From IMG/VR virus record IMGVR_UViG_3300034073_001667, positions 1-55,314 of that record: a stretch of DNA of 55,314 bases, one strand, 5' to 3'. Origin of the DNA: a virus. Its lineage: Duplodnaviria > Caudoviricetes. The translations under genes were made by a program, and so were the position numbers. This document shows positions 1-55,314 of this stretch, in pieces. The notes below the pieces were generated by a model. That model was not told the DNA's origin. It saw only the letters and a list, made by a program, of their open reading frames with translations, and did not search any database. Numbering within the stretch: the first letter of the stretch is position 1; each line of letters starts with the position of its first letter.

Positions 1-2317
1 CTTCCGCCTCTTGCTCGGCTCCCTGACGAACTCCAGATTCAATTTGCTGTTCTTTGATTCCGTAGTCTCCCTGAAGCTTGGCGAGCTGCATCTTTAGAGC
101 GTACTCTACCTTCAGAAGCTCAGCCTTAGCCGTTGCCTCCAGCTGGATGCGTTGTTGTTCGAGCTGGGCCTTCATCTGCTCTTCTTGCATCTTGGATTGC
201 GAAGTTACCTGAGCAACCTGTGCATTGGCCTGTGCTTGGAACTGTGAGTTCTGCTGTGCCTGCTCCTGACGCATCTTCATACGCTTCTTACGGCGTACAA
301 TCAGCAGGCGCTCGGCCTGATCAATGTCACGCAGCTGACGGATGGCAATCGCATCCTCGATGTCAAGCTCACCCTGAGCGATAGACGCTTGGATGTTCTG
401 CTCAAGGTACATACGGTCCACCTCGTTCATATCTGCAACGACACGCACCCCGAAGTTGTACATCGGTAGGTTAGAGAAGCTAGACAAAACAGCCATATTC
501 TCGCGTCCAATCGCCGTCTCGTACGCCTTGTATAGGATGGACTTGGGCGGAAGGATTTGCAGACACTTGACGATGTCCTCACAGATTTTGCGGTAGAGAA
601 CAACAGATGCGTTGGTGATGTCGTACAGTGCGTTGTTCGCTGCAGCGAGCTGCTGCTGACGTACTCCAACAAGCTGGTCTCCCTTCGGAGACGTTCCGTC
701 CATCACCTCGTTGATTCCTGTAGCGTCACGAATCATACGCAGGTAGTGGTTGTACAGCGTGATGAGTTCGTTGATGTTTCGGATGCTGTTGTCCAGTGGA
801 CGAATGGGTGGGTTCTGGAAGCTTCCGTCTGGGTTCTTTGAGCGGTAGTAGAAGATACCAGTCTGCTCGTAGATGTCTTGGATGTCAAGAGGCTGAAGCT
901 CTCCACCGCGACCGAGCTGTACGTTCTCTAGTCCCTCGATGTCTACAATCAATCCATCGGGCTTGGCCTTAGCAATTGCCTGCTGAATCTTTAGGTGGGA
1001 CAGCTGAAGCTGATCGGCGAAGCCAATGATTCCACTCACCATAGACTTAGGAATCATACGGCGGATGTTGGTAGCCATCACGCTGTAGCTCATCTTCGTA
1101 CGGCTGAGGTCGTGTACGTTCTTAGGTATATTTTTCTTTACCCCGTAGTCGAAGATGTACTCGGTGCCAATGATGAACTTACCTCCGTAGAGCGTTTGGT
1201 TCTGCATATATACAGCCTCTCGGTCGTATACACTCTGCTGTGGTGCGTTGTACTTGTGGCCTTTGTAGTAGAACCCTACATTGCCAAAGCGAGACTCCTT
1301 CTTCTCGAAGATGATGTTGTCAACGCTTATGAACTCAAACTCCATCACGTCGATGGTGTACTCGTCGTATCCGTAGTAGTATCGCTCCATACCCACGTCG
1401 TAGCGCTGGTCCATAAAGCGACCAGAGTCGTTACCAAAGCGGTTCATCACCGTACGTGCCATTGTTTCGTACTGCTCTTCGGTAAACTCATCTCCTGCAA
1501 TGCGCTTGAGTTCGGCAATGCTCATCCGCTTGGTGTGGCCTGCGTAGATGATGTCGCTGAAGGTGGGGTCGTCGGTGAAGCTGTGGACGAAGTATGCTGG
1601 GTCAACGTACTCCTCTACGATTCCGTAGTTCGGGTCGTTGCTGCGCTTGGTGACAGCCATACCACAGGTGACGAGGTCCTCAACGTTGCGACGGAACACA
1701 CGCTCGTCAAAGTCGTTCCAGCTGAGGGTGAGGTTGATTCCAATCTGTGCGGCAATCTCTGCTGCGGTCTTGATGTTGGTCTCAAGAAAGATTTCGGTTT
1801 CCTCTGCGGTGTCTGGAAGTGCGTCTGGGTCTACCTCAGTACGTAACCCTGTTTCTTTGGCTTCCTTGAGTACGTCCTTGTTTTCGATGAACACCTTCAT
1901 CTTGTTCTTCTCGTAGTCCTTCTCACTGCGAGAGAGAGGATCAACAGCTTCTACGTTGGGGTAGAACTTGGATGAGAGAATCTTGTTTACTACAATCTTT
2001 ACAAACTTAGGAACAATGGGTACTGGTGTCCAGTCAAGGTTTACCAGTGAGCCGTCTCCGTTGTTTGGGTCAAGGGATGTGAGGATTTGTTTGTAGATGG
2101 ATGTGTCCTGCGTTCCGTTGGCGTAGTCACGTGAAATCTCAAATTCCTTCCAGCGTTTGCCGTATAGAGAGCCCTCCCACTCGGCGCTTCCCCATTGTCC
2201 GTAGATGGCCTTAGCGTACTGAAGGCCGTATCCTTTGTTTGCCTTTACCTCGTGTGAGGCAAGCGGATCAGGAAACGTAGAGTCGTACCCGTTGCTTTTT
2301 ACTGAGTATTGATCCAT
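1..2317 (-). CDS. Portal protein (3' end runs off window)
   Basis: Absent from the ORF track because there is no stop in the window. ATG at 2317: MDQYSVKSNGYDSTFPDPLASH...NLDWTPVPIVPKFVKIVVNKI, >770 codons. Follows terminase; motif typical of portals in this phage type; Q-rich coiled-coil end. Confidence 0.85.
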   Translation of the reverse strand, partial: MDQYSVKSNGYDSTFPDPLASHEVKANKGYGLQYAKAIYGQWGSAEWEGSLYGKRWKEFEISRDYANGTQDTSIYKQILTSLDPNNGDGSLVNLDWTPVPIVPKFVKIVVNKILSSKFYPNVEAVDPLSRSEKDYEKNKMKVFIENKDVLKEAKETGLRTEVDPDALPDTAEETEIFLETNIKTAAEIAAQIGINLTLSWNDFDERVFRRNVEDLVTCGMAVTKRSNDPNYGIVEEYVDPAYFVHSFTDDPTFSDIIYAGHTKRMSIAELKRIAGDEFTEEQYETMARTVMNRFGNDSGRFMDQRYDVGMERYYYGYDEYTIDVMEFEFISVDNIIFEKKESRFGNVGFYYKGHKYNAPQQSVYDREAVYMQNQTLYGGKFIIGTEYIFDYGVKKNIPKNVHDLSRTKMSYSVMATNIRRMIPKSMVSGIIGFADQLQLSHLKIQQAIAKAKPDGLIVDIEGLENVQLGRGGELQPLDIQDIYEQTGIFYYRSKNPDGSFQNPPIRPLDNSIRNINELITLYNHYLRMIRDATGINEVMDGTSPKGDQLVGVRQQQLAAANNALYDITNASVVLYRKICEDIVKCLQILPPKSILYKAYETAIGRENMAVLSSFSNLPMYNFGVRVVADMNEVDRMYLEQNIQASIAQGELDIEDAIAIRQLRDIDQAERLLIVRRKKRMKMRQEQAQQNSQFQAQANAQVAQVTSQSKMQEEQMKAQLEQQRIQLEATAKAELLKVEYALKMQLAKLQGDYGIKEQQIESGVRQGAEQEAE

Positions 2318-2334
2318 TTATCGCAGTTTATGGA

Positions 2335-2342
2335 CAAAGGTA
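2335..2342 (-). promoter_or_regulatory. Bacteroidota -7 promoter element (TACCTTTG) for portal
   Basis: Matches TAnnTTTG; 17 nt upstream of the ATG. Confidence 0.6.
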
Positions 2343-2352
2343 CGAACTTAAG

Positions 2353-4464
2353 TTATCGCGTAATTTGCTTACCCTTACGGAAGAAAATCTTCTCGTTGAA
2401 GTTTGTTTTCTTTGCTTCCTTTACCTGCTTTTGTGCGCCCAAAAGTGCAAGTCCAGAGCTGATTGTTAAGTCAAACTTTGTTCGGTCGTCAATCTTAAAG
2501 TTAATCCAATCCTCCAGTGTTCTGTTGAAGTACATCCTTCCAAAGTTTCCTGTCTCGTTGTGAATGCCAACGTGGTCGTGGATGTATGCCTCAATCGCTT
2601 GGGCGTGTGCTTGGATTACGTCTTGGCTGTTGGATGGGATACCTTTTGTCTTTACGTTGACCTTCGCCGATGTGGACATTAGATGCGCTGGGCGGTCCAT
2701 CAGGTACTCGTCGTACCCTCGCGACTCAAAGTATCGTGCAATGCCGTACTTGTTGTTCTCTATAAGCACAGGATACCCGTAGAAGACAGCAGCCATTAGG
2801 ATGTCCTCGTAGAAAATTTTAGCAAGCGGTGGACGTGATGCGTATTCAGCCACAAACATATTCGCTGGATGCTCCATCGAGAACTTGTTGTAGATGTGGC
2901 AGGCACCCTTAGAGGATCTGTAGTCAATTGTAGTGTCAAGGTCGTAGGAGTCAACGCCCATCACCCCGAATGCCGAGTTTGGCGGAACTAGCTTGTTGTT
3001 TTCGGTCTTTCGTTTGTTTCGAATCTCTGGTGGCGCTAGCCAAGTGATTCTCCACCTTCCGTTAGGGTCTGGTGCAAAGACAACCTCTGTGTCCTGCTTG
3101 CCCTCCTTCCACTGGAAGTTTCCAACGATAACAGGATTAGGGAACAGCTCCTCGTTGTGCTGAATCTGTTCGTAGATTTTTTGGATGTTGAACAGCGAAG
3201 ACTTGGTCGAATCACGAAACGCTTCGTCCTCAGTGAATGGGAACTGACGAATGATTTCGTTGAGTTCGTAGCTGTTGTTTTGCTGTCCCTTTCTCTCGTT
3301 TTTCAAGAAGGTGCGTGCACCGATTGTAGTGAACGTTCCGTCCTCGGTCATCACTGGATCTTCGGGGTCGTCAACGATTGGCATTCCGTACTGATCAAAG
3401 AATCCTTCTAGTGCCTCGTACGCGGGGATGAAGATTTTGTACAGGCCGCTCTTGGTGCGTCCGTTGTCGTTGCGGTCGTTTGGGTCCGAGTCGTAGTACA
3501 GGTCGCGGAACTCTCTTCCTCCCTTGTCAAGTGGGTTCACGGTAGAGCCAACCATCGCCTTGCCAATCACGCGGCGTCCAACCAATAGACAGGTTCTGTG
3601 GATTCGCCACACCTCACGTATGTCGTTAGGGTTTAGCCACTTACCAGCCTCGTCTAGGAACAGCATATGCGTCTTGCTTCCGTCGTATGCGTTGTTGGTG
3701 GTATTCTTCCAGTTGATGATGGTGTCAAGCGCTTCTCCCCTTTGTGAGGTTTTGTTCTTCTTGGTAATACGCTTGGCAGGTTCACGAAACGCAAGCTCCA
3801 TACGTGGGTTGGTCGTACCATCCTGAATTGCTGTAAAGAAGAATGGGTAGCCCTTGTATATGGGTACAATCTTAGAGCCGAACACTGCCTCCTGAGCGTC
3901 CGTACCTGTCTTGCTCATAATACCCAACAGCTTCTCCTTCACCTGAGTACCTTCGTCAACTAATGTGGCAGCGCTCATATTGGTGTAGCCAGAGCGTCGG
4001 CACTTGGTGTATATCTGTCCTAGGCAACGAGGGTCTGCCTCACACGCAGCGAAGTGGGTGAACAGTTTTCTCTGGAAGTCTAGGTAGCCCGGATATCCGA
4101 TGTCAATCTTGCTCCACTGGAGGAACATATAGTGGTGGCCAGTGATGTATGTTTCAACACCATTATTCATAAACCACACACCTTCTCTACGTCGGCGGAA
4201 CTCCTCCTCGATGTACGGGCTCCAACGTTGCTGGAACTCGCGTGGTGATTCGTACCAGTCGTCCATAGATTTGATTTGGGACAGCTCTCGTGGCAGTTCC
4301 ATTCTTTGCCACCTTTGGTTCACCACTGGTAAACCTTTGAATAGAACGTCTTGTGGCTTGGGCAACTGAATCTTCAGCGACTCAATCTCAATGATAGGCC
4401 CGTCCGAATCGTTCGGACAGATGCTGATCACCTCATCTCCGTCTATCATCTTAAGCCCTGCCAT
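2353..4464 (-). CDS. terL: Terminase large subunit
   Basis: 703 aa; Walker A-like TKCRRSGYT, Walker B LFLDEAGKW, coupling motif GSTVN, nuclease motif GVDSYD. Confidence 0.93.
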   Translation of the reverse strand: MAGLKMIDGDEVISICPNDSDGPIIEIESLKIQLPKPQDVLFKGLPVVNQRWQRMELPRELSQIKSMDDWYESPREFQQRWSPYIEEEFRRRREGVWFMNNGVETYITGHHYMFLQWSKIDIGYPGYLDFQRKLFTHFAACEADPRCLGQIYTKCRRSGYTNMSAATLVDEGTQVKEKLLGIMSKTGTDAQEAVFGSKIVPIYKGYPFFFTAIQDGTTNPRMELAFREPAKRITKKNKTSQRGEALDTIINWKNTTNNAYDGSKTHMLFLDEAGKWLNPNDIREVWRIHRTCLLVGRRVIGKAMVGSTVNPLDKGGREFRDLYYDSDPNDRNDNGRTKSGLYKIFIPAYEALEGFFDQYGMPIVDDPEDPVMTEDGTFTTIGARTFLKNERKGQQNNSYELNEIIRQFPFTEDEAFRDSTKSSLFNIQKIYEQIQHNEELFPNPVIVGNFQWKEGKQDTEVVFAPDPNGRWRITWLAPPEIRNKRKTENNKLVPPNSAFGVMGVDSYDLDTTIDYRSSKGACHIYNKFSMEHPANMFVAEYASRPPLAKIFYEDILMAAVFYGYPVLIENNKYGIARYFESRGYDEYLMDRPAHLMSTSAKVNVKTKGIPSNSQDVIQAHAQAIEAYIHDHVGIHNETGNFGRMYFNRTLEDWINFKIDDRTKFDLTISSGLALLGAQKQVKEAKKTNFNEKIFFRKGKQITR

Positions 4465-4763
4465 TACCTGCGGGCGTTACGTTCTGCAAAGCCTCCCTTG
4501 AAGTCCTTCTCCTCCTCAATACCACCAGACTCCTCAAGGTCGCCAACCAGCTGTTCAAGTTTTTGTCGTTCAACGATTAACTCCTTGCAGGCCAAGGCCG
4601 TATCCTTTAGCGCAGAAAGTTCGGCTTTTCTTGCTGAGCCAGTAAGGTCTGGGTCAACAGGCTTCTTCAGCTCCTCGGTCATATTGTGGATGGCGGCCTC
4701 CATAGCCTCGATGAGGTTACGTGCCGCCTGAACGGTGGTAAAGCCCTTTACACTTTTGCGCAT
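4464..4763 (-). CDS. Probable terminase small subunit
   Basis: Helical ~99 aa protein coupled directly upstream of terL; ends KGGFAERNARR. ATG 4763 preferred over 4790. Confidence 0.55.
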   Translation of the reverse strand: MRKSVKGFTTVQAARNLIEAMEAAIHNMTEELKKPVDPDLTGSARKAELSALKDTALACKELIVERQKLEQLVGDLEESGGIEEEKDFKGGFAERNARR

Positions 4764-5326
4764 AACAACTGGTGGATTTGCATACGCCAAAGCTTACGTC
4801 CGTTGATGTCCATCTCGTAGTCTGCGTTCTTGGCAAAGAACACCACGTCCCCCACAGACAACCCTTCCTCGTCAAGCCATTTGCTTCCGTAGACGATACG
4901 TCCCCACCGCTTCTCTGGTTCCTTAAATGTAACTAATTCGATAACATCGCTCTTGAGTTCTGGCTCTACCTCAACGGGCTCAAGGAACACCCAGTCGGCA
5001 ACAGCCAACAACGTTCCGTCTGGTTTTTCAATCAGATAAGCCTGATTCCCTTGACCACCAAATGGGTCGTAGTTGACGCGGTAGACCTTTTTGTTGGGGT
5101 CAACAATTTGGTTGTCGTTCAGTGCTACGTGGTGGTGATGGAACACATAGTCTCCGACCTCTACCTGAGAGTCGAACTTAGCAGGAACGCCAACAACCTT
5201 CGCCTTCATCGTCCGGTGCTGGAACTCGTTGAACTTGGTGTCTACATAGATCTCCGTGTCGCCAATCTTCATAGTGTCGTTGACAGCTGACGGAATATGT
5301 ACAAGGATGTGATATAAGGGTGTCAT
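4748..5326 (-). CDS. GroES/Cpn10-like co-chaperonin (two GroES-like modules)
   Basis: AKVVGVP..VEVGDYVFHH and DWVFLEP..GRIVYG..LSVGDVVFF..YEMDINGRKL patterns. Confidence 0.65.
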   Translation of the reverse strand: MTPLYHILVHIPSAVNDTMKIGDTEIYVDTKFNEFQHRTMKAKVVGVPAKFDSQVEVGDYVFHHHHVALNDNQIVDPNKKVYRVNYDPFGGQGNQAYLIEKPDGTLLAVADWVFLEPVEVEPELKSDVIELVTFKEPEKRWGRIVYGSKWLDEEGLSVGDVVFFAKNADYEMDINGRKLWRMQIHQLLCAKV

Positions 5327-5361
5327 AATAAATTAAAATAAAAGTTGTAAGTCGGTTACAA

Positions 5362-5595
5362 CTAGAAGTTGCAGTCGTACTCTACGATGGTTGGCATACC
5401 TTCAATCGTCTTCCAAAGCATTATGCTGTTGTTCTTTATTAGGTATATCATATACCTGCGCTCTCCGTGACGTACAAGGTACTGCCCATCAAGCATAATG
5501 GCGTGTATTTCGCCATCTCCAGCCTTCTGACCCACATAGTAGGCCAAGGCTTTTAGCGGGTCATTGCCCGCAATAATTTTACGAATGAGTTCCAT
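5362..5595 (-). CDS. Conserved hypothetical phage protein
   Basis: 77 aa in operon context; IRKI..YVGQ..LWK..EYD. Confidence 0.7.
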   Translation of the reverse strand: MELIRKIIAGNDPLKALAYYVGQKAGDGEIHAIMLDGQYLVRHGERRYMIYLIKNNSIMLWKTIEGMPTIVEYDCNF

Positions 5596-5606
5596 TTCAT
5601 TTTAAT

Positions 5607-5909
5607 TTAGTTCAAATTTAGCCAATAATCGGGATCAGACGGATCGGAGTCGTCATCGTCTTCATCCATCTCGGCGTATGATGTTGCTAGGTGCATCAGC
5701 AGAGAGTTCATCTCCTCGGTGTTTTCTACATCAATTGTAGATATAGACTCCACCACATTCTTTCCGTCAATCTTTCCTGTGACGATTCCCATAGTGGCAA
5801 TCATCATAAAGTCGTCGTAGAGACCAAGCTCTTGGGCCTTCTCCATAATCTCCTCGAAGCTGTTTCGTGCGAAGATGAACAGCTCTACCCTAGACTCTGA
5901 CTTATCCAT
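5607..5909 (-). CDS. Hypothetical acidic protein
   Basis: 100 aa; TAATG-coupled to the upstream gene. Confidence 0.7.
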   Translation of the reverse strand: MDKSESRVELFIFARNSFEEIMEKAQELGLYDDFMMIATMGIVTGKIDGKNVVESISTIDVENTEEMNSLLMHLATSYAEMDEDDDDSDPSDPDYWLNLN

Positions 5910-6814
5910 TAGAGCTTACGGATGTGGAATACGCTAAACTCGTTGACATTTGCCGCAGCAGCAGAAGCCAACGCCCTTATGGAAACCACGTCACCAGAGG
6001 CTCCGTTGATGATTGTAGACTGGGTTAGGAAGTGGTCACTGATTGTGGCAAAGCGAGTTTGAGATGTGCCAACTGTTGTTCCATTAATTTCGAATAAAAA
6101 CGTAACATCTGTGTTGGTAGATGTAGTTGTAATGTCTGCAGAGAGTGTAATCTCATACACGCCATCCACATTAAATCGGAATGATGTTAGGTTTCCTCCG
6201 TATACGTTACCTAGTGTGTATACTGTTGATGCGTCTCCAATTAGCACAGTGTCTCCTCCTCCAGTACCAACGCTAGCAAAGTCAAGGTATACTGCTGAGG
6301 TGGTGAGGTTAATGGTTGGCTTTAGTCGTGCCACAACCTCTGGGGCAGACTGGTACTGGTTTGGGTTAATCAGTGCAGCAAGAGCAGAATAATCGATACG
6401 CTTCCACGTGGTAAGCGACGCATCATAGATAAGGAATCTGTCACCTGCGGCAGGAGTGCCAATGTCAGAGATGGCCGACGGGTTGGCTAGACGCACATCA
6501 GAGCCAGATACCCCAAGAGGGAGAGATGCTGTTGTTAGTGCGCCACCAGAGAAAGCTGCAGCATTGAGGGTGCGCTTAACAACTTGGTTCGAAGCATTAA
6601 GCAAAAGCGCATCAACCTCTGTTGAGCCAGTGGCTGGAACAGTTGGGAACTCAAGGGTTCCGTTGACGCCAACCTTACCTGTTGCAAGCTGAAGTGCTGT
6701 TGCCACTCCATCGCCAGACTCTACGTTCTTCAGTGAGGTCGTAGCGGTGTTTGTCGCCAGCTTCAGCAGCGAAGCAAACGCATTCTTAACCTTCTGTCCG
6801 CTAAGTGTTGCCAT
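5909..6814 (-). CDS. Virion fibre/spike-like protein with C1q/TNF-like C-terminal domain
   Basis: Ala/Thr/Gly-rich; C-terminus FRFNVDGVYEITLSA..INGASGDVVSIR..FHIRKL. Start ATG 6814, with TATCTTTG at 6832-6839 upstream. Confidence 0.6.
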   Translation of the reverse strand: MATLSGQKVKNAFASLLKLATNTATTSLKNVESGDGVATALQLATGKVGVNGTLEFPTVPATGSTEVDALLLNASNQVVKRTLNAAAFSGGALTTASLPLGVSGSDVRLANPSAISDIGTPAAGDRFLIYDASLTTWKRIDYSALAALINPNQYQSAPEVVARLKPTINLTTSAVYLDFASVGTGGGDTVLIGDASTVYTLGNVYGGNLTSFRFNVDGVYEITLSADITTTSTNTDVTFLFEINGTTVGTSQTRFATISDHFLTQSTIINGASGDVVSIRALASAAAANVNEFSVFHIRKL

Positions 6815-6851
6815 ATTCTTTACTTTTGCTACAAAGATACAATTTACTTCA

Positions 6852-7481
6852 TTGGCTAAAAAGTTCAAGAAAAAGGTGGACCTGAAGTTCAGGGACTTCG
6901 CCTACCGAGACGATCGCGGCACACCTGCGTACAAGTTCACGTGGCACGCAAACAAGTACATCAAGGCTAAGTATGGGATGATACCCATCCAGATAGAGTT
7001 CCTTCTGTTTGCGTACGACCTTGAGTTCTTCACCATCGAATGGATGGCTAACCAGCTGTCCAAGTCATACAACCAAACCAAGGATTGGCTAACGGTTAAG
7101 CTACGCAAAAAAGGGTTTCTGTTTGACTACTTCTCCAAGGATGACATCGACATCCACAAGGATACGTCTATGTGGTTTCGGGAGGAGAACAGGTGGAACT
7201 ACCGCAAACGGTACGCACTGACTCAAGAAGGAAGAAAGATTGTTGAAGAGTGGGTAGCGATAACCACCGGACAGGTAAAGGTCGACCTAGAGTACGATCA
7301 CAATGCTGTCAATAAGCAAATCAAAGACAGGGCAGAAGGTATACCAACAAAGATATTAGGACGCAAGCTAAAGGGCCACGAAGACACCCCTCTAGCAAAG
7401 AAGATAATAGAGCGTGCTAAGACTGATGGGCGGAGTATAGCCGGAATTTTGCCTCCTTCGAAGCCCCATCGTGGGGAGTGA
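6852..7481 (+). CDS. Putative winged-helix (MarR-like) DNA-binding protein
   Basis: IEFLLFAYDL..TIEWMANQL..KLRKKGFL..RYALTQEGRKIV. Probable TTG start at 6852, divergent from the fibre gene. Confidence 0.55.
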   Translation: MAKKFKKKVDLKFRDFAYRDDRGTPAYKFTWHANKYIKAKYGMIPIQIEFLLFAYDLEFFTIEWMANQLSKSYNQTKDWLTVKLRKKGFLFDYFSKDDIDIHKDTSMWFREENRWNYRKRYALTQEGRKIVEEWVAITTGQVKVDLEYDHNAVNKQIKDRAEGIPTKILGRKLKGHEDTPLAKKIIERAKTDGRSIAGILPPSKPHRGE

Positions 7482-7590
7482 ACTTACCGTCCTTGTCAGG
7501 CATCAGGTAGTAGCGTCCCTTCTCTAGCATCCAGTGGTGGCCCTCAGGAGCCTGTACCATCATATGGGTCTTTTTCTTCTTGGCCTTCAT
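7417..7590 (-). CDS. Small basic hypothetical protein (57 aa)
   Basis: Below the ORF-track cutoff. MKAKKKKTHMMVQAPEGHHWMLEKGRYYLMPDKDGKFTPHDGASKEAKFRLYSAHQS. Confidence 0.6.
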   Translation of the reverse strand: MKAKKKKTHMMVQAPEGHHWMLEKGRYYLMPDKDGKFTPHDGASKEAKFRLYSAHQS

Positions 7591-7626
7591 AAGATAAATA
7601 CTTTTATCGGTGATGAGTGAAGCGAA

Positions 7627-7845
7627 TCATTTCTTACTTCTGTTTTTAACAGCTGAGATAAAGCGACGCTCGTCGTGGTCGTAGTCCTTGTCATCTCCGT
7701 TTCCGTAGGTTCCGGCCTGACGGTTCTTCTTGTTTAGGAACGCACGATACTTCTTCCGCTCCTCTGTGGAGTGGTACTCCTTGTCGTACTTCTTCTTCTT
7801 TTCGTACGCCTTTGGATTGCCGTCGTAGTACTTCTTAGTTTTCAT
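7627..7845 (-). CDS. Small basic protein, minimal HNH-like
   Basis: RAFLNKKNR..GNGDDKDYDH..KNR resembles the GDGKDVDH-type small phage HNH-like proteins. Confidence 0.5.
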   Translation of the reverse strand: MKTKKYYDGNPKAYEKKKKYDKEYHSTEERKKYRAFLNKKNRQAGTYGNGDDKDYDHDERRFISAVKNRSKK

Positions 7846-7957
7846 AAGCAATTTTGCTTACAATCTCAAGGTTACGAACGCCAACAGCAGCACGGTCCTT
7901 GCTTACGCGCTTGACTCCTCTGCTGTTTACTACTCGCTTTTTTGCTGACTTAGCCAC
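7835..7957 (-). CDS. Small basic hypothetical protein (40 aa)
   Basis: GTG start overlaps the upstream TAG. MAKSAKKRVVNSRGVKRVSKDRAAVGVRNLEIVSKIAYEN. Confidence 0.45.
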   Translation of the reverse strand: MAKSAKKRVVNSRGVKRVSKDRAAVGVRNLEIVSKIAYEN

Positions 7958-8136
7958 TAGTCCTCTTCCTCCTCGTAGAAGCAAGCCTTGAACTTGTAGC
8001 TCGTTGGAGTCTTGCCTGATGCTTTGACGGCAGCCTCTAGCTGTTTCATCCCAGAGGCCATATCCATAGACTTGATCTCGATTTCCTCACCGGACATCTC
8101 CATCTTGCCTCCTTCGTTGTACTTCTTGATCTTCAT
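7957..8136 (-). CDS. Small protein with N-terminal KYxxGG motif (59 aa)
   Basis: MKIKKYNEGGKMEMSGEE...FYEEEED; TAAATTTG at 8142-8149, 5 nt upstream of the ATG. Confidence 0.65.
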   Translation of the reverse strand: MKIKKYNEGGKMEMSGEEIEIKSMDMASGMKQLEAAVKASGKTPTSYKFKACFYEEEED

Positions 8137-8220
8137 AGCAGCAAATTTATGAATAATTCATTTAGCTGTTGTTGGAGTCAAATACTTTTCATATAATTGC
8201 ACCATAAAACCAATGAAGCA

Positions 8221-8580
8221 ATGAAAAACACTGTTATCGCAATCCTTCTCTCTTGCTCTGGCGCCTTCGCTCAGAACGCATTTAAGTCAGACATAAGCAT
8301 CTACGACCACAACTACAGGTGTGTTGTAAACACCCCAACCTACGCCAAGTGGGTACTCGACGGACAGAAGACTTGGTATATGGCTCCCGACAGCACAACC
8401 TCAGAGGTGGTTACAATGATGGAGTGGAACATTAAAAGACAGGAGCTTCGCGTAGAAGGATTTAACGAGATTGACGCTCGCTACTACTGGAACCCATCCA
8501 CCAGAACAACGGTTATGCTGTTGCCATACGACGGTGTACGACACCACGTCTCAACCTCGTACGGAACAGATATCCGCTAG
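8221..8580 (+). CDS. Secreted protein with Sec signal peptide
   Basis: MKNTVIAILLSCSGAFA|Q; opposite strand to its neighbours. Confidence 0.65.
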   Translation: MKNTVIAILLSCSGAFAQNAFKSDISIYDHNYRCVVNTPTYAKWVLDGQKTWYMAPDSTTSEVVTMMEWNIKRQELRVEGFNEIDARYYWNPSTRTTVMLLPYDGVRHHVSTSYGTDIR

Positions 8581-8582
8581 TC

Positions 8583-8936
8583 TTAGCTGTTTTTCTTTTG
8601 GGATTCTTGAAAGGCTCGGAATGCCCGAACAGCATCCTGACGTGCTTGGTCGTAGACTCCGTACTCCTTAGCCTTCTTAATCGCTAGCGCGTAGTTACGC
8701 TCTGGCATCTGAGCGTTGCCCTGCTGTAAGATTTTTTCAGCACCCTTACGGCTTTTGTCGATCATCGTAACACCTCGCTTCTCGAGCTGTTTTACAGCTT
8801 CATTCCACGTGAGTCGCTCTAGGTATTCAGCATTTGTCATCTCGTCAACAGAGGCTGGGTCGTTCGGAGCCTTTCCCTTGCCGACCCAAGATGGCTTTGG
8901 CGTGGTGCCTCCGTTGCTGTACCTCTTGACCTTCAT
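8583..8936 (-). CDS. Basic hypothetical protein with RYxxGG motif
   Basis: MKVKRYSNGG..., 117 aa. Confidence 0.7.
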   Translation of the reverse strand: MKVKRYSNGGTTPKPSWVGKGKAPNDPASVDEMTNAEYLERLTWNEAVKQLEKRGVTMIDKSRKGAEKILQQGNAQMPERNYALAIKKAKEYGVYDQARQDAVRAFRAFQESQKKNS

Positions 8937-8942
8937 AGCTGT

Positions 8943-9356
8943 TTACTTCTTCTTGGCCATCATCTTGAAGTCCTCACCAGTGATTTTGCCGTCCATATTT
9001 TTGTCCAGCTTAACCTGACCGCCCTTGAGGTACTTCATCATTCCACCCTTTCCGTACTTGGGCATCTTACCGCCCTTTTCGTAGTATCCGTCGACGTTCA
9101 TCTTTCCGCCACCCATCATCTTCTTGACGGGCTTCTTGACAACCTTGAAGCCTTTAGCCTTAAGTTCTTTGTCGAACTTGGCAAGCTCCTCAGGACCTTC
9201 GGCCTTGAGTGCGTTACGCATCTCGGTGAGGTTCTCAGCCTCACGTGAGCGAGCAGCAGCGTTAAACTTCTGGTCAGCTGGAGACAGCTTCTTCTTTGGG
9301 TCCGGAACGATTGGCATCTTGCCTCCCATCTGGTAAACAGTCATCTTTGGTTTCAT
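8943..9356 (-). CDS. Lys/Met/Gly-rich protein with five (Y/M)xxGG repeats and an EF-hand-like tail
   Basis: YQMGG, MMGGG, YEKGG, YGKGG, YLKGG; DKNMDGKITGED. TAACTTTG at 9362-9369. Confidence 0.7.
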   Translation of the reverse strand: MKPKMTVYQMGGKMPIVPDPKKKLSPADQKFNAAARSREAENLTEMRNALKAEGPEELAKFDKELKAKGFKVVKKPVKKMMGGGKMNVDGYYEKGGKMPKYGKGGMMKYLKGGQVKLDKNMDGKITGEDFKMMAKKK

Positions 9357-9370
9357 AGCTACAAAGTTAC

Positions 9371-9841
9371 CTATTTATAGGGTTTGTATTTTGTCTTACC
9401 AGCAGCGTCACGGTATGCGATAAGGATTTGCTTTCTGTTCGCTCCTTTACGGTATCCTACGTGTACCCAATCGAAATCACCATCTGCACGCTGGAATTCT
9501 CCGATGCATTGATCGAATTCAAGATTGTTGATGATGTAGTTAAAAACATCTTTGTTACGCACACCATTGCCGTGACCATCTTGATCCAAGTCCAACGCAC
9601 GTCCGTTGTTATGGTCAGAGGTGGCACTACCGCCAATCGCCTTGTTCAACGCAGCAGAGCGGTACCCACTAGAGATGTAGATTGGAACACCAAAGTGCTC
9701 ACGCACCTTGTCGAACACCTCATCACAGATCACCTTCAGGTTCTCCAGATGTTCTGCTGTTGGACTATTGTCAATCCCCTTGCGCTTGGCAGTATCACTC
9801 CGTGTTACCTCAGCCAACGATACGTACTTACTTAACTTCAT
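9371..9841 (-). CDS. Endolysin, peptidase M15 family
   Basis: SSGYRS..LN..IGGS.TSDH..G.ALD..WVHVGY zinc-peptidase motifs. TATCTTTG at 9846-9853. Confidence 0.88.
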   Translation of the reverse strand: MKLSKYVSLAEVTRSDTAKRKGIDNSPTAEHLENLKVICDEVFDKVREHFGVPIYISSGYRSAALNKAIGGSATSDHNNGRALDLDQDGHGNGVRNKDVFNYIINNLEFDQCIGEFQRADGDFDWVHVGYRKGANRKQILIAYRDAAGKTKYKPYK

Positions 9842-9999
9842 ATGGCAAAGATAGTAACAGCAATAATAGCTGTATTTGATAGCTGTTTCACTTATTTATG
9901 GCTCCGTAAGTAGAAATCGCATTAAGTGTGTACTGTAACACTTATACATTATTGACTGCAACTGCTTGATAAACAATTATGAACAAACATACTCTTATA

Positions 10000-10031
10000 T
10001 TTGCTTATTAACTTTTTCATTTGTAACTTCG
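10000..10031 (+). promoter_or_regulatory. Promoter TTTG-N20-TAACTTCG
   Basis: Bacteroidota -33/-7 spacing; no credible ORF downstream. Confidence 0.55.
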
Positions 10032-10724
10032 CTAAGGCTAGAGCCGATAGACAGAACGCAGACTAACTAAGCTCTCTTATCATCGAGAGCCTACTTAGCC
10101 TACCAAACAAAGCAGGGGCGGCGCCTCAAGCAGAGCCCCCACCCCACCGCCGATAGCAAACAAAACTCAAGCTCCTAGGGTCCGCTCAGCTACCTAGAAT
10201 ACAGGCGCACTATACCCTAACCATAGCTGTTCAAATCATAACAGCAATCTAGTTGGCTCTAATAGTTTTTTCTTTTTTAGAATAGCCAACTTGTATCTGG
10301 TGGCTGCAAATAAGTATCTAGCGTTAGATATAAGTACCTAGGGGATTATATACATAATCGATCGTTCGCGCGCGCGTACGGAAACCGATCCCCAGACGTA
10401 TGGGGTTGCGTTTGACAGCATTTCGTTCGTAGGTTTCAGCGTTTTACCCACGTGACTCTCGTGATGAACTGACTGATTTTGCTGAGGGTTTTGAGTTGAG
10501 TTCCTAGAGAAAAGGAGGAACAATCCCCCCCCCACTTCACCCATTTCTCCCACTATCTCCCACCCTTGCCCACGTGCTATGCACACTTGCACACGTGCTC
10601 ACGTACGTGCGTGTGTGTGTACGTGCGCGCATTATGCGCGTGCGCGAGCCAAAGGAATTCGGTTAGCTTTATCCATCATTTTGAGCAATGGATATAAAGT
10701 TTCGTTCAATTTGCGGTTTGCCTA

Positions 10725-10754
10725 TTGTGGGTTCGTTTCGGCTAACTACATTCG
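10725..10754 (+). promoter_or_regulatory. Early promoter TTG-N19-TACATTCG
   Basis: Precedes the first early gene at 10782. Confidence 0.55.
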
Positions 10755-10781
10755 CAGTGTTAACCACTTAAAACAATTGCT

Positions 10782-11096
10782 ATGACACCTTCATCACTTT
10801 ACAACACCCCCTCACTCGGAGACTTCATTAAGAGCACCTACGGCGAGATACCTTCGGTCGAGGTTTTGACTGAGCAGGTAGAGAACAACGTACGCCGCCT
10901 TGCTGAACTTGAGGCACGTGTTCCGAACTTCCTTAAGGAAAAAGAATTCGCCTTCGTTGACTTGCGTCGTGAGGTTATCACCTTGCAAGACATTGAGGAC
11001 TACGAGTACGACACTGCTGACGTGAACTACCACTGCAAACGTGCGAACGAACTTCTCACTGAGGTTGAGCAACGTGCGACTAAGTTAGGCTACTAA
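10782..11096 (+). CDS. Early hypothetical protein
   Basis: First plus-strand ORF; A-rich leader; helical. Confidence 0.75.
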   Translation: MTPSSLYNTPSLGDFIKSTYGEIPSVEVLTEQVENNVRRLAELEARVPNFLKEKEFAFVDLRREVITLQDIEDYEYDTADVNYHCKRANELLTEVEQRATKLGY

Positions 11097-11128
11097 AAAA
11101 ATTAATCAACCGAAAAAACTGTTCTGCT

Positions 11129-11308
11129 ATGAAAACTGAAAATATCTATGGAATCGTCGAGTCTCAGATTGAGTTGCTGTTTGACTCAGTGTGCGAAGAG
11201 TTCAACCTTGAGTCGGGCGATATTTCGCCTGAACTTCAGGTGAGGTTAGATAAGTGTGTTGAGGAACTTGAGGCCATCGTCGAGGGGTTCATCAACCTAA
11301 ACAAGTAG
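11129..11308 (+). CDS. Early acidic hypothetical protein (59 aa)
   Basis: MKTENIYGIVESQIELLFDSVCEEFNLESGDISPELQVRLDKCVEELEAIVEGFINLNK; below the ORF-track cutoff. Confidence 0.7.
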   Translation: MKTENIYGIVESQIELLFDSVCEEFNLESGDISPELQVRLDKCVEELEAIVEGFINLNK

Positions 11309-11313
11309 GTGCT

Positions 11314-11511
11314 ATGAAAGTGCATACGTATTCCTTTGGGGGTCTTGAAATCAGGGTTTGCTACCATCGTGATGCCGAAGGTGCGCTGAAGTGGGCTGTA
11401 AGTTCTCCTGAGTTCGATGTGTGTGAATATACTGACGAACTATGGGCAACGAAGGGTGAGGCGGTAGATGCGGGAATGTATGCCGCGAAGAGGTTAACTG
11501 ATGAGTCCTAG
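11314..11511 (+). CDS. Early hypothetical protein
   Basis: 65 aa; its stop codon lies in the hammerhead stem II loop. Confidence 0.7.
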   Translation: MKVHTYSFGGLEIRVCYHRDAEGALKWAVSSPEFDVCEYTDELWATKGEAVDAGMYAAKRLTDES

Positions 11512-11541
11512 GTGGACGAAACGTCGCGAGACGTCTTAACC
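11492..11541 (+). ncRNA. Hammerhead ribozyme, type I
   Basis: GGTTAA-CTGATGA-GTCC-taggt-GGAC-GAAA-CGTC-gcga-GACG-TC-TTAACC. Full catalytic core, three perfect stems, GUC cleavage triplet (cut after C11535). Confidence 0.93.
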
Positions 11542-11558
11542 ATAAAACAATCGAAACT

Positions 11559-11762
11559 ATGAACAATTCAATTGAAAGCATCATCGCATACGAGAACGGA
11601 GAGCTCACTGATCAGGAGGTAGTGTACTTCTTTGCCGAACTAGTTAAGAGTGGTCTGGCTTGGAATCTTCAGGGCCACTACGGACGGACTGCGAGTGCGC
11701 TGATTGACCACGGACTTATTGACGAGCAAGGAAACGTTTCTCTTGCTGTTCTAGAACTTTAA
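11559..11762 (+). CDS. Conserved early phage protein
   Basis: IIAYENGEL..LVKSGLAWNLQGHYGRTA..LI motif, recurrent in phage early regions. Confidence 0.75.
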   Translation: MNNSIESIIAYENGELTDQEVVYFFAELVKSGLAWNLQGHYGRTASALIDHGLIDEQGNVSLAVLEL

Positions 11763-11785
11763 TAAACGCCAACGAAATCTAACCT

Positions 11786-11995
11786 ATGAAAACTTATCAA
11801 TTCATCGTGACTGTGAGCAACAGCACCATCGTCGAAGTTCAATCTGAAAACTACGAGGAGGCCGTCGGACTTGCTCTGAAGGAGTTCCACGAGAGTGAGG
11901 TCATCCACGACCTATGCGACCCACGCTCTATGGGTGTGGACATTGAGCTCGAAGAGGAGTTTGATGGTGAGGTACCAGAAATGTATCCACTTTGA
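11786..11995 (+). CDS. Early acidic hypothetical protein
   Basis: MKTYQFIVTV..VEVQSENYEEAV. Confidence 0.7.
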   Translation: MKTYQFIVTVSNSTIVEVQSENYEEAVGLALKEFHESEVIHDLCDPRSMGVDIELEEEFDGEVPEMYPL

Positions 11996-12069
11996 CCGAA
12001 AATGTGTTTTGCCGAACAAACAATTCTTTTAACCTTTGACTAACCAACGAAATAATTAAAACTATGAAA
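11993..12069 (+). repeat. Promoter/leader repeat, copy 1
   Basis: TGACCGAAAATGTGTTTTGCC..AATTCTTTTAACCTTTGA..AACCAAC..AATTAAA..ATGAAA; near-duplicate at 12534. Confidence 0.75.
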
Positions 12070-12219
12070 CAATTAGAATCAGGAGCGGCATCGCTCAAGG
12101 TGGAGCTAACCCACGGAGAAATCGTGGTATACCACGGAACGGACGGTACTTTGCTGTTTACCCGCCCTGCCTTCGAGGGAGATTGGAGCAAACTTTTTAA
12201 TCAACTTAAAAACAACTAA
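12064..12219 (+). CDS. Early hypothetical protein (51 aa)
   Basis: MKQLESGAASLKVELTHGEIVVYHGTDGTLLFTRPAFEGDWSKLFNQLKNN. Confidence 0.65.
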   Translation: MKQLESGAASLKVELTHGEIVVYHGTDGTLLFTRPAFEGDWSKLFNQLKNN

Positions 12220-12225
12220 GAAACT

Positions 12226-12540
12226 ATGGAACGCTTTAACAAATATCAATTCACTGCCGACCTAGAGGCAGAACTTCTAGAGGCTGTAAACAACGACCAG
12301 ATTAGTGAGCTCGAAGAGGTCTTCGACTGGATGCATCAATCAATCGAGAACGCTATTATCTATGCGGCGGACTGCTTCGAAATCATTCGGGAACTTCACT
12401 TCACGAACTTCAAGGATAGCGACTTTGAGATCACTGACATCTACCAGGCCGCCTATGCCGCCTTGTACGAGTACGCCAACGAAAACATTGACCTAAGTGA
12501 TGTCGAGGAAGCGATTAAAAACAAGATAGAAAATGACTGA
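12226..12540 (+). CDS. Ocr (T7 gp0.3)-like DNA-mimic anti-restriction protein
   Basis: 104 aa, very acidic. ELLEAVNNDQISELEEVFDWMHQSIENAIIYAADCFEII..FKDSD..AALYE aligns by eye with the recalled Ocr sequence. Confidence 0.65.
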   Translation: MERFNKYQFTADLEAELLEAVNNDQISELEEVFDWMHQSIENAIIYAADCFEIIRELHFTNFKDSDFEITDIYQAAYAALYEYANENIDLSDVEEAIKNKIEND

Positions 12541-12611
12541 AAATGGGTTTGCCTATCTAAGTAATTCTTTTAACCTTTGAAAAACCAACAAAACAATTAA
12601 ACACAATGAAA
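12534..12611 (+). repeat. Promoter/leader repeat, copy 2
   Basis: TGACTGAAAATGGGTTTGCC..AATTCTTTTAACCTTTGA..AACCAAC..AATTAAA..ATGAAA. Confidence 0.75.
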
Positions 12612-12986
12612 AACACAATGAGCCTTTTAGAAGCCGTAGAATTCCTAGTAGGACTTCAGGACGGTGAGAACGACCAACTTGCTCAGGCAATAGATGTAGT
12701 CGTTGGCGGACTTAAGTTTGGCCACGAGGAATTCAATCAGGTGGAACTACCTTCCTTAGCCTGGACTGCGGAAGACTTTGATAACCACGTTGAGGGACTA
12801 TACGACCTAGGAAAGATTGACGAGTCAACAGCAAAGAAACTTATGGCCTATCGTGAGTCTGAAAAGCTAGGTATTGTCTCGAACGCAATCGAAGATATCG
12901 AGGACTCAATTATGGAGAAAATAAATGATAGCATTTTCTATCGTGTTCGTCTAGAAGCTAACCAAGTAAAAAATCAAAACCAATGA
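12606..12986 (+). CDS. Early acidic hypothetical protein
   Basis: 126 aa, follows the repeated promoter. Confidence 0.75.
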   Translation: MKNTMSLLEAVEFLVGLQDGENDQLAQAIDVVVGGLKFGHEEFNQVELPSLAWTAEDFDNHVEGLYDLGKIDESTAKKLMAYRESEKLGIVSNAIEDIEDSIMEKINDSIFYRVRLEANQVKNQNQ

Positions 12987-13180
12987 GCACCCCATTATAC
13001 ATTGAAGCCTTCACCACTATTGATGAGTGTGTGTACTACCTCACTGAAAAGCTTGGCCTTAAGTGGGACTATGAGAAAGAGAAATCTTTGACGAGCAAAA
13101 TGTACTACGAACACAAGGACACCCTGGTGCTGTACGATCCCGCTCGAATCATCGCCGACTACGATCACGAACTGAATTAA
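12983..13180 (+). CDS. Hypothetical protein
   Basis: ATGA-coupled, 65 aa. Confidence 0.65.
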   Translation: MSTPLYIEAFTTIDECVYYLTEKLGLKWDYEKEKSLTSKMYYEHKDTLVLYDPARIIADYDHELN

Positions 13181-13202
13181 TCTAACCTAAAAAATCAAAG
13201 CA

Positions 13203-13751
13203 ATGCCTAATTGGATGAGAACAGCCCTCGAAGTATCGGGCGATCAGAAACTACAGCAAGAATTCTTTGCCGCCATCGGCAACGGAATCGGGTCAGAACA
13301 GCCAATCGATTTCGAGAAGCTGATACCACCACCTGCGAATATCTTCAGGGGTAACTTCGGAGAGACAGAGCGAGTGTACTGCGAGGAGAACAACCTACCG
13401 AATTGGTACGATTGGAACCGCGAGAACTGGGGGACCAAGTGGAACGCGGCCTACGGAGAGCTTCGCCCTTCGAAGCAAGGAGACAGCACAGTGCTGTTCT
13501 TTGACACCGCGTGGAGCTTGCCTATGCCTATCCTCGAGAAGATTGAGGAGATGCTGATGAACGAGTTCCTTGGCCTTGAAATCTACGGAGAGTTCATTGA
13601 GGAGGGCTACGCAGTTGCGGGAGTTATCCTGATGGGTAAGGACGGCGGAGATATCCGCGAGATAGACATCGACTTCGACCAAGAGTCAGACCAACCAAAG
13701 ATTAACTTCTTTGATCAGGACGGAACAGAATTTAAATTTAAAAACCTTTAA
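13203..13751 (+). CDS. DUF1281/YubB-like ferredoxin-fold protein
   Basis: MPNW start; WYDWNRENWGTKWNA and FDTAWS.P.PI motifs. Confidence 0.8.
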   Translation: MPNWMRTALEVSGDQKLQQEFFAAIGNGIGSEQPIDFEKLIPPPANIFRGNFGETERVYCEENNLPNWYDWNRENWGTKWNAAYGELRPSKQGDSTVLFFDTAWSLPMPILEKIEEMLMNEFLGLEIYGEFIEEGYAVAGVILMGKDGGDIREIDIDFDQESDQPKINFFDQDGTEFKFKNL

Positions 13752-13754
13752 GCT

Positions 13755-13949
13755 ATGAAATCTTTCTTCGGGCAAATCTTCACTCCACTGCGCCAACCAA
13801 AGGTGCGCATTGACTACACAAACGGTGTGTTCATCCTGGTTGATGAGTCAGACCAAAGCTTGGGCTACGAGTTCAAGAACTTCAACGAGGCGTTCCGCTT
13901 CGCTAAGACGATGGGCTATGAGTTCAGTGATAACGACTACTTCATCTGA
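13755..13949 (+). CDS. Hypothetical protein
   Basis: 64 aa in operon context. Confidence 0.65.
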   Translation: MKSFFGQIFTPLRQPKVRIDYTNGVFILVDESDQSLGYEFKNFNEAFRFAKTMGYEFSDNDYFI

Positions 13950-13950
13950 T

Positions 13951-14100
13951 ATGGGGTTCATCGTTTCATACAACCCAGACAGCGAAACCTTCGACGTACT
14001 ACAGCAGAATCCGTTTCGACTTGTTCGTTCCTTCACCTACGAGGAGGAAGCCTTCAACTACGCCAAACAATTAGAATCTATTAAACAGCAAAAGAAATGA
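13951..14100 (+). CDS. Hypothetical protein (49 aa)
   Basis: MGFIVSYNPDSETFDVLQQNPFRLVRSFTYEEEAFNYAKQLESIKQQKK; ATG 13951 preferred over 13810. Confidence 0.6.
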   Translation: MGFIVSYNPDSETFDVLQQNPFRLVRSFTYEEEAFNYAKQLESIKQQKK

Positions 14101-14702
14101 AAGACTACAGCGACAACCCTATCGAGACACGACTTCAGAACTGCACTGAGTGCGGACACGAGTTCGATCAGGACAACGACTACTACGAGTACAACGCCAA
14201 GGATGAAATCATCTGCAGTGACTGCTACTCTTCGCACTGGGATAGTGCGGTGAGCGTATACGAGTACGACCCAGAATTTGAATCTGTTGATCACATTCAG
14301 TACTCATACACACTGAATAAGACACGTAGTCTAGAGACATACGATGAGTTCGAAGAGTTGCCTAAGTGTATTAAGAGTGCCGGGTGGAAAAAGATAGATG
14401 GATGGAGAGGATACGTGGATGTAGAGATTGCCGATGGCTTCACCTGCGTTGCCGAAGGATGGTCTACTGATATGTACGATGATGTCAAGTGGAAGTGGGA
14501 CTTCAACGAGTTCGTTGACAAGGTACACTCAGGAGAACTTGTACCGCCAGTCGAGACATTCTTCATCTTCGCTCAGACGAGCAACGTATTTTCTACTGCC
14601 GCACAGCTTGTGGTACGTACGCACCAAGAGAACACATTCCTGAACTGGTTGGCTGATCAGGCAGGGCTTACTAAAGAACAACTTCAAAACGCATTAAAAT
14701 GA
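14097..14702 (+). CDS. Hypothetical protein with N-terminal Zn finger
   Basis: CTEC..CSDC, 201 aa. Confidence 0.75.
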   Translation: MKDYSDNPIETRLQNCTECGHEFDQDNDYYEYNAKDEIICSDCYSSHWDSAVSVYEYDPEFESVDHIQYSYTLNKTRSLETYDEFEELPKCIKSAGWKKIDGWRGYVDVEIADGFTCVAEGWSTDMYDDVKWKWDFNEFVDKVHSGELVPPVETFFIFAQTSNVFSTAAQLVVRTHQENTFLNWLADQAGLTKEQLQNALK

Positions 14703-14905
14703 AAAACGGAATCTACATTGAACTAACTGAGTCGCTATCTTGGTCAGTTGATAACGACAACTATATGCTAACGGCAATGTTTTCGAGCTCGGAGGGGGAC
14801 ACAGTCATTGACTTCCCCCTTCACGAAGACTTCCTTGACTTTGCTTTGGCTTATGTCGAACAATACAAAAGACACATCAATAATAAAATCAACAATGAGT
14901 TATGA
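14699..14905 (+). CDS. Hypothetical protein
   Basis: ATGA-coupled. Confidence 0.6.
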   Translation: MKNGIYIELTESLSWSVDNDNYMLTAMFSSSEGDTVIDFPLHEDFLDFALAYVEQYKRHINNKINNEL

Positions 14906-15039
14906 ATCGCAAGAAAACAAACGAGGAGTTCGGTGAGGTCTTTGACCTACTTGTTGAAAAAGCTATGTCGTTTCTGCAGGTGATTATTTTCGCTAACATT
15001 GTAGTGTTAATAGTGGCGCAGATACTCAAAGCATTATAA
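14902..15039 (+). CDS. Small membrane protein (45 aa)
   Basis: MNRKKTNEEFGEVFDLLVEKAMSFLQVIIFANIVVLIVAQILKAL; C-terminal TM helix. Confidence 0.55.
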   Translation: MNRKKTNEEFGEVFDLLVEKAMSFLQVIIFANIVVLIVAQILKAL

Positions 15040-15041
15040 TT

Positions 15042-15356
15042 ATGAAGATGACCTACGAATCATTCACCTCAACAACCTTCCGCATCAAGTTCTGCATTGG
15101 CTCAGAACGTGCGGAGGTAACAATCGAACCGCTTGTCGATGACGAGTGGGTTACCACCTACGTGGGAAACGAGTGCTACGATGTTAACCTTTGGCTGGAT
15201 GATAACGTAGGCAAGGATCAGGAAGGGCTTGTGCGCTTTGGTGTGTACCACGTCAAGCCCGACCCTGACAACTCCCCAGATGGGATGTGGATTACCGACA
15301 GCAAGGTGGTCTGCAGTAGCGACTGTCCGGGATCTCAGATTGAGATTTGCTGTTAA
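15042..15356 (+). CDS. Hypothetical protein
   Basis: 104 aa. Confidence 0.65.
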   Translation: MKMTYESFTSTTFRIKFCIGSERAEVTIEPLVDDEWVTTYVGNECYDVNLWLDDNVGKDQEGLVRFGVYHVKPDPDNSPDGMWITDSKVVCSSDCPGSQIEICC

Positions 15357-15385
15357 TAACTTTATTTTTAATTCAACCAAAAAAC

Positions 15386-15416
15386 TTGCAAGTCTCGAGA
15401 ACGAGCGCTAACTTCG
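15386..15416 (+). promoter_or_regulatory. Promoter TTG-N20-TAACTTCG
   Basis: Same -7 box as the one at 10024-10031. Confidence 0.55.
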
Positions 15417-15454
15417 CTTAGCTCAAGAGCGCAAGAGAAACCAAAATGATAACT

Positions 15455-15586
15455 ATGAGCGAGCACTTTCAGTCACTAGTAGAGTTCTACGTGCTACGGA
15501 TTAGCGCGATGGAGGCGGCCCTCAAAGCCGCCGAATCCGAGCGCGATGCCCTGCTAAAAGAGCTTATGGAGCGTAAGGCTTCCTGA
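15455..15586 (+). CDS. Small coiled-coil protein (43 aa)
   Basis: MSEHFQSLVEFYVLRISAMEAALKAAESERDALLKELMERKAS. Confidence 0.5.
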   Translation: MSEHFQSLVEFYVLRISAMEAALKAAESERDALLKELMERKAS

Positions 15587-15647
15587 CGCTTCGTTACCGA
15601 GCGCAATACAGGCGCACTGTGTCCAACCCGAAACAACCAATGAAACA

Positions 15648-15767
15648 ATGAGAGAACAGTTTATGAGGATAGCTATGGCTAGGTTACGTGCCGACTATCC
15701 GTTCCGACTACAACGTATTGCTGTTGCCGCAAAGATGTGGAGTAAACACCTTGAAAGAAAACAGTAA
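15648..15767 (+). CDS. Small basic protein (39 aa)
   Basis: MREQFMRIAMARLRADYPFRLQRIAVAAKMWSKHLERKQ; A-rich leader. Confidence 0.55.
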   Translation: MREQFMRIAMARLRADYPFRLQRIAVAAKMWSKHLERKQ

Positions 15768-15824
15768 TAAACACTTGCATATCAGAAAGATTGCTCGTAC
15801 TTTTACTAAACAATTCAATTCACT

Positions 15825-16427
15825 ATGAAAGAACTAACGTTCCAACAGCGACTGATTAACGTCCAGTCGCGACTGAAGGCTCCCAAGTCTCAGTACAATT
15901 CGTTTGGTAAGTATTCTTACCGCAACCAAGAGGATATCCTCGAAGCAGTCAAGCCTCTGCTCGCAGAGAACGGACTGATTATGACTATCTCTGACGAGAT
16001 TGTTGACTCTGGATTTGATACCGCTATGCTGGTTGTCAAGTCAACTGTTACAATCACTGATGGGGAACACAGCGTCTCATCAACAGCTTGTGCAGGCATT
16101 GATCCGAACCGCAAGGGTATGGACATCGCACAATCATTCGGAGCTTCATCTTCGTATGCCCGTAAGTACAGCTTAAATGGCCTGCTATTGATTGACGATA
16201 CCAAAGATGCTGATGCTACAAATACTCACGGCAAGGACGCTCCGGCTTCGATGCCTACGGCGAAGCCAGCGTCCGTTGCCCCACCGAAGGACGATATGTT
16301 TCAGAAGGCTGTTGACCGAATGAAAGAGGTCGGAACGAAAGCCAAGTATGATGAGATTATCGCGGCTATCGGTACCCAGTTGTCTGAGGCACAGCGTAAC
16401 GCGCTGAGCAAATTCATCAAGAAGTAA
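15825..16427 (+). CDS. erf: ERF-family ssDNA annealing protein
   Basis: LKAPKSQYNSFGKYSYR..EDILEAVKP; GASSSYARKYSLNGLLLIDD..DAD. Confidence 0.9.
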   Translation: MKELTFQQRLINVQSRLKAPKSQYNSFGKYSYRNQEDILEAVKPLLAENGLIMTISDEIVDSGFDTAMLVVKSTVTITDGEHSVSSTACAGIDPNRKGMDIAQSFGASSSYARKYSLNGLLLIDDTKDADATNTHGKDAPASMPTAKPASVAPPKDDMFQKAVDRMKEVGTKAKYDEIIAAIGTQLSEAQRNALSKFIKK

Positions 16428-17215
16428 TGAGTGAGATTGTCTTACTTGACGGCACGTCGTGGGAGTTACCCACGCTGTTGGATGCGATGCTAGATGATGA
16501 CTTCTACTATGGATACCTTGGTGGCGCTTCACTATCATCTTCTTCTGACAAGTTGCTGAACGCAAGCCCGAAGGAGTATGCAAAGTCTTTGCGTGGCCAT
16601 CAGCTTGAAACGTCTGCGCTTTCCGTCGGTAAACTAATTCACACGGCAGTCCTTGAACCAGAGAAGGTAGATAGCCTTTTTGTTACTGTTGATGTATCCA
16701 CGAAGTCTACCAAGGCTTACAAGGAAGCAAAGCAACAGCTAGGCAAGGGGCAGACACTACTTACAGCAAACGAGTACGACTCAGCAATGTATGTTGTTGA
16801 CGCACTATTACGCAACGAGATAGTAAAGAATATGCTCAAGGGTGCAGAGTTCGAGAAACCAGCAATTGGTCACGTCGAAGGACTACCTCACAGAGCCAAG
16901 GCTGATATCCTACACCCAGGTGTTGCAGTTTACGATTTGAAGACAACCTCCGAGATCGGCGGTTTTAACTACAGCGCACGAAAGTATGGTTATCCCGCTC
17001 AAGTGTACATCTACTGCACGCTGTTTGGAATTGGCTACGAGAACTTTAAGTTCATCGCAGTCGATAAAGGTAGCAAGGACATCGGGGTCTTCTCCGTCTC
17101 CGAAGCCTTCTACCTCGAGGGTAAGCGCCTAGTTGAGAATGCTGTTCGTATTTATACGGACTACTTCATCAACGGCGAAGATCTCGACACTTACATCATT
17201 TACGGAGAACTTTAA
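16427..17215 (+). CDS. RecE/Exonuclease VIII-like PD-(D/E)XK nuclease (DUF3799-like)
   Basis: LSSS..GKLIHTAVLEP; KADIL..YDLKTT..YGYPAQVYIY. Confidence 0.85.
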   Translation: MSEIVLLDGTSWELPTLLDAMLDDDFYYGYLGGASLSSSSDKLLNASPKEYAKSLRGHQLETSALSVGKLIHTAVLEPEKVDSLFVTVDVSTKSTKAYKEAKQQLGKGQTLLTANEYDSAMYVVDALLRNEIVKNMLKGAEFEKPAIGHVEGLPHRAKADILHPGVAVYDLKTTSEIGGFNYSARKYGYPAQVYIYCTLFGIGYENFKFIAVDKGSKDIGVFSVSEAFYLEGKRLVENAVRIYTDYFINGEDLDTYIIYGEL

Positions 17216-17225
17216 TTCTAATTTT

Positions 17226-17522
17226 ATGTCAGACAAGCAGAAACCCAACTACTTCGGTAGTGTTTTCTATAACGAGTATGAAGGACAGTTCTCAGGATAC
17301 GCCCTCTTGCTCTCTCTAGCCCAACTCGAAGACGCGAAGCAATTCGTTGGCGAGAACGGACGCGTTCGTATCAATATCCGCAATGGAAAGATTGATCCGA
17401 AAAAGCCGTACGCTACGATTGCACCAGACAATTCGAAAGGCGGTGGTCAAGCACAGCAGTCTAAGCAGTATAACAATCGTCCTGCTCAGCAGAACGAGGG
17501 TACAAGCGACTTGCCGTTCTAA
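17226..17522 (+). CDS. Putative single-stranded DNA-binding protein
   Basis: Gln-rich tail ending SDLPF; next to erf and the exonuclease. Confidence 0.6.
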   Translation: MSDKQKPNYFGSVFYNEYEGQFSGYALLLSLAQLEDAKQFVGENGRVRINIRNGKIDPKKPYATIAPDNSKGGGQAQQSKQYNNRPAQQNEGTSDLPF

Positions 17523-17893
17523 TGTTTGAGACCTCGATTGCATACCTGCTATCGATGGAGTGGGGGAGGGAGATTTCATCTCCCCCTACCTCCTCCTTCT
17601 CAGTGAAGAGCGACAGCGGACCGGATGTTACGTTCCTGATTACACAAGCCAAGCTTGTAGGGTCAGAGATTAAGTTCGTTCCGTTCTCTACACGACAAGA
17701 GTTTGTTGTGCTGTTCATATGGGGCAAGGACGGAGACAACTGCGTCACAATCCCAACAGCTAAAGTTCAAGACGAGCTACCGACTGGCTTAATCAGCGCA
17801 AAGAAGGTCGCCGAATCACTAATCCACAAGATACGCATCAATGCCTCGTCCGATTTTCTACCTTCAGGTACTGATATCCTACACAAAGGGTAA
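17522..17893 (+). CDS. Hypothetical protein
   Basis: TAATG-coupled. Confidence 0.6.
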   Translation: MFETSIAYLLSMEWGREISSPPTSSFSVKSDSGPDVTFLITQAKLVGSEIKFVPFSTRQEFVVLFIWGKDGDNCVTIPTAKVQDELPTGLISAKKVAESLIHKIRINASSDFLPSGTDILHKG

Positions 17894-18083
17894 GCAGAAG
17901 CTCAAGAAGGAGGAATGGGTTGTCACCAAGTACGAAACCGCAAGGGAGATAATGGTGAACGACTCGAAGACAATGGATAGCTTGAGAGACCGCATCTACG
18001 GATCGAACTACAAGGGAGACAAGACCATCGTAATTGTAAAGATTAACTCAAGTAAAATCGTAGGCTATGAATCAAAGCAATAA
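17841..18083 (+). CDS. Hypothetical protein
   Basis: 80 aa. Confidence 0.65.
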   Translation: MPRPIFYLQVLISYTKGKQKLKKEEWVVTKYETAREIMVNDSKTMDSLRDRIYGSNYKGDKTIVIVKINSSKIVGYESKQ

Positions 18084-18303
18084 GGAAGCAGGAAGCGATA
18101 TGAAGTTCCTGTTTTGGGACGATCCTGGCGACAGCCAAGAGAACGTAGACAACCAGAAAACACCTTGCTCAAATCACGCAAGAGACACTGATGAGGAAGA
18201 GCGTAAAGCCGAGGAGCGTATGATGATTATTATGCGGAATGGAAACCAAGGAAATCATTATGCTGAGTATCAAGACTATTTAGACGACACTGACGAAGAA
18301 TGA
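18067..18303 (+). CDS. Hypothetical protein
   Basis: 78 aa; IIMRNGNQGNHY motif. Confidence 0.6.
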   Translation: MNQSNKEAGSDMKFLFWDDPGDSQENVDNQKTPCSNHARDTDEEERKAEERMMIIMRNGNQGNHYAEYQDYLDDTDEE

Positions 18304-19154
18304 AAACAATTAATTCACTAAGCGGAGGCAAGACTTCGTCATACATTGCGGCTAACTATCCTGCAGACTACAATGTGTTTGCACTCGTTCGTATCGAAGA
18401 CCAGAACTGTAAGTTTCCTGATGACAAGATTCGTCAGATTGTAGAAGACCGAATTCAAGCTCCGTTCATAGGTACTGCAGAGGATGACATCATCATCCAT
18501 ACAATGCTAGACCTTGAGCAGTTTATAGGTAAAGAAATAACTTGGGTTACTGGTAAGACTTTCGAAGAAACAATTCATCAATACAAGATGAAGAACGGAG
18601 GTTACTACTTGCCCAACAAGATGACTCGTTACTGCACAACTGATATGAAGACTAAGCCTATCGCTGAGTGGAGGTACAAGACTATTGAAGGTGATGCCGC
18701 TATGCGTTTTGGATTCCGAGCTAATGAAACATCTCGAGCGAACAAGATGATGGCTAAACTAAATGACCGAGGTATGACCGAGGTAAAGATTATCGTAGGC
18801 AAGGGAAGTACTGGCCGCAACAAGTGGAAGACCATTGAGTACTGCAAGCCAGAGTTTCCACTCATTGAGGCCGGAATCTACAAAGACACAGTAGAAAACT
18901 TTTGGTCCGACAAAGAAGTACGATTTGCCTATATGAACAACTGCGTTGGCTGTTGGTGGAGGTCACCTTTGCTGTTGAAGAAGATGAGCGAGAAGCACCC
19001 AAACAAGATGCAGTTCTTTTCGAACCTAGAGGAAGAAGCAGGGAGTACGTTCCGATCAGACGTAAAGTACTCTGAAATCATCAAATGGAAGTCTCAGATT
19101 GAGATGTTTGATGATGACTTCAATGAATGTGATGCAGGATACTGCGGACTGTAA
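18300..19154 (+). CDS. PAPS-reductase-like (HUP/PP-loop) Fe-S protein
   Basis: SLSGGKTS PP-loop; RYCT, GFRANE, NCVGC, CDAGYCGL. Confidence 0.8.
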   Translation: MKTINSLSGGKTSSYIAANYPADYNVFALVRIEDQNCKFPDDKIRQIVEDRIQAPFIGTAEDDIIIHTMLDLEQFIGKEITWVTGKTFEETIHQYKMKNGGYYLPNKMTRYCTTDMKTKPIAEWRYKTIEGDAAMRFGFRANETSRANKMMAKLNDRGMTEVKIIVGKGSTGRNKWKTIEYCKPEFPLIEAGIYKDTVENFWSDKEVRFAYMNNCVGCWWRSPLLLKKMSEKHPNKMQFFSNLEEEAGSTFRSDVKYSEIIKWKSQIEMFDDDFNECDAGYCGL

Positions 19155-19301
19155 TTATTCCAAGAATGCGTGGTGATGGATTGTTGAGTTCTCACAGCCT
19201 TCAATTCGACAGGTGCTTACATCAGCAAAGCCAGTCATAGGCTCAACTGAAGCACAAGATGTAGCAAGCAACGCTACGAAAGCCAAGAAAAGTTTCTTCA
19301 T
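19155..19301 (-). CDS. Small antisense lipoprotein (48 aa)
   Basis: MKKLFLAFVALLATS|CASVEPMTGFADVSTCRIEGCENSTIHHHAFLE; lipobox; fills an otherwise empty gap. Confidence 0.7.
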   Translation of the reverse strand: MKKLFLAFVALLATSCASVEPMTGFADVSTCRIEGCENSTIHHHAFLE

Positions 19302-19337
19302 AGTATGTTAATTTAATGTTAAATGTACAAATAAAAA

Positions 19338-19571
19338 ATGAAAATCGAGTTAACAATGACCGAGCTGTTGCTAATCGTTGATATGATTAAGAACGGCACT
19401 GAACAAGACAACGAGGGTACGGACACTTACACCGTCAAAGAACTTTATGATGCGTTTATTAACGGAGCTGACACCAAGCTGAGGTGTACTGTCTGCGGCT
19501 CTACGGATGACGTTAAACTTTCAGCCACAAGAAACTTCAACGCTTACTGCAAAAAATGTCTATCCAAATGA
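19338..19571 (+). CDS. Hypothetical Zn-finger protein
   Basis: CTVC..CKKC. Confidence 0.65.
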   Translation: MKIELTMTELLLIVDMIKNGTEQDNEGTDTYTVKELYDAFINGADTKLRCTVCGSTDDVKLSATRNFNAYCKKCLSK

Positions 19572-19699
19572 ACAATGACCAAATAGATGAAGCCTTGAAC
19601 GAGGCATACAAGAAGGGTTGGGAGGATGCCTTTACACTTTTCAAACGTCACTACTACCTTGTGAAAGGTATTGCTGAACCACTAAAAGAAGACAAATGA
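19568..19699 (+). CDS. Hypothetical protein (43 aa)
   Basis: ATGA-coupled at both ends; MNNDQIDEALNEAYKKGWEDAF... Confidence 0.55.
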   Translation: MNNDQIDEALNEAYKKGWEDAFTLFKRHYYLVKGIAEPLKEDK

Positions 19700-19962
19700 A
19701 AACACCAATGCAAGAACTATTGGACTTTGAGTTAGAACTAACACGGATGTTTGACTCAGACGAAAGAGTGGCTATGGCTATCCTTGATAAGATTAGAACC
19801 ACTCGCAATGAGATGCTTGAGAAAGAGAAGGATGTGATGTGTGACTTCGTAGAATACTGCGATGAAGCAAACCGAAACTACCAAGAGACTGAAGAGTCTT
19901 GGTGTGAGGACTTGACTATTGATGATATGTTTGACAAACGATTTAACACTAAACAAAAATGA
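19696..19962 (+). CDS. Hypothetical protein (MKTPMQEL..EKEK..FNTK family)
   Basis: Paralog-like to the next gene. Confidence 0.7.
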   Translation: MKTPMQELLDFELELTRMFDSDERVAMAILDKIRTTRNEMLEKEKDVMCDFVEYCDEANRNYQETEESWCEDLTIDDMFDKRFNTKQK

Positions 19963-20255
19963 AACAGAGCAGTATTGAATGGATTTACAACAACCTTAAG
20001 TCACACTTTGAACACGATGGTGATTTACTTGAGGCTGTTAAGATGAGCTTTGAACAAGCCAAAGCAATGCACAAGGAGGAGATTGAGAATGCAGTTAAAC
20101 AAGGTTGGGATTACAATGAAGAAGGTCTTGTGCAATGGATGGGCGAAAAGTACTACAACGAAACCTTTAACACCAATCAAGAAAATCTACAGGATAGTAC
20201 GAATGGTTATACCTACTACCCACAGGAAAACAAAACAGTCTTTAACACCAAATGA
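19959..20255 (+). CDS. Hypothetical protein (EQAKAMHKEEI..YYNETF family)
   Basis: Motif recurrent in Bacteroidota phages. Confidence 0.75.
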   Translation: MKQSSIEWIYNNLKSHFEHDGDLLEAVKMSFEQAKAMHKEEIENAVKQGWDYNEEGLVQWMGEKYYNETFNTNQENLQDSTNGYTYYPQENKTVFNTK

Positions 20256-20419
20256 AAATAGAACTTGAAGCATACGACCACACTTGTTCAGATGGATGCT
20301 GCGCCACCTACGGATACGATGTGTTCGTGGATGGTGAGAAAATAGGATTCACCACAGGTGAAGATGCAACCGAATTGGCAGAACTATTGAACGAACACTT
20401 TAACCCAGAAAAGAAATGA
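20252..20419 (+). CDS. Hypothetical protein (55 aa)
   Basis: MKIELEAYDHTCSDGCCATYG...HFNPEKK; ATGA-coupled at both ends. Confidence 0.6.
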   Translation: MKIELEAYDHTCSDGCCATYGYDVFVDGEKIGFTTGEDATELAELLNEHFNPEKK

Positions 20420-20592
20420 GTCTTTACAATCTTGATTTGCACGAAAAAGTTACTATACATAGAATTAGAACTGAAGTAATTCGGGTTCCGGGAGGATTGA
20501 TTTATATCTGTGCTGACAATAATCCGGTTTTTGTTCCTCTATTTGCTCCTCCTGTAAGGAAGAAGCCAAAGAAGAAGAAGAAGAAGAGTTAA
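20416..20592 (+). CDS. Hypothetical protein (58 aa)
   Basis: RVPGGLIY..VFVP motif; poly-Lys tail. Confidence 0.6.
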   Translation: MSLYNLDLHEKVTIHRIRTEVIRVPGGLIYICADNNPVFVPLFAPPVRKKPKKKKKKS

Positions 20593-20607
20593 ACACTTTG
20601 AAACCAA

Positions 20608-20748
20608 ATGAAACGATTGTTGGATTGGTTTACAATAAAGAGTGACTGTTGTAACGCACCAATGAAGAATACCGATATACATATCTTGCCAAACTATTCA
20701 GAGATGAACATCTACGAGTGTCAATCGTGTAAGAAAAAGTGGCTATGA
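20608..20748 (+). CDS. Small Zn-ribbon protein (46 aa)
   Basis: SDCCNAP..YECQSCKK. Confidence 0.55.
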   Translation: MKRLLDWFTIKSDCCNAPMKNTDIHILPNYSEMNIYECQSCKKKWL

Positions 20749-20806
20749 CGCTACAACTCCTTCTATTTCATATCTAATAAATCAGTTACAACCTTACAAT
20801 AACCCT

Positions 20807-21190
20807 ATGAAATGTGAATCCTGCGGAGGCGAAGGCTACCACAAGCTAAGTTGTAGCCACAACCCAGACAGACAACCTAATATACCTATGGAACAGATTA
20901 AAGAATACGTCAACCGATACGGAGATAAGTACACCTTCTCGCTCAATGAGAAAGGCAACGTAGACTGGCGTGGGCCTTTTAGTTGTTGCCGATATGCGTG
21001 TGCAAGCGACACAGACGGAACACCTGATTGGAGCATCATCACTATGGTAGACCCAAGCGGTGGCCCTTACATTACTATTGACTACCCACTTGAGGTCGCA
21101 GGAATCGACCGAAAGGTTGTTGGGTTTAAAGAGCATACAGAAACTCACTGGGAGATTCTACTTGAACCAACCTCGCCAAATGTGCCATAA
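20807..21190 (+). CDS. Hypothetical protein
   Basis: CESC..H..C N-terminus; NRYGDKYTF and MVDPSGGPYI motifs. Confidence 0.7.
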   Translation: MKCESCGGEGYHKLSCSHNPDRQPNIPMEQIKEYVNRYGDKYTFSLNEKGNVDWRGPFSCCRYACASDTDGTPDWSIITMVDPSGGPYITIDYPLEVAGIDRKVVGFKEHTETHWEILLEPTSPNVP

Positions 21191-21327
21191 AAACACAGTT
21201 TTGGCAGATTATAAGGTGACAGACCTATAAGTGTCAACTAAAAGTCTGTATCCTTATGTACGCTAATTCGGATAATGTCCGATTAACTATACAAAATGTT
21301 ACAGTTTTGTGCAATTAAATACACATT

Positions 21328-21627
21328 ATGGCTAAGAGACTAACCAAACAAGAGAAGTGGAACAAGGCAAGTGAAGACCTCATCAATAAGATGTTTGAGA
21401 TTGCTGGCCACAACGTAACCTATGATGACATCAAGGGACGAACAGACGACTGGTACACCGACTGGACTATGACCGTTGCTCAAGGAGAGCAGTGGAAGGA
21501 GTGGGGGATGGAGTACCTACAGAAGAATATGAAGCTTAACAAGAAGCTTGCAGATATTGAGATGAGAATGTTTAATGTAATGTACGGATTAAAGTATTCA
21601 GACTGGTATGGAGACGATCAAAAATAA
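21328..21627 (+). CDS. Hypothetical protein
   Basis: 99 aa, Trp-rich. Confidence 0.7.
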   Translation: MAKRLTKQEKWNKASEDLINKMFEIAGHNVTYDDIKGRTDDWYTDWTMTVAQGEQWKEWGMEYLQKNMKLNKKLADIEMRMFNVMYGLKYSDWYGDDQK

Positions 21628-21763
21628 AAGAACACTAGCCGAGCAGTACCGCAAGGCTCAGTACAACCGCAACGTATGCAAGTACAATCGTCAGCGAGAG
21701 CAGGAGATGTACTGGCACGGATACGTACAAGCACTAAGTTTAATTATAGAGACACAATCGTAA
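21608..21763 (+). CDS. Hypothetical protein (51 aa)
   Basis: METIKNKRTLAEQYRKAQ...YWHGYVQALSLIIETQS; TAATG-coupled to the next gene. Confidence 0.55.
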   Translation: METIKNKRTLAEQYRKAQYNRNVCKYNRQREQEMYWHGYVQALSLIIETQS

Positions 21764-22101
21764 TGGAAATAACTTATTGGGAGGCTATACCTGAGCCCAA
21801 GTATGGCTATAGAATGGTTGAGGTATGGGATGACTCCATAAGTGAACTAAATGCTGTATTTAAATGCACTGGTTGTGATACGCCAAACGATGGAAAAGTC
21901 GGACACGGATCTGCTGGCGAATGCTATTGGTGTGGTAAATTAGGTTATTGGCATTTAGTATCTATTGAGGTAGACGGCGAATACCTTAGGTATAGGAATG
22001 CAATTGCATTACTTAAAAGGAAAAAGTTAATATACCGCGAAAAGGAAAAGGTAATTGAATCAATAGATTATACATTTAAACCAATCCAAACAGAACAATG
22101 A
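21763..22101 (+). CDS. AT-rich hypothetical Zn-finger protein
   Basis: CTGC..CYWC; start ATG 21763. Confidence 0.6.
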   Translation: MEITYWEAIPEPKYGYRMVEVWDDSISELNAVFKCTGCDTPNDGKVGHGSAGECYWCGKLGYWHLVSIEVDGEYLRYRNAIALLKRKKLIYREKEKVIESIDYTFKPIQTEQ

Positions 22102-22391
22102 CCGAATCAAGCACAGAGCTTAAGCTCGTTAAGCTGTTGATCGTTATGCAGGTTCACCTCGAACTTCTTGACGAGCTACAGACAACACCTATCTATCGCC
22201 ACAACATCAAGCGATCAGTCAACAACCTATCAAAGGATCTCGAACTACAGCTTAATATGCTGTACAAGAATATGAAGACTGACAACGACGTAGAGGAGGC
22301 ATACAACGCAGTCAAGCACGGGGTAGACATACTACTTGCCGCTGACACAGACACATTGTACAACATCGGGTACCGCCCAACTAACAACTAA
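22098..22391 (+). CDS. Hypothetical protein
   Basis: 97 aa, helical. Confidence 0.7.
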   Translation: MTESSTELKLVKLLIVMQVHLELLDELQTTPIYRHNIKRSVNNLSKDLELQLNMLYKNMKTDNDVEEAYNAVKHGVDILLAADTDTLYNIGYRPTNN

Positions 22392-22395
22392 AAAA

Positions 22396-22698
22396 ATGAC
22401 AGCAGACGAACTATTCAGAAACGTAGAGCAGTGGGCAATCATCCGAGGCCTCGGAGACCCATCACTCTCAAACCGCCAAGCACTAAAAGTTATGGAAGAG
22501 GTTGGCGAGACTATGGCCGCACTAGCTCGAGGCCGCAGAGCAGATCTCAAGGACGGTATTGGAGACTCGATTGTTACGCTGATTATTCTCGCACTCCAGT
22601 CAGGCCTTAGCGCAACTGAATGCCTTGAGTCAGCATACAACGAAATCAAGGACCGCAAGGGTCGTATGGTGGACGGAGTATTCATCAAGGAGCAATGA
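22396..22698 (+). CDS. MazG-like nucleotide pyrophosphohydrolase
   Basis: KVMEEVGE..DGIGD..AYNEIKDRKG..DGVFIKE. Confidence 0.85.
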   Translation: MTADELFRNVEQWAIIRGLGDPSLSNRQALKVMEEVGETMAALARGRRADLKDGIGDSIVTLIILALQSGLSATECLESAYNEIKDRKGRMVDGVFIKEQ

Positions 22699-22952
22699 AG
22701 ACTTGGAAGCAGTATGGTGTTAACCACACCGAGTACGACCGCGTTGGTTCGTACGCCATCGTAACGATGAGCTTTGACCAACCCAATTGTCCTTTCTATC
22801 TAGGGCTTTTCGGGGTCGCAAAGTCAGGTAGATATAATTTCATTTGCAACTTGCGTATCTCGGAGGGTTGGAATACTTTTGATGAGGCGAAAGCCCAACT
22901 TTGCAACAAAGCAATTAAACTCAATGAAAATAAACCAACTAGACCTGTTTAG
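22695..22952 (+). CDS. Hypothetical protein
   Basis: ATGA-coupled. Confidence 0.55.
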   Translation: MKTWKQYGVNHTEYDRVGSYAIVTMSFDQPNCPFYLGLFGVAKSGRYNFICNLRISEGWNTFDEAKAQLCNKAIKLNENKPTRPV

Positions 22953-24207
22953 CGGAATCGGTGGATTCCACCTAGGCTTTGAACGAGCAGGCTATAAGGT
23001 GAACTCTTTCTTCTCGGAGATAGACCCACACGCTATTGCTGTCTACAAACACAAATTCCCAAAATCAACTTATGTCGGATCAGTTACAGATGTTCGAGGA
23101 GCAGACCTCCCACGCATCGACCTTATCACCTTTGGAAGTCCTTGCCAAGACTTCAGCCTTGCTGGAAAACGTAAAGGAATGGATGGAGACAGATCAAGCC
23201 TTATCCTTGAAGCAATTCGCCTCATTGGGGAATGCCGACCAAGAGTATTTGTCTGGGAAAATGTTAAAGGAACTTTCTCCTCAAACTCTGGCGAAGACTT
23301 TGCGGCAATCCTCCAAGCGTTTGCCAACATTGGGGGCTATCGACTTGAATGGCAACTGCTTAATACATCGTGGTTTCTACCCCAAAACAGAGAGCGCATT
23401 TACCTTGTCGGATATTCTGCAGAACCCAAGCGAAATTGGAGAGGAGTTTTTCCTATCGAAGTTGAGTCAGGAAAGAATTATGGGGTATCGGGACAACAAG
23501 CAAACACCAATACAATCCTACAGCGATACGGAAACGACGCACAAGGAAGCTATATTATTGAACGTAAACTCAATGCACAAGTAAAGCAGGTTGGTACTCG
23601 TCTTGATTCCAATGGCGGCACACAGCCATACCAGCAAGACAGAGTCTACGATGCTGAAGGAATTGCTCCTGCGCTCAACCAAGGAAAGAGCGACCTAATT
23701 CTACGAGTGAAGTCTGCAACATCTGTTGGCTATGAGGAGGCTACATATGGTGACAGCGTAAACCTAGCACAGCCTAACAGCGACACACGCCGTGGACGAG
23801 TTGGTAAACAGAAGGCTCAAACGCTAGAGACTAGTTGCAACCAAGGCGTAATAGAGCCAATCTTTACCTACGAAGCGGCTAACGAAACTGTGCGGAGAAA
23901 TACCTTCATTGAGGGAGAAATCAAAGCACTTGACTTCTACAACAAAGCTGTTCGTGATGAGTCTCCAACACTGACTGACCCTAAGCATAACAGCGTAGGG
24001 TTATTTGATGGATACCGAATCCGTAGGCTTACTCCCATTGAGTGCGAACGACTTCAAGGATTCCCTGATGATCACACATCATTCGGAAACTACGATGGAG
24101 AAGTCAAGCTTATGAGTAGGAACCAACGCTACAAGCAGTGCGGCAACGCAGTAACTGTAGATGTAGTTCAGGCCGTAGCAGAACAAGTAAAACCGCTATT
24201 TAAATGA
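22924..24207 (+). CDS. DNA (cytosine-5)-methyltransferase
   Basis: DLFSGIGG (I), GSPCQDFS (IV), WENV (VI), QNRERIY (VIII), RRLTPIECERLQGFP (IX), GNAV (X). Confidence 0.95.
   Translation: MKINQLDLFSGIGGFHLGFERAGYKVNSFFSEIDPHAIAVYKHKFPKSTYVGSVTDVRGADLPRIDLITFGSPCQDFSLAGKRKGMDGDRSSLILEAIRLIGECRPRVFVWENVKGTFSSNSGEDFAAILQAFANIGGYRLEWQLLNTSWFLPQNRERIYLVGYSAEPKRNWRGVFPIEVESGKNYGVSGQQANTNTILQRYGNDAQGSYIIERKLNAQVKQVGTRLDSNGGTQPYQQDRVYDAEGIAPALNQGKSDLILRVKSATSVGYEEATYGDSVNLAQPNSDTRRGRVGKQKAQTLETSCNQGVIEPIFTYEAANETVRRNTFIEGEIKALDFYNKAVRDESPTLTDPKHNSVGLFDGYRIRRLTPIECERLQGFPDDHTSFGNYDGEVKLMSRNQRYKQCGNAVTVDVVQAVAEQVKPLFK
23072..23584 (+). CDS. Overprinted alternative-frame methyltransferase partner polypeptide (M.EcoHK31I beta-like)
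   Basis: 170 aa, entirely inside the MTase gene; A-rich leader AAAATCAACTT-ATG; TLSDILQ..FFLS motif. Confidence 0.6.
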   Translation: MSDQLQMFEEQTSHASTLSPLEVLAKTSALLENVKEWMETDQALSLKQFASLGNADQEYLSGKMLKELSPQTLAKTLRQSSKRLPTLGAIDLNGNCLIHRGFYPKTESAFTLSDILQNPSEIGEEFFLSKLSQERIMGYRDNKQTPIQSYSDTETTHKEAILLNVNSMHK

Positions 24208-24650
24208 ATGACTCAGCAAATAAAATAACTAGAACAGCAAACGCAGTACGCGACCTTCTACTTGAGAAGAACGCAGCATACGGAGACTCAGCCCTTAAGC
24301 CGTCCAACATCTTTGCTCGTGGCTCTGCTGTTGACAACATCGCCTGCCGTATCGACGACAAACTGATGCGCATCAAAAACAAAGGGCTAAACGATGCAAC
24401 AGAAGACACACTACAAGACCTTATAGGTTACTTAATCCTACTTAAAATAGCAATTGAAGATGAGCGTGCTCAGCCAACCAATAACAATCTTTCCGAGCGT
24501 AACACAAACGGATACACCAACGTACATAACAGTAGCTTCAGCGCTCCAAAGAATCTCGACTGGTGGGAAACACCTGCAGTTGGTAGAACAAGTAAGGCAA
24601 GGGCAGAAGGAAGCAAAGAAGAAGCTTCCGGTGATCCTATGGGCAGGTGA
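24204..24650 (+). CDS. Nucleotide modification-associated domain 1 (DUF1599-like) protein
   Basis: KNAAYGDS..RIDDKLMRI..EDTLQDLIGYLIL. Confidence 0.8.
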   Translation: MNDSANKITRTANAVRDLLLEKNAAYGDSALKPSNIFARGSAVDNIACRIDDKLMRIKNKGLNDATEDTLQDLIGYLILLKIAIEDERAQPTNNNLSERNTNGYTNVHNSSFSAPKNLDWWETPAVGRTSKARAEGSKEEASGDPMGR

Positions 24651-26286
24651 GTTTGAGTCGCGGCGTGATGACGCAATAAAGAACCATAGCGGACTGATTG
24701 TCCTTGACTTCGACCACATCGACGTTGAGGGTAGCAAGAACGTTCTGTCTACGGACAAGTTCGTGTTTGCTTGTTGGATATCACCATCAGGAGAAGGACT
24801 CAAGGCGCTTGTACGCATCTCAAATCCTAGCCTACACCGCGACCACTTCCGTGCGCTTCAAGCCTACTTCGATAAAGAGTACGGACTTGAGGTGGACCCA
24901 TCGGGAATCAACGAGTCTCGTGCCTGCTTCGATAGCTACGACCCTGAGATTGTAGTCAACGAAGATTCGCTAATCTTTGGGCAGATGCTGTCGGAGAAAG
25001 CCATCTCACAGAAGGCTGAGCAGAAGGACCACTACACCGACTACAACAAGTTAGCCATTGTCTCTTCAATGGTCCGCCGTGCAGAGGATGGAGAGAAGCA
25101 CGCTACCCTACTGAAGGCCGCAATGCTTTGCGGTGGTTATATTGCTGTTGGTCGCATAGAGGAGGACGAAGCCATCCACGTACTTGAGCGTGAGATACTA
25201 CGTCGTGATGTAGACTCTATCGAGACAGCAAGGAACACCATCCGTGATGGTATCGAAAAGGGCAAAACAATGCCCATCCGGGAGGTACTCGAGAACGAGA
25301 ATGCTGTCAAGCTAGAGATGATGATTAACGATGGCGATATGTCGTTCATCTCATCCGATGACGAAGACTATCGTTGGATTCAGGACTACATCGATGGCAA
25401 GCTACAAGTAGGTCTAAGCACTGGTTGCGAAAACCTAGACAAGCACTTCTTATTTAAGCGGGACTTTACCATCATCAATGGTATCTCAAACATCGGTAAG
25501 TCTACCTTCGCTCTCTATATGATTGCATCTTCTGCGGTACGCCACAATTGGCGATGGATTATCTACTCTGCTGAAAACAAAACAGCATCAGTGAAGATGA
25601 AGCTTATTCAGTTCGCATCCAATATGCAGATTAAGGATATGAACCAAATGCAGCTGAAGAAGGCATACCAATGGGTTAACGAACACTTTACTATTATCAG
25701 TAATAAGAACACCTATTCGTACACCGACCTTATGGTCTTCGCTGAGAAGCTCATCCGCCAAGGGAACTACGATGGATACTTCATTGATCCATACAACAGC
25801 CTGAAGATTCAGATGAGCAGTGGCACACCGCTGTCCACCCACGACTATCACTACGAGGCGGCATCTGAGTTTCTTACGTTTACTCAGTCACACAATATGG
25901 CGCTATGGTTATCTACCCACGCCATCACAGAAGCCCAACGCCGTAAGGGTATGGATGGCTTACCTCAGGCTCCGTTTGCAGAAGACACTGAAGGTGGTGG
26001 TAAGTTCGTTAACAAGAGTGACAATTTCTTGACGTTCCACAGAAAGATTCAGCATCCTGAAGCGGATATGAGAAGGACGGTAGAGGTCCACGTTCGTAAG
26101 GTTCGTGAGGTGGAATCAGGTGGGGAGCCCACAAGCCTTGACTTCCCGGTTCTATTTGAGATGAATAGACAGAATGTAGGGTTCCTAAACAAGTTCACTG
26201 GTAAGCATATGTTTCAATCCATACTCAAGGATGAGCCTGTGCAAAAGTTTGTCTTTGAGCCAAGCGATATTCACGATATCTTCTAA
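24460..26286 (+). CDS. Primase-helicase (VirE-N/BT4734-like primase domain + SF4/DnaB-like helicase)
   Basis: KKKLP..HSGLIVLDFDH..SPSGEGLK..SYDP; Walker A GISNIGKS; FIDPYN. Confidence 0.85.
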   Translation: MSVLSQPITIFPSVTQTDTPTYITVASALQRISTGGKHLQLVEQVRQGQKEAKKKLPVILWAGEFESRRDDAIKNHSGLIVLDFDHIDVEGSKNVLSTDKFVFACWISPSGEGLKALVRISNPSLHRDHFRALQAYFDKEYGLEVDPSGINESRACFDSYDPEIVVNEDSLIFGQMLSEKAISQKAEQKDHYTDYNKLAIVSSMVRRAEDGEKHATLLKAAMLCGGYIAVGRIEEDEAIHVLEREILRRDVDSIETARNTIRDGIEKGKTMPIREVLENENAVKLEMMINDGDMSFISSDDEDYRWIQDYIDGKLQVGLSTGCENLDKHFLFKRDFTIINGISNIGKSTFALYMIASSAVRHNWRWIIYSAENKTASVKMKLIQFASNMQIKDMNQMQLKKAYQWVNEHFTIISNKNTYSYTDLMVFAEKLIRQGNYDGYFIDPYNSLKIQMSSGTPLSTHDYHYEAASEFLTFTQSHNMALWLSTHAITEAQRRKGMDGLPQAPFAEDTEGGGKFVNKSDNFLTFHRKIQHPEADMRRTVEVHVRKVREVESGGEPTSLDFPVLFEMNRQNVGFLNKFTGKHMFQSILKDEPVQKFVFEPSDIHDIF

Positions 26287-26298
26287 TATCTTTGATTA

Positions 26299-26817
26299 AT
26301 GACAATTGATTGTAATGAAATTGAAGTATCAATACCAAAGCCTCCGTCACTTAATCAGCTCTACTCTGGCAAGTTTTGGACGTACCGCGTCAAGCAAAAA
26401 GAACAGTACTATGAGGGTATTGCCAGAGCGCTTGAAGGATTTGATAGGTGGACTATGGACCGCTTTGCTATCCATCTACGCTACAATTCTCGGTATGACC
26501 TTGACAACTCTGTTGTTGCTGTTAAGTTTCTTGCAGATTATCTACGGTATAATGGATACGTTCACGACGATACTCCTAAATATTTCGTGGACCTTAGAAT
26601 CACATACGATGGCAACCTTAAGAAGGATCAGTACCTTGCTAAAATAATTTGTTACAACTATACTTTAATTGAAAATGACTCTAGAACAACTGAGCCGAAT
26701 CTACTTCATAGCGACCAGCCGGATTTCGGCAGCAAGCGCAGACCTGTACGAAGACCTACACGACCAAAAGGGAAGCCCGCTACTCGACCAAAAGCAAGTA
26801 AGCGAAATAACAAATAA
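26299..26817 (+). CDS. RusA-like Holliday junction resolvase
   Basis: PPSLN..DLDN..K..D.L..G..DD; TATCTTTG 4 nt upstream of the ATG. Confidence 0.75.
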   Translation: MTIDCNEIEVSIPKPPSLNQLYSGKFWTYRVKQKEQYYEGIARALEGFDRWTMDRFAIHLRYNSRYDLDNSVVAVKFLADYLRYNGYVHDDTPKYFVDLRITYDGNLKKDQYLAKIICYNYTLIENDSRTTEPNLLHSDQPDFGSKRRPVRRPTRPKGKPATRPKASKRNNK

Positions 26818-26893
26818 GTATTCGCGCTCATTCCGCATCGAACTTGATATGATTCGTGCGGCTCTGACAGAGTACAACGAACAGCACGGATGA
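26675..26893 (+). CDS. Hypothetical protein
   Basis: LYEDLHD..G.P motif; ATGA-coupled to the GT gene. Confidence 0.6.
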   Translation: MTLEQLSRIYFIATSRISAASADLYEDLHDQKGSPLLDQKQVSEITNKYSRSFRIELDMIRAALTEYNEQHG

Positions 26894-27852
26894 TAACCGT
26901 AGTACACCTTGACAGCCTCAGTGGTGTAAACTACCACAGATTGATTGTGCCACTTCGTCGACTTCAGTCGCAAGGAGTCAACCTGCATTGGATACAATCA
27001 CTCGCAGAGCTTAAGGATATGAACCTTGACTTGGTTGACAATCTGATTGTGTCGCGCAAGGTTTCTGTCAACAGCCACAAGGAGTTCAGCCGTATGCTAA
27101 AGAAGCACGGCGTACGTCTAATCCTTGACAACGACGACTATTGGGTCCTCAATCCAGAGAATCCAGCGAAGAAAGCGTACGAAATTTACTACGGCCCAGA
27201 CATTAAGAAGACCATAAAGATTGCTGATGTAGTCTGGACCCCTTCTACATATCTGGCCAAGTTAATGAAGGACGAAAACCCAAAGGCAACCATTGAATTT
27301 GTAAACAATGCAATCGACACTACAGAGGAACAATGGGCCGAGCAATCCAAACGACGCTCTTCTACTGTTCGCTTTGGCTATGTTGGTGCTCTGGCTCATA
27401 TACACGACGTCAAATCTATAGGCTACGACTTCTCCAACGTCTACACGTTTGGCGTAGAAGGAATGGAGTACGACGACATCTTTAAGTACAACAAGACATC
27501 GCCACCTCGTGAGATATGGCACTACGGAAAGCTGTACAAAGAGTTTGACGTAAGCCTTGTGCCACTAGTAGGCAACAGGTTTAACTGGAGCAAGAGCGAC
27601 CTTAAGATTACTGAAGCCGCAGTAACAAAGACTGCTGTAATTGCCAGTAATACAAGACCTTACAACTCTGTCATTACTGATGGAGAGACTGGCATACTTG
27701 TGTCTGACCAACAGCAGTGGAAGGAAGCCATCGAGTCTATGGACAAGAAGAAGGCTAAGAAGCTTGGAGAAAATCTTCACGAGTCGCTTAAAGATTCTCC
27801 AGACCACAACCTTGACCTTGTAAACGAGAAACGATTAAAGTATTTGGTATGA
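26890..27852 (+). CDS. Glycosyltransferase, GT-B (GT4-like)
   Basis: YHRL..LILDNDDYW..ADVV..S..LA..DVSLVPL..KSDLKITEAA..VIAS. Confidence 0.85.
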   Translation: MITVVHLDSLSGVNYHRLIVPLRRLQSQGVNLHWIQSLAELKDMNLDLVDNLIVSRKVSVNSHKEFSRMLKKHGVRLILDNDDYWVLNPENPAKKAYEIYYGPDIKKTIKIADVVWTPSTYLAKLMKDENPKATIEFVNNAIDTTEEQWAEQSKRRSSTVRFGYVGALAHIHDVKSIGYDFSNVYTFGVEGMEYDDIFKYNKTSPPREIWHYGKLYKEFDVSLVPLVGNRFNWSKSDLKITEAAVTKTAVIASNTRPYNSVITDGETGILVSDQQQWKEAIESMDKKKAKKLGENLHESLKDSPDHNLDLVNEKRLKYLV

Positions 27853-28415
27853 TAGACGTAGTAATTGCATCGTACAAAGAGGATCTGTCTTGGACAGATA
27901 GACTTAATGCCAACAAAGTCATCTACGACAAGGGAGAGACAGGCAATGGAATCCCATTGGCAAACATTGGTCGCGAGGCACACACTTACGTCCACCACAT
28001 TGTAGAAAACTACAAGAACCTTCCCGAGTGGACAGCGTTCGTTCAGGGCAATCCGTTTGACCACGCACCCCACGTTCTTACGCTAATAAACGACTTTGAG
28101 AAGATTTCTGGAGACAACAAGAAAGAAAAGTTCTACTTCCTTGGTAAGATGATTGTTCAGTGCGACATCAATGGGCTTCCACACCATCCGGGACTAGACT
28201 TAGCTGGATTTCAGGTAGCGCTGTTTGACACAATCGTACAGATGGATATGGTGTTTGTTGCTGGTGCTCAGTTTATCGTTCATCGTGACTTAATCAAAAA
28301 CAAGAAGCTGGCATTTTGGAAGCGTATGCTAAAGACATTTGATGGAGACAGCTACCCAGATGCCCCTTGGTGTGCCGAGCGTTTGTGGACATACATCTTC
28401 AACTACCACAAGTAA
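27849..28415 (+). CDS. DUF3431-family protein (putative glycosyltransferase-like)
   Basis: VVIASYKEDLSW, NIGREAHTYVHHIVENY, FVQG.PFDH, GAQFIV, ERLW. Confidence 0.8.
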   Translation: MIDVVIASYKEDLSWTDRLNANKVIYDKGETGNGIPLANIGREAHTYVHHIVENYKNLPEWTAFVQGNPFDHAPHVLTLINDFEKISGDNKKEKFYFLGKMIVQCDINGLPHHPGLDLAGFQVALFDTIVQMDMVFVAGAQFIVHRDLIKNKKLAFWKRMLKTFDGDSYPDAPWCAERLWTYIFNYHK

Positions 28416-29494
28416 TGTACGACTTTCTGATTGTGGGTGCAGGGCTGTACGGTAGCGTTTGTGCACGCGAACTCACCGACAAGGGGTATAACGTTTTAGT
28501 TATAGACAAGCGTCCACACATTGGCGGCAACTGCTACACATCGCGTCAGAAGGGCATCGATGTCCACGTGTACGGTCCTCATATCTTCCACACATCCAAC
28601 GAAGAGGTGTGGGAATACATAAACAGATTTGCAAGCTTTGAACCGTACAAGTTTAGCCCAGTTGCCAACTACCTCGGGGAGCTGTTCTCTCTTCCGTTCA
28701 ACCTCTGGACATTCAAGCAGGTCTACAACCTGAGCACACCTCAAGAGGTTAAGCAGAAGCTTGAGGATATGAAGAAGTTCGACGAGCCAAATAACCTTGA
28801 GGAGGTGGCCATCAACTCAATTGGTTGGCTGATGTATCAAAAATTGGTATACGGATACACCAAGAAGCAGTGGATGAGAGAGCCAAAGGAACTGCCTGCT
28901 GAAATCATCAAGAGGCTTCCTGTCCGTCTTACCTTCGACAACAACTACTTCAACGACAAGTATCAGGGCATACCTGTTGGCGGATACACCAGCATATTCG
29001 AACAGCTACTTGATGGCATCGAGCTAGAGCTTGGCGTAGACTTTAAGATGACCCACCACCGCATCAAGGCAAAGAACATCATCTACACTGGCAAGATTGA
29101 TGAGCTGTTTGACTACGAGTACGGAGACCTTGACTACAGAAGCCTACGCTTTGAACAGAAGACCTACCAGACCGACAACCATCAGGGCACGGCTGTGATA
29201 AACTACACCGACGACGTGACGAAGTTCACTCGTTCTATTGAGCACCGACACTTTGTTCGCAACGCAGACTCTGACGTTACGATTGTGACCAAAGAGTACC
29301 CATCGGAATACTTCCGAGGTGCCGAACCATACTACCCCGTTGACACTACACAAAACAGAATCAGGTACACCCAATACAAAGCAGCGGCAGACGCAGTTGA
29401 TGGGCTACATCTTGGTGGACGACTAGCGGAGTACAAATACTACGATATGCACCAAGTAATTGAGAGCGCCCTAAACTTCTGCAAGCAATGGTAA
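28415..29494 (+). CDS. glf: UDP-galactopyranose mutase
   Basis: GAGLYG FAD motif; HIGGNCY, YGPHIFHT, GYTKKQW, YQGIP, EPYYP, GRLAEYKYYDMHQ. Confidence 0.95.
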   Translation: MYDFLIVGAGLYGSVCARELTDKGYNVLVIDKRPHIGGNCYTSRQKGIDVHVYGPHIFHTSNEEVWEYINRFASFEPYKFSPVANYLGELFSLPFNLWTFKQVYNLSTPQEVKQKLEDMKKFDEPNNLEEVAINSIGWLMYQKLVYGYTKKQWMREPKELPAEIIKRLPVRLTFDNNYFNDKYQGIPVGGYTSIFEQLLDGIELELGVDFKMTHHRIKAKNIIYTGKIDELFDYEYGDLDYRSLRFEQKTYQTDNHQGTAVINYTDDVTKFTRSIEHRHFVRNADSDVTIVTKEYPSEYFRGAEPYYPVDTTQNRIRYTQYKAAADAVDGLHLGGRLAEYKYYDMHQVIESALNFCKQW

Positions 29495-29895
29495 AGTACG
29501 AAAGAGAGCTGTTCAAGCTCATCAAAGAACGACTAGCTCCAGACTTGGAGCTGAGCGAACACCAGATGTCCAAGTATGACTGCTACTCAATTAGCTACAA
29601 CGCCGACATTGAACTCAAGTGCAGGAACCGACACTATAACGATTTAGTTATAGAGAAGATTAAGTACGACGCACTTGTCGCTCGGGCCGCTATGTTTGGA
29701 ACAGTGCCAGTATACATCAACTCAACTCCCATCGGGGTGTGGTCGTTTCGTTTGACGGAACTTCCTGAGCCAGCGTGGGAGGAGCGTCGAATGCCAAAGA
29801 CTACCCACTTCTCTAATAACAATATGATTGTCAAGGTGGTAGGGTACTATAATATTTTGCAAGGAAAAGACATCACAGACTTGCTAGGTTTGTAG
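29488..29895 (+). CDS. Putative PD-(D/E)XK nuclease-fold protein
   Basis: YDC..IELKCR..Y..LVIEKIKYD. Confidence 0.55.
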   Translation: MVKYERELFKLIKERLAPDLELSEHQMSKYDCYSISYNADIELKCRNRHYNDLVIEKIKYDALVARAAMFGTVPVYINSTPIGVWSFRLTELPEPAWEERRMPKTTHFSNNNMIVKVVGYYNILQGKDITDLLGL

Positions 29896-29911
29896 GCTGT
29901 TCATATCTTCG
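29881..29911 (+). promoter_or_regulatory. Promoter TTG-N20-TATCTTCG upstream of the RNR operon
   Basis: Canonical -33/-7 spacing. Confidence 0.55.
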
Positions 29912-29921
29912 CATTCCGTTT

Positions 29922-29945
29922 GGGTCACGCGTGTGGCCCTTTTTT
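29922..29945 (+). terminator. Intrinsic terminator/attenuator
   Basis: GGGTCAC-gcgt-GTGGCCC-TTTTTT. Confidence 0.65.
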
Positions 29946-29969
29946 GTCTCTAACTTAAAACCAATCAAT

Positions 29970-30965
29970 ATGGGACTGTTCGATGAACGTACCGCATATA
30001 AGCCATTCGAGTACCCAGTGTACTTTACAGAGGGATGGCTACCTCAGGCTCAAGCCTTCTGGCTTCACACAGAAATTCCAATGATGGGAGACGTTAAGGA
30101 CTTCCGTGAGAACCTAACAGATTCAGAGCGCAATCTAGTTGGCAACATCCTGATTGGCTTTGCCCAGACAGAGACTGCTGTTGGCGACTACTGGACCAGT
30201 ATGGTAACCAAGTGGTTCCCCAAGCACGAAATCAAGCAGATGGCTATGATGTTCGGATCTCAGGAGACTATCCACGCTGCAGCCTACAGCTACCTCAACG
30301 AAACGCTTGGCCTTGAGAACTTCGAGGCATTCCTTCACGAGCCATCAACAGCTGCACGCTTTGAGAACCTCGTCAACACGAAGGCAGGATACGACCATAA
30401 CATCCTTAAGATTAGCCCGAAAGCGCGTCAAGATGTTGCTCGTTCTATCGCTGTGTTCTCTGCGTTTGCAGAGGGAGTAGCGCTGTACTCATCATTTGCT
30501 GTTCTCTACTCGTTCCAGATGCGTAACCTACTGAAAGGTATTGGACAGCAGATGAAGTGGAGCGTACGTGACGAGAGCCTCCACAGCAAAATGGGTTGCG
30601 TCCTGTTCAATCATTTGTGCCAAGAGCATCCAGAGATTCGTGTTGCCGTACGTGCACAGATTGAGGAAGCCGCACGTATTGCTGTTGAGCTAGAGGTTAA
30701 CTTCATAGACAAGATGTTTGAGATGGGAGACCTTGAGAACCTAAAGGCAGACGACCTCAAGGAGTTCATCAAGATGCGTGCAAACGAGAAGCTTGTTGAG
30801 CTTGGCTACGAGGCCATCATTTCATACGATGCTGATAAAGCTGCTGAACTTGAGTGGTTCAACCACCTGTCTGGAGGCGTAACACACACCGACTTCTTTG
30901 CTGTCCGCCCTACGGACTACAGCAAGGCAGGAGAAGGAGAAGACTTTGAGGACATATGGACGTAA
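29970..30965 (+). CDS. nrdB: Ribonucleotide reductase class I beta subunit
   Basis: ETIHAAAYS, EGVALYSSF, RDESLH, HTDFF. Confidence 0.95.
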   Translation: MGLFDERTAYKPFEYPVYFTEGWLPQAQAFWLHTEIPMMGDVKDFRENLTDSERNLVGNILIGFAQTETAVGDYWTSMVTKWFPKHEIKQMAMMFGSQETIHAAAYSYLNETLGLENFEAFLHEPSTAARFENLVNTKAGYDHNILKISPKARQDVARSIAVFSAFAEGVALYSSFAVLYSFQMRNLLKGIGQQMKWSVRDESLHSKMGCVLFNHLCQEHPEIRVAVRAQIEEAARIAVELEVNFIDKMFEMGDLENLKADDLKEFIKMRANEKLVELGYEAIISYDADKAAELEWFNHLSGGVTHTDFFAVRPTDYSKAGEGEDFEDIWT

Positions 30966-31261
30966 TAGATAAAATCGAAATCATTCTCAATACTGTTTGC
31001 TACGGGTACGAAATCAAACCTATAGCAATCAGAGCAAAGAATAGGCAGTCTAACATTCGTGAGGCAAGACAACTCGTTGCCTACCTCGTTAGAGAATACA
31101 CAGATTTATCCCTACCTAAAGTTGGATTCGTGATTAACAGGGACCACACAACAGTAATCCACTCAATAAAGGTGGTGCGAAACGAAATCGAGTTCAACAA
31201 GGACTATCGACGCAAGTACGAACTTATTAACGAAATAATTAAAACTAGAATCTATGGCTAA
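30956..31261 (+). CDS. Stand-alone DnaA C-terminal (domain IV) HTH protein
   Basis: R..NIREARQLVAYLVREYTDLSLPKVG..NRDHTTVIHSI. Confidence 0.85.
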   Translation: MDVIDKIEIILNTVCYGYEIKPIAIRAKNRQSNIREARQLVAYLVREYTDLSLPKVGFVINRDHTTVIHSIKVVRNEIEFNKDYRRKYELINEIIKTRIYG

Positions 31262-33032
31262 GAACTACGGAGACGAATACGGATGGGTGCTCGGAGTAGA
31301 CTACCCCGAGTGGGGTAACACCGATGTGTACTGCAAAACAATCTCAAAAGGATATCTGCTTCCGGGCGAAACACCGCGTGATGCCTATTGGCGTGCGGCT
31401 AACGCTGCAGCTAAGCGCCTCTACAAGCCTGAGCTTGCGGAGAAGTTCTTCTCGTACATCTGGAACAACTGGCTTGGACTTGCCACACCAGTGCTAGCAA
31501 ATATGGGTACAGATCGTGGACTACCCATCAGCTGTTTTGGTATTGACGTTGCAGACAGCATTCACGACATTGGGTCCAAAAACCTAGAGATGATGATGCT
31601 TGCCAAACACGGAGGAGGCGTAGGCATCGGAGTGAATATGCTTCGCCCATCAGGGTCACCCATCTCCAACAGCAATGGCACAACCGATGGCGTGGTTCCG
31701 TTCTGCAAAATCTACGACTCAACAATCCTTGCCACATCTCAAGGCAACGTACGTCGCGGTGCTGCATCTGTCAACCTAAACATCGAGCACGGAGACTTCT
31801 GGGACTGGATTGAGATTCGAGAGCCTAAGGGCGACGTGAACCGTCAGTCTCTGAACCTACACCAGTGTGTAGTTGTGTCAGACAAGTTTATGCGTAAGCT
31901 AGAGGATGGCGACGAGGAGGCCCGCAAGCGTTGGTCTAAGGTCATCCAAAAGCGTAAGGCTACTGGTGAGCCTTACATTATGTACCGAGGCAACGTAAAC
32001 AAGCAGAACCCTGAGCCGTACAAGCACAACGGTCTGAAGGTTTATATGACCAACATCTGTTCGGAGATCACACTCCACACGGATGAGTCACATAGTTTTG
32101 TCTGCTGTCTTTCTTCACTCAACCTCGCCAAGTACGACGAGTGGAAGGACACAGACCTAGTCTACTACTCCACGTTCTTCTTGGACGGGGTGTTGGAAGA
32201 GTTCATCCAGAAAGCCAAGAATATGAAGGGCTTCGAAAATTCGGTTCGCTCCGCTGAAAAGGGACGGGCACTTGGACTGGGTGTACTCGGATGGCACACC
32301 TACCTGCAGCAACGTGGAGTACCCTTTGAGGGCCTACAGGCCCAGCTTGAGACCCGTAAGATCTTCTCACACATTAAGATGGAGAGCGATCGTGCGAGTC
32401 GTGATATGGCACGCATCTACGGGGAACCTTTGTGGTGCCGTGGGTTCGGTGTGCGTAACACCCACCTGCGTGCAATCGCACCAACCGTATCCAACAGCAA
32501 ACTCAGCGGTAACGTAAGTGCAGGCATTGAGCCGTGGGCAGCGAATGTGTTTACCGAGCAGTCAGCTAAGGGTACGTTCATTCGTAAAAACCCCACATTG
32601 GAGCGCTTACTGAAGAAGATTGGTGCCAACACTAAAGAGGTTTGGGATCAGATTCTTGCCGACGGAGGCTCTGTTCAGGAGGTTGCTGCGCTTGAGCCTT
32701 GGTTCTACCAACGCGGTAAGCTTATACACCAAGATGAACTTGATGCTATGATTGATAGCGTTCCAGTAAAGGACGTGTACAAGACCTTCAAGGAGATTAA
32801 CCAGCTTGACCTTGTAATCCAAGCAGGTCTACGTCAGCAGTACATTGACCAAGCTGTTAGTCTAAACCTTGCGTTTCCATCGGAGGCAACTCCTAAGTGG
32901 ATCAACCAAGTCCATATGGAGGCTTGGCGTCAAGGTGTGAAGACGTTGTACTATATGCGAACTGAATCAGTGCTGCGTGGAGATATCGCAGCCAGAGCTA
33001 TGGACGTAAGTTGTTTATCCTGCGACGGTTAG
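31254..33032 (+). CDS. nrdA: Ribonucleotide reductase class I alpha subunit (no ATP cone)
   Basis: PISCF, GGGVG, TNICSEI, AIAPT, KTLYY, C-terminal CLSCDG. Confidence 0.95.
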   Translation: MAKNYGDEYGWVLGVDYPEWGNTDVYCKTISKGYLLPGETPRDAYWRAANAAAKRLYKPELAEKFFSYIWNNWLGLATPVLANMGTDRGLPISCFGIDVADSIHDIGSKNLEMMMLAKHGGGVGIGVNMLRPSGSPISNSNGTTDGVVPFCKIYDSTILATSQGNVRRGAASVNLNIEHGDFWDWIEIREPKGDVNRQSLNLHQCVVVSDKFMRKLEDGDEEARKRWSKVIQKRKATGEPYIMYRGNVNKQNPEPYKHNGLKVYMTNICSEITLHTDESHSFVCCLSSLNLAKYDEWKDTDLVYYSTFFLDGVLEEFIQKAKNMKGFENSVRSAEKGRALGLGVLGWHTYLQQRGVPFEGLQAQLETRKIFSHIKMESDRASRDMARIYGEPLWCRGFGVRNTHLRAIAPTVSNSKLSGNVSAGIEPWAANVFTEQSAKGTFIRKNPTLERLLKKIGANTKEVWDQILADGGSVQEVAALEPWFYQRGKLIHQDELDAMIDSVPVKDVYKTFKEINQLDLVIQAGLRQQYIDQAVSLNLAFPSEATPKWINQVHMEAWRQGVKTLYYMRTESVLRGDIAARAMDVSCLSCDG

Positions 33033-33156
33033 AGCACTTAGCATACTCGCAGTTACCATCACAAGCTGTTGGTCTGGTTTCACACCAACCTACCACAGCA
33101 GGATCGAGAGGCTCGTCGTAGGACGGGCCTTTCTTTTTAGCCTTGACCGCGTCCAA
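32998..33156 (-). CDS. Possible small Cys-rich protein (52 aa)
   Basis: TTG start; ..GWCETRPTACDGNCEYAKC..; overlaps the end of nrdA. Confidence 0.35.
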   Translation of the reverse strand: MDAVKAKKKGPSYDEPLDPAVVGWCETRPTACDGNCEYAKCSNRRRINNLRP

Positions 33157-33277
33157 GTTTCTTGTACAACTTAGATGTCTTCAGTTTACTAGTCTTAGTT
33201 TTAGAGTGGACGCCCGGTCGACTGACCTTTGGCTTGGCCTGATACGTAGAGGCCGTCTGTGTTTTTGTCTTTGCCAT
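33137..33277 (-). CDS. Small basic protein ending RGQG (46 aa)
   Basis: MAKTKTQTASTYQAKPKVSRPGVHSKTKTSKLKTSKLYKKLGRGQG; TAATG-coupled. Confidence 0.7.
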   Translation of the reverse strand: MAKTKTQTASTYQAKPKVSRPGVHSKTKTSKLKTSKLYKKLGRGQG

Positions 33278-33690
33278 TACTTAAAACGATATAGAAACAT
33301 CATCAGGACAAGTGCCCCTCCTAAAAACAAAAGTAAATAATTCTTTACCTTTTCTGTTTTACCCTCAGGCTGAACAAGTTGCGGAGGGCACTCAGCTTGT
33401 ACGCTCACTGGGACCTCGACCTCCTTAATCTGAGTCTTCACTATCATCTTGTCTTGAAACTTTGTGATGACAATACGCACGGTGTCGTTTTCAATCACCG
33501 AGGAATCGCCTTCAGTAGGCACGCTGACGGTGTCAACCAAATACACTGGTGGTGTCACAATCGTGTCCCATATCGTAACAACCGTGGGCTTCAAGATGGA
33601 AGGGTCCTTCTTGGCTGCTTGATTCAGGTGCCAAGTTGCGCTGCAGCCAGTAAGTAATCCAGCTACTAATAGGGTCGATATGTGTTTCAT
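33277..33690 (-). CDS. Putative unimolecular spanin
   Basis: N-terminal lipobox LLTG|C, beta-rich middle, C-terminal TM helix. Confidence 0.65.
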   Translation of the reverse strand: MKHISTLLVAGLLTGCSATWHLNQAAKKDPSILKPTVVTIWDTIVTPPVYLVDTVSVPTEGDSSVIENDTVRIVITKFQDKMIVKTQIKEVEVPVSVQAECPPQLVQPEGKTEKVKNYLLLFLGGALVLMMFLYRFK

Positions 33691-36600
33691 TAGAGTTCAT
33701 TTATTTTATAGTTTTCATATGCTTTCTGGAACTTAGCTAGTTGTGCGTAGCGCATACGCTCCAATTCTAATAACCTATCCTCCTTAGTGTTTTCATCCTT
33801 AATGTTTTCTGCGGCCTTCTCCATCTTTCTGATATTGCGAAGAGCCGCGTCTACAGACTTAGATACCACATACATAGAGCGAACCTTTGATGCGTCCTTA
33901 GGCTCTAGTTTGTTTGACTTAGCCTCGTCCATAAACTGATTGACCTCAATGCGCCTATCAAAGTAAGACTGAAGGTCTACAAACTTGCGGGGCTGTCCAT
34001 AGAATACACGAGCAAAGGGAACTTGATTTGATTCCATCTGATCCCAATTACCAGTCACAAGATTACCAACAGATTCTGTAGTGCGCAATCCAAATCGTCC
34101 TGCACCACCGCTAAGCGTCTCAAGTACAAAGTCAATCTTATCAGGATTGATGTCAACGATTCCACTCCTAAACTCAGATCCACCAGTCAATTTATTAAGC
34201 TGCTTAGCAATCCAAACACTTTGAGGTGTAGCACCCTTACGACCTAGTTCTGACTCTGGCTTAGGTGTTGGGTCAGTTGGGAAGTTCTCATTGTAAATCG
34301 TGCGCCCGAAGTAGTCTTCGTTAAGCGCAAGGGACAACGGAATCTGTCCAATTGTTGGCGTAACAAACTTGATGAGCCAAGAGGATAAGTCCTCGCTAGA
34401 TGGGAAGTTAATCGGTGAGAACGAACCAATGGCGGCCTCAAAGATGTTTGATGCAACCTCGCCCACAGACTTGATTCCCTGTCCTGCATCAGCCATTGCA
34501 TTTCCTGCAACGTAAAAGACGTTAAGACCATATGGAAGAGGAATCTTAACATAGTCCTTTCCGTTTGGAGCCATAATGATTATGTTACGCTCCTTTTCAA
34601 AGTCTGGAATCTTAGAGTAGAATGACTTGTCATCCTCATCGTCATCACTAATAAGTTCGTTGATGACTGACATAATGCTTCCAGCCACAAACATTGAGAT
34701 AGCAATCTTCTGTGCGTTGGTAACCTGAAGCGAACGAGTTCCGTCGTCGTTCTTCTTGAATTGAGGCTTAAGGCTTCGAACCAAGCGAGATGTGCCCTGA
34801 ACAGACGCGTTGAAGAACAGATACAAAGAGTTAGCAACGGGACCAATTGATCCGCTCTTATTGAAGTTAACAGTCAAGCCCTTCGCTAGCTCTGCTGCCT
34901 TTTCTCTTGCTAGACCTGCCTTTCGAGACTCAATGTATGCAGCTAAACGAACACCATTCTCTACAGATGTGTTGATGCGCTCGACAAAGTTTCCAGCAGC
35001 CTGAAGAGCACCATCGCCCTTGCCGCTCATAAGTTTGTCTACATCCTTACGGAGTTCATCCACAGACTTGCTGTAGAACCACTCCGTCTTAGCACCATCT
35101 TCAATAAATTCGCTGTAGTAACGCTCAAACTCATTGGTCGCCTGAGCATCTTTACCAGACATCTTAAAGATTGCCTTGATTGAAGGGAATACAGACTTTA
35201 CAATCTTACTAGTAATGTTCTTGCCTTTAAGTATACCACCCTCAATCTCTTGTTCGCTCACAGCATTAACAACAGCAACCTGAATGTCTCGAGAGAAGTT
35301 GCGAAGTACAAACTCAGGGTCGTACGTAGTGATGAATGAACTCAATAATCGGTTGAATCTACCCAATGACTGCACTAGGAAGTCTGCCTTTACCACATTC
35401 GTACCACGAAGTGCCTCCGCAAGTTTAGGGTCTGCAAACTGAACAAACTTATATTCGCCATCAATACGAACAGCAAAATTTCTGTCGTCAAGTACGTAGT
35501 CCGATATCGTCTTTGCTACATCCTTGATTCCTTTTGTTGTAGCCTTCTTCTTGTACTCCTTGTTTACAGATGGGTCAATAACCTTCCAAATGTCATCGTT
35601 GGGGTTTTCCTTGGCAAGTTTGTACAACTTCTGAGCAACCTCATTCTTACGAGCACGAATAATCGTAGATTGATTCTGAGCAACAGCATTTAAGAATGGA
35701 GAGTCCGCCTTAGACTTACGGCCCATTGCACGCTTCTCCCGCCCGCGAACCTCAAGCCCACGACCTCCACCAATTATCTCACTTGCTGAATCCTCTCCCT
35801 CAAACCCACGTAGTGGTACGTAGTATTTATACGTATCCTCAAAAGCAAGTAGGGTATCAAATGTTTCAAGACCAAAGTCAAACATACGACTACGTGTGTC
35901 TGCGATGATTTCTTGCGTTCCCTTTACTGCATCGCGAAGTGCAGGTTTTAGGGAGTTTATGTTTGGATTGTATGAGTCGAGCCCATATGAGTTAAGAATC
36001 GCTTGAGCCTCAGCATCGGTCATACCAGAGCCAGCATTCTCTCGGGTGTACTGAGTGAAGAATTGGTTTGGAGTGAGCCCGTATATTGATAGTATATCGT
36101 TCAACTCCTTTGTGCTGATACCTCCCTTTGCTGTTCCTGCCTCTAGCTCTCGATAAGTTTCTAGGTCTATGCCAGCTAACTGAGCAGCCTCTGATGGCTT
36201 TAGATTGTTCTTCTTGCGTAGGTCAGTAATAGATTCTGCAATATCAGTACGCTGTACTCGGATGTATCTGTTACGCTCTTGAGCGTGGAGAGCATAAAGA
36301 AGATTATCAAACTCTTCAAGAGTTACTCCTGCTTTCTTGACACTAGCAACGACATCCTCTGCTTTCTTCGTTGACTCTGCAATGTCATTCGCTGCCTTTC
36401 CGTGCATCAAAACCTCAGCATTACGGAAGTCTTGGTCAAGACCTACTGGCTTACCAGTTGAATACTCAACATCTTCCTGAAGCTGTATTACACCATAAAG
36501 TCGGTCCTGAATTGCAATACGAGCAAGGTCAGTATAGCGCTCCATAGGAGTTCTGTCTCGCTGCTGCCAAGACTTAGAGTCCGCTAGTTGGTCCTCAATG

Positions 36601-39600
36601 TCGTAGTTTATCTGTGAGGCTTGGAACCCAAGCTGCACTTTCTCTTTCGATGAGCTGTCTAATAGTTCATCGTATGGCTTGTTTGCCCGACGAGAAGATG
36701 ACTCTGATAGTTCTGAGTCTAGAGCGTTATTACGCTCATCAAGAATTTCTAAGGCTTGGTTGAGAAGCTTAAGCGCACCTTCCCTTCCATCTCCTTCGTA
36801 GCGTTTGGAATCCCGCGCTTCTTGAAGAATTCGTCCATAATAGTCCTCGGACTCTCTGTCTGAGTTGGGGAACTTGATTTCTGCTTCATAGTACTTGATT
36901 GATTTTTCATCGATTAGGTTGTTTTCTTGAGCAAATGTAAGTAGATTATCTAAATTATCACGCAACTGATCCATAGAAATTTCTTCGCTAGGAATCATTG
37001 CAAGGCTAAATGACTTGTCAGATACCACATACGTGAATCCACCACCAAATCCGTAATCGTTAAGTGCGTTGATAATTTGCTTTGCAGATGCGTCGCTCTT
37101 AGCGTTAAATGTTACCTCACTTCCTTCTGCTCCAGACTTGTATTCCACAAGCATAACTCCGTTTTGGAAGTCTTCCTTCTTTACGGGTGCCATAATACCA
37201 GCAACGGCAGACATAGCAAGGATGTCTTCCTTGTTGCCAGCAATAGCAGGGCGCATTGATACCTCCTGAGTAACAGAGTTTAACTCGGAGTCGTACCAGC
37301 CGCCAATAGTCTTTTCGATTCCGTATACTTGAACATCGAACTTTTTTGCGATGTCCCTAAATCCCTTAACAAAGCGCTCAAATGATGGCCTCTTATACTC
37401 ATCGCGAGCCTCAGATATCTCGTTAACGTACTTAGCACGATATGGGGCAATGCCTACAATAGACTTGACAATATTGTTGTTAATCTCAAGGTTGTTTGCT
37501 GATGCACCACCAGTAACGACAGCACGTGCAGCACGAATCTTAATTCGCTTCTTAAGCTCTGGGTCGCCCTTCTCTTCAGCCATCTTAGAACGATAATCGC
37601 CAAAGACATTTCGTACGTCTACAAACTCATTAAGAATCTTTAGGTCCTTGAATCCAGTGATAATCCAAGGGTATGCAGGGTGAACCTTAGCGCCTTCAAT
37701 TGTACGAGAATCTTTGACCTCCACCTTCTTTGGGTCAAACTCAAGGACAGCAACAATGTCACCGTACTGCGCATTCGCAAGCAGGGGCTCATTGACGTAG
37801 TCTAAGATAGTTTCAATTCTAGGCAAACCAAATCGCTTGTTGGCCTCTGCAGAAAACAGAGCCTCATTGAACTCTGCACGAACTTCATATCCAACCTTCT
37901 TTGGACCATCGTTTGGCATAAGGTTCTTAAGTTCGGACAGCTTCTTGATTTGAAGTGGCAAACCTTTCTCCTCTAGCGCTGACTGAATTGGTTTTTTCTT
38001 TAACTTGGAGTTGATATACTCAACAAGTTCAGCCTCAGTAGCACGCTTGTCCTTAACAGCCTTATTAACCTCCTCAAGCATATAGCCCCAGAACTGGAAG
38101 TTGCCACGGATTCCACGGCTGTCCTGAGACATAAGCAATACTCGTCCATCAAACTTCTTGAGCTTGCTCAATATCTTCTTTGCTGTTTTTTCGTCGGTGA
38201 ATGCCCAACCTCCTTCTCCGAGGAGCGGGTAAAATACGCCGCCATCAAACGTATATGCAACACCTGTTGGTGACTTTATAATACCAGTAACAGCAAGGTC
38301 CATAGCGTACGTTATAGCAGGTTTGCCAACGTACTCCGAAAGGTCAGCGTACTTAATTTTATTCTTATCAAAGGTGCGCTCCACATAGGATGCATCCTTT
38401 CCTTGTCTAGACTTAGATTCTTGAATCTGTGGGATTGCATTGACTACTTCAGACTCTAATCCAGTGTATGTTTGGTCGTCAATTACTGACTCGAACAAAG
38501 CACCAGAGAACGAGTTCATAAAGTCGATAAACTCACCACGGCTGTTGATCTTAAGACTTGGTGCAATCTTACCAATAAAGTTGTTAAGCCACTGGATAAG
38601 CTTGTCCATTGTAGACTTGCTGATTCTCTCTCCAGATGTAGATATGAATCCAGCAACCTGAGCCATAAACTCCTCTGGCGTTTCTTTCGCTGTATACTCA
38701 CCTGCTTTAACAAATGATTCAGCGGCATCAGCCAACAATTGGTCCTGCTCTGATCCGTTACGAAGTATTTTTAATAACCCTGAGTAGAAATCCTCTGCTG
38801 ATTTTTGACGAGCCTTCTGACTTCCTTTCGCAAAACGATTTACAAAAGCTGCGTGGAATACTTCGTGAAAAGGAACAACAGCATCCATATCTTCAAGGTT
38901 GATGTGGATTTCATTTCGTGAAGGAATGAATCGTCCACTCTCTACGCCAGCTTCATCAAGGCTGGCCTTAGATACTGCACTAACGTTTTCGTTATATTCT
39001 TTTCTGCTGTTGTGAGTGATGATGGTAACAGGAAGCCCAAGACGCTTTGCTAAGCGATCAGCTTGAGATACAGCTTCTGTGACTTCAGCCTCACTTAAGT
39101 TTTTTCTGTTCTTAGGTTTCTCTTCCTTGATTGTTTCAACTACCTCTTCCTCTACAGCTTCAGTCGGAAGAACAACCCTAGCCCCTCTTCTCTCTGGTCG
39201 CTCAGCAACTGGAACACGCTCTTTAGTTGTAACATCACGAGTAACAGTTTCGTACTCCTGCATCCAGATTACTTCTGGTACATCTCCGATTTCCTTTTTG
39301 CGTGCATCAATGGCGATATCTAACGCAAGTTCTGGACGATTTACTACCTCGACGCGTAGTGGGGAAATGTCTTGGCCCTTTGGCGTCTTTGGACGCATAA
39401 CAACTCCTGTAACGTTCCCAGCGTCGTCAAGGATTGACTCCACATACTCAAGACCCAAGATATTGTCAGCAACTTTTGGCTGTCGTCCAACCTCTTGCTT
39501 TGTGGTCTTATCATATGTTACAACATCAATCGATCCATCGTCTTGTGTCTCAATTACAGATGTTTGGTTGTCTGCCTCAGTTCCTACAGCGACCTCAAGA

Positions 39601-41561
39601 TTGTCTAACCTTTCGAAGAGGCGGAACTTTCCGCGTCGGACTTCTGGCTCGACAACCGTGCGGCTACCCGCTCGAGGAGCTCCAACTGGGACTTCTTCGG
39701 TAACTTGTTCAGTTGTAGTAATTGTTCTGTTGTCATAGTATTCTATATCGTCAAATTTATCTTCTAGCGTTTGAATGTACGCAGTCTTTACATCGTCTGC
39801 AATGTCAAGAGACTCTACCTCGTCAATTGCATCTAAGATTTGCTGTTGTGCATTTGTCGCCTCAGCATTGTCTACCTCTTGTCCTTCGGCTATTTTTTTG
39901 AAGACTTCTTGCTGCTCAAGTACTTGAAGAACTCGACCTGCTTCAGGCGACGTTCCGCTTGCGACTTGGACAGGCTCGGCTTCGACAACGGCTTCCCCTT
40001 CGACGACAGGACTTGGTACCCTGACTTCTTCTTGACTATCATACTCGTATACTTTAATGTTTGGATCGTACTTGGATTCAATCTTTGTCTTCTCAGAGTA
40101 AAGCTGTTTTACCTTCTCTTGAAGCGCATCCTTTGCTTGATCGCTGTTAAGCTCAGGGTAAATCAACTGAGCCATAGACAGCTGTTGATTTAGTGAAATA
40201 ACATTGTCGCGATCTTCCTCGCTGAACTCTTCGTAGAATGATGCAAGATTGTTTTCTACTTGCTTAAGTTCTGCAAGCTTGTTTATGATTTGACCCCTTA
40301 CAACAGATTTCTCTGATGCGTTAGTGTTGGGGTCTTGGTGAACGTCATATAGGTTATTTATCTCTTCTGAGATGTTTCGACGCTTGTTGATGTCTTTTGC
40401 TGTTCCAATAGCACTTGGTCCCTTTGAAAGAAGTGTTATCGGAGAACCAATTGCAGAACCAAGAATGAATGCGTCAGCCATCCCATAGATGTTCTTCTTT
40501 GAAAGCATATCCTCACCATATACAAGCGCATCAAGTGCGTTGCTTGAAATCTCAACAGCAAGTTCTTCTATGCCCTCTTGAAAACCTTCGGTTGCTACAT
40601 CTTTGCCTACTTGCTTAGCGGCTTGAAGCGTCGGGCGAGTAGACTTTGCAATGTCAGACACTAAACCTTTACGGAATCCTCCACGAATCAAGTCATCAAC
40701 GCTAGTGCGGAACAAAAGTTCAGATGCAATCTCACCAGTGCCCTTATATGTAGCAACAGCTAAATTTGATATAACGTCAACCCAATCCTCTTCTGGATTC
40801 TTTTCTGCAGACTCTAGATATGCTTGACCTGCCGCTGACAAACCAAGTGGTACCATAGGTGCAACATCTTCAGCTATTGTCTTTACAAGCTTTGTGCGAG
40901 GAGTAAGGATGGCTCCAGTCCTAAGTCCAGCTGCAGTAGCACCCTCGGCTGCCATAGCTGAACGACCAATGGCCCCAAGTGCAATCATCTGCGGAAGTTG
41001 ATACGCAGCCTCAAACGCCAATAGCTTAGCGCCCTCAGATGGGCTCTCTTGAAATGCCTCTACTATTCCCTTATTTGCGGATTCGGGTCCTACATATGCA
41101 GCCTTAAGGCTGTTTTTATTTTCCTTAAGTGGTTCGAGCAGCTTTGCTGAGTTGGAAGAAAAATAGTTGGTGTTGCTGCCGAGCAATGTCGCCTCTACAA
41201 CTCTGTTTAGAAATGTGTTTGCAGAAACGACACCTTCTGCAATAGATCCACCGACTAAAGAACCTAAGTCCTTGAATTTTTGTAGTGGATCACCAACCGC
41301 CCTCTTTACTGCGGCCTCAGGATCGAAGCCAACCTTATCACTAACTGATGTATCCGATGCAGAAGGTTTTTCCGAAGAGCTTGAAACGGATGCCTCTGAA
41401 GGTTCTTTTTTTTTTACGTCAAAATCTACTTGATTAGCATAGATTGGATATTTGTCGACCATCTTGCTTACCAACAGTGAGTCATCAACGTCAGCGTATT
41501 GTGGATACTTTGACTTTACCTTAGCCGCAAATTCAGCTACTGATAACTTAGGTTCTGGCAT
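33690..41561 (-). CDS. Large polyvalent internal virion/ejection protein (zincin HExxH, XRE-HTH, C-terminal LPD38)
   Basis: 2623 aa. HEVFH at ~38853-38867; HTH at 36057-36245; VNFNKSG..YLFFNASVQG..YSKIPDFEKERN..YVKIPLPYG. Confidence 0.8.
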   Translation of the reverse strand: MPEPKLSVAEFAAKVKSKYPQYADVDDSLLVSKMVDKYPIYANQVDFDVKKKEPSEASVSSSSEKPSASDTSVSDKVGFDPEAAVKRAVGDPLQKFKDLGSLVGGSIAEGVVSANTFLNRVVEATLLGSNTNYFSSNSAKLLEPLKENKNSLKAAYVGPESANKGIVEAFQESPSEGAKLLAFEAAYQLPQMIALGAIGRSAMAAEGATAAGLRTGAILTPRTKLVKTIAEDVAPMVPLGLSAAGQAYLESAEKNPEEDWVDVISNLAVATYKGTGEIASELLFRTSVDDLIRGGFRKGLVSDIAKSTRPTLQAAKQVGKDVATEGFQEGIEELAVEISSNALDALVYGEDMLSKKNIYGMADAFILGSAIGSPITLLSKGPSAIGTAKDINKRRNISEEINNLYDVHQDPNTNASEKSVVRGQIINKLAELKQVENNLASFYEEFSEEDRDNVISLNQQLSMAQLIYPELNSDQAKDALQEKVKQLYSEKTKIESKYDPNIKVYEYDSQEEVRVPSPVVEGEAVVEAEPVQVASGTSPEAGRVLQVLEQQEVFKKIAEGQEVDNAEATNAQQQILDAIDEVESLDIADDVKTAYIQTLEDKFDDIEYYDNRTITTTEQVTEEVPVGAPRAGSRTVVEPEVRRGKFRLFERLDNLEVAVGTEADNQTSVIETQDDGSIDVVTYDKTTKQEVGRQPKVADNILGLEYVESILDDAGNVTGVVMRPKTPKGQDISPLRVEVVNRPELALDIAIDARKKEIGDVPEVIWMQEYETVTRDVTTKERVPVAERPERRGARVVLPTEAVEEEVVETIKEEKPKNRKNLSEAEVTEAVSQADRLAKRLGLPVTIITHNSRKEYNENVSAVSKASLDEAGVESGRFIPSRNEIHINLEDMDAVVPFHEVFHAAFVNRFAKGSQKARQKSAEDFYSGLLKILRNGSEQDQLLADAAESFVKAGEYTAKETPEEFMAQVAGFISTSGERISKSTMDKLIQWLNNFIGKIAPSLKINSRGEFIDFMNSFSGALFESVIDDQTYTGLESEVVNAIPQIQESKSRQGKDASYVERTFDKNKIKYADLSEYVGKPAITYAMDLAVTGIIKSPTGVAYTFDGGVFYPLLGEGGWAFTDEKTAKKILSKLKKFDGRVLLMSQDSRGIRGNFQFWGYMLEEVNKAVKDKRATEAELVEYINSKLKKKPIQSALEEKGLPLQIKKLSELKNLMPNDGPKKVGYEVRAEFNEALFSAEANKRFGLPRIETILDYVNEPLLANAQYGDIVAVLEFDPKKVEVKDSRTIEGAKVHPAYPWIITGFKDLKILNEFVDVRNVFGDYRSKMAEEKGDPELKKRIKIRAARAVVTGGASANNLEINNNIVKSIVGIAPYRAKYVNEISEARDEYKRPSFERFVKGFRDIAKKFDVQVYGIEKTIGGWYDSELNSVTQEVSMRPAIAGNKEDILAMSAVAGIMAPVKKEDFQNGVMLVEYKSGAEGSEVTFNAKSDASAKQIINALNDYGFGGGFTYVVSDKSFSLAMIPSEEISMDQLRDNLDNLLTFAQENNLIDEKSIKYYEAEIKFPNSDRESEDYYGRILQEARDSKRYEGDGREGALKLLNQALEILDERNNALDSELSESSSRRANKPYDELLDSSSKEKVQLGFQASQINYDIEDQLADSKSWQQRDRTPMERYTDLARIAIQDRLYGVIQLQEDVEYSTGKPVGLDQDFRNAEVLMHGKAANDIAESTKKAEDVVASVKKAGVTLEEFDNLLYALHAQERNRYIRVQRTDIAESITDLRKKNNLKPSEAAQLAGIDLETYRELEAGTAKGGISTKELNDILSIYGLTPNQFFTQYTRENAGSGMTDAEAQAILNSYGLDSYNPNINSLKPALRDAVKGTQEIIADTRSRMFDFGLETFDTLLAFEDTYKYYVPLRGFEGEDSASEIIGGGRGLEVRGREKRAMGRKSKADSPFLNAVAQNQSTIIRARKNEVAQKLYKLAKENPNDDIWKVIDPSVNKEYKKKATTKGIKDVAKTISDYVLDDRNFAVRIDGEYKFVQFADPKLAEALRGTNVVKADFLVQSLGRFNRLLSSFITTYDPEFVLRNFSRDIQVAVVNAVSEQEIEGGILKGKNITSKIVKSVFPSIKAIFKMSGKDAQATNEFERYYSEFIEDGAKTEWFYSKSVDELRKDVDKLMSGKGDGALQAAGNFVERINTSVENGVRLAAYIESRKAGLAREKAAELAKGLTVNFNKSGSIGPVANSLYLFFNASVQGTSRLVRSLKPQFKKNDDGTRSLQVTNAQKIAISMFVAGSIMSVINELISDDDEDDKSFYSKIPDFEKERNIIIMAPNGKDYVKIPLPYGLNVFYVAGNAMADAGQGIKSVGEVASNIFEAAIGSFSPINFPSSEDLSSWLIKFVTPTIGQIPLSLALNEDYFGRTIYNENFPTDPTPKPESELGRKGATPQSVWIAKQLNKLTGGSEFRSGIVDINPDKIDFVLETLSGGAGRFGLRTTESVGNLVTGNWDQMESNQVPFARVFYGQPRKFVDLQSYFDRRIEVNQFMDEAKSNKLEPKDASKVRSMYVVSKSVDAALRNIRKMEKAAENIKDENTKEDRLLELERMRYAQLAKFQKAYENYKINEL
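39890..40042 (-). CDS. Overprinted small basic protein (50 aa) inside the giant gene
   Basis: MIVKKKSGYQVLSSKGKPLSKPSLSKSQAERRLKQVEFFKYLSSKKSSKK. Confidence 0.5.
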   Translation of the reverse strand: MIVKKKSGYQVLSSKGKPLSKPSLSKSQAERRLKQVEFFKYLSSKKSSKK

Positions 41562-41571
41562 ATCTTAACGT

Positions 41572-42825
41572 TTAAAGGCCGAGTCCAAGAGGATCACTTC
41601 CTGATTGCGAAGGTACGGCATTTTGTTGAACTGGTCCCCCAATGTAGGCGTCATATGCGCCAAACGTTTGCTGACGAAGATTTGAAACATCTACATCCCC
41701 AGCACGAACAGTCGACTCTACTATTTGAGTCTTAGGTATTGGGTTAGCTGCAGTTGGCTCTGGTGTTATCCTTTCCCGAACAGTAACTACATTTTGACCG
41801 CCAAGATTTCCGAATCCAACAATATCTCTATTGTTTGATGTCTTAACTGGTTTATTATCAATTCGATACATAATACCACCAGCCTGTCCACCTACATTTA
41901 TTGGTTTTAGGTCAAGGTACTCTTTAGGTATTTTTGTTTTTGATTCTTGCTGCAGCTTCTTGAGTTCAAGATTAATCTTTTGCTGTTGGAGTCGCATCTC
42001 TGCAGGGTTCACACCCATACGCGGTATAATTGCCATAAATGCATCAACAGCATCGTTGCTGAATTTACCAGCAAGACGATCACGCTGTGGCGCAAACTGT
42101 TCAGTATCAATAATATCTAAATCTGTACGGCTTGTAATCTGTCCATTGCGACCAATTGTCCCCTCGCGTACACCCTCGTATACAATAGCATTCTTTACTT
42201 GGTTCGGGTCAATGTACCGAGCCTCCATAAAGTTCATCATATATTCACGAGCCTTTTTCTGATCAATGGTTCCATCAGGGCGGATGTAGTCATTGATGTT
42301 TTTGCGAAAGTTGTTAGCGGCTTCATCAGCAATTTGTGTTGGGCTCTGCATATCGTACTTGTAGCGAGGCAACAAAGTAAACGGATTCGCCGCTAGCGAC
42401 ATAATCTGATTGGCGTCACGCTTTGTAGAGCGCTCACGATTGAACAAGTCAATGGCTTCCTGTCCACTAACGCCAAACTTGTCTGGCTCTGTGTTGTATG
42501 CTGACCACTGCTGACGGTAATTGTCGGCCAAGAACTGAGCTGTTCCTGCAATCTCGTTGTATGCAGCATTTGCCTCACGAACCTTACGGCGTAGCTCTAC
42601 GTTGTCTGGGTCACGAGCTAAATCTTTTAGCGCCTTCTCTACCCCGGTGTATGCTGTTTGAACAGCTTCCTTGTCTCCGTCTAGATACGTGCCAGCCTTC
42701 TTGTCAAACTGAGACGACCACTCGTCGAACTGCAGTTGCTTCTGGCGTTCACGTTCGTTAAGGTTGTACTGAAGCTCTGCGAAGTTTGGCAGGTTTACTA
42801 CGCCACTCGGTATTAGTTTCGCCAT
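41572..42825 (-). CDS. Probable internal virion/ejection protein
   Basis: 417 aa, helical; middle gene of a three-gene ejection-like block. Confidence 0.6.
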   Translation of the reverse strand: MAKLIPSGVVNLPNFAELQYNLNERERQKQLQFDEWSSQFDKKAGTYLDGDKEAVQTAYTGVEKALKDLARDPDNVELRRKVREANAAYNEIAGTAQFLADNYRQQWSAYNTEPDKFGVSGQEAIDLFNRERSTKRDANQIMSLAANPFTLLPRYKYDMQSPTQIADEAANNFRKNINDYIRPDGTIDQKKAREYMMNFMEARYIDPNQVKNAIVYEGVREGTIGRNGQITSRTDLDIIDTEQFAPQRDRLAGKFSNDAVDAFMAIIPRMGVNPAEMRLQQQKINLELKKLQQESKTKIPKEYLDLKPINVGGQAGGIMYRIDNKPVKTSNNRDIVGFGNLGGQNVVTVRERITPEPTAANPIPKTQIVESTVRAGDVDVSNLRQQTFGAYDAYIGGPVQQNAVPSQSGSDPLGLGL

Positions 42826-43808
42826 TACTTCTGCTTATTGAATTTCTTTAACAGACTACGGAAGTAAGCACTCTCCTTGCTGAGTTTCTTTTGTTGCGAT
42901 GGATTGAGAATCACCTCTCCGCCAGTCATCTCTCCAACCTTACGTCCCTTCTGAACGATATCGATAGGATTGGTTTTGTGGTCAAACTTACCCCCAGTAA
43001 TCATACCACCATCCTTTAGTTGAGATGGAAGTTGAAACAGTCTGCTTCCGAGATTAAATTCCTCTTCTTCTGGTGCGAGTATATTCGCAACCTTAGATCT
43101 ACTTGCTGCAAGGAGCGGAACTTGGTCTTCGTCAAGCTGACCCTGAAGGTCAACTAAGCTTTCTCCAATTTTATTACGCTCTCTTTGCGTCTTGTTCAAA
43201 GACCTCATAGTTTCTTTCCGAATAGTAGCCTCGGAGTTTGGTGAAACTTCTTTTGCTACGTCCTTAGCTGTACTGCCTAAACCGCTGTAAATAGCAGCTG
43301 AACCAATCTGACCAAGTCCACCAGCAACATTTTGCAGTCCGCCTTCGATTGCAGATTGAGCAGCGCCACGCTCCATCATCTCACGCTGGAACTCACGACC
43401 AATCTCGCGCTCAGATGCAGCACCAGCAACTCCAAGTGCCTGCATTGTGTCTGCCTGACGCTTGGCAAGGATGTCCATCGCTCCGACGTCAGCAGCACGA
43501 AGCATACCCGGAAGTGCGCCAACAACTGCACGACCACCAGCTCCTTGAGCGGCAGCAATACCAGTTCCAATTGCACGATTAAGTTCCTCCAAACGCTTTT
43601 GCTCTAAGTCCGCATTACGTGCCTGCTTTAGCAACTCTGCGTATTCAGAAGGACGGGCAGTAGATGCCTCCTTGATTCGGCTAGCGGCAGCTTGACCTGC
43701 GAGCATTTGTCCAGCACCAAGTGCCGACTGAAGGGCTCCTAAAGCGCCAGCGGCAACGAAGCCTCCAACAGCATATTTTTTGGGTTCTTTACTCTTCTTT
43801 GGTCGCAT
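42825..43808 (-). CDS. Probable internal virion/ejection protein (Gly/Ala-rich)
   Basis: Hydrophobic G/A segments; KYAVGG N-terminus; TACCTTTG 4 nt upstream of the ATG. Confidence 0.65.
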   Translation of the reverse strand: MRPKKSKEPKKYAVGGFVAAGALGALQSALGAGQMLAGQAAASRIKEASTARPSEYAELLKQARNADLEQKRLEELNRAIGTGIAAAQGAGGRAVVGALPGMLRAADVGAMDILAKRQADTMQALGVAGAASEREIGREFQREMMERGAAQSAIEGGLQNVAGGLGQIGSAAIYSGLGSTAKDVAKEVSPNSEATIRKETMRSLNKTQRERNKIGESLVDLQGQLDEDQVPLLAASRSKVANILAPEEEEFNLGSRLFQLPSQLKDGGMITGGKFDHKTNPIDIVQKGRKVGEMTGGEVILNPSQQKKLSKESAYFRSLLKKFNKQK

Positions 43809-43824
43809 ATTACAAAGGTACTAA

Positions 43825-46800
43825 TTATTGTCCCAGTTCGTTGTGTAGATTACTTTTTGCAAAAACCATATTAACAGCATACAATTCAATCTCAGAGGTT
43901 GAGCTGTTGGTTAGTTTTACCTTAGCGTAGTAGTCTCGAATCTGATCGCCTTCGATGGCTCCGTTTCCGATGACTACAATCGTGTCTCCGTTGTTTACAC
44001 CAGTGACGCTTCCACTGGCAGTGATTTGCTTGTCTCCGCTAATTGATGAAACAGTGAGAGACAACGAAACAAGCGTTGCCCCGCTTACCTTGTAAAGACT
44101 TCCACCCATCGGGAATGGAACGTCTCCAACGGGAGTGGTGAACGTGATGGTTGAACCGCTAACTCCTCCAGTCGCTACATTGCCCAACACAAACACCTCA
44201 GAGCTTCCGCTAAGTGCAGTGATGGTTGCTGTTCCTGTGTTCGCGCTAGAGTCACGTGGCACATAGGCGTACCAGTTGCGCTCTCGCTGGCTAAAATCAG
44301 CAGCAAGGATAGAGGTGGACTGGTCTGTGTTTGACACCTCAGCAGCCCAAGCATTTGTCCCCTCGAGGCTGATGGCCTCGTAAGACTTAACCATAGATGG
44401 GTTCTGATTGCTAATCACCTCTACAACAGAGTTGTATGGGTTGCCGTAGTACGTTGCCCTGTTTGCAGTATCAGAGTGCTTGTACATAATGCCCGCAAAG
44501 AACGTAAACAGCGTGTCGTCTACAGAGACAATTGACTCTGGTCGGTATGAGTAGAATGTATTCCAAACGTTGTTTGTTACATCGTACGAAACAGTAAAGT
44601 CATTGTCTAGATTCGTTGGTAATCCAATTGATGCGCTGTAGCTTTCACAATCATTAACGAAAGAAAACTCACCAGTAGAAATGTTTAAAGAAATAGTAAC
44701 AAAGAAGTCGTAGTTTGTGTTGGTGGCCACCCCATAGATGGTCCCACTCTGACCGAGATATTCCTCGCCAACATAAGCAGGCTGCCCATCGATGATTTTG
44801 TCTAGGAATACGATAGCATTTAAGCTGTCGTCGAACTCATCACAGATGTCTTCAAACTCACGAATCTCAGTAGAGAATGTAAACAAGTCATCGTCGTCAA
44901 ACTCTAGGCCAACAATAACTTGGGTGCCAGCAGAATTAGTTTGAGCATTGTAAACAAAAGTGCTTGCCCCATCGGTCACTGTAATTTCAGCATTATTGAT
45001 AGCATCAACAGAGACAATGTATTCGTCTGCCTCAATGTCAACACCTGCAATTACCTTTTGGCTCGAGGTGTTGTTGGTAATGAATCGGAAATTATCCTTA
45101 AAGAACGCGTCCATAAACTCTTCACTGATGAGGCTAATTCCATCACGAGAGATGCGAACAATCTTTCCAGTCCGCACATCAGCGAAGTATATACGCCCAC
45201 GATCAACAGCAAGAGACTCTGGGTTGTCGTTGATTCCGTAGTCGCCAAGGTAGTAGTTCGGTACGCCCACGACAGAGCGTGACAATGCTAGGCTTTGAGC
45301 GCCGTCTGTTGACTCAATGATGTTTCGACCTATTGGTGCCCATCCAGACTTTCTTTCTTGGACAATGTAAACCCTATCGTCGTCTCCAACTAGCTGTTTA
45401 ATTGTTCCGTGTTGGTAGTCGAAGTCGTAGAAGTTAGCGAGTGATGGGTTGAAACTAGAAAGACCCAAGTACTTGCTGTCGATGATGAACGCATCAGAGT
45501 ATGTGACAGAGCCTTTGCGGAATACCGTCTTCGCCTCTGGCTGAACTACGTGTGGTCGACCTACTGAGGTGGACTTTGAAGAGAAGAAGTCACTTGCGGA
45601 GTAGTCCTCAATGAATAAGAAGTTGTAGTTGTTTGCATACGCCTTATCTCCAACTTTCAATAGACGCGGCCTGTAGTATACGTCGCCTTGAGAGAACTGA
45701 ACAACAGCATCAGAGCTGTTTGTAATATTTAATGTGTATGTGGTGGCTGAGAAACTCCCGGATATCGTAGAAGCATAGAACACGTAGTTGTACGGGCCAT
45801 TAACTTCTTGGTATACGTTCTTTACAATTAATGTGCGTCCCGAGCCGTCCGTCAAGATGTCCCCCTTGTACGCAATGATGTTGGAGTGGACCTCAAGATT
45901 GTTTCTATCGCTGTCGTCAACAACATCTACACTAAACGAACTAATAGTAGTGCGCTGTCCTTGGTGTACCCCATTTACAACAGCAAACGACTCTCCAATC
46001 TCATAGAAAATCTGTTCGCTAGATGGTTTGTTTTCTCTATAGATTTCAATGACACATTCATCTTTCCAATTATCAGTCTGACTAATGATGCTGTAGTTGT
46101 CCCAGCCTAATAGGTCCACGGCTTTAATTGCTAAAAACTTACCCGTAGTGTTAAACGTTTCTTCGTCGCTAGTTAGGTCTAGTATTGGGTTAGTGTCAAT
46201 GTCATTAATGAACTCAAAATATCCAACAACATCAACATTAATCTCAGATCGCTGTAAAGCCCCATATTGGATTATTCGAAGTCTGTCCCCTTGTTGGTAT
46301 ACATACTCCAAGTTTGCACCATACGATTCTTTGTATGAATCGCTTTTCCCCTCAAGTGAGCGAAGAGACAAGTATGTAACTTCCTCAAATGAAGATACGC
46401 CAGAAAAAGGCTTTGCCTTAAGATTTGTAGCGGTATAAGCCCCGATTATAGAGTACTGAAGTTTATTGGTTATGCTGTTGATTGGTGCATAAACTGGAGC
46501 CCAACGAACAGCCCAAGAAGGGGCCGTATGCTTGACTCGAAACACAGAATCAACTCGACCATACAAATTGTTTTCTACAGCACGATTGTCGTACCAGTTC
46601 ACGTACATATCAGGAACAGTCTGTACCCCTCCGTTACGATTGAATTGATCGTAGTATACAATACCGAAAGAGTGGGTTGCTCCAGCTTTAAATGTACCAT
46701 ATCCATTCACATCACCGCTAGACAGAAATGATGCATCTACATACTCAGCATTAGTGACATCATCGGGCAACGTCAAGAACGTAGACAACATAACACTAAT

Positions 46801-48684
46801 GGTAGGCGTAGATGGAGTTGGCGAGAGAAAATCACCACCATTTACATCAACACCAGTGTATCTGTTGTACTGCTCTAAATCACCTTTATAGATAATCGAA
46901 GGAACGTCAGCAAATATAATCTTATTAAAGAGCCTATTCGTTGCTGGGAATGCCTCATTGATTGCCTCACCTCTAGTGAATAGAGAGTTAATCATACGAA
47001 TTGGCGGGAATGAGCCAACAGCATTAAGGATGTTTCCAGTATTAAAGTTGTAACCATCTTTTGCTGAAAGCACCGCACTAATAACACTCATACTGAAGCG
47101 AAGCAGCGATGAGTCTTCGTTCGCTATCTCTGTAATCACTTGGCCCGCACCAGAGAAGTACATAAACTTGTTAGGCTTTGAATGTACGTTAGCCTGAAGT
47201 TCTTTTACTTCTTCGATTTCTGTGGCGTATTCAAAGTCAGTTACGTCAGAGTCAAAAATAACATTGTATGTGTCGACAACTGAAGCTTTAATTGCGTCAA
47301 CAATTTCAGCCTTAGTGTCGCCAGCATTGACGTATATCGTCTTGTTAATCGACAAAGGAGAAGCATTAAGATTTACAAACTCCTTAATAAGACCACCATA
47401 GTCATTATCTTCCTGTGTAGCCTTATCTGTTTGTACCCACTGCACGTAGAACCCCTTCATAATAAGCTGTACTCGCCCAATGTCAAGGCCGATGCTTATG
47501 TCAAGTACTGAATCAGTAGCAGCAACAGCTGGAAGTCCAGATATGTCTAAATCAAAGTGTAGCGCCTTATTCGCGTCATTTGTTCCGGTTGCTGAAGGAT
47601 ACGTAAGCTCAATTGGGTACTCTCCAGATTGCGGGAAATAATTTGGAATTACGTCAACATCAGTTCGGATGTTCTCGTAACCTTCTGTATATCCACCCAA
47701 CATCAAACGATTACCTGTAATGTCAATCGCTTCTGCTGTTTGTGGTACGTTGTCGTAGATTTTGTTTACCTCATCCTGAGAGATGGGTGTGTACAATTTG
47801 CTGTTGTCAAACTGAATTGACTGAGTTGCTACGTTTGGATCGTTTTGTATTGTTCCAATCTCGTAGAACGCACCAGCGTTACCATTGCGAGCAATAACAA
47901 TAATCTCAGCCACATCAGCAGTTGACGTAGGTACAGAAATCGTGAGTGTGTTGTTCTGAAGTTTCTGTTGCTCGTCAATGATCCCACCAAAGAACTGAGT
48001 CTGAGAAACAGCTAACTCAGAGTACGGAGAAATTGCTGACCGCTCACCATCCTGATATATGTACTGAGCAGCGAACTGAAATGTGGACTCGTACAGATTG
48101 TTTTGCTTTAAACCAACGTTAGTGGTAAACACAAACGTAGGCGGCGTCATAGGAGGCTGTTTGGCTAGCGCAATGTTGGCTAATTTCTCAGCATCGGTAC
48201 CGCTAGTGAAGGATGCGGGGTAGAGACCCAAAAGAGCCCTCGTTACGTTGATTTTCTTTGGTTCAGTATTAGCATCTGTAAAGTACAGCAAAGTCTCTCC
48301 AGCTAGGTTGCGAACAACAGTTGCTCGGATGTGGTAGAAGCTAGAGAAGTCAAGGATGCTGTCGCGGTACACCAACTGAGCCTCGTCTGAAGATGCAGAG
48401 TATCGGTAGATAGAGTGATTGTTGTTGCTGTTCCAAACAAAGAAGAAGACCTCCCCTCCATCGCTGTTAGCAATCGAACCAATAACCTTGTTCGTACCAG
48501 AGGGCAACTCGTCACCAGAGCGAAATGATACAGCAGCGTTGCCGTAAGCATTTTTGATTACACCACCATCGCCATCGGAGTCAGATGACAGACGGACGTT
48601 TAGGGCATCCGTCATCTCAACAGACTTTACCAGACGCTGGTCATCCTCAAGGTTGAGGTATCTTGGTACGAGTTTATCAATCAT
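43825..48684 (-). CDS. Tail nozzle/stabilisation protein (beta-propeller)
   Basis: 1619 aa; LNLEDDQRL..DALNVR, YFTD..EPKKINV, YGI..NPES..IYFAD motifs. Confidence 0.75.
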   Translation of the reverse strand: MIDKLVPRYLNLEDDQRLVKSVEMTDALNVRLSSDSDGDGGVIKNAYGNAAVSFRSGDELPSGTNKVIGSIANSDGGEVFFFVWNSNNNHSIYRYSASSDEAQLVYRDSILDFSSFYHIRATVVRNLAGETLLYFTDANTEPKKINVTRALLGLYPASFTSGTDAEKLANIALAKQPPMTPPTFVFTTNVGLKQNNLYESTFQFAAQYIYQDGERSAISPYSELAVSQTQFFGGIIDEQQKLQNNTLTISVPTSTADVAEIIVIARNGNAGAFYEIGTIQNDPNVATQSIQFDNSKLYTPISQDEVNKIYDNVPQTAEAIDITGNRLMLGGYTEGYENIRTDVDVIPNYFPQSGEYPIELTYPSATGTNDANKALHFDLDISGLPAVAATDSVLDISIGLDIGRVQLIMKGFYVQWVQTDKATQEDNDYGGLIKEFVNLNASPLSINKTIYVNAGDTKAEIVDAIKASVVDTYNVIFDSDVTDFEYATEIEEVKELQANVHSKPNKFMYFSGAGQVITEIANEDSSLLRFSMSVISAVLSAKDGYNFNTGNILNAVGSFPPIRMINSLFTRGEAINEAFPATNRLFNKIIFADVPSIIYKGDLEQYNRYTGVDVNGGDFLSPTPSTPTISVMLSTFLTLPDDVTNAEYVDASFLSSGDVNGYGTFKAGATHSFGIVYYDQFNRNGGVQTVPDMYVNWYDNRAVENNLYGRVDSVFRVKHTAPSWAVRWAPVYAPINSITNKLQYSIIGAYTATNLKAKPFSGVSSFEEVTYLSLRSLEGKSDSYKESYGANLEYVYQQGDRLRIIQYGALQRSEINVDVVGYFEFINDIDTNPILDLTSDEETFNTTGKFLAIKAVDLLGWDNYSIISQTDNWKDECVIEIYRENKPSSEQIFYEIGESFAVVNGVHQGQRTTISSFSVDVVDDSDRNNLEVHSNIIAYKGDILTDGSGRTLIVKNVYQEVNGPYNYVFYASTISGSFSATTYTLNITNSSDAVVQFSQGDVYYRPRLLKVGDKAYANNYNFLFIEDYSASDFFSSKSTSVGRPHVVQPEAKTVFRKGSVTYSDAFIIDSKYLGLSSFNPSLANFYDFDYQHGTIKQLVGDDDRVYIVQERKSGWAPIGRNIIESTDGAQSLALSRSVVGVPNYYLGDYGINDNPESLAVDRGRIYFADVRTGKIVRISRDGISLISEEFMDAFFKDNFRFITNNTSSQKVIAGVDIEADEYIVSVDAINNAEITVTDGASTFVYNAQTNSAGTQVIVGLEFDDDDLFTFSTEIREFEDICDEFDDSLNAIVFLDKIIDGQPAYVGEEYLGQSGTIYGVATNTNYDFFVTISLNISTGEFSFVNDCESYSASIGLPTNLDNDFTVSYDVTNNVWNTFYSYRPESIVSVDDTLFTFFAGIMYKHSDTANRATYYGNPYNSVVEVISNQNPSMVKSYEAISLEGTNAWAAEVSNTDQSTSILAADFSQRERNWYAYVPRDSSANTGTATITALSGSSEVFVLGNVATGGVSGSTITFTTPVGDVPFPMGGSLYKVSGATLVSLSLTVSSISGDKQITASGSVTGVNNGDTIVVIGNGAIEGDQIRDYYAKVKLTNSSTSEIELYAVNMVFAKSNLHNELGQ

Positions 48685-48690
48685 AAGTGC

Positions 48691-49434
48691 TTAAGCCTTA
48701 GGAGATTGCTTGAAATTTTTGCGAATCGTCTTAAGTGCTTCATCCTTGCTGAATGCCTTGAGACGTGAGTTAGCCAAACGGCGCTCGTTAAAGTACTCCT
48801 GACGAGCACGGCCCTTCTCTCCAAGCGGCACATTGCTCTTGCGTTCAATCAAGTGGTAGTAGATGTACGAGCGAAGCGCCTGCTCAGCATAGATGTGAAC
48901 AGTTGGGCTAGCAGCACGAGCTTCGTCTGCAATGTACTCGATGTAGACCTTGTCGACACTTGTTCCAGTGGTAAGCTCGATTCGGTTCTGTTCGGTGTTT
49001 ATTCGGTACTCACCGCTGTAGTGTCCACCCCCATAGCCATACAGACGGCCGTCAGTTGTGGCGTACAGGTAGTTGCGATAAATAAAGTCGTCAAAACCCA
49101 ACAGATAATCAGGAATTTGGTAAGGCTGCTGGTTGGGTAAGATGTTTTTGTTCTTGTTCTCTCCGAAAATGTATACAAGTCCATCTGATCCAATGATTCC
49201 AATCTTCACCAAGTCAACGTAGTCCGCAGGAAGCGTTACGGTGTTGGTGGAAAGATCAATGTTAAGTTCTGTTGCCTTGAGGCGCTTGAGGATGTCGAAC
49301 CCCATCTCACGAATACCACGCAGTGCGAGGTTACGGATAAGGGTGTCGGATGCGGTGTTTGCATAGTCATCACTCTCCATCGAGATGACGAAGTCCGTAA
49401 TGACCTGCTCAAGCGATACGGTGTCCTGTGCCAT
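48691..49434 (-). CDS. Head-tail adaptor/tail ring protein
   Basis: LPADYVDLVKI..IEYIAD; position in the tail module. Confidence 0.65.
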   Translation of the reverse strand: MAQDTVSLEQVITDFVISMESDDYANTASDTLIRNLALRGIREMGFDILKRLKATELNIDLSTNTVTLPADYVDLVKIGIIGSDGLVYIFGENKNKNILPNQQPYQIPDYLLGFDDFIYRNYLYATTDGRLYGYGGGHYSGEYRINTEQNRIELTTGTSVDKVYIEYIADEARAASPTVHIYAEQALRSYIYYHLIERKSNVPLGEKGRARQEYFNERRLANSRLKAFSKDEALKTIRKNFKQSPKA

Positions 49435-50147
49435 TATTGCTGTTGAGTTTCTTGTTTAGCATAGGTGTACACATCGGTGTCGCGAAGGTTGACCCCAATG
49501 AGCTTAGCAATCTCCACCACAAGCTCAGCAAAGTAGTGCTCGGGTAGCTCGAAGTCTACGCTGTTTGTTGCGTCGTAAACCTCCTTGCCTGCGACCACCG
49601 TGTAGCCAAAGCGAGGAGATGATGTGGTACGAGCTCCAGTGGCAGGAACAAGTCCCTGAGGAATCTTGTAGTAGCGCATATACACGCTAGCGATAGATGT
49701 TGGGTACACATAAATCTCATCGCCTACCATTGCAATTGGATACGTGGCAGAGGGAGCACTTAGCGTAGAACGCAGGATGTACTCTAGCTTCTCCTCGTCA
49801 TAGATAAGTTCAAGGTTCTTTGCTGTTGCGTCGGTTGTAAAGATGGAAATTACACGAGCCAAGTCAGTAGGCTTGTCACCAACGCCAGTTGTGAGGTTGA
49901 TTGTCCCACGCTTAGAGAAGTACGCTAAATCTTCATTGGTCTGCTTTACACGTGACTTGTCACGGCCTGCATCAATCTGTGACTGACGCAGTCGCTTGTT
50001 AAGTGCGCCGTCGCTGAACATCTTGTTGAAGAGGTTCATCTGTGCGACCTGTGCAAAGTTGTTGAAGACAGCAGGCGTAACGAATCCTCGCTGGTCTTTA
50101 TTCACCAGATCCTTTAAGGCTGAATATACTCGATTTACACTTGCCAT
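49434..50147 (-). CDS. Head-tail adaptor/tail ring protein
   Basis: NKDQRGFVTP..FN..AQ, DFELP; TATCTTTG at 50168-50175. Confidence 0.65.
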   Translation of the reverse strand: MASVNRVYSALKDLVNKDQRGFVTPAVFNNFAQVAQMNLFNKMFSDGALNKRLRQSQIDAGRDKSRVKQTNEDLAYFSKRGTINLTTGVGDKPTDLARVISIFTTDATAKNLELIYDEEKLEYILRSTLSAPSATYPIAMVGDEIYVYPTSIASVYMRYYKIPQGLVPATGARTTSSPRFGYTVVAGKEVYDATNSVDFELPEHYFAELVVEIAKLIGVNLRDTDVYTYAKQETQQQ

Positions 50148-50182
50148 AGACTTGTTTTATTCTACAGCAAAGATACTAATAC

Positions 50183-50725
50183 TTAAAGCACGCGATTCCC
50201 CTTAGACATATTGTCAAACGCCCATAGTGGCTGAAGATTAGAGTAGTGATTTAACGACTTTATGTCTTCCTCGCTTAATGCTGATGAAATTGGAATTATA
50301 TGATCGATATGCCACTCCCCATAATTATCCCAAGACATACCAACCATAAACTTAGATTCAATATACACTTTAAAATCATCAACAGAACAGCCAATAAAAG
50401 ATAGACTACTTTGTTTTTTATTCATTTTTACTTTTCTGCAAAATATGGTAACCCTGCTCCTGAAGTTGTCTATCATTCTAAATGTTGGATCTAATTCACG
50501 TCTTCTTTTTTTATACTGAACCGCTGACTTTATTACCTTATCTCTATTTTCGGCCCGGTATTTTCTTTGATAATCTATATACCACTGTTTGTTAGCATCC
50601 CTGTAAGCTTTCCTACAAGACTTGCATTGGCTAAACAATCCGTCTTTTGAATTTTTATTTTTAGAAAAGTCGTCAGCTGACTTTAATGATTTACACTTAC
50701 TGCAAGATTTCTTGTGCTCTTTCAT
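50183..50725 (-). CDS. HNH (homing-type) endonuclease
   Basis: CSKC..CKSC; MSWDNYGEWHIDHIIP..HYSNLQPLWAFDNMSKGN; AT-rich; start ATG 50725. Confidence 0.85.
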   Translation of the reverse strand: MKEHKKSCSKCKSLKSADDFSKNKNSKDGLFSQCKSCRKAYRDANKQWYIDYQRKYRAENRDKVIKSAVQYKKRRRELDPTFRMIDNFRSRVTIFCRKVKMNKKQSSLSFIGCSVDDFKVYIESKFMVGMSWDNYGEWHIDHIIPISSALSEEDIKSLNHYSNLQPLWAFDNMSKGNRVL

Positions 50726-50741
50726 ATTCTTTAAGAAACAG

Positions 50742-50765
50742 AAAAGGGCCTCATTGCTGAGGCCC
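50742..50765 (-). terminator. Intrinsic terminator
   Basis: GGGCCTCA-gcaa-TGAGGCCC-TTTT. Confidence 0.75.
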
Positions 50766-50820
50766 AATTCAGAACCAATCAAAACAATCCACCTATGAAA
50801 ACGTAGGCGCAACTATTATG
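50742..50820 (-). ncRNA. Candidate ~80-nt small RNA antisense to early start regions
   Basis: -7 box TATATTTG at 50825-50832; U/G-rich body containing GUUUUCAUAGGU; ends in a terminator. Confidence 0.55.
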
Positions 50821-50834
50821 ACTGCAAATATATG

Positions 50835-51602
50835 TTACAATTCTAGTTTATGCAACTCTTCCTTCAAGGTTTCGTAAACCGTTCCTCCCTTTTCTGTCAA
50901 ACAGAACTGAGTCATAACACTCACGGTGTCCTGACCCACTGGCGTAGCTACGATAAGTCGGTTGCTGTCGAACCAATACATACCGTCCTCACGAGCATTC
51001 AGTAGTTGGAAGTCAACAGCTTTCTTAACTGTTGCTCGGGTTGCAACTGTTGGATTGTCGAACAACTCAATGAAACGCTTTGGGCGAGCCTTAGCCTCAA
51101 GCAACAGCTCACGCTTGAGTTCTGCATTCTTCTGGTTGGTGTCAATACCCAAGTAGATTGCAATTGGCATCAACTCGTCAATAGACTTGTTGCGGACCAA
51201 GCCAATAGCGTCGTGAAGGACAAACTCCTCGTTGATGTCTACCTCTGCCTTAAACTCAGTGTTCACCTCCTCAAACAATCCACCACCATTGGCTCGGTTG
51301 CTGGGATGGAGGTCAAGAAAGCGCTGAAGTGTAGGCTGCTCTGCTGGTACATAGATTGAACCATTCTCAAAGACAATGTGCTTGCGAACAGCAAATGAAG
51401 ACTGCTCGTCAGAGAACACAGAGGCTTCGTTTGGGCAGTAACGAATCTGTCGGTTTGTGTTGGTCTCAGGGTCGTAGATGATAGCCTCAGACTTTACGGT
51501 TGCAATGATACCACCGCCCTTTGGCATATGGTAAATCTTTGCCTTGCGCTCTGATACGCTTTCCACTTTAGGAGCTGTGGTTGCTCGTGCTGGACGTGCC
51601 AT
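50835..51602 (-). CDS. Conserved protein downstream of the capsid gene
   Basis: RQIRYCPNE.S.F.DEQ..IVFENG..LQRFLDLHP; TAATTTTG at 51632-51639. Confidence 0.7.
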   Translation of the reverse strand: MARPARATTAPKVESVSERKAKIYHMPKGGGIIATVKSEAIIYDPETNTNRQIRYCPNEASVFSDEQSSFAVRKHIVFENGSIYVPAEQPTLQRFLDLHPSNRANGGGLFEEVNTEFKAEVDINEEFVLHDAIGLVRNKSIDELMPIAIYLGIDTNQKNAELKRELLLEAKARPKRFIELFDNPTVATRATVKKAVDFQLLNAREDGMYWFDSNRLIVATPVGQDTVSVMTQFCLTEKGGTVYETLKEELHKLEL

Positions 51603-51669
51603 AGTTAAATAGAATTTAGTTAATAACTATGCAAAATTAGATGTTACTTCAATGCAAAATTTTGCTAAT

Positions 51670-51691
51670 AAAAAAGGGGGCCGAAGCCCCC
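51670..51691 (-). terminator. Intrinsic terminator after the capsid gene
   Basis: GGGGGC-ttcg-GCCCCC-TTTTTT. Confidence 0.85.
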
Positions 51692-51713
51692 TCTCAAGTA
51701 CTAGCTGTTGCTA

Positions 51714-53132
51714 TTACTTCTCAAGCAACACGTGCTGGTTGGCAGCGCGAGTTACCAGTGCGAACTCCGAGCGGTAGTTGAACTGCAGGGCGTCCGTGTT
51801 GGTGTTGGTTACACCAAGGATAGAACCTGTCATCCAGTGCTCCATTTCGCGGCTGTAACCGTTGGTGGCCTTGTAGTTGAGCTCCAGAGCAGGAGACTTC
51901 TCTCCGGTGCGTGGGTCAGCAACTTTGGTCAACGGAATCATAACACCTTGGAAGTCGCTTCCAGCCAACAACGTAGGATCGTTGAGGAGCTTCCAGCTGT
52001 GCTTGTGGAAGGTGTAAGAGCCACGCATAAATGAAGAGAAGCCAAGCTTCACCATATCGTCTGCGTTGGCGAACTGTCCGAACTGAGTGGTAACACCAGC
52101 GGTGATGTTAGCAGCCGTAGACGTACCGTTGGCGATCATATCGTCAATGGCGAGGTCTTGGAGGCGGTTAACGTACATAGCGTACTCAGGCATAGCACCC
52201 TGCTTGTCAAGAGCTGTGATAACAGCATCAAGCTCGTCAAGGGTAGCGATGGCAGCAGTAGTAGTTGCACCAGAGTTAACAACGATACCGCGATCTTGGA
52301 TGGCAGAGAAGTAACCCTCAGAACCAGCGATTGAACCCAAAGAGGTCAAGCCAGTGTTGGTTACCTGCTGACCAAGCAACATCATCATCTCACGCTTGTC
52401 GAGGAAGCGCTGACGGGTGTCGTTCTCAGACTTGATGAACCAGCGGTAGTCGCCGTTGCCCAAGTTGATCCAGCCGATGTTGGTAGCCTGTGAACCAGTA
52501 ACCTTGTAAACCTCTTTGAGGATTTGGTATGGGTTCGTACGCTTAACAACGTTAGACTCGAGGTAGCCAGTGTTCTGGTCGGTACCCTGAGCAAACATAT
52601 TACCAACGATGGGGAAGTTAGCAGCAGCAGTAGCAGCAGAAGCGCTCAAACCAGCAGACGTCAGAGCAACAGCAGTTGCAGCAGCAGTAGCAGTCTGAGA
52701 GTATTCACCAGCAGAAACAGCAGTGATGATGAAGCGGTCTACACCACCAACCAAGATCACGTCGTTTACGCGTAGGTACTTCTGAGCAGCAGCCTTGGTA
52801 GCACCAGTGGCTGAAGTAGCGGCAGAGGCCAAGTTCAACACGATAGAGGTAGCGCCAGCAGCAGCGGTAGCAGCAAGGGTAGCTGTCTGAAGCTGGTGCA
52901 GGCGAGTCTCCTCCCAGTACTGAACCTCGTCAGCAACACCATTTGACTTCACAGCTCCTACCATCTGGAGGAAGCCAGTGATGCCTTGGTTGCCGTAGGT
53001 CTTCACAAGAAGGTCACGGTTGTCGGGCTTGTTTACCTCGTTGATGAAGTCACCAAGAGATACGTATTTGGTCGGGTCTAACCGACGAAAACTGTTGGGG
53101 GAAAAATCCAACGGAGTTGAAGTAGTTGACAT
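51714..53132 (-). CDS. Major capsid protein
   Basis: 472 aa; follows the scaffold gene; strong terminator; biased codons; VTGSQATNIGWI, GSEG, LGF..F.RGSYTF motifs. Confidence 0.85.
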   Translation of the reverse strand: MSTTSTPLDFSPNSFRRLDPTKYVSLGDFINEVNKPDNRDLLVKTYGNQGITGFLQMVGAVKSNGVADEVQYWEETRLHQLQTATLAATAAAGATSIVLNLASAATSATGATKAAAQKYLRVNDVILVGGVDRFIITAVSAGEYSQTATAAATAVALTSAGLSASAATAAANFPIVGNMFAQGTDQNTGYLESNVVKRTNPYQILKEVYKVTGSQATNIGWINLGNGDYRWFIKSENDTRQRFLDKREMMMLLGQQVTNTGLTSLGSIAGSEGYFSAIQDRGIVVNSGATTTAAIATLDELDAVITALDKQGAMPEYAMYVNRLQDLAIDDMIANGTSTAANITAGVTTQFGQFANADDMVKLGFSSFMRGSYTFHKHSWKLLNDPTLLAGSDFQGVMIPLTKVADPRTGEKSPALELNYKATNGYSREMEHWMTGSILGVTNTNTDALQFNYRSEFALVTRAANQHVLLEK

Positions 53133-53146
53133 TGTATAGTCGTTTT

Positions 53147-54289
53147 TTAGATTTTGAGACGAAGACCATCACCATTATTCAGATAGTTGAATATCTGAGA
53201 GGCGACGGAATCAGCAGCCTTCGACTGAGCAGGACGTGGATTGGAAACATCCACATTCGCAGCTGTCTCTACGAGCTTGCGCTGTCCATCACTGAGACCT
53301 TGCTTGTAGATTGCACTGACAATTTCGTCAATGTTGTCCACCAAGGCTCGGTGAGAGTTCAGCAGCTCAAAGTTCCAGCTTCCGCTGTCGTCGACATACT
53401 GATCGAAGAACTCATCAAGACGTGCGTTCTTATCCTTTAGGCTCGACTTGTACTGGTCGTTGATGCCAAAGTTGAACTCTTGGTCGCCAAGCTGAAAGCT
53501 CAGCGCTTCGAGTGAGTCAACCTCTTGGCTCATCGTGCGAATCCAGTTCTCGTCAATGGGACTTTGAACTTCTTCCTTAGAGGCTTCTTGCTTCACAGGC
53601 ATACGATAGTTTTCGCGCAACTTTTCGATATCCCGTTTAGCTTTATCCGCATCAATCTTCAATTGAATCTTTGACAGCCGAATCTCTTCATCGCTGTACA
53701 GGTCCTCGTCTACTTTGTACTTGGACTTCACCAGCAAATCGATGTCTTCGTTGGAGAGGTTAGGATACTCAACAGCCATCTGTAGTTTCACAGAACTGAT
53801 GTCATCCATCTCGGACGGATTGATTGACTGGTAGCGAAACCAGTCGAACGGATCACGTCCCGTCTCCTCAACGAAGTCGGCAATCGCCTTGACTCTCTCG
53901 TCAATTGATGGGCTTTTTTGAGCTTCAAGAAGCTGGGTAAGCTGTTCGATGCTATCGATAGATACGCCAAGCCTTTCACTGACGTAGTTTGCGATTGCAG
54001 CCTCGAACTCTTGCTCAGACATCTCTGGCTCAGGTTCATTTGTTAAAGAACTTTGAGCAATCACTTGCTCGGGTTGCTGTTCTGGCTCTGGCGTTGAGAT
54101 TGATTCCTGCGTTGCCTGCGGCTCTGGTGTTTGCTCCTGTGGCTGCTCTACTGCACCACTGAAGTCTAAGACCTCTGAACCTTCTGGCGGCGAGAAGGTG
54201 GGGGCGTCTAGTTGCGTTCCCTCTGGCACCTCTCCGCTGGTTACCTCAAATCCCATTGCTCCAAGAGCGTTTTCAATTTCTGTACTCAT
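53147..54289 (-). CDS. Capsid scaffolding protein
   Basis: Acidic, E/P/Q-rich N-terminus with coiled coil; directly upstream of the capsid gene; TAATTTTG at 54315-54322. Confidence 0.75.
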   Translation of the reverse strand: MSTEIENALGAMGFEVTSGEVPEGTQLDAPTFSPPEGSEVLDFSGAVEQPQEQTPEPQATQESISTPEPEQQPEQVIAQSSLTNEPEPEMSEQEFEAAIANYVSERLGVSIDSIEQLTQLLEAQKSPSIDERVKAIADFVEETGRDPFDWFRYQSINPSEMDDISSVKLQMAVEYPNLSNEDIDLLVKSKYKVDEDLYSDEEIRLSKIQLKIDADKAKRDIEKLRENYRMPVKQEASKEEVQSPIDENWIRTMSQEVDSLEALSFQLGDQEFNFGINDQYKSSLKDKNARLDEFFDQYVDDSGSWNFELLNSHRALVDNIDEIVSAIYKQGLSDGQRKLVETAANVDVSNPRPAQSKAADSVASQIFNYLNNGDGLRLKI

Positions 54290-54365
54290 ACGAAATAAAT
54301 TTTAATTACAAAAGCAAAATTACTGCAAATTACTATTGCATATTTTGCAAGTGTATCGTATGAGG

Positions 54366-54755
54366 TTACTTACGAAACTTAGCTGTTTTCTTTGCGATGG
54401 ATTTGGGCTGAGCTACGAACTGCTTGCCCTGTTTTGTGCCCTCACGCTTAGCTCTAGTAGTTGCTGCGTACTCTTGGGGGCTTAATGATTTGATTGCTTT
54501 TTCTGGCAGGTAGCGTTCACCTGTTTCTGATGATGGCTTACCACTTTTTGTACGCCAATTCTGACGGGTCCACTTTGAGAGAGAAGTCGAGCGCTTGGGT
54601 CCCTCGTAGGTACCTCCTGCTTTCTTGTATAACGAAACTGCTAATTGTGCCTTCCTCCCGCTCCAAGCCCCAGAGTCCCCTCCCTTCGAGCCAGCCTTGA
54701 CTCGGGCAACTATGCGTTTCCAAAGCTCTGGGTTCTTTTTCTTTGCTGTTGCCAT
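54366..54755 (-). CDS. DUF5872-like basic protein
   Basis: GSKGG..GAWSGRKAQL..YKKAGG.Y..SLSKWT.QNWRTKSGK..ERYLP. Confidence 0.65.
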   Translation of the reverse strand: MATAKKKNPELWKRIVARVKAGSKGGDSGAWSGRKAQLAVSLYKKAGGTYEGPKRSTSLSKWTRQNWRTKSGKPSSETGERYLPEKAIKSLSPQEYAATTRAKREGTKQGKQFVAQPKSIAKKTAKFRK

Positions 54756-54758
54756 CTC

Positions 54759-55049
54759 CTACCATTTCTTCCAGCTCCAATATGCAGCTGATAGTTTATT
54801 CTTAATAGCCTGCTTTCCGCTCTTGTCTTTGATAGCAGCGTGGCGAGCACGATATGATGCTCTGCGCTCTGGATCCTTATGCATCGTAAAGTCCTCAGCT
54901 CCTTGCTGACCGAAACGAACTAGACGAATCTTATCTCCCTGCTTTGCTAAGACAACGTACTTCTTAGTGGGGTGCGACGGAGTCCTCTTCGGAGAGTTAG
55001 TTGACTTAAGGCCATATTTGGCTAGCATATTTTTAATTCGATTGTCCAT
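54759..55049 (-). CDS. Conserved basic phage protein (DUF5754/DUF6321-like)
   Basis: PKRTPSHPTKK..VRFGQQG..RRASYRARH..SAAYWS. Confidence 0.6.
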   Translation of the reverse strand: MDNRIKNMLAKYGLKSTNSPKRTPSHPTKKYVVLAKQGDKIRLVRFGQQGAEDFTMHKDPERRASYRARHAAIKDKSGKQAIKNKLSAAYWSWKKW

Positions 55050-55050
55050 C

Positions 55051-55314
55051 TTACGGCTGTATTACTAGGAATGTACCAAACATTGAAATGACAACAGTCA
55101 TCACAATGTCCGTAGTGGTCATTGGTCGGAACTTTTGCTTGATGAGGAGTTGTCGATTGAGTTCAGCAATGACTGAATCTTGGCGATCCAAGGCTTTAAT
55201 TGCTTGACTATGCTGATGATATTTAAACTTGTAAGCTTCATCGTATGCTTTGATTGTTGAGTCCATAGAAAGATAGCGATGGTTTATCGCCACCGCTTGA
55301 GCCTTGGTCATCAC
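55051..55314 (-). CDS. Coiled-coil protein with C-terminal TM helix (5' probably truncated)
   Basis: Reaches the window edge; ends IVMTVVISMFGTFLVIQP. Confidence 0.5.
   Translation of the reverse strand: MMTKAQAVAINHRYLSMDSTIKAYDEAYKFKYHQHSQAIKALDRQDSVIAELNRQLLIKQKFRPMTTTDIVMTVVISMFGTFLVIQP

Follow-up and report, generated by a model that had tools for sequence, protein, structure and literature searches.

The window analysed here, the whole 55,314-nucleotide stretch of IMG/VR virus record IMGVR_UViG_3300034073_001667, carries portal, terminase, endolysin and replication genes, which mark it as a tailed phage, and at the junction of two of its small genes it contains an element with the appearance of a hammerhead ribozyme. 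The locus thus raises the question of whether this element is a genuine self-cleaving RNA and, if so, what it does for the genes on either side. The element is on the sense (+) strand, between two + strand ORFs. The upstream ORF (11314-11511, +; 65 aa) belongs to no known family and has one relative, with 92% identity, in locus L022, on the same contig as the related locus L002 discussed below, whereas the downstream gene (11559-11762, +; 67 aa) encodes a DUF7417 protein (PF24192, 82 bits; phrog_3908) and has 20 related loci. All genes from 10782 to 13751 are on the + strand and closely packed, in a rightward cluster that begins after a 940-nt non-coding divergent region and runs from small genes to recombination and replication genes. 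The original prediction had placed the ribozyme in an early operon; the tightly packed, co-oriented genes after the divergent region agree with this placement, but the word 'early' is taken from gene order alone. No terminator-like site was detected on the + strand in 10782-11559; scans for sigma-70 promoters and terminators returned no more matches than in shuffled sequence, and a Bacteroidota promoter consensus (TTTG, gap, TAnnTTTG) occurs 0 times in the window against 1.03 expected, a count that is uninformative on promoters.

Sequence inspection, a structural descriptor and folding all identify a complete type I hammerhead ribozyme of 50 nt at 11492-11541 (+). The 5' strand of stem I, GGUUAA (11492-11497, +), falls within the final codons of the preceding ORF and forms six Watson-Crick pairs with the 3' strand, UUAACC (11536-11541, +), which would constitute the initial 6 nt of the 3' product. 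Between these strands are the catalytic core segment C3-A9, CUGAUGA (11498-11504, +), in agreement with the Rfam consensus; a 4-bp stem II (11505-11508 with 11514-11517, +) closed by the 5-nt loop II, UAGGU (11509-11513); the core bases G12 A13 A14, GAA (11518-11520, +); and a 5-bp stem III (11521-11525 with 11530-11534, +) that starts with the pair A15.1-U16.1 and is capped by a GCGA loop. The predicted cleavage site, GUC, is between C17 (11535) and U1.1 (11536) on the + strand, as placed by the hammerhead consensus (PMC3088659). Stems I, II and III, of 6, 4 and 5 pairs, are all perfect, and stem I is open while loops close stems II and III, so that the element is of type I. All the core bases that define the class in the methods of PMC3088659 (C3 U4 G5 A6 N7 G8 A9, G12 A13 A14, A15.1-U16.1, and H17 other than G) are present, and the core-adjoining pairs 10.1-11.1, 1.1-2.1 and 15.1-16.1 are the standard G-C, U-A and A-U. 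Stem I is bordered by unpaired A residues, at 11491 (+) on the 5' side and 11542 (+) on the 3' side, both conserved in relatives. The last six codons and the stop of the upstream ORF overlap the ribozyme, with the UAG stop (11509-11511, +) inside loop II. What the original prediction said of the sequence is borne out throughout: the complete type I hammerhead with its CUGAUGA/GAAA core, GUC site and three perfect stems, the upstream UAG in loop II (ORF 11314-11511 ends at 11509-11511), and the 23 nt from the cut after 11535 to the next ATG, that of gene 11559. The end at 11561 given there is an extension to this ATG.

Could such a structure be fortuitous? On both strands of the window, the descriptor finds this one match. 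With loose stems, it yields 0.017 matches per first-order Markov-shuffled window and, in its strict form (stems of at least 6, 4 and 5 pairs), it matches 0 of 300 shuffled windows. The hammerhead is the minimum-free-energy fold in contexts of both 81 nt and 241 nt, with fold energies that are unremarkable compared with shuffled sequence (z of -0.6 and -0.5). The unremarkable energy, along with a sub-threshold Rfam score, would speak for a chance match without RNA function, but to this we assign a vanishingly small probability, since it is contradicted by the shuffles together with the covariation, the conserved flanking A and the conserved ATG spacing described below.

The standard covariance models, to which the original prediction had pointed as a check, recognize the element only in part: Rfam RF00163 (Hammerhead_1) aligns over its full length (positions 1-45 of 45) at 28.4 bits (E of 3e-5 on 251 nt and 5.5e-4 on 4.4 kb), but this is below the gathering score of 34 bits, which explains why Rfam at its default settings reports nothing for the window. 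The sub-threshold score reflects the seed of the model, not the class of the ribozyme. RF03152 (RAGATH-1 hammerhead) gives 21.9 bits against a gathering score of 56.3, neither the window nor any of the 15 related loci scanned contains a match at the gathering score of a hammerhead family, and a low-threshold Rfam scan of 9800-14200 produced no ribozyme class besides hammerhead, along with one weak sRNA match. Our own covariance model, R1, scores the window copy at 74.7 bits, with the window sequence being among the 17 used in building the model; in an unfiltered full-model R1 scan, the next best hit in the genome is at 11.6 bits (E of 0.85), so that the genome holds a single copy.

BLAST was unproductive, the motif being too short and too variable: 2 kb around the site gave no blastn match among cultured phages, and the 77-nt element gave six weak partial matches (E of about 2), none of them usable. 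Loci of relatives were instead found through neighboring proteins. Several of these contain hammerheads with different yet compensating stems (two in L002, one in L003, two in L011), and another, L004, has one by the descriptor and two by model R1. Synteny, which the original prediction had proposed as a further check, is confined to L002, where a hammerhead directly precedes the same gene; this is the only such case among the 20 loci with a homolog of the downstream gene, and a hammerhead is present anywhere in the 6-kb locus in 4 of the 20.

Pattern and model searches extended the set to at least 143 distinct complete copies, and the window ribozyme belongs to a large phage subclass of hammerheads; model R1 retrieves 128 matches in 98 sources among the matches listed. 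Covariation in these relatives supports all three stems, stem III strongly. Specifically, across 116 distinct aligned sequences among the matches listed, pairing is preserved in 99.7% of 1715 cells and both partners change in 11 of 15 pairs, although our two alignments were gathered by patterns fixing parts of the motif, alignment A3 was model-fitted, and both are biased towards the structure. The covariation score of the 116-row alignment was reached by 0 of 500 shuffles, and slid controls paired at 43.6% at most. When only the core and loop II were fixed, 151 of 153 sites among the matches listed turned out to be complete hammerheads, with a stem I of exactly 6 bp in 150 of the 151 and a stem I sequence that varies freely with compensation. 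GGUUAA as a family-conserved stem I sequence was an artefact of the first search pattern and was discarded, its share falling to 41 of 151 among the matches listed once stem I was unconstrained. Among the matches listed, the strict descriptor recognizes a complete hammerhead in 107 of 120 stretches from viral contigs, and R1 matches at least 8 of the remaining 13, whereas 11 of 26 stretches from bacterial genomes lack one; chance pattern matches are therefore a small problem in viral contigs and a real one in bacterial genomes. The hosts of the phages carrying this subclass look like Bacteroidota. Unannotated copies are found in the cultured Cellulophaga phages phi19:3 (KC821608.1, 21769-21817, minus strand) and phi18:3 and in Flavobacterium phage elemoA (elemoA_7-9A; NC_055852.1, 17290-17347, minus strand). 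Host assignments attached to short contigs from MAGs (Aliivibrio, Polynucleobacter, Streptomycetaceae and others) were left out because these contigs may be mis-binned phage.

Conservation extends to unpaired positions. Among the matches listed, an A immediately 5' of stem I is present in 139 of 143 copies (148 of 150 in the scan without fixed stem I) and an A immediately 3' of it in 136 of 143 (150 of 150 in that scan), while loop II follows a U-N-A-N-U pattern (first U in 111 of 111 copies, middle A in 97 and last U in 98, among the matches listed). These flanking and loop II bases show the conservation to be expected of a tertiary contact joining stem I to loop II, for which they are candidates; they do not covary. 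Such a contact is needed for fast hammerhead cleavage at cellular Mg2+. The middle base of loop II in the window copy is G, shared by 9 of 111 copies among the matches listed, so the window copy could cleave slowly, provided that this base makes a tertiary contact. One might therefore suppose that the element is a hammerhead by descent that is slow or inactive here and acts solely as a structured element, for example, as a stabilizer at the 3' end of the upstream mRNA or as an obstacle for ribosomes. Along with the minority G, the single copy in this phage fits such a history, and hammerhead decay does occur, as shown by the cultured relative elemoE_10-3D, a Flavobacterium phage in which two of the four stem II pairs are broken while those of the sister elemoA_7-9A are intact. 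A relic, however, should gather changes in the core, and the core bases and core-adjoining pairs of the window copy are all intact; moreover, L002, the sole close relative, keeps stems II and III unchanged and differs at the free position N7 only. We accordingly regard a slow or inactive element as quite improbable.

The element is a genuine type I hammerhead at a junction of two small genes, and we consider it probable that its self-cutting would split the transcript, free a leader and uncouple the downstream gene. Once transcribed, the 50 nt would fold into the three-stem junction and cut themselves between C11535 and U11536. The upstream piece would retain the whole upstream ORF, its stop codon 24 nt before the new end, together with the body of the ribozyme, which would form a structured 3' terminus bearing a 2',3'-cyclic phosphate; the downstream piece would begin with a 5'-OH, and the weak, AU-rich 6-bp stem I would then melt, leaving a single-stranded, A-rich leader of 23 nt in front of the DUF7417 gene. 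The likely result would be to free the translation and stability of the downstream gene from dependence on the upstream one. The sequences show the motif, its covariation, its conserved unpaired bases and its fixed position ahead of start codons; that the two genes share a transcript, that this is cut in vivo and that expression is affected is what we infer. A search of sequencing runs turned up none recorded as RNA that contains the region, and two presumed to be RNA share a small fraction of its sequence words. Hammerhead processing is no general need of the operon, given the single copy in the genome.

Spacing bears on the role of the new 5' end. In 109 of 143 copies among the matches listed, the next ORF of at least 40 codons starts 17-28 nt past the cut, with a median of 22, a family-wide rule with which the 23 nt in the window agree and which fits the original proposal that the mRNA of the next gene acquires its 5' end through the cut. 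ATG is the start codon in all 118 cases, among the matches listed, where the ORF begins no more than 40 nt past the cut. The leaders are 51% A and a Shine-Dalgarno-like 4-mer occurs in 18 of the 118, both among the matches listed; the predicted leader in the window (11536-11558, +) is likewise A-rich and has no Shine-Dalgarno motif. The stop codon in loop II, in which the original prediction saw a possible coupling to terminating ribosomes, does not generalize to the family. Of 70 copies with an ORF of at least 40 codons running into the ribozyme, among the matches listed, 36 terminate at the stem I UAA, 23 at the core UGA or earlier and only 8 in loop II, which leads us to reject selection for a loop II stop codon; an in-frame stop triplet does open loop II in 77 of 143 copies among the matches listed, but this is largely explained by the U-N-A composition.

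Taken together, these regularities invite a more ambitious reading, in which a large type I subclass in Bacteroidota phages, uncaptured by current models, would serve as a one-gene-one-message device. The hosts would initiate translation without Shine-Dalgarno sequences, and each cut would place at the 5' end an A-rich leader of about 20-25 nt, free of structure and needed for efficient initiation, so that cleavage would turn on translation of the next gene, by analogy with the type I hammerheads of fungal RNA viruses (PMC13725137), while the same elements would double as junctions for the exchange of small genes. As a single claim with all its parts, we hold this tentatively and think it somewhat doubtful.

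Some relatives carry the ribozyme in series: among the matches listed, 24 of 103 loci have at least two copies and tandem co-oriented copies are 179-1730 nt apart, and locus L164 has nine copies in 5.8 kb. Two such copies might excise a unit-length RNA that is then circularized by ligation, in the manner of viroid-like RNAs and retrozymes, an option raised in PMC3088659 and compatible with the identical stem I within some pairs (in L002 and L011). For the window this is very improbable, because with one copy, two bracketing co-oriented ribozymes are absent and there is no excisable unit; furthermore, Perreault et al. sought circular or spliced products and found none (PMC3088659).

The comparison with L002 suggests another role, compatible with transcript cleavage, namely that a real ribozyme has as its main evolutionary function to mark the boundary of swappable cassettes, each consisting of a leader, a small ORF and a hammerhead. 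Recombination at the near-identical ribozyme and leader would add, delete or swap small genes, and cleavage would keep each of them expressible anywhere. Exactly at this junction, L002 carries an extra unit, an 80-aa ORF plus a second hammerhead, bounded by a duplication of about 30 nt that comprises the end of stem III, the 3' strand of stem I, the leader and the ATG (window 11310-11562 corresponds to L002 2444-2696, and window 11533-12985 to L002 2975-4426). The match of metagenome contigs to the window breaks at 11491, 11521/11522 and 11536/11542, that is, at edges of ribozyme elements, and depth rises about 2.5-fold over the ribozyme in one metagenome run. The genes behind hammerheads vary, as is also stated in PMC3088659. 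Nevertheless, the shared identity of about 13-30 nt is short for homologous recombination, stems II and III differ among copies, junctions in phage mosaics are often intergenic regardless of content, and one indel with a few contig break points is anecdotal. We therefore rate cassette exchange as unlikely to be the main role, and return to cleavage of the transcript between the two genes as the preferred explanation.

Taken alone, the window copy is one further example. Comparison with its relatives sharpens the picture and makes it testable, with a rigid format, a fixed distance to the start codon, leaders without Shine-Dalgarno motifs and, in some phages, arrays with one ribozyme per gene. 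The role of bacterial and phage hammerheads was described as open in a 2019 review (PMC6765202), and the cultured phage-host pairs that carry copies make cleavage and its effect on translation directly measurable. There is also a practical consequence for annotation: standard Rfam annotation misses the subclass, and gene callers may lay spurious ORFs across it, as in MT497078.1, where an annotated + strand ORF runs across the ribozyme. Our literature search turned up no account of the subclass or the spacing rule; members may be listed in the alignments that supplement PMC3088659, which lay outside that search.

Among known systems, the T7 early mRNA and the engineered insulator RiboJ offer functional parallels only and are not families for the window element. 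In T7, RNase III, a host protein enzyme, cuts between cistrons, with an end chemistry different from that of a hammerhead, and RiboJ is a ribozyme that yields a defined leader independent of the upstream sequence. RF00163 and RF03152 share the core and stem order of the window copy, but in the RF03152 consensus stem II is 1 bp long and an additional hairpin lies on the 5' side, whereas stem II in the window has 4 bp. The type I hammerheads in the 5' UTRs of chrysoviruses and fusariviruses (Lopez-Galiano et al. 2026, PMC13725137) have a long stem III and directly precede an ORF, and their self-cleavage was shown to be needed for translation initiation; however, these are eukaryotic RNA viruses with cap-independent translation and ribozymes without the usual loop-loop contacts, whereas the window derives from a bacterial DNA phage. 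Closer in placement is HHphage of haloviruses HF1 and HF2, which likewise precedes the start codon of an early gene, at 13 nt compared with 23 nt here, and where the 5' end of an early transcript was mapped to within 3 nt of the cut site; HHphage, though, has a core variant, requires very high Mg2+ and occurs in viruses of archaeal hosts, while the window copy has the standard core (PMC3088659). The nearest likeness is to the gene-flanking phage and prophage hammerheads of Perreault et al. (2011, PMC3088659), with their canonical core, co-oriented phage genes of varying identity and tandem arrays in relatives, which were proposed in 2011 to cut long transcripts into gene-length mRNAs; three tandem prophage arrangements cleaved while being transcribed in vitro, and for Agrobacterium the cloned set cleaved in vivo as well. 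The accessible text of that study stresses bacterial type II forms and pseudoknot contacts, whereas the window copy is of type I and its subclass has a rigid format, with a 6-bp stem I between unpaired A residues, a 4-bp stem II and a U-N-A-N-U loop, as well as a tight ATG spacing that we did not find stated there. Phage hammerheads with a proposed role in cutting transcripts have been known since 2011 (PMC3088659), and the one in this window adds a good example to that known kind.

A type I hammerhead in textbook form can be read at 11492-11541 (+) of the window. Its 6-bp stem I joins 11492-11497 to 11536-11541; the core CUGAUGA follows the 5' strand of stem I, stem II has 4 bp and the 5-nt loop UAGGU, GAA separates stems II and III, and stem III, 5 bp beginning with pair A15.1-U16.1 around a GCGA loop, is followed by C17 at 11535, after which the cut is predicted. 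The UAG of the upstream ORF (11314-11511) lies at 11509-11511, within loop II, and the downstream ORF starts at 11559, 23 nt past the predicted cut. The minimum free energy structure obtained with RNAfold for 81 nt is the hammerhead, which is retained in the best fold of its 241-nt context, with folding energies at both lengths no better than those of shuffled sequence. The statements of the original prediction about the sequence itself, that is, a complete type I hammerhead, a stop in loop II and a 23-nt leader, were all correct by sequence reading, ORFs and RNAfold.

Scanning both strands of the window with a descriptor comprising the core, three stems and H17 returned 11492-11541 as the single match on either strand. 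Among 300 first-order Markov shuffles of the window, loose stems produced 0.017 matches per window and stems of the observed lengths produced none, and we regard the probability of a chance match as negligible. The presence of a single copy in the window also argues against a part in the excision of a circular RNA, which is very improbable. The Rfam type I model (RF00163) aligns to the element over its full length with a score of 28.4 bits (E 3e-5 in 251 nt, 5.5e-4 in 4.4 kb), but this score is below the gathering score of 34, so that a default Rfam scan of the window reports nothing; the RAGATH-1 model scored the hammerhead at 21.9 bits versus a gathering score of 56.3. None of the hammerhead families attained its Rfam gathering score across the 15 related loci scanned, which hold several dozen copies.

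Protein searches of viral contigs yielded 20 loci for the downstream protein and one for the upstream protein. Four of the 20 loci with a downstream-protein homologue carry hammerheads, namely, L002 (two), L003 (one), L004 (one by the descriptor, two by our own covariance model, R1) and L011 (two, identical), whose stems differ in sequence and retain pairing. A pattern scan of viral contigs with the stem I of the window returned at least 120 stretches; among the matches listed, the strict descriptor recognised a complete hammerhead in 107 of 120, and the covariance model matched at least 8 of the remaining 13. R1, built from 17 length-matched copies, gave a single window match of 74.7 bits, the window sequence being part of the training set (next best 11.6 bits, E 0.85, filters off), and at least 128 matches from 98 sources.

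The alignment derived from R1 comprises 116 distinct rows, 15 pairs and 1715 cells. Standard pairs occupy 99.7% of these cells among the matches listed, with changes on both sides at 11 of the 15 pairs, in 383 cells. The covariation score was 0.579 versus 0.121 in shuffles, none of 500 shuffles reached the score of the alignment, and sliding the partners by 1-3 columns as a control reduced pairing to 21.5-43.6%. The alignment was fitted to the model and its 5' half was fixed by the search pattern, both of which bias it towards structure; the covariation effect is nevertheless far larger than these two factors can explain. Because the first pattern had fixed stem I, a second scan fixed only the core and loop II skeleton. 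Among the matches listed, 151 of 153 distinct sites in this second set are complete hammerheads, 150 of these 151 have a stem I of exactly 6 bp, and the sequence of stem I is widely variable and fully compensated, GGUUAA, as in the window, being the commonest version yet present in only 41 of 151.

These copies share a common format. Among the matches listed, an unpaired A lies directly 5' of stem I in 139 of the 143 distinct complete hammerheads collected (148 of 150 in the second set) and directly 3' of it in 136 (150 of 150). Among the same matches, 128 of 143 copies have a 4-bp stem II, a 5-nt loop II begins with U in 111 of 111, has A in the middle in 97 and ends with U in 98, H17 is either C (109 copies) or A (34), and stem III, 14-66 nt, is unconstrained in length. 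Conserved unpaired bases at the distal end of a fixed-length stem I, together with this loop II, are as would be expected for a tertiary contact between the two elements. The window copy matches the format except for a G in the middle of loop II, as in 9 of 111 among the matches listed and in the matching copy of L002. Separately, in about 20-21 of the 143 copies among the matches listed (e.g. L048, L050, L053, L081, L157), stem III forms a GC-rich hairpin with a U run on its 3' side, resembling an intrinsic terminator, and in these ribozyme and terminator may be one structure. L113, a viral contig with three hammerheads, also contains a match to RF02914 (DUF805b RNA) above the gathering score at 250-282 (-).

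Placement relative to genes was assessed using ORFs of 40 or more codons. The next ORF begins 17-28 nt past the cut in 109 of 143 copies (median 22; window 23) and in 80 of 151 in the second set (median 25), among the matches listed. All 118 starts within 40 nt of the cut are ATG, the leaders consist of 51% A and 26% U, and only 18 of 118 contain a Shine-Dalgarno-like 4-mer, again among the matches listed. An ORF enters the ribozyme from upstream in 70 of 143 copies, ending, among the matches listed, at the stem I UAA (36), at or before the core UGA (23), in loop II (8), in stem III (1) or past the ribozyme (2). The common theme is termination of the upstream gene within the first half of the ribozyme, before the cut; with stops mostly in stem I or the core, the loop II stop of the window is a minority version of this theme and incidental, its exact position not being conserved.

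Interaction of terminating ribosomes with the ribozyme, as suggested in the original prediction, is possible; a ribosome at the UAG at 11509 would, by its known footprint size, keep stems I and II open. Because 24 nt remain 3' of the stop after a cut at 11535, the upstream ORF would stay intact. Stops occur before the cut in up to three frames, always with the core UGA, further with the stem I UAA in GGUUAA and GAUUAA versions, and, in 77 of 143 copies among the matches listed, with a stop triplet that opens loop II; a ribosome would therefore rarely reach the cleaved end. Two or more copies are present in 24 of 103 loci, with 40 array spacings of 179 to 1730 nt, among the matches listed. L164, a short MAG contig, carries nine copies in 5.8 kb, each preceding a small gene, with the array at 534-4571. 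Arrays in which each small gene has its own hammerhead also occur in L169, L177, L087 and L086 (5 in about 1.7 kb), and the leaders of these arrays, including that of L164, are nearly identical.

The hammerhead probably cuts the transcript between the two genes, freeing the downstream leader. Following transcription, the three-stem junction would fold and cleave between 11535 and 11536, leaving an upstream RNA with its complete ORF and with the ribozyme body as a structured end bearing a 2',3'-cyclic phosphate. Stem I, with six mostly A-U pairs, should melt easily, and the downstream RNA would start with a 5'-OH and a single-stranded, A-rich 23-nt leader. The sequence comparisons establish the motif, its covariation and its placement. 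A processing role is plausible and consistent with the family-wide anatomy; it would entail co-transcription of the two genes and cleavage in cells, and could influence translation or stability. The element might instead be a slow or dead copy with a structural role only, which we consider quite unlikely.

The boundaries of sequence similarity bear on a further alternative. In the closest relative, L002, positions 2444-2696 match window 11310-11562, as far as the downstream gene's ATG, and the match resumes from the end of stem III (window 11533-12985, L002 2975-4426). The extra cassette of L002 (2697-2974, about 278 nt), encoding an 80-aa ORF and a second hammerhead, sits exactly at the ribozyme/leader junction of the window, and about 30 nt, comprising the stem I 3' strand and the leader, are duplicated at the borders of the indel. 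DNA-level matches of contigs from other metagenomes end exactly at 11491, 11521/11522 and 11536/11542, and contigs diverging past 11521/11522 have a different, still self-complementary stem III. These comparisons suggest that the ribozymes are borders of exchangeable gene cassettes; that this is their main role seems rather unlikely, and it would be compatible with transcript processing.

The window, a whole linear viral record of 55,314 bases, is estimated to be 91% complete. Portal, large terminase, virion proteins and endolysin are encoded on the minus strand. The + strand run from 10782 opens with about a dozen small ORFs of unknown function, followed by Erf, exonuclease, methyltransferase, primase-helicase and ribonucleotide reductase genes. 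The ribozyme lies behind the third small ORF, and a terminator scan found no terminator-like site on the + strand between 10782 and 11559. Given the gene order, the label of early operon in the original prediction would be reasonable. A yAACC motif, then an A-rich tract, occurs 16-19 nt 5' of the ATG in 9-10 of the first 11 + strand genes (10760-13810), the 3' strand of stem I being one instance, and later genes mostly lack it; transcript 5' ends, sites of processing or signals for translation might be marked in this way. Genes 12064 and 12606 are each directly preceded by one copy of a 68-nt direct repeat (78% identity; 11993-12060 and 12534-12601), which also occurs in L002, contains TTTTAACCTTTGA and the AACCAAC leader motif and might serve as a repeated promoter or regulatory cassette. 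The divergent lysis/structural and replication-side clusters are separated by 940 nt (9842-10781) that lack convincing ORFs and are unusual in composition, with 9 consecutive C, recurrent CACGTGC-like words and blocks rich in GC; this stretch probably has a control function or contains an origin.

The terminase matches 117 records among cultured or named phages, including 68 of Flavobacterium and 15 of Cellulophaga, the others being Tenacibaculum, Maribacter and Azobacteroides phages along with uncultured and crAss-like phages. The 1619-aa virion protein (43825-48684, -) contains a crAss muzzle C-terminal domain; a 2623-aa protein (33690-41561, -) matches the LPD38 domain of large polyvalent proteins and, weakly, an HTH. 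Of 26 pattern matches in bacterial genomes, 15 represent complete hammerheads, and the three of these that lie on contigs >100 kb all come from Bacteroidota (Agriterribacter, a Sphingobacteriales bacterium, and the complete chromosome of Paraflavitalea speifideaquila). Bacteroidota initiate translation without Shine-Dalgarno pairing. The terminase and bacterial matches, together with leaders devoid of Shine-Dalgarno motifs, point to Bacteroidota hosts.

Running R1 on eight named phage records revealed unannotated copies in four: Cellulophaga phage phi19:3 (KC821608.1, 21769-21817, -, 57.9 bits), Flavobacterium phage elemoA_7-9A (NC_055852.1, 17290-17347, -, 47.7 bits), Cellulophaga phage phi18:3 (NC_021794.1, 21904-21958, -, 42.9 bits) and Flavobacterium phage elemoE_10-3D (MT497078.1, 27095-27152, -, 36.2 bits). 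In phi19:3, the annotated gp051 terminates at the stem I UAA and gp050 starts 34 nt past the cut; elemoA_7-9A has intact stems and a 28-nt leader; stem II of elemoE_10-3D has two of its four pairs disrupted, and the annotation of this phage places ORF phanotate41 (+ strand) across the ribozyme. R1 found no match in MW202828.1, Maribacter phage Panino, Cellulophaga phage phi38:1 or Calle_1.

The rigid format, the 17-28-nt spacing rule and the link to Bacteroidota phages were not found in the literature searched, and the supplementary alignments of Perreault et al. 2011 (PMC3088659) may contain such sequences. The value of these observations lies in an abundant, well-defined and poorly annotated subclass more than in the single window copy, and cultured hosts of the subclass would allow its function, long an open question, to be examined experimentally. 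A 2019 review still called the function of such hammerheads open (PMC6765202).

The window element is a real hammerhead of an already known kind. Bacterial hammerheads have been reported by the hundreds, many near prophage genes, often flanking single genes or short gene blocks of variable identity (Perreault et al. 2011, PMC3088659). The same report describes three tandem arrangements that cleaved during in vitro transcription, one set being active in vivo too, and proposes that prophage hammerheads cut long phage transcripts to gene-length mRNAs, which makes the interpretation in the original prediction the standard hypothesis for such elements. It also describes, in haloviruses HF1/HF2, a hammerhead variant 13 nt 5' of the start codon of an early gene, with a mapped 5' end within 3 nt of the cut (PMC3088659). 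In fungal RNA viruses, type I hammerheads in the 5' UTR were reported in 2026 to require cleavage for translation start (PMC13725137).

Follow-up and report, generated by a model that had tools for sequence, protein, structure and literature searches.

Small RNAs of phages that pair with ribosome-binding regions and time the expression of phage genes, such as P22 sar, P1/P7 c4, and lambda OOP, are known from enterobacterial phages, in which they act at Shine-Dalgarno sites and mostly on cis or neighbouring transcripts. Riboregulation in Bacteroidota has opened up only recently, with the description of GibS in 2020 and of FopS in 2025, and the phages of this phylum are essentially unstudied in this regard. 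FopS comprises 14 sRNAs of about 65-70 nt in Bacteroides thetaiotaomicron that are produced from canonical sigma-ABfr promoters (PMC11697453). The FopS seed base-pairs beside the start codon of SusC mRNAs and prevents their translation; the 70% consensus of the 35-nt R1' seed contains UUUUUCAUAG and then ..GAUUU..GGUUA..; the sRNAs are bound and antagonised by the RRM protein RbpB; there are 12-15 paralogs per Bacteroidaceae genome, one member being derived from a 3' UTR; and FopS sequence is present in one Caudovirales phage, mentioned in a single sentence (PMC11697453). GibS acts in trans, has the seed R1 in common with FopS, and pairs across target start codons (PMC7366714, PMC13750123). 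Apart from the single sentence on a Caudovirales phage (PMC11697453), our search of the literature, as far as its text was available, yielded nothing on sRNAs of Bacteroidota phages, and the string ‘Bacteroid’ is absent from the accessible text of a 2025 review of phage-derived sRNAs. We also found no paper that names chromosomal CAUAG-GGUU units of other Bacteroidota.

The DNA described here (the window, that is, the whole stretch analysed) is a virus record of IMG/VR with a length of 55,314 bp and an estimated completeness of 91%. Its plus-strand genes (about 10.7-33.1 kb) include small early genes, Erf, and ribonucleotide reductase, and minus-strand genes for terminase, capsid, adaptor, and giant virion proteins make up the rest of the window. 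The promoters are of the Bacteroidota type (TAnnTTTG), and 68-89% of the words sampled from the stretch at 49.4-53.2 kb are present in DNA sequencing runs labelled as freshwater, lake, river, subsurface, or sludge. The phage is a freshwater-type Bacteroidota phage, and its lineage is called environmental Bacteroidota podophages here.

The unit under study lies on the minus strand, directly after the TAA stop codon (50835-50837) of a late gene that encodes 255 aa (50835-51602, minus strand, phrog_34748) and is located just downstream of the major capsid gene. The minus-strand order is TAA, 2 bases, a -7 box, about 55 nt, a terminator hairpin, a U-run, and the ATG (50725) of an HNH/endonuclease VII-like gene. 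The features of the unit are as follows:

50853..50855, minus strand: TTG, a candidate -33 element about 20 nt upstream of the -7 box, within the last codons of the 255-aa gene
50825..50832, minus strand: -7 box TATATTTG, a promoter element of the Bacteroidota sigma-ABfr type
50738..50819, minus strand: predicted small RNA of about 75-82 nt, with a putative 5' end a few bases after the box and the 3' end in the U-run
50779..50821, minus strand: 5' hairpin of the predicted fold, whose apical loop contains UUUUCA from the anti-start motif
50793..50797, minus strand: CAUAG, of which CAU (50795-50797) is complementary to AUG in a CUAUG context; the plus strand reads CTATG at 50793
50766..50792, minus strand: GUGGAUUGUUUUGAUUGGUUCUGAAUU, a G/U-rich seed candidate, of which 50771-50778 is predicted to be single-stranded
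50738..50765, minus strand: intrinsic terminator, a GCAA-loop stem-loop (50746-50765) followed by the U-run

An earlier, sequence-only reading of this DNA had placed about 80 nt without an ORF between a -7 box and a GCAA-loop terminator. These positions are borne out: the terminator-like site GGGCCTCA-GCAA-TGAGGCCC occupies 50765..50746 and is followed by TTTTCTGTTT (the hairpin may also be written, with its RNA arms at 50765-50746, as GGGCCUCA-GCAA-UGAGGCCC). The absence of an ORF has to be qualified, because two frames with TTG starts overlap the unit, one of which (50183..50812, minus strand) crosses it as an upstream extension of the HNH endonuclease gene, the other being a frame of 58 aa on the plus strand (50622..50798). 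The PHROG matches of the HNH gene begin at residues 1-5 of the form that starts at ATG 50725, and neither frame is conserved in relatives, which carry no HNH gene; compared with these close relatives, that gene is specific to the window. A plus-strand gene or promoter at the site was considered and rejected: the ATG on the complementary plus strand starts a frame of 3 codons in the window and of 3-12 non-conserved codons in the phage unit family, and no box lies upstream of it. The sequence context of the candidate -33 TTG, GAGTTGCA, is also present in L002-L010 and L018.

The unit resembles FopS in several respects. Both are about 65-80 nt long, have a TAnnTTTG promoter, end in an intrinsic terminator, and lack an ORF; the phage unit has a canonical sigma-ABfr -7 box of its own, which would serve as its promoter, and a transcript from the putative start to the U-run would be short (about 75-82 nt) and would end at a Rho-independent terminator. 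Both also have the seed core UUUUCAUAG followed by GAUU..GGUU. The 9-nt core is identical to the FopS consensus, the remainder aligns only as GAUU...GGUU, and local alignment of the window unit with the consensus is weak beyond the core (z 2.1; 21/500 shuffles are as good); bacterial units and the viral clusters L068 and L097 reach z 3.0-5.2 against the same consensus. A third likeness, the blocking of initiation by pairing at the start codon of mRNAs that have no Shine-Dalgarno sequence, is described for FopS and only proposed for the phage RNA. With GibS, the phage unit would share the type, a trans-acting sRNA with a conserved seed that pairs over target start codons, but GibS has 145 nt, a second seed (R2), a non-canonical promoter motif, and a chromosomal location, and it responds to the carbon source.

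The differences from FopS concern the position of the seed, the copy number, the organism, and the targets. The FopS seed is located at the very 5' end, which is single-stranded (positions 1-21 or 1-35), whereas the phage CAU lies about 22-25 nt into the RNA in the window, and about 20-25 nt from the putative start in unit types A, B, and C, in or next to the predicted hairpin loop; the predicted folds of these types leave only a G/U linker of 8-13 nt unpaired. There is one unit per phage genome (one pattern match in each of six genomes), compared with 12-15 paralogs for FopS; the phage is of an environmental freshwater type and FopS belongs to Bacteroidaceae; and the best in silico targets of the phage unit are phage early genes, those of FopS being SusC mRNAs. 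Unlike those of sar, c4, and OOP, the candidate targets of the phage unit are 20-40 kb away, many, and without Shine-Dalgarno sequences; no plus-strand gene overlaps the unit as would be expected of a cis-antisense RNA of the sar/OOP kind, the candidate targets being located at 11-30 kb. The sequence-only reading had presented the locus as its best candidate for an undescribed system. This was overstated, since the seed core and the architecture match those of Bacteroides FopS and GibS (PMC11697453, PMC7366714), and the unit is probably a phage-encoded, divergent FopS/GibS-like sRNA gene.

The complement of the unit had been described as reading like an early start region, and all strings quoted for this were located where they had been reported: ACCTATGAAAAC at 11782 (12/12 with the unit complement), CTATGAAAAC at 11127, CCTATGAAA at 20804, AACCAATCAA at 29959 (nrdB), AAAACAATC at 11544 with CTATGAA at 11557, and AACCAA at 12583 with CAAAACAAT at 12589. 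Single 10-12-mers of this kind are near chance, with about five ten-mer matches expected genome-wide. The complement of the RNA is made of the commonest 5-mers of early starts (CUAUG, AACAA, AAAAC, AUCAA, AACCA, and ACAAU), and the early leaders, which are A/C-rich and repetitive (UAACCAA ... AAAACAAU ... CUAUGAAA), are colinearly complementary to the RNA.

Pairing was scored over whole sets of start regions, using hybridisation-only energies (duplexfold) that ignore the RNA's own hairpin, against dinucleotide shuffles; gene sets and start codons were taken from a crude ORF calling of our own, with strand blocks assigned by hand. On 39 early start regions, the 3' half of the RNA outperforms 150/150 shuffles, for the top-10 as well as the overall mean, and neither this half on 25 late start regions nor the 5' half gave such an excess. 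With the full seed (CAUAG to terminator), the early top-10 values were z -3.0, -5.7, -4.3, and -2.5 in G000, G001, G003, and G004 (100 shuffles), four genomes that represent three seed sequence types; late start regions of the same genomes gave z -0.2 to -1.9 (100 shuffles), and internal coding windows gave z -1.9 to +1.4, the early-gene windows among them being mildly negative (top-10 z -0.9 to -1.9 in three genomes). When CAUAG and the start codon were left out and the seed was scored on early leaders (-32..-3), the top-5 values were z -2.2, -3.4, -2.9, and -3.4 in the same order of genomes, and 4, 0, 2, and 0 of 200 shuffles reached the observed value; the window seed without CAUAG gave a top-10 z of -2.77 (2/200 shuffles), and late leaders gave z -0.6 to +0.7. 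Scoring of the own seed on early leaders yielded z -3.3 and -4.0 (0/100). The fifth, divergent type (G211) was weaker (top-10 z -2.3 with 0/200 shuffles, mean z -0.7), and the early-leader values of the box-less relatives G212 and G213 were near 0 and -1. The observed pattern is real and exceeds chance, and the resemblance of the unit complement to early, not late, starts holds up in the shuffle tests of five box-bearing genomes, the fifth more weakly than the others.

When seeds were exchanged among genomes, every one of the four early sets had its best top-5 mean with a seed of the phage's own type, although with only three independent seed types this test is weakly significant; the best seed for the G000 set was that of the same type from the 95%-identical G001 (-21.9 versus -19.8 for G000's own). 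Because the early leaders resemble one another as a family of A/C-rich sequences, many of the predicted targets are not independent, and the early-leader signal could reflect resemblance to one leader motif. A duplexfold scan of the whole window with the 54-nt RNA was dominated by long gapped duplexes and was uninformative.

In the example duplexes, about 25 pairs run colinearly from an element like AACCAA to a point shortly beyond the AUG, with energies of -23 to -26 kcal/mol. The predicted targets in the window (hybridisation-only energies) are as follows:

11537..11575, plus strand: start of a 67-aa gene (phrog_3908) with the leader that begins at the hammerhead cleavage site; rank 1/45, -22.9 kcal/mol, 31 pairs
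11767..11794, plus strand: start region of a 69-aa early gene; site of the 12/12 match, -26.2 kcal/mol, with 25 colinear pairs between AACG... and a point beyond the AUG
11107..11137, plus strand: start region of a 59-aa early gene; -25.1 kcal/mol, 25 pairs
12041..12076, plus strand: start region of a 51-aa early gene; -24.4 kcal/mol, its ortholog ranking 1/28 in G001
12582..12613, plus strand: start region of a 126-aa early gene; -23.6 kcal/mol, 26 pairs, ranks 6/45 and 3/28
15804..15840, plus strand: start region of an ssDNA-annealing gene that is Erf-like by PHROGs; -24.7 kcal/mol
29954..29981, plus strand: nrdB (ribonucleotide reductase small subunit), a weaker target, in which AACCAAUCAA abuts the AUG; -17.0 kcal/mol

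The leader left by hammerhead cleavage had been named among the matches, and it is indeed the top-ranked early site in the window; the hammerhead itself (Hammerhead_1 at 11492-11541; E 3e-05, 28.4 bits) scores below the gathering score of 34. Across the four genomes, no single ortholog heads the ranking throughout: the 67-aa gene stands at 1/45 and 3/37 but also at 21/28, and nrdB at 19/45, 12/28, 1/37, and 5/31. Only the Erf-like ortholog group (9/45, 7/28, 4/37, and 6/31) stays within the upper quarter of every genome's ranking.

As a working model, the sigma-ABfr host-type promoter after the stop codon of the 255-aa gene would fire with the structural module and give rise to an autonomous RNA of 75-82 nt, whose 5' hairpin would present UUUUCAU and be followed by a partly single-stranded G/U stretch and the terminator. 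The CAU of the loop and the G/U linker would nucleate pairing with short early leaders, and the extended duplex would cover the start codon and the A-rich enhancer zone and thereby block initiation in the fashion of FopS. One small RNA might in this way shut off the translation of many early mRNAs, including the hammerhead-processed one. A FopS/GibS-type sRNA gene with phage early mRNAs as the target class best supported in silico is the overall best explanation, to which we give an even chance of being correct. Its parts differ in strength. A discrete sRNA is likely to exist; its action by pairing at start regions is a matter on which the evidence is about evenly balanced; and we count phage early genes among its real targets only tentatively. 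That the RNA is produced, that it appears late, and that it represses translation by pairing we infer from the sequence, and host mRNAs whose leaders are of the same type may be affected too. An early-to-late switch is plausible as a hypothesis; the fuller scenario, in which the lineage acquired a FopS-like riboregulator of host type and adapted the seed to its own early leaders as an RNA-based early-to-late switch, is speculative and would not be our first expectation.

Whether the pairing partners are those of the phage or those of its host bears on the first alternative, which we consider possible but unlikely: the FopS-like phage sRNA would be real, but its targets would be host mRNAs (e.g. 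those of outer-membrane/SusC-like transporters), and the likeness to phage leaders would arise only because these leaders copy the efficient leader type of the host. FopS does repress SusC-type transporter mRNAs at their start regions (PMC11697453). Similar units recur in many Bacteroidota genomes and in unrelated viral contigs, a recurrence that counts in favour of the best explanation given above. Among viral contigs, the pattern box-N-TTTCATAG-N-GGG occurred in at least 115 stretches from at least 53 clusters; a strict terminator was present in 21 of the 53 viral clusters listed with CATAG, and 18 of these 21 have only a frame of 3-28 codons opposite. The permuted control (TTTACTAG) yielded 35 stretches, which fell into 21 clusters; a terminator was present in 3 of these. 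With the stricter pattern box-N-TTTCATAG-N-TTGGTT there were 118 matches in metagenome contigs (82 with a terminator) and 121 in GTDB genome contigs (72 with a terminator). Clusters with a terminator come from Parabacteroides, Tannerellaceae, Porphyromonas, Proteiniphilum, Chitinophagaceae, Prolixibacteraceae, Moheibacter, and Vaginella, and the stray matches of these scans in other phyla were without terminators. The likeness of bacterial and viral units is partly by construction, because the patterns required TTTCATAG plus TTGGTT or GGG; the search pattern for the chromosomal comparison units demanded TATATTTGC, TTTCATAG, and TTGGTT.

Chitinophagaceae units, likewise pattern-selected, have the same layout and a seed that is closest to phage type B (UUUCAUAGGUU.AUU..GUU, z 4.5-5.3). 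Assemblies of Chitinophagaceae and other freshwater Bacteroidota contain one or two chromosomal units per genome with the near-identical seed UUUUUCAUAGGUUGAUUUGGUUAGGG, and a Chitinophagaceae gene (L500) has a leader of CCAATCAA repeats before CCTATGAA, which is a near-perfect complement of the phage seed; both observations speak for host targets. So does the pairing of bacterial seeds (Moheibacter and Vaginella) with phage leaders above shuffles (z -1.6 to -3.2), by which the match is not unique to the phage RNA. On the other hand, a search of five Chitinophagaceae genomes for the complement of the Chitinophagaceae seed gave about 20 sites (2-3 mismatches), which belonged to no coherent class of genes, whereas the reversed control gave 12, and the best fit of the own-type seed to its own early leaders in four sets would be unexpected if only host targets mattered. 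BLAST of the type B unit against 201 Chitinophagaceae genomes returned weak matches, mostly in coding regions. In other viral clusters, the pairing of the unit with leaders of local genes showed no enrichment over shuffles at 16 loci (top-3 z -1.66 to +1.57); these loci are partial and their seeds short, and two further loci had no unit.

On either choice of targets, the conserved phage copy would be a concrete case of the start-codon-targeting RNA logic of the host, turned on the phage itself or on the host. The scans suggest that the UUUCAUAG-GGUU sRNA type reaches into Chitinophagaceae, Prolixibacteraceae, Weeksellaceae, and many phage contigs, and such a distribution would extend a family so far described in gut Bacteroides. 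On the speculative scenario of a captured riboregulator, the phage lineage would possess an RNA-based early-to-late switch within a phylum that lacks Shine-Dalgarno sites, and anti-start sRNAs carried by phages would be a widespread device, given the look-alikes in at least 15 unrelated viral clusters.

Conservation among relatives bears on whether there is an RNA at all. The 255-aa protein led to 43 related loci, 18 of them close (65-86% identity). The search for units of promoter, CAU, and terminator in relatives, suggested by the sequence-only reading, was rewarded in 12 of these 18, in which the stop codon is followed by the -7 box, a stretch of 40-60 nt, the terminator, a second promoter, and finally the adaptor gene. 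The -7 box is identical in 10 of the 12 aligned units (the divergent ones being TATATTTA in L013 and TATCTTTA in L017), whereas the next 20-30 nt are completely different and unalignable. This variable 5' stretch is followed by (U)UUCAUAG (GUCAUAG in L013, AAUAG in L017) and by a G/U-rich stretch that ends in (GA)UUGGUU(GG) (UGUGUUGUU in L013 and L017), and the motifs UUUCAUAG and GAUUGGUU plus the hairpin architecture are conserved among box-bearing units. Five further close loci (L011, L012, and L014-L016) have a short spacer, the terminator, and the promoter, with no box between stop and terminator; theirs is the layout of a plain 3' UTR, with a free spacer and no promoter ahead of the terminator, and that of the window is not. 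The remaining close locus (L019) is uninformative. The 20 distant AT-rich relatives have the stop codon, CAAGTGATTAT..., the terminator, and the adaptor gene, and the box is absent from them.

The predicted window RNA folds at -31.3 kcal/mol (z -4.27; 0/200 shuffles are as stable), and all 11 folded variants, three of which came from the metagenome scan, have the 5' hairpin, the unpaired G/U linker of 8-13 nt, and the terminator (z -3.2 to -6.3). In the RNAfold structures of types A, B, and C, the CAU is part of the apical loop or adjacent to it. Inspection of the sequences shows that changes in the type A stem (window, L018, and L254) preserve pairing (C-G to U-G and G-U to A-U) and that types B and C have different stems that still form a helix; the terminator helix of the relatives has 3 pairs with compensatory changes. 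RNAalifold on a MAFFT alignment retrieved the terminator only, because the 5' arms of the hairpin cannot be aligned on their sequence, so the conservation of the hairpin rests on single-sequence folds and on inspection. Much of the seed, including CAUAG, lies in predicted pairs within the 5' hairpin of the RNA itself. Mimicry of a tRNA anticodon by the UUCAUAG loop, which by eye had 7 nt in type C, was rejected, as RNAfold gives type C a 3-nt CAU loop and types A and B 8-nt loops. Rfam returned nothing for the unit at the gathering score in the window or at 12 other loci, and MicA, the best sub-threshold match of the unit (E 0.43), was treated as chance.

Against this background, a second alternative, which we think quite unlikely, holds that there is no separate RNA: the hairpin would be the terminator or 3' UTR of a highly expressed capsid-region operon, the complementarity would be without function, and TATATTTG would be a weak internal promoter that reads into the adaptor gene (as a leader or attenuator) or would be conserved for some other reason. 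The terminator is kept in all relatives, including the 5 close and 20 distant box-less ones, and the upstream gene would need one anyway. This alternative does not sit well with a box that is invariant amid diverging surroundings, with a 5' hairpin that is kept through changing sequence, with a layout that recurs as a free-standing gene in bacterial genomes and as a characterised sRNA in Bacteroides, or with an enrichment for early leaders that is seen in 5 box-bearing genomes and in neither of 2 box-less ones. A read-through promoter for the adaptor gene would moreover be redundant, since the second conserved promoter, after the terminator, serves that gene (TACTTTTG, or TATCTTTG in the window; among relatives GTACTTTTGTA, with TATCTTTG in L013 and L017). 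As for the box itself, the window has 46 TAnnTTTG sites versus about 36 expected, so a single box is weak proof; -7 boxes lie upstream of 10 late versus only 3 early genes of the window, which assigns the promoter of the unit to the class of the structural module.

A third alternative, that the complementarity is a low-complexity coincidence or the decaying relic of an inverted early-leader copy, would suit the repetitive A/C-rich leaders, the near-chance single 10-12-mers, and the mildly negative early-gene coding windows, but is improbable given that composition-keeping dinucleotide shuffles pair worse in five genomes, that late leaders and two promoter-less relatives are at chance, that each of three diverged seed types is best for its own genome, and that the seed core is identical to the one found in a functional family of sRNAs.

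Six RNA sequencing runs contain only 6-9% of the words sampled. Four of these runs have Logan contigs of relatives that are 88-95% identical, mostly over the capsid gene, which do not inform on a small RNA, its ends, or its timing, and in the low-depth RNA run X15 a contig joins 50138 to 50773, which is the form without the HNH gene.

FopS-like units, as recognized from their sequence, are widespread beyond Bacteroidaceae, the family of Bacteroides in which the FopS small RNAs were described. The loci in question (genome contigs L337-L455, e.g. L338, L348, L340, L350/L359, and L358) were preselected by pattern, and one cluster comprises about 60-67 species-level genomes of Parabacteroides, Tannerellaceae, Porphyromonas, and Proteiniphilum. 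Further units occur in about eight genomes of Chitinophagaceae or other freshwater Bacteroidota and in four of Prolixibacteraceae; Moheibacter sediminis has three copies spaced within a few kilobases, and some units (L222, L223) are immediately preceded by a tRNA gene.

Among the matches listed, units consisting of promoter, UUUUCAUAG, a U/G-rich stretch, and terminator also occur in unrelated viral contigs, in two large clusters, one with L068, L081, and at least 22 other loci, the other with L097 and at least about 12 others. Aligned to the FopS consensus, these pattern-preselected units gave z values of 4.1 and 5.2, respectively. At L081, a minus-strand gene (5352..6128) precedes the unit, and the box begins directly behind its stop codon, as it does in the window. 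The phage RNA could also reach a host leader type, judging by complementarity, exemplified by L500 (a Chitinophagaceae-family genome, G065:C288): the 5' leader of a gene there consists of CCAATCAA-like repeats immediately ahead of CCTATGAA, a near-perfect complement of the phage RNA seed.

The window's own start regions carry two kinds of candidate promoter signal:

8136, 9356, 9841, and 43808, minus strand: -7 boxes (TAnnTTTG) ending 0-5 nt upstream of ATG
22882 and 26299, plus strand: -7 boxes (TAnnTTTG) ending 0-5 nt upstream of ATG
12020-12045 and 12561-12586, plus strand: repeated TTCTTTTAACCTTTGA motif ahead of early genes

Because TAnnTTTG adjoins the ATG so closely, the mRNAs of the six genes with such boxes should be leaderless or nearly so. 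TAnnTTTG boxes are otherwise absent from most early genes. The TTCTTTTAACCTTTGA motif, followed at both sites by AACCAAC...AAUUAAA leaders, is a possible non-canonical promoter for early genes.

Two further features lie in or next to the early block:

9850-10780: noncoding region of nearly 1 kb separating the divergent late and early blocks
11492-11541, plus strand: predicted Type I hammerhead, matching Rfam Hammerhead_1 over its full length

The former, which contains C-rich and GT/GC-repeat stretches and TATATTTG on the plus strand at 9996, is probably an early control region or origin region. The latter scored 28.4 bits (E 3e-05, 241-nt search), which falls below Rfam's gathering score of 34. 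Were it to cut after GUC, the 67-aa gene (phrog_3908) would be left with the 5' leader UUAACCAUAAAACAAUC...; in the relative G001, the same leader sits ahead of another gene.

Next to the predicted small-RNA unit lies an inserted gene:

50183-50725, minus strand: HNH/endonuclease VII-like gene (phrog_1035, E 9e-27)

The insertion separates the small-RNA terminator from the promoter of the adaptor gene, and the gene appears to encode a homing endonuclease of the free-standing type. Every close relative printed lacks it, and one contig from an RNA run links 50138 directly to 50773, without this gene.

The distant, AT-rich, marine-type relatives (L020-L043) keep CAAGTGATTATAA between the terminator and the stop codon:

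L020-L043, first 15-20 nt past the stop of the 255-aa homolog: CAAGTGATTATAA, a possible 3'-UTR element
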